Part shown: piece by piece, positions 1-64,000 of the stretch | Layout of the letters: every line of letters starts with the position of its first letter | Numbering within the stretch: the stretch's first letter is position 1 | Source of the DNA: Podarcis gaigeae | Lineage: Eukaryota | Length of the DNA: 64,000 bases | Direction: 5' to 3' (one strand) | Assembly (NCBI GenBank): GCA_964106915.2 | Contig: OZ066917.1 | Made by a program: the position numbers and the translations under genes | Notes under the pieces: model-generated | What the model was told of the DNA's origin: nothing | The model's input: only the letters and a program-made list of their open reading frames with translations | Database searches by the model: none

Positions 1-289
1 TTAAGAGGCCAGGGGCCAGCGCTGTCCGGAGACACTTCTGGGTCACGTGGCCAGCGTGACATCGCTGCTCTGGCGAGCCAGAGCTGCACACAGAAACGCC
101 GTTTACCTTCCCGCTAGTAAGCGGTCCCTATTTATCTACTTGCACCCGGGGGTGCTTTCGAACTGCTAGGTTGGCAGGTGCTGGGACCGAGCAACGGGAG
201 CGCACCCCGCCGCGGGGATTCGAACCGCCGACCTTTCGATCGGCAAGCCCTAGGCGCTGAGGCTTTTACCCACAGCGCCACCCGCGTCC
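1..289 (-). mobile_element. Sauria SINE (lacertid POM/Squam1 type), 5' part; the 3' part runs off the window start
   Basis: Reverse complement begins GGACGCGGGTGGCGCTGTGGGTAAAA (A box) ... GGTTCGAATCCCCG (B box) ... GCCAACCTAGCAGTTCGAAAGCAC, the typical Sauria SINE body; CpGs are retained, so it is young. Confidence 0.9.
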
Positions 290-489
290 GGCAAGTCCCT
301 GCACACTGCGCTAAACCAGCGCGGCGCGGGGACTCGCTTCTGTGGCACTGGAAATTGTGTCTGCTCAGGCACAGATGCCGGAAATCGTGTCTACGCAGAT
401 GCCAGAAAACGTGGGGGCACGATCTGACCCACGGAGGGGGCTCCATGGCAGTGAACCTGCCCAGGCAAGGTAAGCCTTGCCGACCCCTG
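290..489. mobile_element. Terminal part of a non-autonomous hAT element interrupted by the Sauria SINE
   Basis: Ends in a hAT-like TIR CCTTGCCGACCCCTG (489), followed by ATCTAAAC. Confidence 0.55.
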
Positions 490-497
490 ATCTAAAC

Positions 498-1763
498 CAT
501 GGGTTGTCCACTGGTCCCTACTGCTCACTAGTGGGCGTTTCAGGATTCCAGGTGGGTGGTAGGGGATTCTACAGCACAAGCTGTATCCTTCCATTGAGAG
601 AGATGAACGTTCTGTTCATCTCTCTTGCACTCGGTGGTTAGCAGTAAGTGTGGGCGGGCACAAGTGCACAAACGCACATGAAAGCGCAAGCGAGTGTAGT
701 ACGCGGGAAGAGGAAGTGTGGTAGCCAAGTTTGAAATCCCCCCCCCCCCCTATTTGTGTCTTGCTTATGTTTCTGAGGCACCAAGTGGGTACATCCATAG
801 GCATAGGCTGCAGTAGAAAATATCCAGTGGCTCTGCCTGTGAATGTATCCACCTTGCTTGGTCTGTCAATGTATCCATCTTGTATGGCCTGGTATAAGGC
901 AGGCATGGCCAAACTCCGGCCCTCCATCAGTTTTGGGACTACAATTCCCATCATCCCTGTCCGCTGGTCCTGTTAGCTAGGGATGATGGGAGTTGTAGTC
1001 CCAAAACAGCTGGAGAGCCAAGTTTGGCCATGCTTGATATAAGGTAATCAAGAAAGTAACTGGCTCTGCCAAGTGGTGACATACGCCAAAAAAGGGAATA
1101 ATCTAAATGCAGGAGAGCGATTGGTGGGGCGATGTTATAATATGTTTGCAACAGAAGGGGAGGAGTGGGAGCTGATGCACGATGGCAGGGACAGGCAGAA
1201 GCGGAGCAGAGTACTTGTAAAATAGGAGAAAGAAGGAAAGGAAAAGTTATAGGCAGGGGAAGGATATAATTGTTGTTGACTAATAATAATAAGTGTGCTA
1301 ACTAACTCAGCCTTACTTCTGGGCATTGCCATACGGAAGGTAAAAGAAAAGAGTAAAAAAGGAGATGAAAAGGGAAAGGAAGAAAAAAATAGAAAAAAGG
1401 GAGAAAAATAGAAAAAAATTGAAAAAATAGAGGAGGAGAGAAAACTGGGACAGGCAGAAGCATAGTGTTTAGAGTGGTTCATGTTTTGGCAAGTTACGTT
1501 TTGTTATCTTATAAAATAAAAGAAAAGTAATTTCAATTTACTTTATTGTTTTCACATTGAACTTCATAAAGTTAAAAACATTATAAACATGCATAAAGTA
1601 GAAATAAAAAGATAAATTTAAGTACTTTAAAAAAACAACAACCCTCCTTTCTACTTGTGCTGAAAAAATTGAGCTACTGCAGCACTGGTGGGCGGTAAGG
1701 AAGTTTTACCATCAAGAAAGATGCATTAGTGGGTGGTAGGTATAAAAAGGTTGACTACCCCTG
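498..1763. mobile_element. Non-autonomous hAT (Charlie/Buster-like) element, 1266 bp, containing a nested MITE
   Basis: TIRs CATGGGTTGTCCA.. and ..GGTTGACTACCCCTG; identical 8-bp TSD ATCTAAAC at 490-497 and 1764-1771; subterminal GTGGGYGGTAG repeats. Confidence 0.75.
900..1036. mobile_element. Palindromic hAT MITE (about 137 bp squamate family)
   Basis: TIRs CAGGCATGGCCAAACT / AGTTTGGCCATGCTTG; internal ACTACAATTCCCATCATCCC / GGGATGATGGGAGTTGTAGT; TSD GTATAAGG / ATATAAGG. Confidence 0.85.
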
Positions 1764-2134
1764 ATCTAAACCTTAGGTGCTTTCTTTGTGTACAAACCAA
1801 GGGAAGAGGTTGCAGAGCACTTTGGGCGAGCTCTTCATTGTTTTGAAGGCTATTACTTGAGTCTTTTGATAACTTACCAAGAAGACTATAATGGAATACA
1901 TGCTGTGTATTCCATGCTGTGTCCAAGAATGTTTGAATAGGTCAGGGGTGGCATTTTGAGTGTGTTGCGACACACTGCTGAGTAGGGTATCTTTGATATA
2001 GAGAGGAAAAGCTTGTTGCTTAATCAGCAAAATTGGTGTGAGGTGGGTTAGAATGTAAATGCTTGAGAACCATTGAACTAGATGCAAGTTTTTGTTCCTG
2101 AAGGCAGCTTTAATCATAGAAACAAAGAATTGTA

Positions 2135-2262
2135 GCATTAGAATGGAGCATGAGGGTCATCTAGTCCAACCCCCTGCCATGCAGAATTTTTTCACCCAAC
2201 ATGGGGTTCGAACCCACGACCTTGAGATTAGGAATCCAATGCTCTACTGACTGAGCTATCCC
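2135..2262 (-). mobile_element. tRNA-Lys-derived SINE with CR1-like tail (Squam2-like)
   Basis: Reverse complement GGGATAGCTCAGTCAGTAGAGCAT..TAATCTCAAGGTCGTGGGTTCGAACCCC followed by GGTTGGACTAGATGACC (CR1-type 3' end). Confidence 0.7.
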
Positions 2263-3021
2263 AGCATGTATGCTGCTCAACTAGTCAAGTTGCTTCTTGA
2301 CCTTATTGTTGCCTAGTATCCATGTATAAAACAGTCTAGATTAGATAACACTATATTGTAAGCCAGTGGTTTTAGCACATCTGTAAGGGATCATTGGGTG
2401 AAATACCGGTAAATACTGCTATTTTGTGCTTTTGATTGCAGTCTGGGTAGTGGTAGATACATATTCCGCTTACTGAGGTTGTAGTATGCATGATGATGGA
2501 GCGAACAGATTCTTTGAAGGGGGTACCCAAGGGACGCTGCACATTCATTAGGCTTTGTTCATGCAATCTTCCTCTTTTGAAGAGAGACTTGCATATGCAG
2601 GCCTGTGTCTATAGCTCTTAAATTGCACGTTAGCATGTGTGTGTTTATGAATATATATGTGGGCAGAGACACACATGCACGTGCCCCTCCATCACCCATG
2701 CATTCTCTCTAGAAGAATCTTTTAAATACTTAACATCAGCTTTGTTTTGGAGTTCTGTATTGTCTGCTTTATTAATATTTGATTGGCTTTGCCTAAATCA
2801 TATTGAATATTGACACTGGATACAAAGTTGGAATATATCTTAGCAGAAAGGCTTGGCTCAGCCCTAATTATTACAGTGTGTTAAAACTATCTGTAGCATT
2901 TTGCAGATGTTGCTGCTTTCTTGTAATTTTTATTTATTTATGTGATTCCTAAATCTTGCAATTTACATGTATCTCTCTTTTGATTTGCTTGACTGGAACC
3001 TCTCCTACTGGATGACATCAG

Positions 3022-3108
3022 GTGAAACTAGTATCTTCTGTAGTCTGCCTTTGGGCTTTTTTATAATGAATAGCCTGTTAATGTTAATCGGAGCAAAGTA
3101 CATCTCAG
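3022..3108 (+). CDS. GK: Glycerol kinase penultimate 87-nt cassette exon (hydrophobic C-terminal segment)
   Basis: cag|GT GAA ACT AGT ATC TTC TGT AGT CTG CCT TTG GGC TTT ... TAC ATC TCA G|gttagt encodes [29 protein letters not shown], matching recalled mammalian [31 protein letters not shown]; phase 1-1; GK is syntenic with TAB3. Confidence 0.93.
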
Positions 3109-3838
3109 GTTAGTTTATTATTATTTGAACTAGCTTATTTTTACAAGGTTATCACTGCTAGTTTGTTTTCCTTTTGTTTTCAGTATTCTTGTTCTGTGTT
3201 GAATAAACAGTGGCACAAATAGCTACAGCTTCTCAAGACATTGATTTAAGATTCTCTGGAACCAATATTTTCTGTAGGACTTCTGCTGTCAGCCACACTG
3301 CCATGATTATTTTTTTAGCATGATTATAGGTTCTGATTTTCTACTTATTACAACAAAATTATGCATTCGAGTTATCCTTTGAAAGCTCAAAAGCTACATA
3401 ATTTATTTTAAGAAATCAGCGTTTGCAGATATTACGAGCAAATCTTTAGAACTTTCTGGGCCAGCAAATAAATGCTTAGGGTGAGCCAAACAGGCTGTTG
3501 TTCCAATTCAACTCTACAAAGCTGACCTGCTGATATTTCAAGCACACTGTTAAAGATTTTGTCTCCTAAAAGAGTGTGCAATTTTGTTGGTTGGTTGGCT
3601 AGTTGATTTTTAAATTTCCCTCAAACAAATTATATTGATGATCTAACTTAGTCATAAGATTAGGGTCTCACATTTGAAAAGATCATGGTGGTTCAATATT
3701 TTGATATAAACTTCCATTTCATTTGCAGCTTGTGGGGAATATTTGGTGGGCTAATTAGTCTAGATCACTACTGGAAAAAGTATACGCATGCAGCAAAACC
3801 ACTCCAAGTACTAGTCCTTTTTAGAGTGATGTAGCATG

Positions 3839-3977
3839 CAGGAATAGCCAACATTGTGCCTTCCAGATGTTGATGGATTACAATTCACATAATCCCTGAT
3901 GTCTGACCTTTATGGCTGGGGCTGATGGGAGTTAAAGTTCAACAAAATCTGGAGGGCACTACAGTGGCTGTACCATG
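3839..3977. mobile_element. Older copy of the palindromic hAT MITE
   Basis: CCTTCCAGATGTTG..TACAATTCACATAATCCC / GCTGATGGGAGTT..CAAAATCTGGAGGGCAC, degenerate. Confidence 0.65.
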
Positions 3978-4720
3978 CTGTAGAGAATAAAGTTAATTGT
4001 GCTTGTGTACATGCCTTAGTATGTTACTAATAGCAGAGGGAATTTCATGGATTGTGTACTTGCAGTAGATCTGACAGGTGAGTGTCATCTGCATGGGACT
4101 AGTGCAGTATGTTTCAGTGCACAATCTAAATTCTATGGATGGTGTCTTATTTTTTCAAGACAGTGAGCCCATTGCAATTTATATTATGAAGCCGTAATTC
4201 ACTTTAGAGTCGACCAGCGGTTTGTAGGTTTGTGGTAGATATGTGCAGTGTTCTTCCAATGATATAGAGAAAAACATTTGCAGAATATTAATACCTTTAT
4301 CAGTTCACCTTTAGCTGACTTGTGGGGCATGAATGGGCTTCCTATCCAGAATTTACCTACTATAGCTTAACTTAATCATTTCAATGAGACTTGTGCAGGA
4401 GAAGTTGCCACTGGATTTTTGCCTCTGAATATCAGACCCATCTTTTGTATTCTTTACTACAATCAAATCTTGAGGCTATGTTCCAAAAGATTTGACAGAG
4501 ACTGGACTAAGCCCTAATTGTTCTTTGTATTGTGTTTGCCTCTCTCTACAGAGGTGATACCCATATGAAGACTTTCCTCTTCTTTCTCTACACACACCCC
4601 CAAAAAAGAGAAAGAGAGAACTGCCTTTAGCTAAACCTCTCCTCAAAAAGTAATCATAAACATTGCAATTTTTTTTCAGCAAGAAGTATTAAACACCTGA
4701 CAATATGTTTTCTATTTAAG

Positions 4721-4734
4721 GTAATTGCAAATGA
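4721..4734 (+). CDS. GK: Glycerol kinase terminal coding exon (G-N-C-K-stop)
   Basis: tttctatttaag|GT AAT TGC AAA TGA is in phase with the 87-nt exon; following ATGGATTTCCAGGAG resembles the recalled start of the mammalian GK 3'UTR. Confidence 0.7.
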
Positions 4735-7425
4735 GGCTCCTTAATGGATTTCCAGGAGATTGCAGCATCCGAAGAGAATCTGGTGCTCTCTTCCAATGTC
4801 ATGGGATTGTTTTGACTTGCTTAATTGTCAAAATAACATGAATATATAGGAGAGGACTTGAACGTGGAATGAGGAACACACACAACATTGCTGCCCCATG
4901 TTCCCTACTTAAATGTACACTGGGATGCAAACCTTTCGTTAACTTCCTCCACCATAATCACCTGTTTTATACATTTCGACGTGGGAAATTGCCACAAAGA
5001 AAAGGGTTGTATTATTGTCAACTGTACGGTTCAAAAACTTGGTACAGTATGCACATCTGTAAAGTCATGATGGCTTTTTCCATTTCCTAGAAAATTGCCC
5101 ATAATGGTGTCTGCCAGTGCTATCTCTCTAGTGACCAATGGAGCAACGCCTGTCTGTATCGTCATCAGTTTAGACTCTTCCAATATTGAAGTGGTTAATG
5201 GTGCTTTTTCCTTACACTAAAACCTGAATAACTGATTTATTCTCTTCTGTTCATGTGCATTGTCCATCAGTAATGAGGACCCTAAATCCTGAAAGTGCCA
5301 CAAGTTAATTAACAAGATTATTTTTCCAAACGTGTATTTAAGATTTAAATATACTGTATGTGCTTTCACTTACACATTAGCAAGCCAGAGACCTAAGCAG
5401 CAAAGAAGCTCCACATGCAAAGTACTACGTTAAGGTGTAAAGATACAGATTAAATAGTTTTGGATGCACTTGTTATGTTTTCTTTGGGCAGCAGGTGCAG
5501 TCCAAATGAACCTTTCCATTGTTTGGATGTGTTGGAGCTGGTGGTGTAGGAATGGGAAAGTTCAGGACCAAAAGTCACCTCTTAGCATAGCCACATTCTG
5601 GACAGTGGCAATTTTGCGTCTTGGGTGCAAGTGTAAGTTTTTAGGCATGAAAGCAAAAGCACTAGTGCTAGCAAAAAACGTCAAAGCTAAACTGACACAT
5701 TTTCAAGTGATCCATTCTACAATCTTTGGAGGGAATTGTTTCTTTTCTTAAAAAAATATATCAGTAGAAACACCTGTCAGCTCACAACCTGGTTCCCTTT
5801 TCTGCCGTTACCATCATTGCCACCACCATCAGATTTTTCTCTGTATCCCTTTTGCTGAAATTGGAATGCTGTAAAGGAACAGAATAATGGAGTGGGAACT
5901 ATATTAGAAAAGGCAAGCAAGGACAAATAACCCCTTCAAATCTTGAATGTAACAGGGTTTCATCAAAGGTCACTCTGGTCCTCCCAGATATGTCCCCCAC
6001 ATTATCTTTTTTTTTCTGCTGCCAATGCTGCCTGTAGCTGGAAGGAGTTTTGATTTCCACATCTCCGAAATGAATTGGACATAAGAACGTGTTGGATCCA
6101 GTCTGCCTTGTCCTTTGAGATGCCTCAGATTGCTGGAATGTACCCAAAAATGGCAGCAAAAAGTAGCTCCTATGTGGATAAATGACATTGCTTACTCCCT
6201 GCTATAAAATCTCCTGCAAAAGATTATTTTTGGTAAATAAAGAGGGCTTGGTGTAATCTTAACATGGAATTGCCTGATTTGAAAGTTTGATGTGTATTTC
6301 TAAGTATGTGCACTTAGGAGCCAAAGGGAATGTGCATGCTCAAATGGTTTCCATGTGTGTCTCATGTGACTTTGTCTTCACTCTTACAGAATATTTGTGT
6401 TTGATCACTTGGGAAATAACATTAAGCATTGGAAATTCAAAGGATTTTAGGTCTTTATAGGACACTTAATATCAATGCCTTTTCATTAAGTGCAATGAAA
6501 ATCTAAAACAATGGTCTCTGAAGCTGCAGCACATACTGCACTTGGTGTAAATTCTAGAATACTCTTGACAACGTTGTCCCTTAAATGTAGATTGGGTTTT
6601 AAATGTTTCAGCATGTTGATAAATGTAATGACAAAAGCAATTTGGAATATTGGTTTGTGTCAGAACTTCTGTACATGTGAACTTGGTAGTAGGATATGTA
6701 AAACTCCACGTCTTAGCCTTATAACTTGCACAGGCACAGTGTAGCTTGGACCGTATTTGGCAAACCAAGGCTTTCCCCTGCTAGCACAGGGGACAGCCTT
6801 GTTCTCTTACAATGTATTCTGCTTATTTCCATGAGCTTAGCTTTCAGAGGAAAGTGGGAGGGGAGAGCTTGCAGGGGGCAGGTGTTTGGCAGGCTGAATA
6901 AACTGTATTTTTCCTAGGAAGCCAATGGAATGGACACAGACCTAGGGTGTTAAGTGTGTGATAACATTGGGTTTCAAAGAGTTAAGTGCCAAATACTAAC
7001 CCCTTTTTCCAAACAAATGATGAAACAGCAAACCATAAAAGAACCTGGAAATCACTTGTTTCTTGAGCTGCCTTCATATGTGTTTGGCTGATGCTTTGTT
7101 AGACAATGTGTGATGGGCAGTTTCAACTACAGTTTCTGGGGGGTATATAGGACATTAAATTATTTTTGTGAGATTATAATTACAGTAGCAATTTTATAAA
7201 ATGTACTTAATTCTTTTTTTCTACAAAACAGAATTAAATTAACTTCACTTTTTGTGAATGGATTCTTGTGATTTTTTCCCCCCTATATATTGTGACACCT
7301 TCAAATTTAAATGGGCACATGGAAATATGTAACAGCAACACTGGCTGGTTTTGCACTGCTGAGAATACATGTGACTTAAAATGACCTAAATCTTGTTTGC
7401 AATTATGTTTGCAATGGAAGCCACG

Positions 7426-7431
7426 AATAAA
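7426..7431 (+). terminator. GK: Probable GK distal polyadenylation signal
   Basis: AATAAA followed about 40 nt later by a GT-rich tract (TGTTTGTTTG/GGTT repeats); another AATAAA lies at 6897-6902. Confidence 0.55.
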
Positions 7432-7573
7432 TTTAAAATGAAATCTGATTCAAGTGTGTAAATGCTTTAATGTTTGTTTGTTTGTTGGTTGGTTGGTTGG
7501 TTGGTTGGTGGGAAACAAGCAAATTCTACTTCACAAAATCTCATCCTGGGATTCTGTTTTTCTTGCCTTAAAG

Positions 7574-7815
7574 CACGGGTAAGCAAATTAACGCCCATGG
7601 GCTGGATCTGGCCCAATCGTCTTCTAAATCCGGCCCACAGAATGTCATGTTTTTACATGAGTAGAATGTGTGCTTTTATTTAAAATGCATCTCTGGGTTA
7701 TTTGTGGGGCATAGGAATTCGTTCATTATTTTTTTCAAAATATAGTCTGGCCCCCCCTACAAGGTCTGAGGAACAGTGGACCGGCTCCCTGCTAAGAAAA
7801 GTTTGCTGACCCCTG
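7574..7815. mobile_element. Non-autonomous hAT (OposCharlie/OC1-like) element, 242 bp
   Basis: TIRs CACGGGTAAGCAAA / TTTGCTGACCCCTG; perfect 8-bp TSD CCTTAAAG at 7566-7573 and 7816-7823. Confidence 0.8.
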
Positions 7816-7981
7816 CCTTAAAGTAACATGGCATGTTAACTTGTAAATCAATTTTGTTTGTTTGTTTTCTTACCTAGCATTTCCAGAACTAAGATGGCAG
7901 CATATGATATGTACATCAGAGTGTAGTAGCCATTCACTCCCCGCCCCCTGGTATATGATATGTCTTGCATATCTAGTTCAA

Positions 7982-8071
7982 TAAGTTATAAATCAAAGAA
8001 TTATAGCAGCACCATTAACATATTTTTAAGTTATAAATCAAAGAATTATAGCAGCACCATTAACATATTTT
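7982..8071. repeat. Exact 45-bp tandem duplication
   Basis: TAAGTTATAAATCAAAGAATTATAGCAGCACCATTAACATATTTT occurs twice. Confidence 0.9.
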
Positions 8072-11000
8072 TAAAATAAGAAATATATTTGCTTGAATTG
8101 TTGCATTTCTATCTTAATAAGTTATTGGAACACTTCCAGTCAGTTACTGACTGGTGGTATTTAAAGTACAATCTTAATGTCTATTTTCTTGGGTGTAAGT
8201 TTTATTGTATCCAGTGGTAATTACTCCATATTAAGTGTCTTTTGTTGGTCAAGTATATAACCTATAAGTCTGGTTAAACCCCATGGAGCTCACCTCTGAG
8301 TAAACATGTGCGGGATTGTGCTGTTAAACTGTAAACCACTATAGTACTGGCAAGTGTGCAAGCTCTTCTCTATATTTTATTTGTTTCGCTTCTAAACCAC
8401 AACTCTTGAAATTCTCTTGAAATTGCACTTGAAATTCTCCACAGGGATAGTATCGTCACCTCAAAGTGAGGATTACAGACTTCAAAGAAATCGGCAAAAA
8501 ACAGTTAAAACTGAAAGGTTCGTGAAATGGTAGGAGATGGTTTCATGGGCAAAGGATAACTTAGCTGCTATATGCCCCTTGTCTTTTCAAAAGTGTCTGA
8601 CTGTTCCTGTTTTACAGCTGGGTAAGAACCTGCCTGAAGACTAGTGTATTTAAATAATAAGAAAACTTGAACATCACAAGCTTTTATGGAGATAGGAAAC
8701 AGATTCCCAGTCTTGACTGCTAGCTTGTTTTTTTGGCTTTTGTGCTACAAGCCTGTGGTGAGCAGGTGCATTTACTGATAAGACTCTATGGATTCTCTTT
8801 GTTTTGATTTATGACTCTTTGTTGAGGTGGTGGTAGTTTTCTTCCTACTTGGCCTGTACCAAACAGGGTTTAATAAAACTGCATATATGACTTAGTTTTC
8901 CAGAGTGGCGTGGGGAGTGGGGAACTAGAAAATTTGTCACGAAACCTTTCAAGCTATTAAGGAAATACTTTTGTTGTTAAAACTCCTATTTGATCAGCTG
9001 TGGAATTAGTCTTCTGAGGCTCACATAGCACATGTTGTTATTTGAACAAACTGTGTTTTGCACAAAATCATTTGCACAGATGTTTATTTCTAGTAGCTGC
9101 AACTGTGCTTTGCTTCCTTGATAGCATTTTCCAGTACTGCTTGAATTAGCCCTGAGTAAATGTCATAAGCAACTTTCTCTTTTCATGTAAATGAGCATGT
9201 GCACAAACTATTCCAGAATATAATGAGCCTTGGTTGCTCTGCAAGTTCTTTTTTTAATTTTGTTTTGAAAGACCCAACACATTATATTTTCTGCATGAAA
9301 GAATTGAGTTTTATAAGCAGCATTGTGTAAGCTGGAAATTACCAGATGTTTATAATTAAGATGAAAAAAACATTTATATTTTCCATGTAAAACCTAATTA
9401 AATGCCTTGCCATCAGAAGCTCTCTCACTATACTTCAGAAGCAGTGTATGAAATGTGATTCCCCTGACTGCTCTTCCAACACCCAGGCTTGTTTTTAGCT
9501 AAAAAGGGGCAGGTGTCTCATAAAATAATTAAAAATTGGTACATCACCATTTGGCTCAAAAAGAATAAAATACAATTGCCAACTGTTTAAACACATTAAG
9601 AATAAAATGCCAAGATTCAATTTCTCTTAGTGGCCAGTTCCAGTTTATTACAAATATACTCTTAAAAATGCTCAAAAATCAGCATAATGGGAGCAAGTAC
9701 CTTTAGCTGAGTTAGATAGCTCTTCAGTGTTTCATCTGGAAGATTCTACTTTTTTTAAAAAAAGAAGAAGACCTGCTTCTGTTGGAGTAATAGTGTTTGG
9801 TACTTTTAAAAACAAGTTTTTATCTTTTCAACTCTGCTGTATTAGAGAACCCTAGATCTCAAGCCTTCGTCTATTCATAATAGTAACTGGTTATTCTCCC
9901 CCCCCCCTTTCCTGTCCCCTGTCGCCCCCTCCACCCCTAAGCTATTTCATAAAAACAATTGCTCATATTAAATTCAGGTCTGCATCCGTTCAAAAGCAGC
10001 TAGAGGAAATATGAAAATGAAGTAGGGAGAAAGAAAATGGAGCATGGTTAGATGGAAGCTTGTAATAATGCCTTATTCTATGCTGCTTTCTACTTGCTAA
10101 AACTTCTGCACACACCTGAATTCTCTGGGAATGGTATTGTTACATGCCACCACAAGCAGCGCACAATTCCAGGTATCCAGGTGCTTACCCATGGTTCATG
10201 TTTCCTTTGGAAATGAGGCACAGTGGTGTCTTTATGATACATGGTTTATTTACACATATATACAATCTGAGCCTATGATTGAGGGGTTCAAAGCATTACA
10301 CTCCAATAGGTTCTTGCTTCTCCTAAGGTGGTAGCCCAGGATTCAAACTCTCAGCCCACATTGTGCCCTGACCTCATATTGTCGCTGCAGACTGAAACCT
10401 CTTTTCCCTAGCTCACATCAGGCGGAAATATAATCCTAAACCTATTACTACTGGCCTTTGTCACTGCTAACTAACACAGAGCTCAGGAAGGGGTGAATCT
10501 CACAGTGAGATCAAGTTAATTAAGAATGCTTAACTTTGGCTGAAGTGCATTCACAAATAGTTTCTTAGAAATATGGACATGTAAAGGTTTATTCTTGAGA
10601 CACAGATATGGCTGGATTCTATATCTCAACAGAAAAAAACATTATTATTCTAAGCAGATTCTATATTTGTTCTTAGGAATCATTTTAAACACTGCAGAAC
10701 TGCAAAAAATGTGACTCCCAAAACCAGAAGAAAGTTCTAATTGCATGTATTTATCAAATTACCAAGTAATTGTACTGCTGCATGAGTTTTAATTAAAATA
10801 CATTTCTCTGCATAAAAATATAAAGGATTAAGTGGGACCTTATAATTAAATCTCTATGGAGTAATTGTAATAGAAAATGCTAATGTTTAACTTGCATTAA
10901 TTGTTTAATACAGCTTGGCCTCACCTTCTTGGCAAAGTTAGTTGATGGAGAAGGAACATTATTTAGGAGTGGCATAAAGAAAAATAATGCTGCAACTGAA

Positions 11001-12199
11001 GCTTCTTTCTGAAGGAATAGCTATTATTCATTCACTTCATACTGAGCAACTGATTAACAAAATATATTACCCCTGTTTTGAGAGAAATGAAGGTAATGTG
11101 CTCTCAGCAGTAGGCAGCAGCTGTACTGTAATAATAATAAACTTGAACATGGTGATATCATTGACTGCAAGTTATTTACAGATGTGATGAAATGAATTAT
11201 TGTAGAGAACTGAAACTTGACAAATCCTCTGCATTTCTGAATTAAACAAATGTGGGTATGAGATGTGAAATTCAAGGGAGAGGAAGGAAAGAAGGCAAGG
11301 TACAACTGGTGGTCCATAGTAAACCAGTGCTCTGACTTTCAAGCAAATGGATCTATATAATCAGTCTACACGTTAGAAAATTTATTAGCTTTATTGCATT
11401 TATGGAAGGTCACCACATATGCTGCCAGCTGAGTCATAAGATGTTTATCCACCATGAGTGGCCGTAGAAGCCAGTTAAATTGTCTGTCAAATTCCAAAGG
11501 ACTTGGAACACAATTTAATACAACATTAACGTCTGCAAATTTCAAGGTGTCCTAAACCATATTTATGTCACTGATGAGCTCTGAACAAAAGATTGTGACT
11601 TTAAAACAGGACCAAATCATTTGACAGAGCATAAATGACAGTGCTAGTGAGCCTTTTCTTAGGAAGACATCATGGAGACCAATAAGCTTCAGAGCCAAAG
11701 TGTATTGACTGCCTTTCAGTTCAGGCATCCTGGGCAGGTTCCATTTTCATTTACAGATTATGTGTGTCCTTACTGATGCAGAATAATAAATGAGTCAGCA
11801 CTGTATATCCTCACTGCTAAAAATACATTCAAAGTTACCCATCTGACCTCATTTCAGGTGGTGTTTTGGAGGAGGGGGAAAGTCAAGCCAAATCTGCTAA
11901 TCTGCTTCTATAACGCTACTAAGGAAAATGAAACTTGGTCAATGAAGAAAACAAATCAAATATATTGGCCAATCACGAAATGATGCCATGACAAGAATTC
12001 AAACAATAAGACTGGATAAAAACACCTAATGTACAAATAATCTCAGTAATTGCAGGACTAAACCATTCTTGGGTCATATGTGTGGAAGGAAGGCATTTGA
12101 ATAAACGGTTTCTGAAATCAATTTTTACACATAGGATGTGACGGTTCTCCTTAACGTTGGGTTGTATTTTTTAAATTTTTGCTTGGTAACCTTATGAGG

Positions 12200-13160
12200 G
12201 CGCTTAAGACTATGCAAAGAGACTCTTCCTCCGAATAACCTCTGCAGAAGCATCTCTCCGGTGATGCGTTTCCTCGTGTGAGAGAAAGCTAACAAAAAAA
12301 ACAAAAGCCTACCACCGCCATTGGGGCAATAGCTGTTTTTGTGAAGAGCAGCGAGGAGCTTTTGTGAAAAGCCGGCGAAGCGGGCATTATTTTTAGCTTG
12401 GCCGCCGGCCATCCCGAGGGAGCGCGTGCGAGCAGGGAGGCGCAGGCTGCGTCGCCACAGCAGGTGAACAAGCCGCTTCGGCCTTTCCTTCCAGCCAAGG
12501 GGAACTGGGGGCTAAGCCATGATGCTTTCAAAAAGCCGCCAGCCTGAGCGGCGAGAAAAGCAAGCGCCGACCTGCTTTTGTCCTTCGGTATAGCAGCAGC
12601 TCGGCACCGGCCCTAGTCTTTCCTCCTCCTCCCCGGGCGTCAGGCCGCGTGCGCAGCCAAAAGGCGCATCAAAATGGGGAGAGTTGGAGGAAAATCAGAG
12701 GGTGAGTAGAGAGGGTCGCCGCCGGGAGCCTCCCAGAATAAAAAAAGGCGGGAAGGGAGAAGGTGGCGGAGAAATGGGGAAACCGACAGAGCAATCCTCG
12801 GCTTGTTTACTGGGAAGGAAGGAAGGGGGCGTTTTCGGAGGGGCTTTGCTCCCGTGTAAATGGAGACGAGATTGCAGGCTCGGGATTCCGCGCTCTGCCT
12901 CGCTAGCTAATTCGCGTGTTGCTCTCAGACGCGGCAGGACTGGATGCGGTAGGAAAACCAGCCCAGCGAGAGGAAATAGCCCTTCCCCTCACTCGAAAGC
13001 TGCAGCTTCCCGCGAGGAGGGGGCGAAGCGGATCGGCGACTCCCCTGCGATCCTTGCCGAAGCATTGATGGCGCAGGGAGTTATGGGGTGGGAGCGGAGC
13101 GGAGGGTTTAATGCGGCAGCAATAGCGAACGAGAATGGTCACGGTGATTTCCTCTGCGTC
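12200..13160. promoter_or_regulatory. CpG island; probable promoter and first non-coding exon of the CAP-Gly gene
   Basis: Abrupt CpG/GC-rich, apparently non-repetitive block in an AT-rich background; NRF1-like GCGCGTGCG (12422) and GCGTGCGCA (12647); consensus donor AGG|GTGAGT at 12701/12702. Confidence 0.7.
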
Positions 13161-14559
13161 TAACAGCTTCATACCTGGTTGCATTGAGGGTATTAGTATT
13201 ATTATACAGTACTCCTATTCCAGGTTGTATTTGATGCAGTAATTATATTGTATTTTGTATTTGATGCAGTAATTATAATGAAAGCCTCTTCGGGTCCCCT
13301 AAACACATTATCCACAAGGTGGCTCCTTGCATTTTGTATCTCTCTTTAAAAAAAGAAAAAAAAGTTGTGCGAACATCCTAGCAAGTTAAAAACCGTGTAG
13401 CCAGCAGGATTGACAACACAGTATTCAAATGCACCTGCCAGCGTAATAACTTTGTGCTGCAAAGAAATGGTAGCTCTTAAATAAAGTGGGGTTGGGGGTG
13501 TATGTTTTTTTAGGGATGTTGAAATTTTGGTTTGGCTGCTGGGTTTCCCTCTTGTTGGGGTGGCACTTAGGGTGCTTAGAAGGATGTTTCTCTGCTATTG
13601 CTGAATGGTTCTGAGCCCAAATGAAGTAATTGGAGTGCTTGATGTTAAAGGAGAACATAAATACAGCAGGCATTGTGGAAACCTGGTAGAATGAAGGGTG
13701 AGATATGGTCATCTCTAGATAAAAATGCTATATAGCAGTGGCGACTTAACTTTTTTCGGCTTGAAAGCCGCATTCACTGTATGCCAGCCCTCTGAGGGCC
13801 ACATGGCACTGGTGGGCATGGCCAAAGCAAAAGTGGGTGTTGTTAAAGCAGGCATTGCCACCCCATCCACCCCCCCCATCTCACAAACAGCATATGCACT
13901 CACCACAGATACCACAGACAGAGAGATCTGAGGGGGGCATTCAAAAGGCTTTCTTCCCTGCCCAGTGTGCACTATCCCTTCTTGCAAGGGGGGGTATACT
14001 GGGTTAGAGAGGTGAGGGACTTTTATCCAGCGGTGGGGGGGGGGTGGCTGCAAGGATTGCCAGTAAACGGGGTCAAGGATGACCAACCATCGCAATGGCT
14101 TAGTGTGCCTGATCTGGGTTGCAGATTTGCTATGTCTGCTTTACAAGAAGGATAGGGGAGGGAGTGGTGTCACTCTATAGTTCAAGGATATGGTGTCAAG
14201 CAAATTGAGAGGAATCTCAGTTTTACTTTACCTTTACCCTGTTTTTCATGTAATTATCTCCTAAAACACCTCACATCAATTAAAAAACAGATAGGCGCAG
14301 TGCCATTACAAAGAAGCACAAGAGAAGTGAAAAGCAAAGGTAGAGGAGATATATCAGTTCTTTGAGGCCAAAACAAAGAGATGAGCAGGCATTTATATCC
14401 ATTGGGGCCAGGATGATCTTTCCTTGAAGGCATCATTGCTTGAGTTGGCAGCTCTTTTTTTCTTTTCTTTTTTGACCAGCTGATGGAGCCAGCACACCCT
14501 TTCCCCCATGCTTCTGCACAAACATGTAACTAAAATGATTAAGGGGCCGGATGGAGCAA

Positions 14560-15010
14560 AGAGCAGCTCCTCTTTGCAGAATGGTTACAAAGTTTGGGCT
14601 TTTTAGATTAGAAAATATTAAAGCAATGCATAAAATCAGGCACCATCTGGAAATCCATTCGCATAATTATAGAATCTGATATTATCCAATGGTTCCAGAT
14701 GCTGGAAGATTCAGGACAAGACCCAAGGAAGTACATCATTGCATAGCACGTAATTAAGCTATGGACATAGCGATGCCACCAACTAGGATGACTTTAACAG
14801 GGGATTAGACAAATTCGTGGACTATATACTGCATCCGGTATCAAAAGCAGTATGCCTCTAAAATACCAGTTACTGAGGAGCACCAGCAGGCAAGTGCTAT
14901 TGTACGTATGTGCTGCTGGTGGGCTTCTCATAGGTGTCTGGTTGGTCATTTTAGGAAGACAACGCTAGGCTGAACGGGCATCTAGTCTGATCCCACTGGA
15001 TTCTTCTTCT
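14560..15010 (+). mobile_element. Degenerate CR1 LINE 3' fragment
   Basis: GAGCAGCTCCTC..GGTTACAAAGTTTGGGCTTTTTAGATTAGAA and GGATGACTTTAACAGGGGATTAGACAAATTC plus CR1-type 3'UTR. Confidence 0.65.
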
Positions 15011-17796
15011 GTCTGAACAAAATAGAGTGAAACATAAAAAAGTATATATAGACATCTGTTCACAGTTTGGGAATGACATTGCTGGCTGACATTTATTGGG
15101 TGTGTGGGTGTTTGTGTTTGTGTATAAAGCTAAGAAATAGTCTTTTCCCTCTTATTTTGATTCTCTAAAGTAGATTTTGGAAGGAAATTTCAGAAAGCCA
15201 TTTTTATTCTCTTAAATACTTAAAGAATTCTACAAATAACCCATACCTTCCTAATTGCCCTCTGCTATCCAGTGCCATTATAATCAATGTGAGTTTTGTT
15301 TGTTAATTAATTAATTAATTTCTATACTGCCCTCCATCTGAGTATCACAGGATGGTTTACAATATTAAAACACAAAAATACATGTGCCTTGATTCTGATT
15401 TCATCACACCCTGGATATCAAAATATATTGAATGTCATATTTGTCCATGATTTATGATGTCTTAACAAGTTTGTATGGCTTCTGACTAGATTTACAGTAA
15501 GCTTCTTTATCAGTTTCTGTCAAATTGCGATGTGAATTTAAAATTCAATATGGGAATTACGAAAAGTGATTAAGGAAAGCAGTCCCAAGCCAGTACCAAA
15601 TAATGTGGCAAACTACTGGTGAGAGACAATTCTGATGAGCTTATTACTATTCTTAGCCCTGATTAGCCCACAGTAATAATCCACTAGCACCAATTGAACT
15701 CTTCCAGTAAAACCTTCTGTATGGGTGTTGATGCCAAAGCATATTACAGTAAATGGGATTTTCAGCATTCCTTTCTGTGCATAGGTGCCAACTCCCAGGG
15801 GTCAAGGTCCCTTCAGCCCCTCCCCCCCAAAAAAAATATTTGAGGAGGCCAGGGCCTCACAAATTTGATAGGCATTGCCATTCAAATGGTGTGCATGCAC
15901 TGTGTCATGTGGTCGATTATGCAAGGTGGTGCTTACCTGCCCCCCCGTCCCCCAGTATTTTATTTCTGTGGGATGATGTTTGCTTGTTATTAAGAAGTCT
16001 GAGAAAGACCTCCTACACAGTTTTGAATAATTAAACATTACTGCTACCACATTAATTTAGAAGCCTTTTCGGCTACAATAATATAAATAAACAGCCTGAA
16101 ATCCAGGTCACTAAATAATCAATATGACTTTTTAAACTTTGGACAGCGCTGCACACACAAGCCGCACCTCCAACCTCCCTAGGTATGCTTCTCTTTTAGA
16201 TGTCTGCAGAGGTCTGTTTTATTATAAAGCTACTCATGGCCAGAGCTCTGCCTTATCAGGGATTCCAGTCACGGGGAGGTTTCTAAGTGTGTTCAACCAA
16301 AAATGCTTGGAAATCCTTGCATGCAAGCTTCAGCCTCCCACCTGCAATCTAAGGCATTGCATGTTCAGATTCTAATATCTGCTTCAATATCTGAAGCAAT
16401 ATGTGGATATACTTGAAAAACTAGATGAGATTTTGATTTTAAGAAAGGTTTCAGAGGTAATAAATGTTTCAGAGGCTTTAAATGCTGGGAGGCTTTAAAT
16501 CAATAATGGGAGAGACAGCAAAATAATTCTATAGCTGTCAGTTGATGGTCAAATGCTCTATGCAAAGGGACCACAAACTGCTCATTGGAGAACTAAAAAT
16601 TGCTTTAAAAAATGTTTATATTAGGGAAAATGAAAGCAAAAGGAAGAAAATAAACATTCAGGTAACCTCCTGTATAACTATTCCAGTGGAATGAAAATTC
16701 TGTGCACTGTTTAAAGGAAAAGCGCTTCAAATTGCTTAGCAATAATCATCTACCGGTAATTTCTCCCTCTTACGTACAGAGTGGATATATCTGTACACTA
16801 TATAGTGGTTTCTGGAAAGTGAACATCTTCCAGCTCAGTACATTTTTCATATCCTGTTAAATAAATTCTATTTTTAAACTTTCATTAAGCAAATCTATAA
16901 TCCACTCGCATTCATATCTCCACAGAATAAAGCATAAAAAGAAATATGAATATGTGTAGGCAGCTGCCTTAGGTACTGTAACTAGGGATAATGCCTTTGT
17001 TTGCCTCAGAATTCTGAAATATATGCCAAAGTAAAATCCAGGCCCCTAAATCCAGATTTACCTTTTTTCTTGGTGAATTCTTCTCCAATATGTGTGCTGC
17101 TTTGTTGGAGAAGGTTTCAGTGTGTAAATATTAATTGATGACTTGAATAATTTACTGAACATATGGCAAGCCTATGGGCATACTGAGAATTACCTGATCC
17201 ATTGCATTGTTCAATATGTGCGGCATATGAAATTGAGCTGTCAGATATTGTTTAATTAACCTTCACTTCCTTTTTTCACTTCAAAACATATTTATCCCTC
17301 AGGCCTTTGGTTCTGTTACAGTTTTGTCACCTCCTGACTTCATTTTATGTGGTTTTTTCCCTTATTCTTCTCTTGTGTCATACATCACTGCAGATAGATG
17401 AGCATTGTGTTACAACCAGCTTCTGCAGGTGCAACCTTTTAGATTACACAGAAGTCTTTGTCAGTAAGAAGGTTAATTCTCAATATGTATATTGCATATC
17501 TGCTGCTTTTAGATGATGTGAATAATAAATATACCCAAATTCCTTCTCCTGGTCATAACAAGATCCCAATTCTCCAGAAAGTTTCATTTTGCATGGAGAA
17601 AAAAAACACATTTTATATCATTGTTCTTTCTTTACAAACCTCTCATTAAGGGCTTTCACTGTGTTAATTTATATCTGAGGAAGCTTTTAAATTTTCCTTC
17701 TCTCATTCATGTTCTGAAAGCATACAGTTGAATCCTATAGATGCCTTCTACTCACAGATAAGTCCCTTGGAGTTTAATGGGACTTTCTTACATATA

Positions 17797-18017
17797 CAGT
17801 CATACCTCGGGTTAAAGTCGCTTCAGGTTGAGTGTTTTCAGGTTGCGTTCCAAGGCGACCCAGAAGTAACGGAATGGGTCGCTTCCGGGTTTTACCACTC
17901 GCGCATGCGCAGAAGCGGTGAATCGCGACCCGCGCACGTGCAGACGTGGGTTGTGTTCTGCTCAGGATGCGAATGGGGCTCCGGAACAGATCCCGTTCGC
18001 ATCCAGAGGTACCACTG
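17797..18017. mobile_element. Tc1/mariner (Tigger/pogo-like) MITE, 221 bp
   Basis: TA|CAGTCATACCTCGG ... CCAGAGGTACCACTG|TA; CpG-rich. Confidence 0.8.
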
Positions 18018-19451
18018 TATATAGAATTGCAGTGTACCATAGCTCCGCCCTCAAATTTAAATATTGCTTTTAAAAACACTATTTTTTAAATTATGCAGAA
18101 TTTGGACCAATGAGCTTGAATATTCAGAACATTTTTAATTCCCCAAAACTGAGAAGACCCTTACATAAGTCTTTAATATCCAAAAAAGGGAACAGACTCT
18201 CCAGTATCATACTCTCCAATGTATGAAAGCAGAGTTTCTAATGTGGCTGGCTAACAGAGAGCTAACTACTAACAAAATAATTAGCATGACAGTTGCAAAC
18301 TGTAGGCTAGAACCATAGTTAACCTTTAGCTCATCTAGAATTGTGTGATTTGATACCTGCCCGGAATGAATTTAAAACATGTGCAATATAAGTAACCTTG
18401 CAGTAGGTATAAGTTGAAAATTGCCTTTTTCATTCTCTTGGGCAGAAAAAGGCACAAAATGGAAAAAGCACTGACTTTTGGCTGAGAATGAAGAATGCAA
18501 GCACACTGTGACTGCCCTCCTGATTCTCTTCCTTTAGCCACAGCTTGAAGTTACATTCACCTGACATTATATATGACACTGGGCCCAGGAAAAGTGAGTG
18601 TAGTTTGCCCACAATGCCTTGGTGGGACAAACACTGAGCCCTGGTGGGTATAATTAGATCCATGGGCCAAAGTTTTCCCACAGCTGTTGAAAACCATGGG
18701 TGGGTATTGTGGTCACTTTTGTACACAAAGTGCAAGCATGCAAACTTCCCTTTCCTGATATGTACAGAAGGTTTTTTCCCAGTGGGTGCTTATTAGTTCC
18801 TGTGGTAGTTTATACTTATCAGTGACAGCTGGTCTCTGTTGGGCCTAGTGATTTCTATTGAAGAATAATCCTAGCATGTAGAAGTTTTACTCAACAGTAG
18901 ATGGTAATATCTTTCCTTAGAAATTAGTCAGAAATCATATGCACTATTTCACAAAATGAACAAAGACTGCAGCCTTCTACTCTCTTATCTGAGGGTAGCA
19001 AGCCTTATTGAACTCAATGGAGGTTACTTCTGAGTAGGCTCAGTAAATTTATCTGTACCTGTTTGTTGCAGGCGGGAGGGGGGAGAGTTACATTTCTGCA
19101 TTTCGTTTCCCTCTGACAATAAGAATCTGGTAAATTCTGGGTTGATGATAATATTAATGATCATCCAACATTTATATAACATGGATATCTATGCTTACAG
19201 TATCAGAGACAGTAGACCTTGCTCCCTCTTTTTCTACATACACCTACGCTTTTAAGAGCTGCGGGAGAAGCAGATACTCAACATATACCTTACCCAAGAA
19301 TGGAAATTTTGGAGTCTGCTGCCCTCAAAGTCTATGAAAATGCTTCATTCTATAAGTCAATATGAAAAGCGCACTACATTTTCAACAGCCAAACTAAATT
19401 GTAACCACATATTAGTAAAAAAATAATAATAGGGCTGCTACTGCAGGTTGT

Positions 19452-19560
19452 ATTGTTATTGTTGTTGTTGTTGTTGTTGTTGTTATTATTATTATTATTA
19501 AATTTAATTTGTATACGGCCCTATACCCACAGGTCTCAGGGCAGTTCACAGGATAACAGA
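19452..19560 (-). repeat. (TTG)n(TTA)n microsatellite forming the tail of an L2-type 3' end
   Basis: Repeat followed by AATTTGTATACGGCCCTATACCC..CTCAGGGCAGTTCACA. Confidence 0.6.
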
Positions 19561-21837
19561 TTTCACAGATTGTAAGCACTGAAAAGATTCTTGCCTTGTT
19601 GGCTCTCAAAACATGTTTCTGCAGCCTACAAAGAAACAATTACCAGTGCACAGGCTCAGAACAGCAAAAGCATAATTCTTGTGACTGGCTCTGGGGGGCT
19701 GCTGTAGATCCACCCTGACACCTTTGTTAATCTGACATGTCTTGATATGCTAATTGTGTGTCCTGATTGGGTAGTGCTGCCATCCAAGAGGAAGATAGAA
19801 ATCTGGCCAAACCGAGGATCTAGCAGCCCTGGTAAAATGTGCCCCAACCCAGAGACAAGAGGTGGAGACCTGCTTGCATAGCAGTGCTTTGTGACTGGCT
19901 GCGCAGAAAGGCAATTTCCCCTTGGAATTGTTTCTGTCTTTGCAGTGAGCTAGGCAATCACCTCTCTGCATAGCCACTTACAAGGTATAGATTTATGGTC
20001 TTTATAGGGAATTTTGGGGGACAGGGTTTGGTGGGACAGTGCACTGGTAGCCCTGTTTGAGAAACCGCTCCTTAGACATTCAATTTAAAGCATGCTTATG
20101 AGTATAACAAAGAATCAGAAACCACAATTAACATACATTCTTCATTTCCCGCAGTGGGCTCTGCAACCTTCTGTAGTCAATTTTGTTCTGTATTTTCCCA
20201 TAACAGCCAGTAGCATTGTTAAACTGTTTGTGATAAATAGCTCCAGATGCTTTTAAATTAAAAGAACATTTTAGTTAAGCCTCTTCGGGGAGCAGTAAAA
20301 AAAAAAAAAGAACTGCATTTTACTTATTTGTCCTGTCACTTCTACTTCCAGATGGCCTCGTCAACATCTGCTGCAATTGAGACATTTCACTGCAATAAAG
20401 ATTAAATAGCTGTGTTGAATGGCCATTCTCTGAGGTTCAAGACTCTCTGCATTTCTGGTAAATTCTATGAAAATACAGAAAACGTGATACTTCAGAGTAT
20501 AGTGAAAGGGTTTTGTGTGTCGCAATTTATCCATGACATCTTTCTACATGATTAATTTGCTGTGTGTACAACTGATGTTGTGTGCACTAGCTGTGGCAAT
20601 CATATGTTATGTTTCAAAGACTGAGGAAGGAAAATAAGCATGTCCCCCGTCCTCTCCCCCAAGGGAAGGGAGAGAGCGAGGAAGGGGAAAGGCCCCCCAG
20701 CAACACAGCGCCCCCCACCCAGTATGCAGCCAGAAGCAGCAAGGAAGGGAGGTGGCTTATATTCAGGTGCAGCTTATATTCAGGCCAATACGGTATATAT
20801 AAACCCACCCACACCAACACACCCCAAAGAGCCTTACAAGTGACAAGTCAGTGGGGTTAATCCTCTACCAGTCATACTCAGATTATACTTCAACTTTCCC
20901 TTCATATCCACTTCAAATCATAGTCCCAAATATAAACTTTGGTGCCCTCTAAAATGTAACTATTTTAGTCTATTCCTCTTCCACTGGTACGTGCAAACTT
21001 CAAAACTGGTCTTTAACGACAGCCTCCTGTTTCTTTATTATGATCTCCCTTTGGAGAGTAATTTGGACTACATTTTCTGTAGCTGATGAAGAGGCCACTG
21101 TATGAAATACTCAACCTCAGGGTTTTTGTTTATTTGTTCTAAGGTAGGATTGGCTGTCTTGAGTGCATTTTCTTTGGTATACCACATTCATTTTGAATGC
21201 CTGTTCTCAGGCCTGCCTGATTTAAATATTTCCTTTATTGTTGGTTGTTTTAATCCTGTTGTTACCCCGGCTTGGGATATGAATATAAACAGCTAACTAT
21301 ATAGATAGATGTCCCTATTTGAGTCAAAATGCTTCAGAAGTTGGTTGGGGCAAGGATAATGCATCGGTAGCCTTATGTTGCTAAGAAATGCACTGTAAAC
21401 AGAAAAAAACTGTTGAGTTACTACTTCTCCAAAGCTGGAAATTATCCATTTCCCCACTGCCCTATAACAGATTACTAGGAATACAAGGCTGATAGATCAG
21501 CATCTTTGTCCTGATTGACATTATTCCAGACAGGCTTGATGCCTGCCCCAAGTGGTTTCTGTTTTCCCACTACAAGTATTTAGTCTCTCTTTAAAGGGAA
21601 AATCATCTATCACCATGGATCCAGTATAATTTCCCTGCTGAGGAAAGTAATAAATTTGATTACCACAAGCTTTGCGACACCTTCCCGTTTATGGCTTTTC
21701 TTGAACCTCAAGGGAGTCCATGACTTTCACATGCAAATGGTGTCTGCACAAGGTTTTGCTTGTGTGCTTGAAGGGTATGATCTGAAGACACCTGAGGTTA
21801 CTGCTTTGCTGGAGCTAAGCAGGGCTGGGTCGGGACT

Positions 21838-22440
21838 GCAGATAAAGGTGAATTTCATGCTGGGGATCTTTAGGAAGGGGGTTGAAAATAAAACTGCCAA
21901 TATTGTACTGCTCTTACATTTGGAATACTGTGTACACATCTGGTCACCTTGTCACAGAAAAAGATGTAGAAATGGAAAGGTTTCAGAAATGGGCAACCGA
22001 AATGATCAAGGGATCGGAGCATCTACCCTTTGAGAAAATGTTACAAAATTTGGGCTTTTTCCTTTAGGAAAAAGGCAAGCAGTGCATGAGAGAGACTTCT
22101 TCGCACAGGACATAGTTAAAGTATGGAATTTGCTTCCACAAGATGTAGTCATGGCCACTAACAGTGTCGGCTTTGAAAGAGGATCATGGGCATTCATGTG
22201 CAATGGTTGTTAGCTATGATGACTGTGTTCTACCTCTTTTTGATCAATGGTTACTAGCTATCTCCACCTCCCACTGTGGAGGCACTAAGCCTCTGAATAT
22301 CAGTTGCTAGAAATCACAAGTGGGGAGACTGGCGTTGCAGTCAGGTCCTACTTGTGGGCTTCCTATGTGTTGGATGCACTGGGAATACAGAGCTAGGTGG
22401 TCCTTCGGCCCAATCCAGAAGACCTCTTCTTATGTTCTTG
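21838..22440 (+). mobile_element. Degenerate CR1 LINE ORF2 C-terminus and 3'UTR
   Basis: Fragments MLGIFRKGVENKTANIV / HLEYCVHIWSP / ERFQKWATEMIKGSEHLPFEKMLQNLG across frameshifts. Confidence 0.85.
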
Positions 22441-23637
22441 TGAAAGGCAGGATATAAATGCAAGAAAAACAAACAAACCCTACAAGCACAACGTGATCCA
22501 CAGAGAGCAACGGTCTTAAAAAGATATGCAGTGTTTCATTTCTCATAAACAGCTTGCCATCAATATGTACATTCCTCTGCGGAAGAGTCAAAAGCAAAGA
22601 TCAGGAGCGCTGAGGGGGGGGGGGGAAACACATCCAAGATTATTGCTGCGACCATACAGCCCTGACTCAGTTCCAAAGCTATCTGATCTGTGTAAGGCTC
22701 CACTGTTATGACAGTCAATACAAATGTAATAATCACAACTTCCCCGCCAAGTCATACAGGGAATTGTGGTGAGATGCTGATAATTCTTTTTAAAGGCCCT
22801 CACAGAACTACAAGTCCCATGGTTCACAGGAAAGAGGGGAATGACTAGTATACGTATGTCCTCAAAATTGTTGTGGGGAGAGGGGACTGATACTTGCACA
22901 CCTGGGCTATATCTCTTCTTGTACCTGTAATCTCAAACCCACCATAATTAATGGTAAGTCAACTAGCTCGCAAGCATTGTTGTATCTGATAACATAGGTT
23001 GTTGCTTGTGAGAGGAGAGCCCATGCTGCTATACACCATTAAATCTCTGAGCTGTCATTTTTGCTACTAGAAACCCAGATGCTAGAACACTGGTATAACT
23101 TTCCTGATCCTCTGGGTAAGAACCCCTCTCCCCTAACATTCATTCCATTGGGAAACACTGTGCTCTCTACTTTTAAATTGGCAATAACTGCTGCAAGCAT
23201 TTTAATGCATTGAGACAGTGTAAAATTAGAAATGGGCTGTAAAACACAATTCTGCAGATCCGCAGTACGAAAGATATATGACATGTAGAAGAAATATTTT
23301 TCATGCTTTTGCATCTTAAATTAATTCACTATATAGAAATATTATTCTACACAAAATAAAACTAGAAGCTAGTTCTTAGGTTGGGCTTTTATTTCATAGG
23401 GTAGGGTTCAGTTACAGAACAGACCCTTTGAAATTAATGTACCTAACTTAGTCATGTTCATTAATTTCAATGGGTCTGTACTGAACCCATAATAAGTATT
23501 CCGATTGAATAATTGAGGCGGTAAATGCAAGATGAACAACATTTATTCCCATTCATAAGTGAATATCCCACATTGGGTAAGGTAGTAGGGTGATAACAAC
23601 CAACCTAAACAGCCATTAAAAGTTGCCTATGAAAGAT

Positions 23638-23827
23638 TGGGTAAGATTGAGGGTGCAAGGAAAAGGGGACAAAAGAGGACTGGATGGTTGGACAGTGTTC
23701 TCGAAGCTACTAACATGAGTTTGACCAAACTGCAGGAGGCAGTGGAGGACAGGAGTGCCTGGCGTGCTCTGGTCCATGGGGTCATGAAGAGTCGGACACG
23801 ACTAAACAGCTAAACAACAACAACAAC
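23638..23827 (+). mobile_element. BovB (RTE) LINE 3' end with (CAA)n tail
   Basis: KIEGARKRGQKRTGWLDSVLEATNMSLTKLQEAVEDRSAWRALVHGV..; GTCGGACACGACTAAAC..(AAC)n. Confidence 0.9.
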
Positions 23828-24630
23828 ATGCAAGTCACAGCTTTTCTGGCATAGCCCTTGTTCTAGTTATAACCTCCAATTTAAAAAATGAATAGTTATT
23901 ATTTTGTTTCACACAGTTAACCTCTGTGTTGAAAACACAGCATGAAATAAGTGTTCTAATGCTGAAATAATACTCTATGGGATATTAAATATTAAACTTC
24001 AATATTTCACCACAGAAAAGTATGCACTCCAACTGGATATGTCTTTGCTGTCCATAATACTAAGCTTCATTAACTCTTTTAATTTACAGTAACATTCACC
24101 AACACACTTTAAAATGAGCATGAACAGTTACTGCATGTTCATAAAAAATGCTCTTAATGTATATTAAGAAATAATTGCATAGACACAAATCATTAACAGT
24201 TAAGTCTTACTAAATATGTTTTAATATTACCACTCTCAGTTAATTTACACTGTCTTATTAAGTTGAGATAGCTACATTTAATGACAGCTAATGTGTTTTC
24301 AGATACTACTGGTACCTAATTATAACCTTAAAAATAACACTTGCCCACCAAGCCACTTTGTAAGCAGTTCCCTGCTTGTGACATTTACTTGCATTTTGAA
24401 GGAAGGGCTAACCTCTGGCAGCAGCAGCAGCAGCGTCCTTAGTGTCTGCATTCATTCCATGGGGCTTCATGCCCCAGCCTTTGTCAGCAGATAGCAAAAA
24501 TAGCAGTTTCTAGCTGATTCAGTAGCTTCTGCCATACTTTCAGGGCAGATGCTGTCCCATGGCTACAGTGATGATGTACGGTTTAATTATTCACATGAAA
24601 CATAATCAAGCATAGAAATGGGAAAACCCA

Positions 24631-24796
24631 ATGAAAGTGATGAGTGGGGTGCTGTGGGATTCTCTCCTGGGCCCATCATTGTTCAACATCTTTATAAATG
24701 ACTTGGACAAACGAATTGAGATGCTCATCAAATGTACAGATGACTCCAACCAGGGAGGAGTAGCTAATGCCACAGAAGGCAGAATTGGGATTCAAC

Positions 24797-24797
<1 letters not shown>
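24631..24797 (+). mobile_element. CR1 reverse transcriptase remnant
   Basis: SGVLWDSLLGPSLFNIFINDLD..LIKCTDDS resembles the CR1 motif SGVPQGSVLGPxLFNIFINDLD..FADD. Confidence 0.8.
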
Positions 24798-24829
<32 letters not shown>

Positions 24830-24905
24830 TTTCGTAGATTTTCACGGGTACAGGAATGCAGGTTTTGGTGTCCTCGGGTGTCTTCCCGTGTAAAAGTTGG
24901 GGTGT

Positions 24906-24950
24906 CTAGGCGACGTTTCGACGAGGTCTCACTCGTCATCTTCAGGCTGG
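24906..24950 (-). ncRNA. Minimal hammerhead ribozyme-like motif (Penelope type), antisense copy
   Basis: Reverse complement CCAGC-CTGAAGA-T-GACGAG-TGAGAC-CTCGTC-GAAAC-GTC-GCCTAG. Confidence 0.6.
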
Positions 24951-25190
24951 TGCTTTCGGCTTCTTGTTACTGGAACAGAGCGGGATCTCAATGTTTGAGT
25001 TCCTATAAATACTGTAGAGGGGGTGTGGTGTCTAGCCTCCAATGTTCTGGGCAGAGAGGAAGTTCACTAGCCTGGGAACTTCCTCTCTGCCCAGAACATT
25101 GGAGGCTAGACACCACACCCCCTCTACAGTATTTATAGGAACTCAAACATTGAGATCCCGCTCTGTTCCAGTAACAAGAAGCCGAAAGCA

Positions 25191-25235
25191 CCAGCCTGAA
25201 GATGACGAGTGAGACCTCGTCGAAACGTCACCTAG
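25191..25235 (+). ncRNA. Minimal hammerhead ribozyme-like motif (Penelope type), sense copy
   Basis: CTGAAGA (25196-25202), stem II GACGAG/tgagac/CTCGTC, GAAA-C-GTC. Confidence 0.6.
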
Positions 25236-25664
25236 ACACCCCAACTTTTACACGGGAAGACACCCGAGGACACCAAAACCTGCATATATATATATATATA
25301 TATATATATCAGCATGAGAAGGACATAAATATCCAATGGGAGATTAACAGATTAAAGGCACCCTCCTAAGACTAAAGAGGAAGAAAACTATTTTGAGAAG
25401 GAGTTTTACAATCTCTACAGCAGCACGTTAATGGAAGAGTGAAATATATTTCCCTTACATTTTTTCATATATTGTTTAATAATACACAAGCATAAAAATG
25501 CAATAGCAAGAAGCAGAGCAATAACCCCACTTTTGCAAGATGTGCAGTATGTCTGAAATACGTTTTGTATCTTTTAATATCTGTGGGTTTGTTTTGTTCA
25601 TTTTTACTCTTTCTTGTTAGGGTTCGCAAAGAGCCATCAGAGTTGATGGGATCTGACGGTTACA

Positions 25665-26343
25665 ATGGAGGCAACATCAAACGCAACCACAGAAAACTCT
25701 GATCTTGTGAAGGGAGCTCATCTAGAGACAGATGATTGGTTGGCTTCTCCGGGAACTATCAGCGATGCTGAAGATGAAGCTACTGCGAGGGAGAACATTC
25801 ACACTGACACTGAAAAAGAACCAGTAATGAAAGAGCCACTTGTGCTGATAACAGATTGGGATCCACGGGGTTTACCTAGCCAGGAGGAAGAATCATTGAG
25901 ACGCTCCCGGTATAGGTTAGGAGGCTCTGCTGATAGCATATTATCTTTAACTTCTTCCCATTCTCTCCTACCTCTTGAATGGAAAATTTTGAGATCTAGT
26001 CAATCAGAGAGCACACTGGCACATTTTTCTGATGCCACTCTGGAAAACACAGGAGGACGACATAAAGATTCATCAGACAATAACCAAGATGTTGTGGATG
26101 ATATAATTGGAGATGAAGTTGCTTTCAAAGTATGTACTCGTATGCTCAACCATAGTTTAGGTGCTGCTTACACTGCAGATTCCAGGACAGCCTTTCCCAT
26201 AATACACAATGGATCACCCAGCCCTAAAGATGCAAACTACTCAAAGAAAACTTCAGATAGCTCACAGTGCAAACATATACTGCACCCAAGAACAGAAAAG
26301 TTTCCAGATGTTGGAATGCAAGTTAATCAAGCACATAACTCAG
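25665..26343 (+). CDS. CAP-Gly gene coding exon 1 (acidic/Ser-rich; acceptor at 25620/25621)
   Basis: ttcttgttag| acceptor; 228-aa ORF MEATSNATTENS..QAHNS; donor CAG|gtaact. Confidence 0.7.
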
Positions 26344-29300
26344 GTAACTAGGACAATCATGGGTGTGTGGTGGTTGTGACCTGGCACGGTGGCTCCTTCA
26401 CACACATCCCATCCACCTAGCTGCCATGGTGCATTCTGGGGTCCCACCAGACCCAGATTTGAATTCTGAACCAATCTGCATTGGCTTGGGTGGGGGGACA
26501 GGGAGCAGACCTTGCTGCCATAGTCTCCACTCAGGTCTGCTCCCAGAACATTTAAGCAGGCCAGCTCATAACTTAGGTAACTAGGACAATTAACTAGGTT
26601 CTTTGAATGAATGAATGAATGAATGAATGAATGAATGATTCAGTCAGTCATGTAATGTTCTTCACATGTCCTTTTTCAGCAGCTGATAGAAAAGATTCAA
26701 GTTTGACTGACCAGCTTTGGACAGCTGCTGCATCAGCAAATAACTTACATAATATTGCCATGTCAAATGGTTGGGAAGGCAATTCTTATCATCACAAGGT
26801 ATTAAAAAATATATTTTCTTTAGTGTCATATGAATTCAAATGTTTCGTATGTTTCTGGACTTTATGCGTATTAACTCCTAAGCACGTAAGAGTCCTGTCA
26901 AATCATGCCAAATATCCATCATAGCATCCAGTTTTCATAATGGCGAACCAGATGCCCATGGGAAAGATGTCCCAAGAGCACTCTCCCCATGGGTGATTCC
27001 CAGCAACTGGTATTCAGAGTCAGATTGCTTCCAATTGTGGAGGAAGAAACATAGCCATCATGGCAAGTAGCCTTTGACAGCCTTATCACCCATTCATCTG
27101 TTCCCTTTTAAAGCAACTCACGTTGTTGGCCATCATTACCTCTCTTGTGGGAGTGAATTCGACAGTTTAACTATGTTATATTCCAACATTCACCTTCGTG
27201 GGATAAACTTGGAACATGAAGGTTTGGATATGGTGGTTCAGCTTCTTTACTAATCATTAGTATCCAAACTACCGTATATATACGTGGAAAGGGCTCGTCC
27301 TTGTAACCTTGGTAGTGCAAGACATTCATAATAAAAAAACCGACAGCGGCAATCGGGAAAGAAGGCATAAAGTTCCTGGCATATGAAATGAAAAAACAAA
27401 AAATATCTCCCTCCAAAAAAAAAAAAAACTCCAGAGAGGTGAAATTTAAAAAAATAGAATATACTTCCTTTTCTTAAGATGTGTGTTTGGGAGGATCGAT
27501 TGTGAACTAGTACTTTATTTGAAAATGATAGGTTTGCTTCTAGTTTGCCTGGCCCAAATACATCTCATATACCACAGTTCAATAAGCAATGTGTGAGGAT
27601 AGTATGTTTTGGTTAATGACAATTCAGCCTGTAATTAGCAGCCCCAGCTATTGCATGATATGGTTGATTTATACCCGCCTTCTAGGTATCTGCAGATAGT
27701 TCAAGTCTTTAAAAAGAAATCCATGGAAACCCATAAAATATGGCATAAAATGAGGAAAATATTTGTAAATGTTACTATGATTGTTTATATGTGATAGTTT
27801 TGATTACATGCAGACAGGAAGGGTCACAAAAGATTTTTTTGAAGTCTGAATGGTATATGTAAAACTTCCAAAAAGCAGCACTGGTGATGGTAGCGGGGAG
27901 AAGGAAGAAATTCCAGGTGTTTGAACATCTTTCTACAAGCTCCAGTTCTTCCTCCTTTTTTCCATTGTTTTCTTTGCATTGGACACGCTAAACTAGGCTG
28001 CTGCAGCAGCAGCTGCTCAAGCTGTGCCTCTTGACAATAGCCTTGCCTTCTGGCCTGATGATGGTTAGATTCTCAACACAAAAGCTCTTTTCTGATGTAA
28101 ATAGAGGGCAGTGACATTACACAAGGATTGTTGGGGATGCTGGATGTGGAATCATGAAAGCCGGCCAACCAGACAAAACTGCAAAGGTAAAATGGTAAAG
28201 TGCTGTTAAATTAAGGTTTTGGTTTTTTTTATAAAATATGAATAGAGCCGTCATCAAGCACTAAACAAAAGCTAATGCTTCATGGTAGCACCATATTTAA
28301 AATAACCCTTTCTCTGTGATAAAACATTTCAGTCAATGTCTGAAGCACAAAATATATGCTCATGCTTTTGTGAAGAATCCAAATCTTCCAAATCATGATT
28401 ATCTGCCACTACCGTCATTTTCTTTTTTAAGAAACTAAAGTATTTTTTGCTGGTTTCAACGATGCAAGATTTAGGAGCTCTTAGTATAATGCAGACTTCA
28501 TGGATTTTTGTCTGAATGTATATAACTGTTTGGTGTTTTCAAGATTTTGCATTTCTCTGCTCTTTTTCTCATTTTGAGCACACTTACATTGTAGCACTCT
28601 GAATTTTCCCCAATGATACTTTTATGTTGCATTTGTTTATTATGTTCACTAAGTTTTTACTGAACCCTACAACCACTGCAGTTTCTTTATCTTCAAAAGA
28701 TTAATATATATGGATATCAGCAAACTGAGGGGTATAAAGCAAGCTTTATATGGATATAAGTGAGAAGCGTATCCTTTGTTATGGTTTTAACAATCCACAA
28801 TCCACTTGTGTTTCATTTACAGTAACATGTCAAATCACAAACTTTTTCTCAGCAGTGAAGGTACCATCTAAGTTTAAATGTATATTCTTATTCAGTTTTG
28901 TGCTGTTTATACGATAAGAAGCTTTAACCATTCATATATTTGAGATATTCAATATTCATATTCAGATGGTAAAAAAAACATGTTTTTCTTTAAGGATTGT
29001 TGGAAATAACAAGGTTGAAGTTCTTAGTCTTTAGAGTGCCACAAGACAGGGCTAAACTTCTGAAGTTTGAATCTAGTATATGAACACCTGACTTGCTTCT
29101 TTGAACCATTTACGTTGCATAGATATGGCTTAGAGTTGTCATAATTTTATAATCTTTGTGGGGGTTTTGTATTGTGTTAACTATAAGCTGCTTAATGGAC
29201 CTGGACCACAGAGGACCTGAAAAGTATCCTATCAATTCAGTAGTAGTAAAAATAATAATGTACAAATGCAATCTTTGTATACTGTATAAATGCACAGGTT

Positions 29301-32300
29301 TGTTTGTTTTTTAAACAAAAGAGCTTTATTCTTAATACATGGAAAACAGCACACGTCACAATATACAGCACCATGCAACAGTTCTCATTACACAGCACAA
29401 ATTAAATTAAACACTTGAAATTTCTTCTTGACTCCCCCCCCCCTTTTTTTGTTAGTCAACAAAGAAAGGAAGGTCTCCTGCAATGTCAGAGTTTCTGCTG
29501 AAATCTCCAGATGAGAACAAACAGGAATTTCATCAACCCATGAAGAACGTGCAGGCTAAACGTCAAGTATTGTTGAATGGACAGAGTCCACACGCAGATG
29601 GCAAACTTTACGGGAAGGTGAATGATTTGCATCTATAGTTTCTTTCATTATAAGAACGTAAGAAGAGCCTGCTGGATCAGGCCAATGGCATCCTATTCTC
29701 AAAGCAGCCATCTGAATGCCTGTGGGAAAGCCCCAAACATGACTGGAGCACAAGCACCCTCTCCCATCCTGGGGCTTCCAGCAACTGGTATTCAAAAGCA
29801 TTACTGCCTCCTATGGTGGAGGCAAAGCATAGCCATCATGGCTTGTAGCCACTGATAGCCTTATCTGTCTAATCCCCTTTTAAAACTATCCAGCTTCATG
29901 GCCTATTGTTTATATGCACTGAGTGAAGAGGTACTGTCCTGAATCTTCACTGAATCCAGCTTCATTGAATCTCCATGAGTTCTAGCGTATAAGTGCGGGA
30001 GAAAGACCTCTCTCTATCCACTTTTTCCATGCCACGTGTAATTTTGTAAACATCTATCATGGCACCTCTTTCTCCCCTTTCAGGACCTTTTCCAACTTGG
30101 CAATATCCTTTTTGAGTACCAGAATATTCCAAATGTGGTCACACCACAGATCAGTAGACCAGCATTCTGATACCAGCAGTTTTATTTTCCATTCCTTTTC
30201 TACACACACCAGGTCAACATCTTCATCAACTGAAACACTTGCACTTTGCTGTTATCCTTAGTTCTGGCATACTGTGAAATTCGAAAACGAATAGAGAATG
30301 TTCTTAAATAGGCATATGACAGCTGCAGGAGTGAAGCTACAATTAACTCACCAGCAAAACTATCCAAAAGAAGTGGGGGCACGGGAAATAAAAACTGTGT
30401 AATTCCCCATTCCTTTGCTTCCTCCCTCCATAGTATACAGTGTACTTAAAGAACAACTGATTTAATAGATTAATGAAGCGGTTGTGTACTTGCGTGATTT
30501 GACTTCTGAACAGGGGAGTGGCAAGTCAAGTGAACTGAAATGCTTCCGAAATAGATAATCTTGATTGTACACTAAACAGATGGCAATGCCAGGAACTCAA
30601 GAGATAAAAATAGTCCAATGAGTGAGTTGCTGCAGACTCTTAGTCAGGGCTGTAAGCACAAGTTTATAGGAGCTTATCACACAGAAACTTTAAGAACAGA
30701 ACGGTAAAAAGAAAACATATAGAGGAGAGAAATCACTTTTTTGTATTAACACATATGCCACCGCATAGCCAGTAATGAAAAAAAGAAAAGAAATCAGAGC
30801 AACAAAAGTCAAAGCTATTTGGATAGCTTTTGTTTATTTTTGGTGTGGTATGCTATCTCTTAGATTCATTACTGGATAAAACCTGTGGTTTTTCCATACC
30901 CATCCAATACCCATACCCACACCAAAAATAAACAAAAGCTATCCAAATAAATACTTGAACTCTCAAAATATAACAATGACAATTTTTATAAGTATGGGAA
31001 TGCCAGTATGCAAAGTAAATTTGTGGAAAAAATAAAAGCTTAATAATATCAAACATAAGATACAAGATTTTCTTCCTAAATTACAAAGAAGGCTCAGTCA
31101 AAAGTGAACATAGAGAACTTATTTCATATTCATTGATAGGATGAGGAATACTATAAGCAAGAATGTAAAAAATGCATTGTACAGTATTCAAATATCTTGT
31201 TATTTCCTTTGTTCTTAGAGGTTGTCCCAATTTTGCTGCTGTTGCAAACTCCCAGATTTTATCAATCCAATCATTTATTGTTAGTGCCTCCACTTGTTTG
31301 CATCATTCATATATGTGTGTGTATCTCACACACACAGATGGATATAAGTATGTGTGACTTTATATAGATATATTGTAAGACATCAATTTAGAAAACTCAG
31401 AAGTAAGGGGAAAGCACATATTAAGAATTCAGAATTCACATATTCAGAATTACAAATAGAATGCCATATTTTTATCTTCTCCGTGTAATAAAACATGTGG
31501 TTTTTGAAACTGGAATGTTTCAAATGAACAAACTAATGCAATTTATTTTTTTTTAAGGAGATAGAATTTCTTAATGAAGAGCTGTCAACTTGTAGCCTGC
31601 CAAAATTTGAATGCAACTCTCCCGGAATTCTACAGCAACAGATTGGTATGAAGTCATGTAGGCTTGTTAATTTCATCATTCAACATTCAGTGCCTTTATT
31701 TTAATTTCCATTTGAATGTGTGCTAATTGGTTTTTATATGCATCAGTCCACATGATGATCCACATTTACTAATTTCTGTGAAAGTTCAAATAGCATTTTA
31801 GAAAAACCTTGAAACCATGTTCTATTCCTTCTAAGTATTATAGGATGAGTGTTCAGGTTATCGGCACCACTACAATCCCACAACTATTGGTTAACACTGG
31901 CTACAAACAGCCAACACTATGGCAATAAATTTAAGCATCAGCTTAATGCATTATTTCCCCTTTCCCCGCTAAAATCTCTAAATGCACTCAAGTAAACAAA
32001 CTTTCCACCCCAAACCATTTCAAGCTGTACAATTTCCCCCAAAAACTTTACTCAAAGTCAAAGTCATAGAATTGCAGAGTTGGAGGGGACACTGAGGGTC
32101 ATCTGGTTCGACCCCTGCAGTGCATGAGTCTTTTGTGCAAAGTGCGTATCCTATGCCTCTACTAGGCACCATTCAATCAAGGCTGTATTTTTATGCACAC
32201 TTTTAATTCATTCTGAGAAACAAGTGTAGTCCTGGGAGGCAAGCTAAGTATTTTGAAGTCCCTTTTATTTCAGTAGGAGAGTTGCAATCCTATGCACTAC

Positions 32301-34197
32301 TGAGAAATAAGCTCAGTGAGACTTACTCCCCAGGTAAGTGTATCTTGCATTAAAGTCTTAAGCACAATAGGCCTTAAATGTGACTAGACGATGCATACTG
32401 AATATTTTTGCATATTGATACACAGTAAACCTTAAAAGCCAGATCACCGATCTTCAAGAAGCCAATGAGACTGCGGTCTTAGAGCTAGCAAAAGCAGATG
32501 AGGAGATTTCACAACTGAAGAATGAAATGGCTCAATTAAAATCTGACTATATGCAGAAGTTAGCAGACTCTAAAGAAGAAAATCTTAATCTGAAGAAAAT
32601 GGTAAGAGGTCTGAGACAATCCTTTATTATAATATACTTTAATTTTAAACCTGTGTTTTTCTTTAAGTGGGGTAGAAGACAGGTAATATATATTTAATCA
32701 TGTATCAAACAGTAACCAAAGCTATAATTAGTCAACGGGTGATATTCATTTGTTTTATGCCTACAACTGTGAGCTTAAACATTCTTAGTATGTATTTGTC
32801 TCCTAAATGTTTTATAAAATAATTGCATATTTTACACATTCACTGCTAAACAATGCTGTAAAGAATGATAAACTCACTGCATGCAGAAAAAGTACCACAG
32901 AAGAGAAAGAGTTCTGGCCTTTTTACTTGCATGTTTGGTTTGTTTGTTTATTAAATTCGTTGTTCACTTACTTTGCCACGGCAACTCTAAGCGACGTGCA
33001 ATATTTTATGTGACTTAGAATTTATTTTTACATGGGAAATTCAAACATAAGAACCTGTCCTGCAGTCTGCATTGGCACAGGACCAGGTAGGGTGCATTCT
33101 GCAATTTCTCTGCACATGAATATAATCCATTAGGCAAAACTTTAAGCAACCTGGGAATTACAGCAGTTCAGAAGTGATCAGTTATGCTTTAAACAATTGA
33201 TTTCTTATATGTTGATTTCTACTCTTTATTGCTTTCCTCCTTCATGATCAAGAATCAAAACACAGTTTAAACTAATTCTTCCCCCTCTAAAGATCAATAG
33301 GATGCACAGCAGACATGATCCAGTAGACACTTATGAGCAGACCTTGCATGAAGAGATTTGTGAGCTAAGAGCTGAGTCCAGGAGACTGAGGGAAATCGGC
33401 CACCAGCTGAATGAGGAAAACCACAGGATGAAAGAAGAGCTATGGGATGTAAAGAGGAAATATGAATGGCTCGTGCATACAGTTCCTGGCAAACAGGATG
33501 GTAAAGGAACCACCATTATGGTATATTGCTTGGGTTCTTACGATGATCAGTAAACAGCCCAGTATGTTGCTCCAGCAAAGATAGGAGGCCACATCTTATT
33601 AACAACATTAACACCAGTTACTTTTGAGCAATGACTTTATAGCAGAGCTTCATGGCAGTAGCATAGCATGGGCAGGCACAGGGGCAGTTGTCCCAGGTGC
33701 ATAATTGTTAGGGGCACAAAATTTCAGCACCTCAATACAGCTGCCTCAATTCACAGTTCCATCACTGGGCTCTGGTGAAAATGGCTCCTCTGTGCAAACT
33801 AGGAAGTGACCTCTGCAGACAATGGAACAACTCTTCTTGTCTCTGCAGCTATGATCTTCTGGGCGATGCAGATACCATTAGGCAGTTGAATGTGCATGCA
33901 TACTCTGTCCGTTTCCCTCACTCCCACCCCCTCTCTGTGTGGCCCTGGGCGCTGGCAACTCATGCTACACCACTGCTCATTAGCCCATTCTTCTGCATGG
34001 GTTCATCATGTGTCCACTGCAATGTAACTAATACAGGAGGAAGACTGACTATAACAGGCCCCTATCCATCACTATTGTGCACTGGCTGATGTATAAAAAA
34101 TAGTTGCTACTCGCCATGCAATCAGATAGACCTGGTCCTGGGGTTTCTTAAAAGGATAAAGTGCATTTAACAGGTTTTCAATAATAATAATAATAAT

Positions 34198-34229
<32 letters not shown>

Positions 34230-35829
34230 CTGAAGATATAGTGACAATGAACTTGATTTCAACCACCAACTTCAGTATGAATCCTATCATGGAGAGAAAG
34301 GTCTGAGATATACATCACCTCATCATTCTGGGTTGCCTCTGTGTTTGTGCCCAAAATGACTGTTTTCATTTTAAAAGATCTTGTCTCTAGTCATTAGTTA
34401 CATCTTTATACCCTCAACAATTATCCCAAGTATTTTATAAATTATCCAAGGCAAAGCTATAACATTAACACCAATACTACCACAGTGAAATTCACCAAAA
34501 CAAATCTTTATTGGAATTCGAAATGCCAGAAGAGGTATTTGTTTATTAACTGTAAAGGTGATTAACCCTCAACAGGTAATTAATACTGTCAGAGTTGATG
34601 GTTAGCAAAAAGAGATCAAGCACTACAGAAAAGGGAATTCAACTTTCTACTGCGGTCACAGCAATACTGAATCATGGCAAATAGCTATAAAATAGCTTTC
34701 TTAAAACTAAAAGTGCTTGAAGATCAGTGCAACTAGCAGCAGTTTGTATATTTATTTTACATTAAGTTCTTCCAATGAGTATCTAATGTTACTCATTTGA
34801 TTACATTTTATTTTAAATGTGGCATCTGTGATAAGTAGGACAATTCTGTTCCCAGCTATACTAAAGCCAAAGTGTATTTCTCACATCTTAATTTAAAATA
34901 CTAATAATAAAGCAGGAAGTTGCTCTTTCAGAAGACATTCAACCAACAAACGGAAAAGACATTTCACTTTTTGAAAATACATCATTTTAATAATTAAAGC
35001 ATCAGTGCTTAATAAAAAATAGTTTAGTTTTAATAGACTGCATCAACAGTGATTTAAAAAGATTGACTGAGTGAAATATTATTGCTTTATAATATATAAA
35101 ACATCTAAGCAGAATTTGATAATAAGCAAGGCTTTTATTTTTATCTAGAAAAGATACAAGAACATTCTAGGAAAAATGCTTCTTCCCCATCCTCCATAAA
35201 TAGTGAATCTACAGAATTTCTGATTTCTGGATACTGTGACACAGGGCTAGCAAAAGAAAACAGAGACTTAAAAGGTATGGTAATTAAAATATGCAATTGC
35301 ACATCTTCTCATTTTGCCTTGTTAGCACAGAAAAGAATAAAAAAGTATACTCCATGTTCCCATGAATCTTCATATGGAAAGAAAAATCACTTAATTGGTT
35401 TTCTGTTTTCAGCTTTCTTTTTATGCAGTCAGTGAAAAGTAAGATCTATTTGGCTGCTTAGAGTTGTGAAATACTTCCTCCAAACATTCCTTGCTTTGGA
35501 TATTATTCATTATTCTTTATGGCCTTTCCACACAAAACATGCCAGATTTCAGTGGACCCAAAATATAGGAAAAATTCTGAGCTTGGGTGTTATCGCTTTT
35601 AGTAATGCATCTGCATGCTTTGCTGGATTGGGATAAATTAAGAACCTCAAAAGTGTAGACTCCCTGCATTCGTCCAATATGGGGGAAAGGAACATTGGTC
35701 AACATACTGTTTTCAGTACTGGCAAAACAGCCACAAAATGTGATGGCTATGTAAGGATTTTACATTATCATAAAGGCATTCAGACAGACAACTGAAGAAA
35801 AGACTAACCTTGGAGCTGGGAGTCCAATT

Positions 35830-35890
<61 letters not shown>

Positions 35891-38800
35891 TATATACTGC
35901 CATATACCTGCAGGAATATAAAACCATAAAGTACATAATCAAAATAAAAAAACAACCCAGTAACACACACACACCATATTTGTAAAAGGGCATAGGATGT
36001 CAATCAAATGAACCAAAGGCCTGGTTAAAGAGGAATGTTTTTGCCTGGCGCCTAAAGTTGTATAATGAAGGCACCAGGCAAACTTCGCTGGGGAGAGCAT
36101 TTCACTGATGGGAAGCCACTGCAGAGAAGGCACGTTCTTGTGTTGCCACCCTCTGGACCTGTTGTGGAGGAGGCACGAAGAAGGGCCTCAGAAGATTATC
36201 TCAGGGTTATCTTATCTGACCATTCTTATCTTATCTATTCTTATCTAACCAATAGATTTAACTATTATTTTCATCCTTGGAGTTGTCACAATATATCTGT
36301 AGTGGTATATCTTATTATTTGAACAAATGTGCTTTTGGCAACTCCATATCATTTTTCCAAGAGCACAGAAATAACCAGGAAAGTCAAACCTTTAGCCCCG
36401 GGAGTTTATCAGGGCCTTCAAGAATCCCCAATACGTCCAGTGACATCTCCAGGGCTATGAAGCAGACTAGCCAATGACTGAGGCCACATCAGTGTCTCTT
36501 CCTTTGTCCCCTTTCAAATTAGCGATATGGGTTCAAGAAGTGTGGCAAGTAAAGAGACGTTTGATCAAACTGAGTGCACTGGAGCAGGCTATGCAAATTA
36601 CAGTGTTCTAGCATTTTTTGTAAAAAACAACAACCAAACAAACCATGGATTGATGCACTTTAATGGTTTCCAAGATAAATATCTAGAATTTTACAACTTA
36701 AGTATCTGAGGTGAGATAAGGTTTTTTAGTTTTTTGCACACAAAATTATAGAATATTCCCTGAGCATATGTTGGTAGGGAACTGGTTCCACATTACCTAT
36801 TTGAGTTGGGCATCCTTGAACAAAACCTTGCAACTAGATTTGACCCAAATTTTTGAGCAGCTTTTTAATGTTTTTTTAATCATATTTCGTAAACCTTTTA
36901 TTGGCATCACATACAACATCCAAAACAAATCAATGCAGAATTACCACTTCCCCAGTGGCACAAACATTTGCTAAAAGAAAGGAGGCAGAGCAGTCTATCG
37001 TCACATCTCTTGGTCTCCAGGGAGATCAGACGTCTGCAGTGTAATTTTTTTTTTTTTAATCAAGATGATGCATCTGAAGAAGTAACAGAGGCGAGCAGCA
37101 GCAACTTTCCTTGCATTACTCAACACAATCAAACAAGTCATGAGAACTATGATCAAAACATCTCAAGTTCATCTTCGAGTGGTGTCTCTCAAGTGGACAC
37201 TTGCAATAAATATTATCCAAACAGGTAAGAATTGAATGGACATGAATATGATTGTGTTGTAAATGTAGTTTTCTGCTGTAGAGAAAAAGGTTGAGACCCC
37301 ACAATGTGTAGTACTGCCAACTTAATGAATGCAAAGAGGTCAAGTAACTCTTCAGCAACAGTCTAGCTAAAGCAGGAAAGCACAGAAACATGTCTGCTGG
37401 GCTTGAGCTCATCACAAAATCAAGGACTATCTTTCCCCTTTGCTCTGATTATGTATAGATGTCAGCCAGCACATTAGATGAGATCAGTCATGATATGTGC
37501 GCTCCAAGATGCGACAGCTAGGATTGTTTCAATTTATGGCTATAATGCTAGGCTCACTTCAGAAAGATAGGGCTGTGAGAACTATGTGGAACTGAATGAG
37601 TGGCAGGTGTTGGATTGACAACTGTGGGCACACTGATTGCTCCAGCAAAACCACTGAATAGAAGGGGAAGCAGTAGCATAGGGAGTCCCTTAATGCTAAG
37701 TAAGCCAAAACCAAGATAGGCACTAAAACATACCTAAATCTCAATCCAAGCCTACTGCATGATGGTTTTAACATTACAAATGACAGGAAAAGATCACCAC
37801 CAAAAATTCTCTTTAGCACAGGGGAGGGGGACCCCTAACCCTTCTGGACTCTCCCTAGGTCACACACCTCACCAGCCCTACTCCACGCCCTCTGAGTAAT
37901 TCTGCTGGAGTAGAATGTGCCCTTGAGTTGTTCTAATGCCCCTTGCTTGCCTGCTTGGTGCAATAGAGAGGGGCCTGTGCATGCAGAAGCCTTTGGCTTT
38001 GTGTGTTTGGAATGTGTCACATTTTATAAAGCATTGTTTCCATTGCTGCACCCACTTTTTTCTTTGGACCTAACACCATGTGAATGCTGGCTTTGAAAAG
38101 TTGGCCATGAGGGAATATGGCCCTTTATTTCTGCAATTTCCACATGAAAAATACAAAGCTACGTACAGTAAAAAACTATTTCATTTCTATCCCTCTCTTC
38201 ATTAAACCTGGTGATCCTATGGCAATACCGTAGAATAAAAGCATTTAAAAACAATGACCAATATTCTATTTCTTGTCCAATATTCTGTCTGACCAGGACC
38301 CTTCCATGACCCACATACAGCGGGTAGCATTTTAGATCTGTGCCTCCTCCTTTGCCTTTCTTATTTGTCCTGCAGTGTTGTTAAAAAGACCTTCTATAAT
38401 GCTATTAAAGAGAGGCATGGACAAACCTAAATCCAAATCTTCCACAAATACTGCAGTGATTCCCTAATCCTTTACAAGGATAATAATGAATTCCTTGCTT
38501 TCCTAGAGACAAATGAAGCAGCTTGTCCTCAGTCTCTTTCATTTATCATTACCGTTTAAAACACAGAGTAAGTTTTGCCAAGAAAGGAGTTTGATTTTGT
38601 TAAAATGTGTACAGCAGCTACCACTGGTTGAAGGTGAAAGAACCTGCTGCATAAAAGATTTTTCTTGCAACTTCCCTGTAACATCAGAGCTGTGGCTTAC
38701 ATCAGAATAGCAGGGCTGTGTCTTGTTTCTTCTGCAGTCCAAATAGCAGCCAGCTGTCCCCTAATTTTGTGCATGAAAATTCCCACATGTTGTTAGAATA

Positions 38801-41800
38801 AAGAATTTGAATAGATGTTATTGTTACCCCACACACACACACACAAAAATCACGGCTCTTTTACTTAAGTTGCAATGAGAATGCAGTGTTAGAGTGCATA
38901 TAAGTTCAAGGAAAACAACTGTTTTTATCAGGTACCTGTAAGGGCCAAAGTAGACATGATGTGAGAGATCTGTGGTCACATCTCAGGTATTTTTATACAC
39001 TTTAAAGCAGCAATGTGGGTCCACAAATTGTACAAGAACCACAGCACTATGGGAGAGGAGTGTAACCATTTTCTTGCATGTCATTTCACAGATATAAATA
39101 CCATCCAGTGAAGCTGTGAAGAAGAGGAGAGAAAAATATGGGCACCCATATTGTACCCATCTTTCTCCCCGTGGGCATTTCTCCTATTTAAATATTTACA
39201 GAACTGTGATTATCCCCAGAATGGGAAGAAGATGGGAACAATATAGGTGTCAATCCTTGCCCTTCCTACAAATTAACATTAGCTTGGGGGTAGGGGGGCC
39301 TGACTGAAGGAAATGGAATTGTGAGGGTAAACACTCAGCAACATGGCCCAATCCAATTTTGTTTCTGCAAAAGGTTGTTGGGAAATTCAGTCCCAATTCC
39401 CCCTGTCATGTCTAGTTTGTTCATAAGATATGTAGGATTCTTTGGTTATCACGAAGAGTCTGAATAATAAAATTGTGCTGGAGTACCAAAAAAAAAAAAA
39501 AAAGGACTCTTACGTCTTTCAAAGGATAGCTATTGATTTTCTACAACTTTTTATCCCAGGATTCGTCTAGATAAGGCGGCACTATCAAGACGACCATTTG
39601 CACCCAGGAATGTTACAGACTTGAAAGTTGGAAACCTAGTGAAATTTTCATGCCCAGCAGGAAAAATCAGCAAGGGAACTGTTAAGTATTTGGGACCACT
39701 TTTGGGGAGAGAAGAGGACTACCTTGGAATAGAGCTGGAAGGGGATCAAATAGGAAGGCATGATGGAACTTTTCAAGGAACACGCTACTTTCTTTGGTAA
39801 AGTTTACTCTTCTACCTGGCAATAGTATACTTGAGATCTTCCCTTCCCACCCCGAACCCAATTTTCCCCAGGGGTAGAAATAAAGCAATTTCAGTTTTCT
39901 TGTTCAACATTTTACCTTTACCATGCATAATATGCAACCACTAATGGATCACAAATGTGTGTTGGCAAGTTTGGTTTTGAAGTATTGCACAAAATACAAC
40001 ATTACAAAAGCTATACTACTCAATTGAATATATTATTGGTGAGGACAGGGTTCATGGCATGTTCCTTAGAATTAGTATAGTAACTAACAATAGCAGTAAG
40101 TTCACTTTTTATTGATGACAGCTTCAGGATTTAGCTACTGTCTGCAGCAAATTGTGTTAAGCATTGCTATCAGTGTAAACGCAAGTACCTTGCATCCTCC
40201 CACCTGTAAAAACTGGTGTGCAAGAGATGGAAAAAGCAAAGTATGTGGGAAATCCTGTGTCACCATCTCATCAAGACTAGAATTTCACATTTTTTTTTGC
40301 ACTTTATCAAACAGTAACCATGCCTTGTACTCCTAATTTGGAGTGATGGCAAATTAATGTGCTGTTATCAAACATTTAAAAAGTATTATTCTCACAGAGA
40401 TTTGTAAATGCACCATTTGCAACTTAAAACATGTGTAAATGCTTTACACCATCAACTACAAGGTATTAAATGTTTCCCTCCCATAATTGTGGGAGTTTTG
40501 GAATTCCCTCCCTACAGAGGTGTCTGGCACCTTCATTTTGCATTATTACATATTTCTAGAACCCACTCTCGTTGTGATTGTAATTCGTTTTAAACTGTTT
40601 GTATCTCATCCTGTGTCTGTCTGGTGAAGTGGGTAATAAATCTAAGAAAAAGTTTTACTGGTGCTATTAAGCATTGCAATGGATGTAGGAGAAAAATCCT
40701 GAAAATGTGATGTTTTCCTGGCACTCTATATATGCCTGTTTCTGCCCACTTTCTGCCTCCAATCAATTATTTTATATCTATGTATTATAAATGTCTGAGA
40801 ACTTCCTTTATATAATGGACATTATGAAAATTCTAAAGAACAAATTGCTTTGTGCATCACTAGAGAGAAAAGCTTGCACTCAGAAATTCTATAGTTCAAA
40901 GTAGCTCTATAAACACGAGGTGTGTGCATGAGCCCAAGATTCACCTTATATTTGTGCATATATATATAATATATGAAGACAGAAGTGCCTGGCGCGCTCT
41001 GGTCCATGGGGTCACGAAGAGCTGTGCTTTGGGTTCAGAGGCACTTTGTATAAAACAAATTCATTCTCATGGTGAATCTAAAAATTACTTTTCCTTCTTT
41101 TTGGCAGAAGTTGCTGAAATTTGCAAGTGCATGAACCCACTAGTTTTTCTTCAGACTGCATAAATCTTTGCAGAACTCCTCCAGACTAGATTAAGCCTGC
41201 CAGAGGCTTCTGTGGGGGATGTAAAAGGAACTCACATTCTCCATAATCAGTATTAGGGCAATGCATTTGCTAGGCCAACTAAAACTCCAAAATCCATATT
41301 AGTTTAATATTTTCAAGTTCAGGGAAGCATGGTGGCTTGTGCCTTGCTTTTTCATAACTTAAAATAATTAAGAAGTAGCTGAGTTGTGTGTATTCTTGCT
41401 TGTGCATTTTTCAAAACATTAGCTTCACATGAGCTGGCTTTGCTTTCCTGGAGTCTCTCCCAGAGTTTGTGGAGACAAAACTAGTACGTAAAAAACGAGT
41501 GCTTTTAAATTGCTGGAATGTTGCTAAGCTACAAGTCTCAGCATCCCTGCTGAGCTGTAGTCCAGCACCTAGAGGGCACCATATTGGCCATCTCTAGCAA
41601 TTTGTATCTCCATTCCAAGTCTGAACCATGCTGTGCTCTTCAAAATTTTAATACTAGCTTTACTGCCTGAGCAATGGCTGTAACTTCAGTGCAGGGAGCG
41701 TTTATTTATCCCCTCAAATAACCCTGATATCTACTTTCAGCAATGCCTTATCATTTCTTGACCCTTTCCTCAATTTATTTTATTCCTGTCTCTACCAGTG

Positions 41801-42283
41801 CTACAGTATACATCTCCACTATTGTATCTCCCAGAGTATACGTGATAAAGTGGTGAAATAGAAACTATCCTCAACAGCAAAGATATTCCACCCTATGGGC
41901 GGGGGGGGGGGGGGGGAGAGAGAGAGAGAGAGAGACTAAAGTCACAATTAAAAGATAGTGCTGGTCCTGGTAAAGGGTTTCCCACTAACAGAAAATTGTG
42001 CATTTTCCCCCTGTCATGCAAAAATGTCCTTGTTGTCTTTAAATTGTGGCCTTTAAGAATCCAAACAGAAAACACTGTCCAGCAGCAGATTTCTGTTTGC
42101 ATGACCATCAAAGTAACTTGAGTAAATTGAGTTTGTAACTCTTGTTGGTTAGTTAACTTTGTGTCATAAAAAGTCACGTCAAAGAACCATATCCACATTA
42201 CTGACTTTCAAAATTTGTTTTCCAGTGCCCCTAAAAAAGGAGTTTTTGTTAACTTCAGCAAAATCATTATTGCCTGGGAATAA
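25665..42283 (+). CDS. Uncharacterised coiled-coil protein with C-terminal CAP-Gly domain (10 coding exons, about 670 aa)
   Basis: join(25665-26343,26680-26798,29456-29617,31558-31645,32426-32601,33293-33500,35149-35274,37065-37224,39560-39796,42226-42283); all GT-AG, phases 1,0,0,1,0,1,1,2,2; 2013 nt open reading frame; ACAATGG Kozak context; AATAAA at 42454. Confidence 0.75.
26680..26798 (+). CDS. CAP-Gly gene coding exon 2
   Basis: ctttttcag|CA GCT GAT AGA..CAC AAG|gtatta; phase 1-0; NAGNAG acceptor. Confidence 0.65.
26880..27180 (-). mobile_element. CR1 3'UTR fragment
   Basis: TTCCCAGCAACTGGTATTCAGAG..ATAGCCATCATGGCAAGTAGCC..CCCTTTTAAAGC. Confidence 0.7.
29456..29617 (+). CDS. CAP-Gly gene coding exon 3
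   Basis: tttttgttag|STKKGRSPAMSEFLLKSPDENKQ..KLYGK|gtgaat; 162 nt; phase 0-0. Confidence 0.65.
29650..30200 (-). mobile_element. CR1 3' fragment
   Basis: CATTATAAGAACGTAAGAAGAGCCTGCTGGATCAGGCC (CR1 tail, reverse) through AGAATATTCCAAATGTGGTC (PHLEY motif, reverse). Confidence 0.8.
30850..31295 (-). mobile_element. L1/Tx1-like LINE 3' remnant
   Basis: Minus-strand ALTINDWIDKIWEFATAAKL resembles non-mammalian L1 ORF2 C-termini. Confidence 0.5.
31558..31645 (+). CDS. CAP-Gly gene coding exon 4
   Basis: ttttttaag|EIEFLNEELSTCSLPKFECNSPGILQQQI G|gtatga; phase 0-1. Confidence 0.75.
32066..32160 (-). mobile_element. Second, degenerate CR1-tailed tRNA SINE
   Basis: CATAGAATTGCAGAGTTGGAGGGGACACTGAGGGTCATCTGGTTCGACCCCTGC. 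Confidence 0.55.
32426..32601 (+). CDS. CAP-Gly gene coding exon 5 (coiled coil)
   Basis: acacag|NLKSQITDLQEANETAVLELAKADEEISQLKNEMAQLKSDYMQKLADSKEENLNLKKM|gtaaga; heptad pattern. Confidence 0.85.
33293..33500 (+). CDS. CAP-Gly gene coding exon 6 (coiled coil)
   Basis: ctctaaag|INRMHSRH..LHEEICELRAESRRLREIGHQLNEENHRMKEELWDVKRKYE..QD G|gtaaag. Confidence 0.85.
34180..34228. repeat. (AAT)n(CAT)n compound microsatellite
   Basis: Read directly from the sequence. Confidence 0.9.
35149..35274 (+). CDS. CAP-Gly gene coding exon 7
   Basis: ttttatctag|..KIQEHSRKNASSPSS..NRDLK G|gtatgg; 126 nt; phase 1-1. Confidence 0.7.
35825..36210 (-). mobile_element. L2 LINE 3' end with (TTA)n tail
   Basis: (TTA)n followed by AAAGGCCTGGTTAAAGAGGAATGTTTTTGCCTGGCGCCTAAA..GCAGAGAAGGC..GGGCCTC. 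Confidence 0.75.
37065..37224 (+). CDS. CAP-Gly gene coding exon 8
   Basis: (t)n aatcaag|..DASEEVTEASSS..KYYPN AG|gtaaga; phase 1-2. Confidence 0.75.
39560..39796 (+). CDS. CAP-Gly gene coding exon 9 (CAP-Gly domain)
   Basis: IRLDKAALSRRPFAPRNVTDLKVGNLVKFSCPAGKISKGTVKYLGPLLGREEDYLGIELEGDQIGRHDGTFQGTRYFLC: CAP-Gly signature G-x-V-x-Y-x-G..G-I-E-L..GRHDG..G-x-RYF-x-C. Confidence 0.9.
42226..42283 (+). CDS. CAP-Gly gene terminal exon
   Basis: ttgttttccag|T GCC CCT AAA AAA GGA GTT TTT GTT..TGG GAA TAA gives (C)APKKGVFVNFSKIIIAWE*, completing the CAP-Gly G-x-F-V motif. Confidence 0.88.
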
Positions 42284-42453
42284 CGATTCCACTACATCCT
42301 GAACAATGAATGCATGGACTTTAAAGCCTTCCAATATATTGTGCTTCTGCTGCAAAGAAGAAACAAAGTGTTTAGAACTCTGTTCATCAGTGTATTTCTT
42401 CCATTTTTATCAAGTTGTATTTGAGCATTTTATAGTATTGTATTTTTTTGTAA

Positions 42454-42459
42454 AATAAA
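42454..42459 (+). terminator. Poly(A) signal of the CAP-Gly gene
   Basis: AATAAA about 170 nt after the stop, preceded by a U-rich TGTA-containing tract. Confidence 0.6.
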
Positions 42460-43551
42460 ACTAGTTATACTATTATTGAAAATGCAAACAGCAAACATCT
42501 GGACTCAAGTCATAATAGGTATGAATTCCCCCAATGAACTGATTTAAAACAGTTTATTTTCTTTTCCATGTAGAGCAATCAAGCTTATGATTGCTTACAT
42601 ATTTTTACAGAGAATGGAAACACATGAACAAAGTGGTAAACAAAAACAGCTGAAGTGATTTCCATGATTTTCCATTAGGAAAAATATGCAATCATAACTG
42701 CAGATACAGTTGTTGATTCTCCCGCCACCCCCACTTAAAAAAATGTACCTGAAGGCATGGCTAGGATAGCCTCTGTGTACAAGAAGTAGCCCCAGATAGC
42801 AAATGAGCCCAAGATAGCAAAGAATCTGGATTCTTCCACCATTCATAAATAGCTACAACGGACTAATAAAGCTATCCCTCTGAAAATTAGAGAAATGCTT
42901 ATCACAAACTTGCTGAATTGAATCTACCATGGTTGGGAGCACATTTGTAAACAACTTCTCCCTCTTTGGGTTCACAATTCACAGTACTGGTGTATGAAAA
43001 TAAATTTTAGCTAGTTTTCAAGCACTTCTAAATCAACTGTACCATTGCACCAGTCATAACAGAGTGCCTGGCAAGAGTTGGAACCTTTTCCTGTTAGCAG
43101 TAGTAATAGAAAAGTCCACCTAAGTACGAAGGAGCTGGTATATCTGACTAGGCATGAGAATTTATTATTCACTGGTAGTAAAAATGGACCTAGCTTACAT
43201 TGTTTGGAATTTGATATTTATCAGCCATAGGTTCAGAAGACATGATTACATATATCTTGTCTACCAAGCTCCTAATTCATCACTTGGCTTGAACTGGTAC
43301 TTGGACCTGCTGGATCTATGATGAAATAGTGAAGTGACATCATAAAATGGCAACAAGAGCCGCTCCAAGTATTCTAAACAAGGATTTTGCCCAGCCGTAG
43401 CTAAGAGTCCTTTGGCTCTTGTGCTTCAGCTCAGATCATAGGCAAGGCACTTATATTACCTAAGGGAGACCAAAAAACAAGGCACCTGAAACAGCCCCAG
43501 GTGATTAACTTCAGCCCTCCCTTGCACTACTCATATTAACATTATCTAAGT

Positions 43552-43687
43552 CAGTGTTTCCCAACCTTGTGCCTCCAGATGTTTTTGGCCTACAACTCCC
43601 ATCATCCCTGACCACTGGTCTTGCTAGCTAGGGATGATGGGAGTTGTAGGCCAAAAACATCTGGAGGCACAAGGTTGGGAAACACTG
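43552..43687. mobile_element. Young palindromic hAT MITE, 136 bp
   Basis: Near-perfect fold-back CAGTGTTTCCCAACCTTGTGCCTCCAGATG.. / ..CATCTGGAGGCACAAGGTTGGGAAACACTG; perfect TSD ATCTAAGT at 43544-43551 and 43688-43695. Confidence 0.92.
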
Positions 43688-46600
43688 ATCTAAGTTACCC
43701 TCTGCCCTGTCCAAAACTACCTGCAAGTAAGTTCTCACGGCAAACACTGAATCTAAAATGATTTTATGGTAATAGTGCCTTGGCTTTGGTTCCTGTGTAA
43801 GACAGAACCATAGTTAAGGATACAGCCTGAGGGAGCAGATTTTTGCTAAAGAGGGCAAGATCCTTTAGCTCACTCTGGATCTCAGCCATGCTGAAATGTT
43901 AGCTAGCATCAGTTCAGCAACCTATAGAAGCAGCTGATGGTGTGCTTAGTTGCACCTTGTGACTGAAATGTGGAAGCCTGAAGATTACAAAGCAAGAGTT
44001 TCTAATGGTTAAGGTCTCATTTCTTATCTAGCAACCAAATTTATTCTTTCTGCAACAACCTAGGAATTTGATATAGATACCTTTATGTAACTCCCATGCA
44101 CGATCAAATGTGAAATATCTGCATTGGATATTAAAATGCAAGAGTTCCTTTAGCAACTATAATTCAAAAACTTCTGATGTTCATAAACAATGAGACACCA
44201 TTGATAACCAGGTACCTAATTTTGACTTTTATGGAGTTCCACAGATTCACTGGAAACTGACAAGACCAAAATACCTTTTTTTTTCTTCACGGTGGAGATC
44301 CAAGTTTAATGTAGTCACCAAACAAGATAGGTACTGGTTTTCTGGTTAGAATGTATAATACAGCAGTTACTTACGGAGAAAGAATCCGCATGAAGCTGAT
44401 AGAGTAGATGACACAGCAAGAAGTATTTTAAAAGATTTCTTACTACATATGGAAACAAATGCAGGATGTTACATTTTCTTAGTTTATTGATTTTTTATTT
44501 TATTTTAGGAAACTGCAGCTCCCAGTATATGTCATTCCGAGGTCCCATGCATGCATAGCCTCTTAATGCCTTTACACATTTCATCTTGCAGTAATTGTTT
44601 CCATTCACAGCATACATAAATCTAGAATGTAAGGAACACCCTATTTACAGGATTTCAAAAGATCGTGGTTTTTGTTTTATAGTGAAAAAAATTAACAGGA
44701 CTTCAACAGGGCAAAAAGTATAGATCAGATACATTGGCTTTGTCACAGATAACACAATTCAAAAGTTTGTTCAAAGGTCTTGAGAATTAGAATATTGCTT
44801 GACTCTTGGACTTTGCTTGTTTCAAAAACAAGAAGACCTCTCAGTAATAACAGAAACAAGATGTCAATAGCTCAAATACATATCAACTTCGAACAATTAT
44901 TTGGAAAGACAGATAGCACACAGAGGCAGCGTTGGCTATAATATGCATTTATTTCTGCGCACATTTTCAGCTCTCTGTAGATTCATAGCACCTGAGCAGG
45001 TGACAGAGGAATTGAGAGTCCGGCTGGATACTTCAATAACTACACTGTAAAATTTTGTATTTCAAATTACATGTTTCAGGCTTCTTGTGTTAAAAGTTTA
45101 TCAAGCCAAGATCACAATACCATTAGCTATCAGCATGTTTAAACTTTTCATCATCTCCTTAAAATTAAAAAAAAAATTGTCTTCAAAAAGACTAAATCCA
45201 AGAAATTTTAAAGAGATTTATAATCAAAGGGGTGGGGAAGTGAAGGAACAGTACATAAATGGAGCATAACACAACTGAAATAACATTGACTTAGTAGTAT
45301 GACTGAGACCAGCTCTTTAAAAAATATACTTGCTTCACACATCTGCCATAACGGGGGAAAACACACATACCACAGACACACAAACACACTTCTCAAGTTG
45401 ATCTATTTCACAAAACATTTTCTCGTTGCTTTCTTAGCCCCTCCTTTCCTACGCAAGCTAGCTTGATAGTAATATCATATATCCAAGTACAGGATTTAAT
45501 TTTGTATGCTATAGTATATTCCAATGTTTTCCACAAGCTATTCTATTGACTAAAACTTGGAGGAGCTTTTATATTTTATATTGAAAGGGAAATCATTTTA
45601 CCAGCAGTTAAATATAAAACAGGCATTTATAAACAGACATTTACTTGAGAAACTGGACAGTCTTGAATAACTAGCATCCAATAAGGGTACTCCCTGTACT
45701 GACCCAAGTTCTATGGGCAAGGAAAAGACCAGCTGTTACTAAGAAGTAGTGCATTTTAAATATTCATGATGACCTCAAACGCCCATCACACACAGATGTG
45801 CACATTCGAAGTGGTATACACTGCACTGCATTTAGTATCATGGGGTCTTTCACACATGGGGTCTTTATGCAATCAACATTTATTCTGGCATAACCTAAAC
45901 CCACTTTGGTTGGTGTCACCTATTCACAAGTGAATTCCAAGTGGAAATTGATACCTAATGCTCGTATATAACTTCCAGATGAAGATTAGTTTTATTACCA
46001 TCATCAGTTTTACAGTGTGGATATTTACAACAGTTTTGCAGCAGCTTTTTTGCAGCATGTACACTAGTTTTGCTTTTATTTGATATTTTTTTTGCAGAAT
46101 CAACGAGTGTAACTGATTAGTTTAACGTTTTCTCCTAAGAATCAACATGACCACTAGCTACCATCTCCCCCACAACAAACTACGTTCTCACCTTCTACTC
46201 CACAAGTAAAACTATGAGTAAAAGGAAATAGGTCTCCATAACAACACGGTCACAGATCCACCATGCAGTACTGCAATTTATATATGTATCTTCCCTGTTA
46301 TCTCCCATGAGTCAGAAAATACTGTTCACACAATATAGAAATAATACGTGCAGTAGAGCATTCCCTACCAAAAAAAATGAAACAGGGAAAGCCTAAAAGC
46401 ACAGAGCTGTATGCTTACAGCAAAGACCCTGTAGGACTTACACTGACTGACTTCAGAAAGCATGCACTTATAGTGGCTTGCACCCAGAAGTGATAGGTTA
46501 GCACTCCCCAACCAAAAACCATTAAAGTCACACAGGTGTGAAAAAAGTGGCACATACCTTTCAAACATGCTCTCTACTCATAACTCAAATGACTTCAGTT

Positions 46601-48452
46601 TCCTCACCAATGGCAGCACCTAATAGTGCCAAATGGGAGCTTATGTTCAAAGAAGGCAAGAGGATCAATATGAAATCATGGCAAGTGTTACAAACACATG
46701 ATGCAATTTAACTGAAAAACCCAATGCTTCTTATCTCTTTGTTTTTCCATTTCCTAAAAACAAAACAATTCCATAACTGAATTCTTAATTAGAGCAGCAG
46801 AATTCTTAAAATTTCATCAGGACGTTCAGCAGTCATATTTTAAGTGTCAAAATCATGACTTTAGAAAAGAAATCTCAACACTGGTTCCTTTCATTTCACT
46901 GTGTTCCTTTGCTGTTTGATATAAATCAATAAGATTTTACATACCAGATAAATTCCACTTTGCATGGACAACCTCTACATCTTATTACATGGGCAAGATG
47001 TGAAACTTGCTTGCACAAGGTGCAAGTATTTGGAGTAATATAATTGAAGAGTGCAAGAAATTACACACATTGTTCCAGTGCTTTATCAGTGAGGAAAAAA
47101 CAGTCTGACTGTTCTTGAACAGTTTTATTATAGAAAGACTCAACTTCAAAACCAAGAAACCTTCACAAAAGACTGCTTTATTTCAGCAACCTAGCACTCA
47201 AACAAATCAAACATCCTCTTGATAATAATCAGATGCATAAAAGTACCAGTACAATTCCACTCTGTTTTGTTTTGTTTATGCCTATTAACTGCCCATTTTT
47301 TTTTATTAAAAAAATGCATTTAAAGATCTGCTGCTCTTACTAATTAATACAGACTGGTTTATTGACAGTGTGCAAATAAACCTTTATTGAAGAGCTAATA
47401 TTGATTACTGTTTTTCAGCTAAATCAGAATGGGGGCACAAAGTACCTTCTGTGCTGTAAACATAATGAATTCTTCACATAATTGGAAGCTGAAAAGGCCT
47501 AAGGAAAAGGGTGCAAACACTTCTCATACATAACAATGGCTGAGCTCAAGTCTTCCAAAAAGAATTTGGAATAGTTCTGCATTTGGCATACGTCCACTCT
47601 ACTGTCATCAAGCACAGTTTAAGGGAACGTCGTTTATAAAAGCATAATTTACTTTTAGCTTTAAAACACAATGGCCTAATAAAAGCATGCAGCACTATTT
47701 TTTTCCTCTGTAATATGATATAATTACTTAATTACCAGTGTTAACATGACTTGGTGAGTGCTGTACAAGCAAAAGGGATTGTAAAATCACCTCTGATTGT
47801 ACTCTATAAATAAGGCTCATACAGTACGTCTCCCTCCTCACCATGATCCACAATTTCAAAACAGCATTTGTGTAGAATTAAATTACCCTGAAAAAAGCAG
47901 CATTTACAAATATCCTCATTTTTTACTTTTTTTGCCCCCCCCACCTCCCCCCCCCAAAAAAGAAAAACACCTTCCTTCTTTTTCAGTAGTTTACAATCTG
48001 GAAACATAGGGAGTCTTTGTTTTCCAAACGGCTGTGGCCAGATTATCAGATCTGGTTCTTCACAGTTTGTCTGGATACCTGTAACACTTCACACCACAAA
48101 GTAATAGTTCTATGCTTATAAAAATATATATATATATATATGTAAGGGCTACTACCCAGCAAATGTAATTATAGGGGCTAGAACAGCAGCAATCATCTGA
48201 TTCCTTATACATTCTTCACAGAGGGAATCCATTTTGGGTATCCTTTCAGTCTTGCTCAACGCAGTGGGATAAGAGTATTTTCCCCAAACTAATATTTAGT
48301 GCAGCATGAATGGAAGGGGGATCTCTCCCTTATAATTTGAAATAATTGGCTGGCAAACGCCTGGCAGATGACTGAAAGGTGTCTCATATATTCGTCTCCT
48401 ATGGCTGTGTCCTCAAGAGCCTGTTTTTAATCCAAAGCAGACCTTTATGGAT

Positions 48453-48601
48453 TCAGGCATACCGCGGCATTTCACATTGCTCACAGCGATTCATTGCTGG
48501 GTGGTTTAAAAAAGTACAGCTCTTACAATTCCATGGAGCTCCTTCAAAGTCTTCGTCTCTTGGCTGTGATCGTGGAGCTTGTTTGGAACTTCTCTGATGA
48601 T
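48453..48601 (-). CDS. TAB3: TAB3 terminal coding exon (NZF zinc finger)
   Basis: ctgtag|[49 protein letters not shown]. Confidence 0.95.
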
Positions 48602-51600
48602 CTACAGAGAAAATTTTTCTTTTAAACTCTTCAGTTTTAAAACATACCAAAGCCATGCATGATAATATAATAAGACTACTGAAGTTTTAACATTTTGGAA
48701 CCACATTGTTATCCACCTCTGATTTTACCTTTGTTCCCAGGGGAGGCCAAAACACACAAAATATTTCAGTTATAAAGTGTTTCTTAGACATAGTCTACAT
48801 CCCAGCATTATGAGGCTATGTCAGAGCATAGTATGGGAGCCCAGTCTGGAAGATATCACTACTAAGGTGCGGGTTAACATTAAACACTAGCATTTACTTC
48901 TTGCTCTTCTTTGCAAGGAGGAGATGGACCAGGGCAGCTTCTGAATGTATACCAAACATTACTCTGGTCCCCTAGATGCTCAGCATGATACAGAGCATTA
49001 CCACTGCCATAACTTCATTATATCATTAATTATTCTATAGCATCTACAAATCCCTATACTGCATTACTTTCATACCTACTTCATACCTTATAGTTTCAGT
49101 CATGTGTGAGATGAATCTATTTACACCCATGTGAATTCAACCAGAATGAATTTGTCACAGTAAGATTTGGCGCAAAACCACAAAGTTAAGCCAAGGATAA
49201 TTTGCTTACTCAAGTGTCCTATGTTTTCCATGCTGTTCAAATTTTGCCACTAGATATCAAGAGAGGCTTTAATGTTGCCTCTCTTTCATGCTCTCAATTC
49301 CTCACAAACGGCTTACTATAGCCACCTACCCTTACATTAGCAAGCATTTTTTAGGGTGATAGCAAAATGAATGTAGGGAGAAGTATGTAGTACGTATGTC
49401 CTGTGTCTTCCATAAAAGGTTAAATGATGCAACATCAGTGTTTAAACATTCATGCTACACTATAAAAGCACTATCAAATTACTGTAGCTAATACTTGGCA
49501 GAAAGCCACAAACATTCTTTTGTGTATTATTTTAGCACTTGGCACCAAGTACTTTAGGTTATATAATGTACACCCTCTATTCTTCTGAAAATATCCATAG
49601 GGCTGACTTATGGCAATCACATTTTACAGATTTATTTTTAAGCTGTGTTAGTTTTCCCAAATGACTGTAGGTTGTCTAATAGAGCCACAGTGAAATGATG
49701 ATAAGGGTTTAGGTGAACAGAAATTTCTGTAAGATGTGTCCAACTATAATGAACATGAAAAGCAGGGGAGAGGAAAGAAAAGAGACAGGAAGATTAATTG
49801 ATTCATTATTAGATCACACGTTCATCAGAACTGGCCACCTGGGCTTTCACACTGCCAGTTCTCGCTGTTTTCAGCCCTGAATTTGTCCCTGCTACAAGAG
49901 GGGCTTTCCCAGTGGAGATACAGGAGGCAGATCACACTCAAATGTTAGAAAGGCAGGGTAGGGAAGAAAGACAGTAACACATCTGTAGTTGCAGAGTTGT
50001 ATTTTTTTCTCCTAAGCAGACAAAATTGCAGCAGAGGTAACAGGGACAGATAGAGAGTGGGAAACTGCTGAGCAAAAGAAGAAACCAGTTAGGAGGAGGT
50101 GCTGCACTTAAATAACATAAAGGGGGGGGGGGGGAATAATTTGTACAAGCTGGGAAAATAATGGTACATAAAGCTGAAAGCGCAAAATCATCTTAATCAA
50201 GAAAGAGCTATCTTAAAAAAAACAAAAAGGTGAACATAAAATGCAAAGCTGATTGTCTGTTACTTTTCACAACACCCTACTTCATGCATAAACATAATCT
50301 AAATGTGTCATGAAATGGTCGTTTATACTGTTCTAACTATTTCTGTATTCACAATACATCAGGCTAAGTGGTTTTTCCATACACCACTTGTACAGCATAT
50401 AATAATGAAAGGCAAAATATGTTTCATAAGACAACAGTCTCAACAAATCTATTATTAGATACAACACACTGAAATACTAATACTCAGCATAAAAATTCTT
50501 CAGCAGCGATCTACTAGAAACTAAATATTGAACATTTTATTAGCGACTCACCTTTTTTAAATGGCTTTGGTGGCACAACAGGACCAGGCTCTATATGATC
50601 ATAAAAGTTAGTCATGGCTTTTGGGTCAAAGTTCCCTAAAACAGAAAAACAGAAAAACAGAAAAATTATGCTCCCCATGGAACAAATAGTAACAAAAGTG
50701 ACTAGCCTTAGTTCACATGCATGTTTTCAATGTGAGAGATGTTGACAGCCTACACTGTCTCCTTCAGGTCTCCTCCTTTGTCTAGACTTTCCTGTCATGG
50801 AAGTCTGTGGAATTTCCTCCTCACACCATCTGGCACCTTCATTGTATAGCTTTCACTGTATGCTGAAAATGCACCTCTTTACCCTGGCCTTTGGCACCTG
50901 ATATTAATAATTTTAGGACCCACCCTATTCTTCAGATTCTAAGTTATTTTAACAGATTTTAATATTGTATTCTTACCCTGCTGTAACCTGCCTTGGGACC
51001 TTATGGTGAGTTAGCAAAAGAGAAGTTTACTTTTTAAATCAATCAGTAAGTAAACAATGCCTTGCTCTTTGAGGAGACTGTGTTTTCAGGGTGAAAAGGC
51101 TGTGTCTGTTTTGTAATTAAAAATGCAATTCCCTGGAACACTGTCAGAATCAGCTTTTGCAAGTGCCCTTTTCAAATTATACTCCTTATTAAAAGGAACA
51201 AAAAAAAATTAAAAACCACAGCGTTTAACAAAACTGAATTACCCAGCATCCAACAGCATAAATAACTGGCAAAGAGAAAACAACTGCAGGTTTATATCAC
51301 TTTGCACTAGATATAGAACAGTCAAAACATGTCAGTAATGTGCATGTCAGTAATGTGCATGAGTCACATTCATTTGTGTATTGTTTTGCTTTCCTTTGGG
51401 CCTCATTGGCAAGGACACAGGGGGCGGGTCATCTGGGCAGCCCAGGACCTCCATATACACTGCCCAGGCTTGCGCCCTGGAGAGATCACTTTGGTGATGC
51501 AAATGCTACAAAAAGCACCATGGTGTAAGGTACAAGCACTAGGGGTTGCCTTTGTCGGCAGGAGAGATCATCATGTCTCACCAGTCAGCTACTACTCACC

Positions 51601-54600
51601 CTTAAAGCTGGGCTGCCCCTGGTCAATAAAGTGCTGACCTGCCACTGACCGACTCCTTTAGTGGGTACTGGAGCTCAGAGTATCACTTGACAAGCAGACT
51701 GAACTACAGCACCAGGCAAAAAAGAAAAGAAACACCCCTTCTTGTGCTTAGCAAACCGGAACATCAGGACCATGTGTCCTGCCTTGTCCACCGACTTGCT
51801 GCAGGTCAACGACTCGCAGAAGATGGAAATCATTGACCCTGAGCTGAAAACACTCAACAGTGACGTTGCCACTTTGCAGGAGACCAGACTTGCTTTGAAT
51901 GGCAACCTCCAATAAAAGACTTACACCCTTTTTCTGGCAAGGAGGGCATCCAGAAGAACCTTATATTAACGACATAGGCTTTGCAGTGAGGCACTGCCTT
52001 CTGTTTGCAATAGAACCACTAACCGAGGGCTCAGAATGCTTGCTTTCCTGCTGCCTCTCAATCACCACTGGTCCAGTTAACACCTTGAGCATTTACGCTT
52101 CCACTATGTGCTCTGACATACAGGCCAAGAACCTGTACTATGAGGAATTAGACCAGGCTGCCAGGAGAGTTCCAGCCTCCAAACTCCTAATCCTGCTGGG
52201 AAAATGCAATGCCAGAGTTGGGAGGGAACATCACACATGGGACAACTGCATCAGTCTCTACAACCACAGCAGGCGCTGTAACTCTCCCCTGACTTTACCC
52301 CTGAAGGCACATTTCTCTACTGTCTCCTGTGACAGGCAGATGCCAACAACAATAACATTCAAATATACAGCTCAAAACAAACACATATTTTTGTAAGTAT
52401 TTTAAAACATATACCTCTAGACTGAAGGAGATCTATTTCTTTCTGTGTACAGTCAACGTTTATCTGGAGCTGCCTGTTCTTGCTTCTCAATCTGGTCATC
52501 TCCTCAGGCTAGAAAGCAGAACCAAAAATAGAAACAGAAGTCAGCATAACCATTTTTGTTAAGCCATACACATACATAAGTACAGTGAAATATTAATTTA
52601 GCTGTTCTTCCTCTCCTTATTTTTATGCAGATGGAACTGTGCAGTGTAAAAGGTTTGTGGGATCCCTTGACCAGAACATTTCAAAAGTGAGAACCAGTAC
52701 GTTTCCACTGGTCTAGTACTAAATTAGTACGGACTTTTTTTCCAGGCAAAACATTATTTGCCAATTTATCAGCTTGGGAACTGAAATCAGGACATAAATT
52801 TCCAATTTAAATTATATTGATTTAAAATTACTAAAATTAATACTTTCTGTATTGATCAGTAACAGGAGTTTCAGCACCATCACAGTAGTATGACTCCAAA
52901 TGTATCTTGCGAATAAACCAAGACAGTTAAACAAGTTTCAAACCAATGTAGCTTAGATGCACTTATGTGTGGTTTTGTTTCATGATAAATAAAACTTGGT
53001 AAAATTATTGAATGATACAGGCAAAGAATTAATTCACCCTGTACCTGTGAATCTCTACAAAATATAGATTTTAGGACAAGTGTGGGGTTAGTCCTCCAGA
53101 TGTTTCTAAACTATAATTCCCACCATCCCTGGTCACTGGCCATGCTTGCTGGAACTGTTGGGAGCTGTAATTCAGCAACATCTTAAAGGTCAAAGGTTCC
53201 CCACACCTGTTTTAGAATATCATAGTCAGATTAAGTTTCCTTGTCAGAAGGGAAAGAACCACCAATTTAGAAATTCACATAAAACATTTGGATGTTGAAT
53301 GACATTATCTCAAGAAAAGTTTATTATAGACTGCAGCGTATTTAAAATTTAAAATCAGTCACGTGCCCTATTCCTTTCACCTCTCCCTTCCTTCAAGGAG
53401 GACAGTGCTTCTACCAGGGTCACAAAGTTGTTTTTCCCATCATAGCTTATCCCAGCTGATGAGACCACTATGTTGCTAACATGCAAGCTGTTAGGCAAAA
53501 ATCTACAGCTAATACCAAAGAAAACACTACCATGCTCTTTCTGGTCTGGGAAAAAGCATGGACCAGCTACCAGAATATGCTGATATCCAGCTGCTGAAGT
53601 GGACTGGTTACTGAACCTTATCTGGCAGAATATGAATGATACATAATATATATATGGCATGACAATGACAACCCTGTCATTAGGAGGGAACGACTTTAAT
53701 ATTTTCAAAGCTTCTTACTTACTGTTGGGATTGAGGTTGTGCAGCTTACTCTTCTCAGACGCCTTTGCATAAGATCGTGTTCCATGCCATTCACTTCAGC
53801 TTTGAGCTTTTCAAGCTCCTCATTTTCAAACTTCAGTTCCTTTGCTAGCCTCTCCATCCTTGCACGTTGGTGTAACAACAAGGCTAGTGTGGTATAGAGA
53901 ACAAAGTCAGTGCGAATACACAAGACTGAGAAACCCAACTTGCAATTGGAATAGTATATATAAGTGAGCTTTTAAGAGCAGAAAGTGACTATAAACATGC
54001 AGCCAAACATCAGTGTAGAGATGTTTCATGCTAATGGAACTATACTTGTAGACGTAAAGTTCTTCCATCATAAAAATAATTATTTTAGACAGTAACTTGG
54101 ATATTACCATTTCTGGCCACTGCTTCTTTTTTTTGTTCTTTGTCCGCTCAAAAATAAAAGGCACCTGTGCAGGATGAAATGGCAATCTAATTGTAACAGT
54201 GTACTCACAAGACTAAATCCTAAAAATCAAAAGGTATAAGACACTGGGCTACAAGATGATCTCCACTGCTTGCGATCAAGTTCACTTGATACAATGGAAC
54301 ATATTACTATAGCAAATGCAATCTTTTCTTAAAAGCTGCTTTTACTCTTTGGAAAAGCAGTTTTAACCTAAAAGATTACAAAATCAGTGCTCTAATCAAC
54401 TGCAGGAGCCTGTGACTAGATTAGGACATACAAATTAGTTAACAGAATCTTCATATAAAGAGGCTGACCCTCCTTTACTGACTTTTTAAAAAATCATTGT
54501 AGAGTAGTAATTCCCAACTCTCCATTTTTGTCCTTAGTGGGGGGGGGGGGAATCAAGAGAGATTGCAAAGTAAAGGCATTTGCTTTAGAGTGTGGGTGGG

Positions 54601-57600
54601 ATGAGAGAAAAGAACTCTACAAGCAGAGGGTCTATACATTTCTGAAGACCCTCCTTTCTTGCTCTTTCCACATGGCTTCCAGAAATGCAATCTGCTGTGT
54701 TGAAGAAACCGATGACTCTTTTTGTAGTGTGCTGGAAATGCAGGGTTGCTCTTCCTAACTGTTCAAAGTACTCACACCGTCTGTCTTTAGGGAGAATTTG
54801 AGGTCTTGGGCTGCCTGCCAATTGAACAGCACCCAACTCCCTGGCAGCTCAGATGTGGCAGACAGCAGGAAAGCAGTTTCTTCCACTTGCTGCCAACTGC
54901 ATTGTAGTGGTAGTGGGAGAAACTGAAGCACAAACAGAGTCACAACATGGGAGCCCTTCAGCACAGCTATTCTTGACCATCCTCTGTTCCTCTGAAATAT
55001 TCTGCAGCTTGTGTTACTTAAAATATGAGTCCGCAAGATTTTCCACCATCCGAATATAGATCTACAAAGCCTCCCTCCACATTATAAAGACATTTAGAAG
55101 AGGTCCTGTAAATTGAGTTGAATCCATAGTTGCATTATTTCTCTGCTAAATGTCACAATTAGACATCTGTAGCAAGGCCAATGGTTCATTCACAAAATGA
55201 ATGAGAACAGTATGAACTGTGATATTACATTCCAGTGTTCGGTTTTGCAGCTCAGTTATTTAGCACATTGTTACTCATTACTTTCTCTTGATACATCCTC
55301 GTCATTCTGCATACTGCATACTCCCCACGCTGCAGATAGCAGCCTGCCGCCCAGCGCAAGGAACGCCCTGAAGCAGAGCACCCCTCGCGCCGGGCAGACA
55401 TCCGCAGCGTGTTGGAGCCCTGCGGGAGTTCCCCGCAGGCTCCCCATGCTGCGGATAGCAGCCTGCCGCACGGCACGCCCCACACAGACATCGGCCAGCC
55501 CCACAAGCTTGGGGGACAGCAAGGAGGCGCAGCGCCGCCATCCCGCTGTTCCTCGACCTGGTTCGGTTTCCCCGACCTGGTTTAGGGGGGAAATAAAGGG
55601 GGGGAATTCTTTTATTTCCCCCCCAAAAAACTAGGTGCGTCCTATGGGACAGAGCATCCTATGGGACGAAAAATACAGTATTAGTTATGATTTAAGTCCT
55701 GTAGATTTCAGTGACCTCAACAAAAGTAACTTAGCTTGGCTCTAACCAGTGTCATGTTAGCCAGTGCCATGGTTTTAGACTATTCCACAGCTGAAAACAA
55801 TACATCAAAGCTAGCTCTTCTTCCTTGTTATATATTATATACAAATTTTGATTCATATTGAGCTCTGCCAACAGGTCCATCTACGCTAGAGTTGTCAACC
55901 TGCTAAGCAAGAATGCTTTAGGAGATCAGACAGAAATCTGTTGGTGTTATGCTATCTTAGGTCTCTAAACTGGAGATCTGAGAAGGAGGATAAAAACTGA
56001 ACACCTATATAAACTCTGCCGTATTTTGTTTTTTTTAAAAAAAACATGTTTAGATCACCAGAAACAAAAATGCTCCCAAAACTAAGTGTACATCTAGCCC
56101 AATATTGAAGATAGGTCCAGTATCTGAAAGATTGCCTCTTCCCATGTTATTTACCCAGACCCTGAGGTCATCTTCAGAGGCCCTTCTCTGGTTGTCGTCT
56201 CCAGGAGTGATATGGCATACTAGCTATGCAATGCCCTCCCCAAAAAGGTTCGCCTAGCACCTTCTTTACTATTTTCAGTGCTAGATAAATACCTTTTTAT
56301 CTTTATAGTCCTTTTAAATCTGTTGGTGCAAAGTTTGCTTTGGTTTTTACCGTTTTATTTTATGCTCTATCATGCCGAATCAGATTGTATCATCATTTTT
56401 ATTATTTCTGATTTTTAACTTCTTCTTTTTTAAGTTAGTGAATCACCCTATTTGTTTTTAGGGTAGCTTATAGATGTTGAAAATAAATAATAAAATATTG
56501 CCTACTCTGACTAGCAGGTCACAGATAGAGGCCTTTCACATCAGCTGGTATCTGATACTTTTAACCGGAGTTGTCAGGGAATTGAATCAGGGACATTCCA
56601 CATGCAAGTCAGGTTTTCTACCACTGAGCTGCTCCCCAATTACAGAGCTATAGCCATCCCAAACCAAATTTATCAAGGGCCCAGATCCATTTGTCTCCTT
56701 TCTCTTTTCTAGGTAACAAACATTATTGTCAACATTCCTATGCAACCTTGGAAAAGTAGCTCATCATACAATTGGAAGCTTAAATAGGTTTCAAAAGTAC
56801 TCCACAATAATGCATGTTCTCCTCTCCACATCAACTATGCTGTTTTTGCTAAAGCATCTAGTTCCTTAGCAGATGTTCTTCAAAAATATGGAAAAAATTA
56901 AAAAAGGCTTCAATAACACGCTTCAAAAATTATTGAACTGCAGATAAACCCATCTTCAATCCAAAAACTTCAATCAGTTTTGATATTACACAGGAGTTTG
57001 CGGTGACAATGCCTCAACAGCATATGATGTTACTGCACATTATGACCACTACTTGCTCTGTAAATGCTAACCTTGCACAGTAAGTCTAGTACACTAAGAT
57101 ATGCAGGACTGTGTTAGCTCTATATTGGCAGACGTTACTCTAGGGTGGTATTCACTCAATTGAATTAAGCATATCCATTCCTACCCCCAGACCATTTCTG
57201 TGCTAATTAGGTTTTAGGTTATGCATTATATGGCATCAGCAACTGTTTCTTCTGAACCACAATACAATACACTGCAACATCGTCCCACACTACAGTGGCA
57301 AAGTAGCCCTTAAGCTACATCCTGACACCTCCTTTGCTGCTGCAGAGACAATGAACTTCCAGAGTATATGCTCATTCTATCTTCTCTCTTATGAAATAAG
57401 GTGATATATATTTGCCATTAATGAATCCCGATAAAATAACCATGGCATTCCGCAATGGCTCAAGAATTTGAAAGACTGTTAGTTTAGAAACCAAAGCACG
57501 GAGGATGTACCACAGTGCAAATATTTTTTCCGATAATTACTGCAACATGCAATTCAATAAGTTTACCTTGAGTATAAGCATAGTCATCGGACCCAGAACT

Positions 57601-60600
57601 GGAGCTCCTCTGATACTTATGGCTTCCTCTTTCACATCCAGATCCTGGTACAACTGAAATAGGCTGAATTGGTTCTGGTGCTGCAGAATGCTCTTCTTGG
57701 TCCACTAAATTTAAAAGGTTCTCAGCTGGTGCTCTGCCTACGGTGATTTTAAAAACTGCTGGATTTGGCTGAGATACCATGACCCGAGGTGACTGAGTAA
57801 GCACACCCGTAGGTCCAGCTGGCTGTGTATATGTTATATATAAAGGATTAACACTATAAGGAGGTTTGGGCTGACCTGACATACTTCTGGAAGGAGAACT
57901 TGAAGGAGGAGTAGCAGGTGCGTACAGTGGGTGCTGATTCCGTTGGGAAGGTGGGTTACTTATAGGTGAAGGGCTCCTATTCATTGTAGTCCCAGGTCTT
58001 TGTGGTGGCTCAACGGTAATTTCTATCTTGTTCATGGAGCTTTTGGATAAGCTAGGTCCACCATATGGAAGATAAGATACTGAGTGTCCACTTGGTTTCT
58101 GATATGTTTGGGGTGTTTGTTGATATGAATGGGGTAGCACAGTTGAAGGACTAGGAGGCATAAACACATGGGAACTTTGATGGCCCAACGGGCTAGGCTG
58201 AACTTGATGCTGAGGAGAGCCAAAAGGAGAAGGACACTGAGAAGCAGGTGGCGACTGAAAAGGCGACTGAGGAATCTGGGGCTGTTTTGGAGAATACTGA
58301 GAAGGCTGATAGTTTTGTTGGTGCGGATAAACAGGCAGTGGATGTGGACTATAATGGGGCACTGGGCCTTGTGGCGATGAATGCCACTGTGCACTTTGAG
58401 TAGGAGTCTGTCGTCCTGAAGAACTTTGAGATGTCTGCCTAATATAGAGAGATCCAGGATTCCCATAAGGATTGCTTGGAATTGGAGGAAGAATTTGTAA
58501 AGCTCTGGGTACAGTCTGTCCAGATGGGAGGTTCTGTGACACTGTAACAGTTATAGGATTTGTGCTATACCGAGGTATGTGCATATACGCAGGAGGAGGC
58601 GGGCCTTGCATAGCAGATGTATTCATTCCAGGTTGTATGGAAGAAGGTTGCTGAGGTGGTTGCAAAGGAGGAGTAGCTGCGTTTCTATTCTGGTCATTCA
58701 TAAAAAATGGATTGTAGTTGGGAGAAGCTGCCACAACAGCTGGAGCAGAGTGTGGTTCTTGAACTAAGCATATCAGTTGTTTACCTGCTGTGTGTTGTGG
58801 ATCAATATGTCCATCACTTGAACTATGTACCAGTGTACGACCACCATTAAGTTGAGCTCCATCCCCTCCGTGATAGCTGGTGTGAGGATGGATGCCGAGG
58901 TTAATATGCAGATGGCGATTCCTGTTCAAACGAGTGTCATCTGGGTGGTACTCCATGTATAGGTATTTGTTACTCTCCTGTGCAAGAGCTCGACAACAAG
59001 CATCAAGGTTGTTGTTGTTCTAGTAATAAGAAATAGAAAAAGTGAAGGGTTTAAAATTGAAAATAAATGAGTCTGACAAGCTATAATGTGCATACATGTC
59101 AACATATCTATAAAGCCTAGTTTGAACATCGTATTTCAGTTAGGACTCTCACCTAAATTAAAGAGCATTAGCTGAATGATCCTCTTTTTGTACTCAATTA
59201 AAGCTGCAGCATTTGTATATAAACAAAGGTTTTTAAAAAGGTACACTTTACATCCAGGTCCTGGGATCAAATGGAGCCCTCTGGGCCTCTCCATCTGACC
59301 CTCGGGACTCTCCTCAGGCCACTCTTCCCACCAGTCACTCCCTCCTCAAGTAATTTGCCTTGTTGGATACTTCAACTATGATAACGTCTCATTTGCCTGG
59401 ATAGAGAGTTGAGTGTGTAGTTTAAAAAGCATGGCTGGAATGTAGCCTACTATACAAAAACAAGAGTTATTATTATCTGTCACACCACTGAATTTTTGCC
59501 TCTGGCCCACAAAGGAAAGCAGTGCTTGAACTGAAGAGGGGGGGAAACGTAGGCAGTAGCCACCATCTCAGAAGAGTTTCTCCTCCTGGTGGGAGATGGA
59601 AGACTGCTTCTCCTAATTCAGGGCTAAATAGCCTCTCAGGCACTTTCACGAGGCTATCTATCCCCTGCAAAAGTGCAGGGGAGGGGGAAGCAAATTTCTC
59701 AAATTTTAAGAGGGATGACATACCTTAGTTAATTTTATAAGCTGGCTAAAGCCCTTCCCTTTTCCAGCACTTTTTCAAAAGCCTCATGCTTGCTTATAGC
59801 AGCAGCAAGATTCAGCACTTCTTAAGAAACACAAGTGGTAGGCTACTACTGAACCCTGCTGATGCTGCAAGGGGCTATGAGGCTTTTTTTACAAGTACAG
59901 GAAAGGGGAAGAATGTCTTATTCACCACAAAGGTAAGCCAACCTCCACCTCAACATTTTGGGGAAGCTTACCTCTTTCCCTCCCCAAATTTTAAAATCCA
60001 TTTTCTTTTCTCCCCCACCACCATAATTTCAACCCAGCTCCAGTTTCTTCTAAGATTACACCTGCCAATCATAGCCAGGAAAAAAAATCGCCACACGTTT
60101 CTTCAGCACGCATTGTTTCATTAAAAAAATATATAAACATGTCAATAAAAGGGCTGCATTATGGGAACATTAGAAATAAGTTTTTCAGTGAAAATATTGC
60201 CTATCCAAACCTGCTTTCCCGAATAAGCTTCCCACTGTTTACAACATTTATTCTCTCTCTCTTTTCATAACTGATGGGAAAGGTTAAATGTTGTCCTTAT
60301 TTGTAGCTTGAAAGTGAGGAAACAGGAGCAGGTAGGAGACATACAACGTTCAAGCATCTCTTAACATCTCTAAAAGCAATAACTACACTGGTCAAAAAAC
60401 ATTTGGAGGGATATATTAAATGATTCCTAATAATGTAAGCTTTAAAATCTCCTCTTTGTTGATATCTAATGAAACCTCTTACATTTATTGACATTCTCTT
60501 CAAATTGTGATCAACAGGATTGAACACACTGGAGTTTGCTAAGTGCAGAATACTGAGATCTACACTCTGCTGTGCTTGGGTTTCAAGGAATCTGCCAATG

Positions 60601-62601
60601 CAGCCTCCAGTGAAATGCCTCCTCCAAGCCGCCTGTTGTGCATGCTTTAGAAGAGTGTTTTTTCTTCAATATTGTTTTATTCCTATGCTTTTGTTCCCGT
60701 TTCCATGTGCAAGACTATAGCAAACTTCTTATAATTTTATCATGAACCATTATAATTTTTTATTTTGCCTTTTCCAGAAAATGTTAATTTGCAATACTGT
60801 CAGAGATCAGGCCTACACAGCTTCTGCCATTACCAGACTGGTTTCCAGAACACTTCATTGAGGGAGAGGGAAAAGGGAGAATCTGTGGAAAGGTCTGGTA
60901 AAGAATTCCCCAGATATGCCAACATTGCAAGCTTAAATCATAATACTCTGTGTCAAACAAAATTTTCCTCCTTACTGAAGGGTAGAAAAATCAAAATAAG
61001 TATTTGGAAATGTGTTTGCCAAGTAGCTAAGCAGCCTCAATCTTTCTACTGAGGCCTCAAACCAGTGCATTCATTGTTTCTTCAGGCCATTCCTGGCTCT
61101 TGCAACTGCCTACCTACAAAACCTTTTCTTACTGTCTTGGCATCAAAAGCACACACCTTTCTTATTCTGGCATTGTTCCCATATGAAATCACTTAAATGT
61201 GTTCAGGGCAGTATTACCCAAAACACACACACACACAAACAAAACAAAAACGTAACAGGTATTTTACTGTGAGAGAATTCCACCTTAGGAGCTTACACTA
61301 CAGGGAGGAAATCCCTTATTTGCTTTAAACATTTTCCCTTTCCTCTGCAAGTCATCGAAAGTCTCCAATGCAAATTGTTTAGTGATATTTGCATAACACT
61401 ATTTTATGTAGAAATACTTGGTTTAAAATCTTATCACAGCTAAACAGCACAAGAACTACCAACAGGCCGATATCATATTGGAATGAGGATGATTTTAAAA
61501 GGACCCAGGCATGCTCATCTTTCATTCCTCCAGACTGCACATTACATGCCTATATTTATTGCCCACACATTTTATTTCTTTCTGCTTCCCCCATGGGCAT
61601 TTTTGTGTTCTACTTAAAATAATATATTGATAATAAAATACAATTGTTTCAATTGGAACACAAAATGCCCTGTGGATGACTAGAGGAAAATAAAAATGCA
61701 TAGATAGATGTCATTGATAGATAGCATTTAAGAGCTTAACCATTGTTTTAATCTCGCTGATCTCAACAGGACACAACCTGTACCTGTGCTAATTAGATGC
61801 AATTGGATTTTAAACTAAATTAAAGTGGTACGAGTAGAATCTATTTTATTAGTGAAATATATGTTAACAGTGGTTTTCAACCAGTGCGCCATGGCACCCT
61901 GGGGCACTTCATATGGTGGTCAGGTGCACCATGTGCAGCCCTGACCTCCGTCCCCTCCTCTGGTGCCCTCTCAAGTCTCTGCCTCCAAAGGCTTGCACAG
62001 CGGTTTCTTGCACTGGCCCTGGCTACATGTTCTCTAGATGAATTCTGCCACAAGGGCAGGGCAGGAGGTGCTGGTTGCCAGGAGCTGAGGTGGCCTTGGA
62101 GTGAGTAAGCAAGCAAGCAAGCAAGCAGGCAGGCAGGTGAGGATTCCTGAGGAGAGGTGTCCCAAAGGGGTGAGGGGCTGACAGCTCAGCAGGCAAGGGG
62201 CAACATAAATAAGCTCCTGAGACTCAAAGCGCATTTCCCCACAGGGGAGCCACAGAAAGAATGTCGTTGGTCAAGGGAGCCACGGATTCAAAAAAGTTGA
62301 AAATCTTTGTGTTAACATATAATGAAGTATGCTATGGGAAGCCTGAAGACCTAGCTTGGAATTAAGTTTTCACCCTCAACCCCTTGTGGCAAAAAAAGCC
62401 TTTATCTTTTAGAAACATAGAGGATGAAATTGTGTGTGGATCTTACTAGCATATTACAATGAATTCTTTTCAAAGAGAAACCACTGTTTTATCTCTTACC
62501 TGGAGCATGCACTGTGACACCACACTCTCTGGGATCTCAGGGAAATGTTGCCGGAGGTCATGGAGTACTTGCATGTCGAGTTGCTGGCTGCTCTGTGCCA
62601 T
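48453..62601 (-). CDS. TAB3: TGF-beta activated kinase 1 (MAP3K7) binding protein 3; CUE domain, Pro/Ser/Gln-rich region, coiled coil, NZF zinc finger; about 680 aa
   Basis: complement join(62601-62500,59019-57567,53883-53723,52508-52415,50635-50552,48601-48453); GT-AG, in phase, 2043 nt; [51 protein letters not shown]. Confidence 0.97.
50552..50635 (-). CDS. TAB3: TAB3 84-nt exon
   Basis: tttag|[29 protein letters not shown]|gtgagt. Confidence 0.93.
50780..51010 (+). mobile_element. L2 LINE 3' remnant
   Basis: CTGTGGAATTTCCTCC..CTGAAAATGCACCTCTTTACCCTGGCCTTT..TGTAACCTGCCTTGGGACC. Confidence 0.6.
51390..52265 (+). mobile_element. RTE-clade LINE 5' portion (5'UTR plus degenerate APE endonuclease)
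   Basis: [51 protein letters not shown] are APE endonuclease motifs. Confidence 0.8.
52415..52508 (-). CDS. TAB3: TAB3 exon (TAK1-binding coiled coil)
   Basis: ttctag|[32 protein letters not shown]|gtatat. Confidence 0.95.
53077..53209. mobile_element. Degenerate palindromic hAT MITE
   Basis: CAAGTGTGGGG..CCCCACACCTG; TSD TTTTAGGA / TTTTAGAA. Confidence 0.7.
53723..53883 (-). CDS. TAB3: TAB3 coiled-coil exon
   Basis: [54 protein letters not shown]|gtaagt. Confidence 0.95.
55312..55680. mobile_element. GC-rich Tc2/pogo-like non-autonomous element
   Basis: Ends GCGTCCTATGGGACAGAGCATCCTATGGGACGAAAAATACAG|TA; internal repeated CTCCCCA-GCTGC-GATAGCAGCCTGCCGC. Confidence 0.55.
56150..56490 (+). 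mobile_element. L2 LINE 3' remnant
   Basis: CCCTGAGGTCATCTTCAGAGGCCCTTCTC..ACCTTTTTAT..(AAAT)n tail. Confidence 0.55.
57567..59019 (-). CDS. TAB3: TAB3 large exon
   Basis: tactag|[38 protein letters not shown]|gtaaac; corresponds to the 490-aa ORF. Confidence 0.97.
61868..62309. mobile_element. Non-autonomous hAT element
   Basis: CAGTGGTTTTCAACC.. / ..AAAAAAGTTGAAAATCTTTG; TGTTAACA at both ends. Confidence 0.65.
62500..62601 (-). CDS. TAB3: TAB3 first coding exon (CUE domain start; exon acceptor at 62693/62694)
   Basis: [34 protein letters not shown]|gtaaga. Confidence 0.95.
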
Positions 62602-64000
62602 GTCAGACTGATGTTAGTCTCAAGACTCTAAGAAAATAGCAGTCAACAGGCGGCTTCCCAGTGGCTATGCTCTTCTGATGCTTTTGGCATCTTCTATAAA
62701 TACAAATACAGTAAAATGAAGAAATAATTTAACATGATTTAGACAATCACACAAAAACATATACATATCTGATGGACATATGAATATCAAAGTCTCAGAT
62801 TATTATTTCATAAGGCCATGACTTTCATCACTCAATGCCACAGTGAAGAGTAATTACAACATATACTCTATAGGACTGTACTTGAAAACAACTTTCTTTT
62901 CCTAGACTTGGGGCAGGAATCTTCAAATAAATGAGACATGAGCAAGCTTGTCCCTCCCAACAGTAACTTTCTTAATTATGCTTCTTCTAGCAAGAGAGCT
63001 TGGGACCAGTACATGTCTACCATCCTCACCTTTAGATCTCTCTTCAGTTCAAAATAGAAGAGGAACTACATAGCAAATCACACTCTGAACATACACTTCA
63101 AAACTAACATGAATAGTTACTTGGATTTTCCCAAATTAATGGCAAGCAGAGGTGGGTGACCCATGTATCTGAAAACATTGCTAGATGTACCTTGTGTATT
63201 TGGTAACCTGGTAAGTAAATGTTTGAAGTATTTATGCTTATGATGTACTGTATTCATTCTATAGTATATATAATATTACATACATAAAACTTCTTAATTC
63301 TGTCCTATCCTTTCATTTTAAAGTTAAGTACATGTATGTAACCCAGATAGATGAGAAACTAAGTACAGTAAATGAAGCTTTGCAGAAGCAATCCAACCTT
63401 GAAGATAAGGAGCCTTAGTAACTGCTTAGTGACCACATAAGCAGAATTGATACATTTGCCGGGGTGGGGAATGTGAATGGTTTTTCCCTTTCAAAGGTTG
63501 GAAGTAAAAAAGGCGGCTGGGACTAGTGGATATGAGGTGTGAAAATCAAGCTGCAACTGTGATGCAAGTAATCTGGACTTTGCTACTTTAATATGCAGAG
63601 AATCTAGGCCTACATAATGGATGTTCCCATGTGTGTGAAGACCTGGATTTTGGCAATGGATAATGTTGTTTCTGCAGACTTATGGCATTCTGGATCCCAA
63701 GAGATAGGGCTTTGTTCTCTATTTTGTACCTGTATAAAGACAGTTCTCTCTCAGTGCCAATTCCAAGAAGCCCACACAGTGAACCCTCAAAGAAGTAATG
63801 TGTCTGCAGCATTTCCTTCTCTCATGCCTCACCCTTTCCCTATTTTCATTTGTTACAAGGGTCCCTAGCCAGGATTCTTTGTGTGAGTATTACCCCATCC
63901 TTGGTATTGGTGTGGATGAGGGCTAGTCTGCTTAGGTAGGATAACTCCTTCCATCCAATTTCTAGTCCCCATTTCTCCATGAGGGAGAGGATGCATTAGC

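What the first reader, a model, noticed from the sequence alone, without database searches (positions are those of the whole stretch)
25665..42283. Unnamed coiled-coil plus CAP-Gly gene hidden between GK and TAB3
Seen: ten GT-AG exons splice in phase into a 2013-nt ORF (about 670 aa). It has a disordered acidic/Ser-rich N-terminus, a coiled coil of about 150 aa (exons 4-6), a Ser-rich linker and one CAP-Gly domain ending exactly at the C-terminus (..GVFVNFSKIIIAWE*). The ORF track misses the domain entirely because it is split over two exons with no ATG. Known: CAP-Gly domains bind tubulin/EB C-terminal EEY/F tails. I recall no protein-coding gene between GK and TAB3 on human Xp21, and this architecture does not match CLIP1-4, DCTN1, TBCB/TBCE, CYLD, KIF13B or CEP350. 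Inference: an uncharacterised dimeric microtubule- or centrosome-associated protein retained in reptiles and possibly lost in mammals. Exons 1-3 are less certain than exons 4-10.
Basis: partly seen in the sequence, partly recalled or inferred. Interest (0 to 1): 0.85.

Follow-up and report, generated by a model that had tools for sequence, protein, structure and literature searches.

The report
Unnamed ancient CAP-Gly gene in lizard
This is a real, intact lizard gene of an old, unstudied animal protein family not found in mammals or birds; its CAP-Gly domain, usually a tubulin-tail reader, has a rebuilt binding pocket and probably binds something else.

Summary
Confirmed. Ten GT-AG exons give a stop-free 670-aa ORF in a lacertid lizard. 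It is the ortholog of RefSeq 'uncharacterized' LOC114596189 (Podarcis muralis): annotated, but unnamed, with no paper found. All ten intron phases match Lacerta and Anolis; dN/dS is 0.43 (0.22-0.28 in coiled coil and CAP-Gly against Anolis). The family is far older than reptiles: sharks, chimaera, coelacanth, gar, sturgeons, amphibians, turtles, lamprey, amphioxus, spiralians and, by the domain only, corals and some insects. GK lies upstream in chimaera, TAB3 downstream in Xenopus. No mammal or bird protein was found. A short paralog, probably teleost, also turned up. F52 is Gly in 88/101 and W57 Tyr in 85/101 family domains, none canonical, and the family has its own conserved motifs. Best reading (0.5): a coiled-coil dimer adaptor whose non-canonical CAP-Gly binds a different partner, as CYLD's do. 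Tyrosination-independent microtubule binding is the main rival (0.3). No earlier scan note on this gene family.

The parts
12001..13500 (.). CpG island between the GK 3' end and the gene; likely promoter (inferred, not tested)
   Evidence: CpG o/e 0.80-0.88 against mostly 0.0-0.4 around it
25665..26343 (+). Coding exon 1 (acceptor AG ends 25620, ATG 25665); disordered, with short vertebrate-conserved motifs
26680..26798 (+). Exon 2 (disordered)
28154..28186 (+). Possible alternative first coding exon (ATG, 11 codons, phase-0 donor that fits exon 3) for a short isoform of about 415 aa
   Evidence: block 27989-28198 conserved in Anolis; A. carolinensis isoform matches 28052-28192; use in this species is inferred
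29456..29617 (+). Exon 3, symmetric cassette (absent from P0202 and P0207)
31558..31645 (+). Exon 4, start of the coiled coil
32426..32601 (+). Exon 5, coiled-coil helix 1; 176 nt from chimaera to lizards
33293..33500 (+). Exon 6, coiled-coil helix 2
35149..35274 (+). Exon 7, linker with a conserved Ser/Pro/acidic motif; symmetric cassette (absent from P0210)
37065..37224 (+). Exon 8, Ser-rich linker
39560..39796 (+). Exon 9: RPFAP extension plus CAP-Gly core (L599, G622, Y627, E633, R639-H640-D641); 237 nt, phase 2-2, also in chimaera and lamprey; skipped in one P. raffonei isoform
42226..42283 (+). Exon 10: last CAP-Gly strands, near-invariant Trp at the penultimate position, stop; 58 nt in all five vertebrate orthologs mapped and in the short paralog
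42454..42459 (+). Candidate polyadenylation signal AATAAA
3022..3108 (+). Neighbour: GK penultimate coding exon
   Evidence: 76% DNA match to the chimaera gene with FGGY domains
48447..48560 (-). Neighbour: TAB3 last coding exon (zinc finger); large TAB3 exon at 57484-58956

Best explanation
Shown: an intact gene under purifying selection, ortholog of a jawed-vertebrate gene in the GK-TAB3 interval and member of an unnamed animal family built as disordered N-terminus, about 130-aa coiled coil, disordered linker and one terminal CAP-Gly. Inferred: the coiled coil makes a parallel dimer that holds two CAP-Gly heads on flexible linkers, so the protein works as an adaptor. The head is a non-canonical CAP-Gly. 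Its EEY/F pocket is remodelled (F52 to G, W57 to Y, R90 to N/A/S/P) and new conserved features are added (RPFAP extension, KFSR-x-x-GKIS hairpin, LPGR loop, terminal F-x-K-x-x-x-x-W). It most likely binds an internal peptide motif or surface of a conserved partner, as the non-canonical CAP-Gly domains of CYLD do, rather than tyrosinated tubulin or EB tails. The partner was probably not essential in the lineages that lack the gene.
For: ORF and splice sites. Same intron phases in Lacerta, Anolis and, for the conserved exons, Xenopus, chimaera and lamprey. dN/dS 0.43 overall, 0.22 in the coiled coil and 0.28 in the CAP-Gly against Anolis. Synteny. A vertebrate-only profile scores family members 77-181 bits and other CAP-Gly domains at most 43; no protein over 300 aa scores between 50 and 70. 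Pocket census of 101 non-redundant family domains: F52 site G 88, F 0; W57 site Y 85, W 0; R90 site N/A/S/P 87; 104 control domains keep F 67 and W 54. Residue map from the p150Glued alignment and PMC3583065. Helices and heptads. CYLD CAP-Gly domains bind atypical internal peptides and NEMO (PMC13376213). CYLD CAP-Gly3 ranks first in Foldseek and in hhalign (107 against 72 for a CLIP-like domain).
Against: No binding or localisation data, and no partner identified. His at the N69 site is also common in control domains (61/104), so that change alone means little; W to Y is conservative; F79 and F88 sites are kept. The domain has many conserved Lys/Arg, and CYLD CAP-Gly1/2 still associate with microtubules. 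The CYLD likeness is not robust: p150Glued ranks first by profile HMM, TBCB and CLIP-170 first by structural Z, and the tree placement is unsupported (89/10). Dimerisation is inferred from heptads only.
Confidence: 0.5

Rival explanations
1. Microtubule-associated protein that binds the lattice or acidic tubulin tails through its conserved basic surface, independent of the terminal Tyr/Phe; the dimer gives avidity and could bundle or anchor microtubules, for example in sperm or ciliated cells.
For: Eleven profile positions are over 70% Lys/Arg; median net charge +4. Coiled coil plus CAP-Gly is the usual microtubule-linker layout. CYLD CAP-Gly1/2 lack the canonical residues yet facilitate microtubule binding.
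Against: Core net charge is +2 against +7 in CLIP-like domains, with a conserved acidic loop. No separate basic patch next to the domain. No tissue data. Absence from mammals and birds argues against a core ciliary role.
Confidence: 0.3
2. Canonical EEY/F reader: a plus-end or centrosome protein that binds tyrosinated alpha-tubulin, EB or CLIP-170 tails.
For: PF01302 above cut-off; fold matches p150Glued and CLIP-170 at Z about 12; G-[KR]-H-D-G resembles GKNDG; F88 and F79 sites invariant or nearly so.
Against: F52 and W57 sites are canonical in none of 101 family domains, and N69 in 1; in dynactin1 these residues are almost invariant (PMC3583065).
Confidence: 0.1
3. Ubiquitin-binding adaptor using a CYLD CAP-Gly3-like site (coiled coil plus ubiquitin-binding head, as in NF-kB adaptors).
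For: The site equal to CYLD Leu475, where most CAP-Gly domains have Arg or Pro (PMC8511506), is L/V/I/F in 79/101 family domains (L599 here); the Glu507 site is E/D in 87/101. Alignment bridged through.
Against: The Val487 site is mostly Thr. The C-terminal helix that carries Phe545 is absent, since the protein ends there. KIF13B has a hydrophobic residue at the Leu475 site and does not bind ubiquitin; the authors found binding only in CYLD. Lying beside TAB3 is no evidence.
Confidence: 0.09
4. Pseudogene, chance splice model, or merely 3' exons of GK.
For: Some databases file isoforms under GK or as GK fusions (P0216, P0241, P0244). No junction reads were obtained for this species.
Against: No lesions; dN/dS 95% interval 0.34-0.54 against Anolis; conserved intron phases; own ATG behind an in-frame stop and a CpG island; a spliced 669-aa ORF on one 2.9-kb contig from a frog-like run; lamprey has the gene without GK upstream.
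Confidence: 0.01

Closest known systems
RefSeq uncharacterized orthologs: LOC114596189 (Podarcis muralis), LOC117045380 (Lacerta agilis), LOC132771751 (Anolis sagrei), LOC108708387 (Xenopus laevis), LOC103186410 (Callorhinchus milii)
   Same: Same gene: exon-by-exon similarity, intron phases, GK/TAB3 neighbours.
   Different: No difference in kind. They are automatic predictions without a name; six of these family identifiers gave no paper. Labels such as CEP350-like, CLIP2, myosin-11-like, golgin-like and GK isoform are automatic.
CLIP-170/CLIP-115 and p150Glued (canonical CAP-Gly proteins)
   Same: CAP-Gly fold (Z about 12, rmsd 1.5-1.9 A) joined to a coiled coil.
   Different: Their CAP-Gly domains are N-terminal (own knowledge) and keep F52/W57/GKNDG; here one C-terminal domain, about 33% identical, with G/Y/GRHDG and family-specific extensions.
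CYLD CAP-Gly1 and CAP-Gly3 (non-canonical)
   Same: No F52/W57, similar Pro/Gly loop and G-x-ELE strand, hydrophobic residue at the Leu475 site; top Foldseek and hhalign match.
   Different: No USP domain; one CAP-Gly instead of three; no Phe545 helix; kinship not supported by the tree.
CEP350
   Same: Single CAP-Gly with coiled coils and Ser-rich disorder; source of some automatic names.
   Different: Its CAP-Gly is the weakest PDB sequence match (E 0.0025); from memory it is internal in a protein of about 3,100 aa at another locus.
KIF13B and TBCB
   Same: Single C-terminal CAP-Gly; TBCB domains give the top structural Z (12.6, tied with others).
   Different: No kinesin motor or ubiquitin-like domain here.

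Membership tests
CAP-Gly domain (PF01302) | HMM score above the Pfam gathering cut-off | tested here: met
   44.3 bits for exon 9 alone, 61.2 for the Anolis ortholog, cut-off 26.5
CAP-Gly domain (PF01302) | CAP-Gly beta fold | tested here: met
   Anolis model pLDDT 88.6; Foldseek prob 1.0; Z up to 12.6 against 8 or less for non-CAP-Gly rows
Canonical EEY/F-binding CAP-Gly (p150Glued, CLIP-170) | F52 and W57 aromatic pocket | tested here: not met
   G622 and Y627 here; G 88/101 and Y 85/101 in the family, F or W in none
Canonical EEY/F-binding CAP-Gly (p150Glued, CLIP-170) | K68-N69 of GKNDG, and R90 | tested here: not met
   R639-H640 and N661; K/R kept at 68 (86/101), H at 69 (92/101; also common in controls), N/A/S/P at 90
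Canonical EEY/F-binding CAP-Gly (p150Glued, CLIP-170) | Binding to tyrosinated tubulin or EB tails; plus-end tracking | not testable with these tools
   needs binding and imaging experiments
CYLD family | USP/UCH catalytic domain and three CAP-Gly domains | tested here: not met
   one CAP-Gly only and no UCH in ten family members; UCH detected in control P0134
CYLD CAP-Gly3-type ubiquitin-binding site | Leu475, Val487, Glu507 and the Phe545 helix | tested here: inconclusive
   L599 and E633 match; T613 does not; helix absent
CEP350 or CLIP1-4 orthologs | Orthologous sequence and architecture | tested here: not met
   family scores 77-181 bits against at most 43 for other CAP-Gly domains; CEP350 domain weakest PDB hit; no ankyrin or second CAP-Gly
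GK isoform or fusion | FGGY domains in frame with these exons | tested here: not met
   own ATG behind an in-frame stop; GK coding exon 22 kb upstream; chimaera GK is a separate gene; read-through RNA not tested
Jawed-vertebrate long form of the unnamed family | Conserved coiled-coil blocks, linker motif, terminal CAP-Gly, GK-TAB3 position | tested here: met
   (one side of a branch, 96/87)

The most novel reading that the evidence does not exclude
An unrecognised animal CAP-Gly family, dating at least to the bilaterian ancestor and perhaps to the cnidarian split, with a conserved binding surface of its own that reads a new ligand (a non-EEY/F motif, a detyrosinated or otherwise modified tubulin tail, or ubiquitin). 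It serves a process that mammals and birds dropped or replaced.
Probability: 0.3. Interest if true: 0.72.

Novelty: new variant of a known kind. Interest (0 to 1): 0.5.

Why it matters
The CAP-Gly repertoire is usually drawn from human, fly, worm and yeast. This family has kept 64% mean column identity from molluscs to lizards while replacing the EEY/F pocket, which points to a strongly selected but unknown ligand. It can be tested in Xenopus and with a 97-aa domain. It is also a clear candidate for a gene lost from the interval that became mammalian Xp21. The limits: the gene model is already in public annotation, and nothing about function is shown.

Tried and rejected
Later domain work used Anolis, turtle and amphioxus records. 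The spliced model was joined only in local scripts, for the frame check and composition; the joined search step was left out. No contig taken for human was met. Five paper searches for the family, its identifiers or the locus gave nothing relevant. Pfam and Atlas hits for the coiled coil are generic: all below cut-off or under 0.9. The idea that the linker motif folds onto the domain found no support (pLDDT about 50). 'Lost in teleosts' was narrowed to the long form after a short paralog turned up. A CYLD-derived origin was considered and left open. Absence in snakes, geckos, crocodilians and salamanders is not claimed: a short cluster representative hid the Lerista protein from the length-filtered search, so single lineages can be missed.
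Full report
OBSERVATION. The ten exons named in the observation check are all GT-AG, total 2013 nt and translate to 670 aa without a stop. An in-frame stop lies just upstream of the ATG and AATAAA 170 nt after the stop. Exon 9 scores PF01302 at 44.3 bits. GK's penultimate exon is at 3022-3108 and TAB3 lies on the minus strand from 48447. A CpG island at 12.0-13.5 kb is the likely promoter (inference). The genome is a lacertid lizard: exon 1 is 94-96% identical to Podarcis and Lacerta proteins.

IT IS A REAL GENE, ALREADY PREDICTED ELSEWHERE. Searching exon 9 against 1.8 billion representatives gave a tight group of single-CAP-Gly proteins at 67-81% identity. They are 'uncharacterized LOC' models from lizards, turtles, frogs, caecilians, coelacanth, bowfin, gar, sturgeons, bichirs, sharks, rays and chimaera. 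The P. muralis protein (671 aa) hits all ten window exons in order. Exact spliced mapping shows the same ten exons and phases in Lacerta and Anolis. The 58-nt last exon recurs in Xenopus, chimaera and lamprey, the 176-nt exon in Xenopus and chimaera, and the 237-nt exon in chimaera and lamprey. dN/dS is 0.43 against both Lacerta (95% 0.26-0.77) and Anolis (0.34-0.54); against Anolis it is 0.22 in exons 4-6 and 0.28 in exons 9-10. GK lies upstream in chimaera, and a CUE-domain gene of 680-692 aa (TAB3) lies downstream on the opposite strand in Xenopus, Lacerta and Anolis. Sturgeon and bichir gene callers fused it to GK, which also shows adjacency. Lamprey has other neighbours. A frog-like sequencing-run contig holds the whole spliced ORF.

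WHAT I COULD NOT DO. The model was searched exon by exon; the joined search was left out.

FAMILY RANGE. Homologs with the same terminal domain occur in lamprey, tunicate, amphioxus, crinoid, molluscs, brachiopod, nemerteans, an annelid and rotifers, most also matching the vertebrate coiled-coil blocks. Montipora corals, two wasps and a beetle match by the domain only. A profile built from vertebrates alone scores these 77-128 bits, while CLIP-like, ankyrin and CYLD-type domains score at most 43. Three homolog searches, one with a turtle query, returned no mammal, bird, crocodilian, snake, gecko, salamander or teleost long form. For mammals and birds, with many annotated genomes, that is good evidence at the protein level. 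For the smaller groups it is weak, because a short cluster representative can hide a lineage (Lerista). That no human gene lies in the interval rests on my own knowledge and was not looked up. A second, short subgroup (about 290-320 aa: hydrophobic N-terminus, short coiled coil, same type of domain, same 58-nt last exon) forms its own branch (98/96). One member comes from assembly GCA_019703515.2, from memory a teleost. Its Atlas neighbours are chordate clusters, one named LOC103187315, by its number probably chimaera, which would make it an old paralog. No GK or TAB3 match lies within 10 kb of that member.

ANATOMY. AlphaFold on a 75-sequence alignment gives disorder over 1-285, long helices at 336-408 and 413-466, a disordered linker and a confident domain from about 575 (Anolis numbering). 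Heptad a/d positions are 12/19 and 9/14 aliphatic against 7/47 and 2/37 elsewhere. Exons 3, 7 and 9 are symmetric and each is missing from some ortholog isoform; skipping exon 9 removes the CAP-Gly core. Many ortholog models of 400-500 aa start just before the coiled-coil region, and a conserved ATG-bearing exon at 28154-28186 could supply such a form here.

THE DOMAIN IS NOT CANONICAL. The fold is CAP-Gly (Z up to 12.6). PMC3583065 names F52, W57, K68, N69 and R90 as the p150Glued residues that bind EEY/F tails and calls them almost invariant. The gapless alignment to p150Glued maps them to G622, Y627, R639, H640 and N661. In 101 non-redundant family domains the F52 site is Gly in 88 and Phe in none, and the W57 site is Tyr in 85 and Trp in none; control domains keep Phe (67/104) and Trp (54/104). 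His at 69 is common in controls too, so it is not diagnostic. The family also has conserved features of its own: an RPFAP extension, a basic hairpin, an LPGR loop and a Trp at the penultimate position in 94/101. Among known domains CYLD CAP-Gly3 is first by Foldseek and hhalign, but p150Glued is first by profile HMM, the structural Z-scores are close, Atlas rows are tied and the tree is unresolved. The likeness is a lead only. CYLD domains bind atypical internal peptides, NEMO, ubiquitin and microtubules (PMC13376213; PMC8511506). The ubiquitin site is half matched: the Leu475 and Glu507 sites are, the Val487 site and the Phe545 helix are not.

HOW IT MOST LIKELY WORKS. Shown: intact gene, purifying selection, architecture, altered pocket. 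Inferred: a coiled-coil dimer with two tethered heads that bind a conserved non-EEY/F partner (0.5). Rivals: tyrosination-independent microtubule binding through the basic surface (0.3), canonical EEY/F reading (0.1), ubiquitin binding (0.09), artefact or pseudogene (0.01). The first two are not exclusive.

NOVELTY. The gene model is public and CAP-Gly is a known module. I found no paper on the family, its range, its remodelled pocket or its absence from mammals and birds (the library lacks most subscription journals). Verdict: new variant of a known kind, interest 0.5.

Noticed in passing
window 24856-25285: Perfect 210-nt-arm inverted repeat with a 10-nt loop, flanked by (TA)n on both sides, about 335 nt before the first coding acceptor. 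It falls in a gap of the Lacerta agilis alignment (24814-25308), so it is probably a recent insertion. Rfam found no hammerhead at the gathering score.
   Followed up: partly
proteins P0079, P0097, P0102, P0109, P0123, P0130, P0140, P0141; locus L007:10001-22395: Short paralog subgroup with a hydrophobic N-terminal segment, short coiled coil and the same non-canonical CAP-Gly; probably teleost-rich, also uncharacterised.
   Followed up: partly
window 27989-28198: Intronic block conserved with Anolis (76%), holding a likely alternative first exon (ATG 28154, donor after 28186).
   Followed up: partly
window 23974-24310: Non-coding, AT-rich block conserved with Anolis (71%) upstream of exon 1; possible enhancer or untranslated exon.
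   Followed up: no
window 33500-33653 and 44426-48628: Conservation with Anolis runs about 150 nt into the intron after exon 6; the region behind the TAB3 stop (probably its 3' UTR) is conserved over about 4.2 kb (70%).
   Followed up: no
proteins P0216, P0241, P0244, P0221: Annotation oddities: a P. raffonei isoform filed as 'glycerol kinase' is this gene without exon 9; sturgeon and bichir models fuse GK to it; the Tiliqua model lacks the domain.
   Followed up: partly
proteins P0003, P0007, P0023, P0131: Unnamed proteins with 7-16 tandem CAP-Gly domains; no other Pfam family in the three scanned; origin not determined.
   Followed up: no
literature (PMC13376213): [quoted passage not shown] Probably coincidence.
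   Followed up: no
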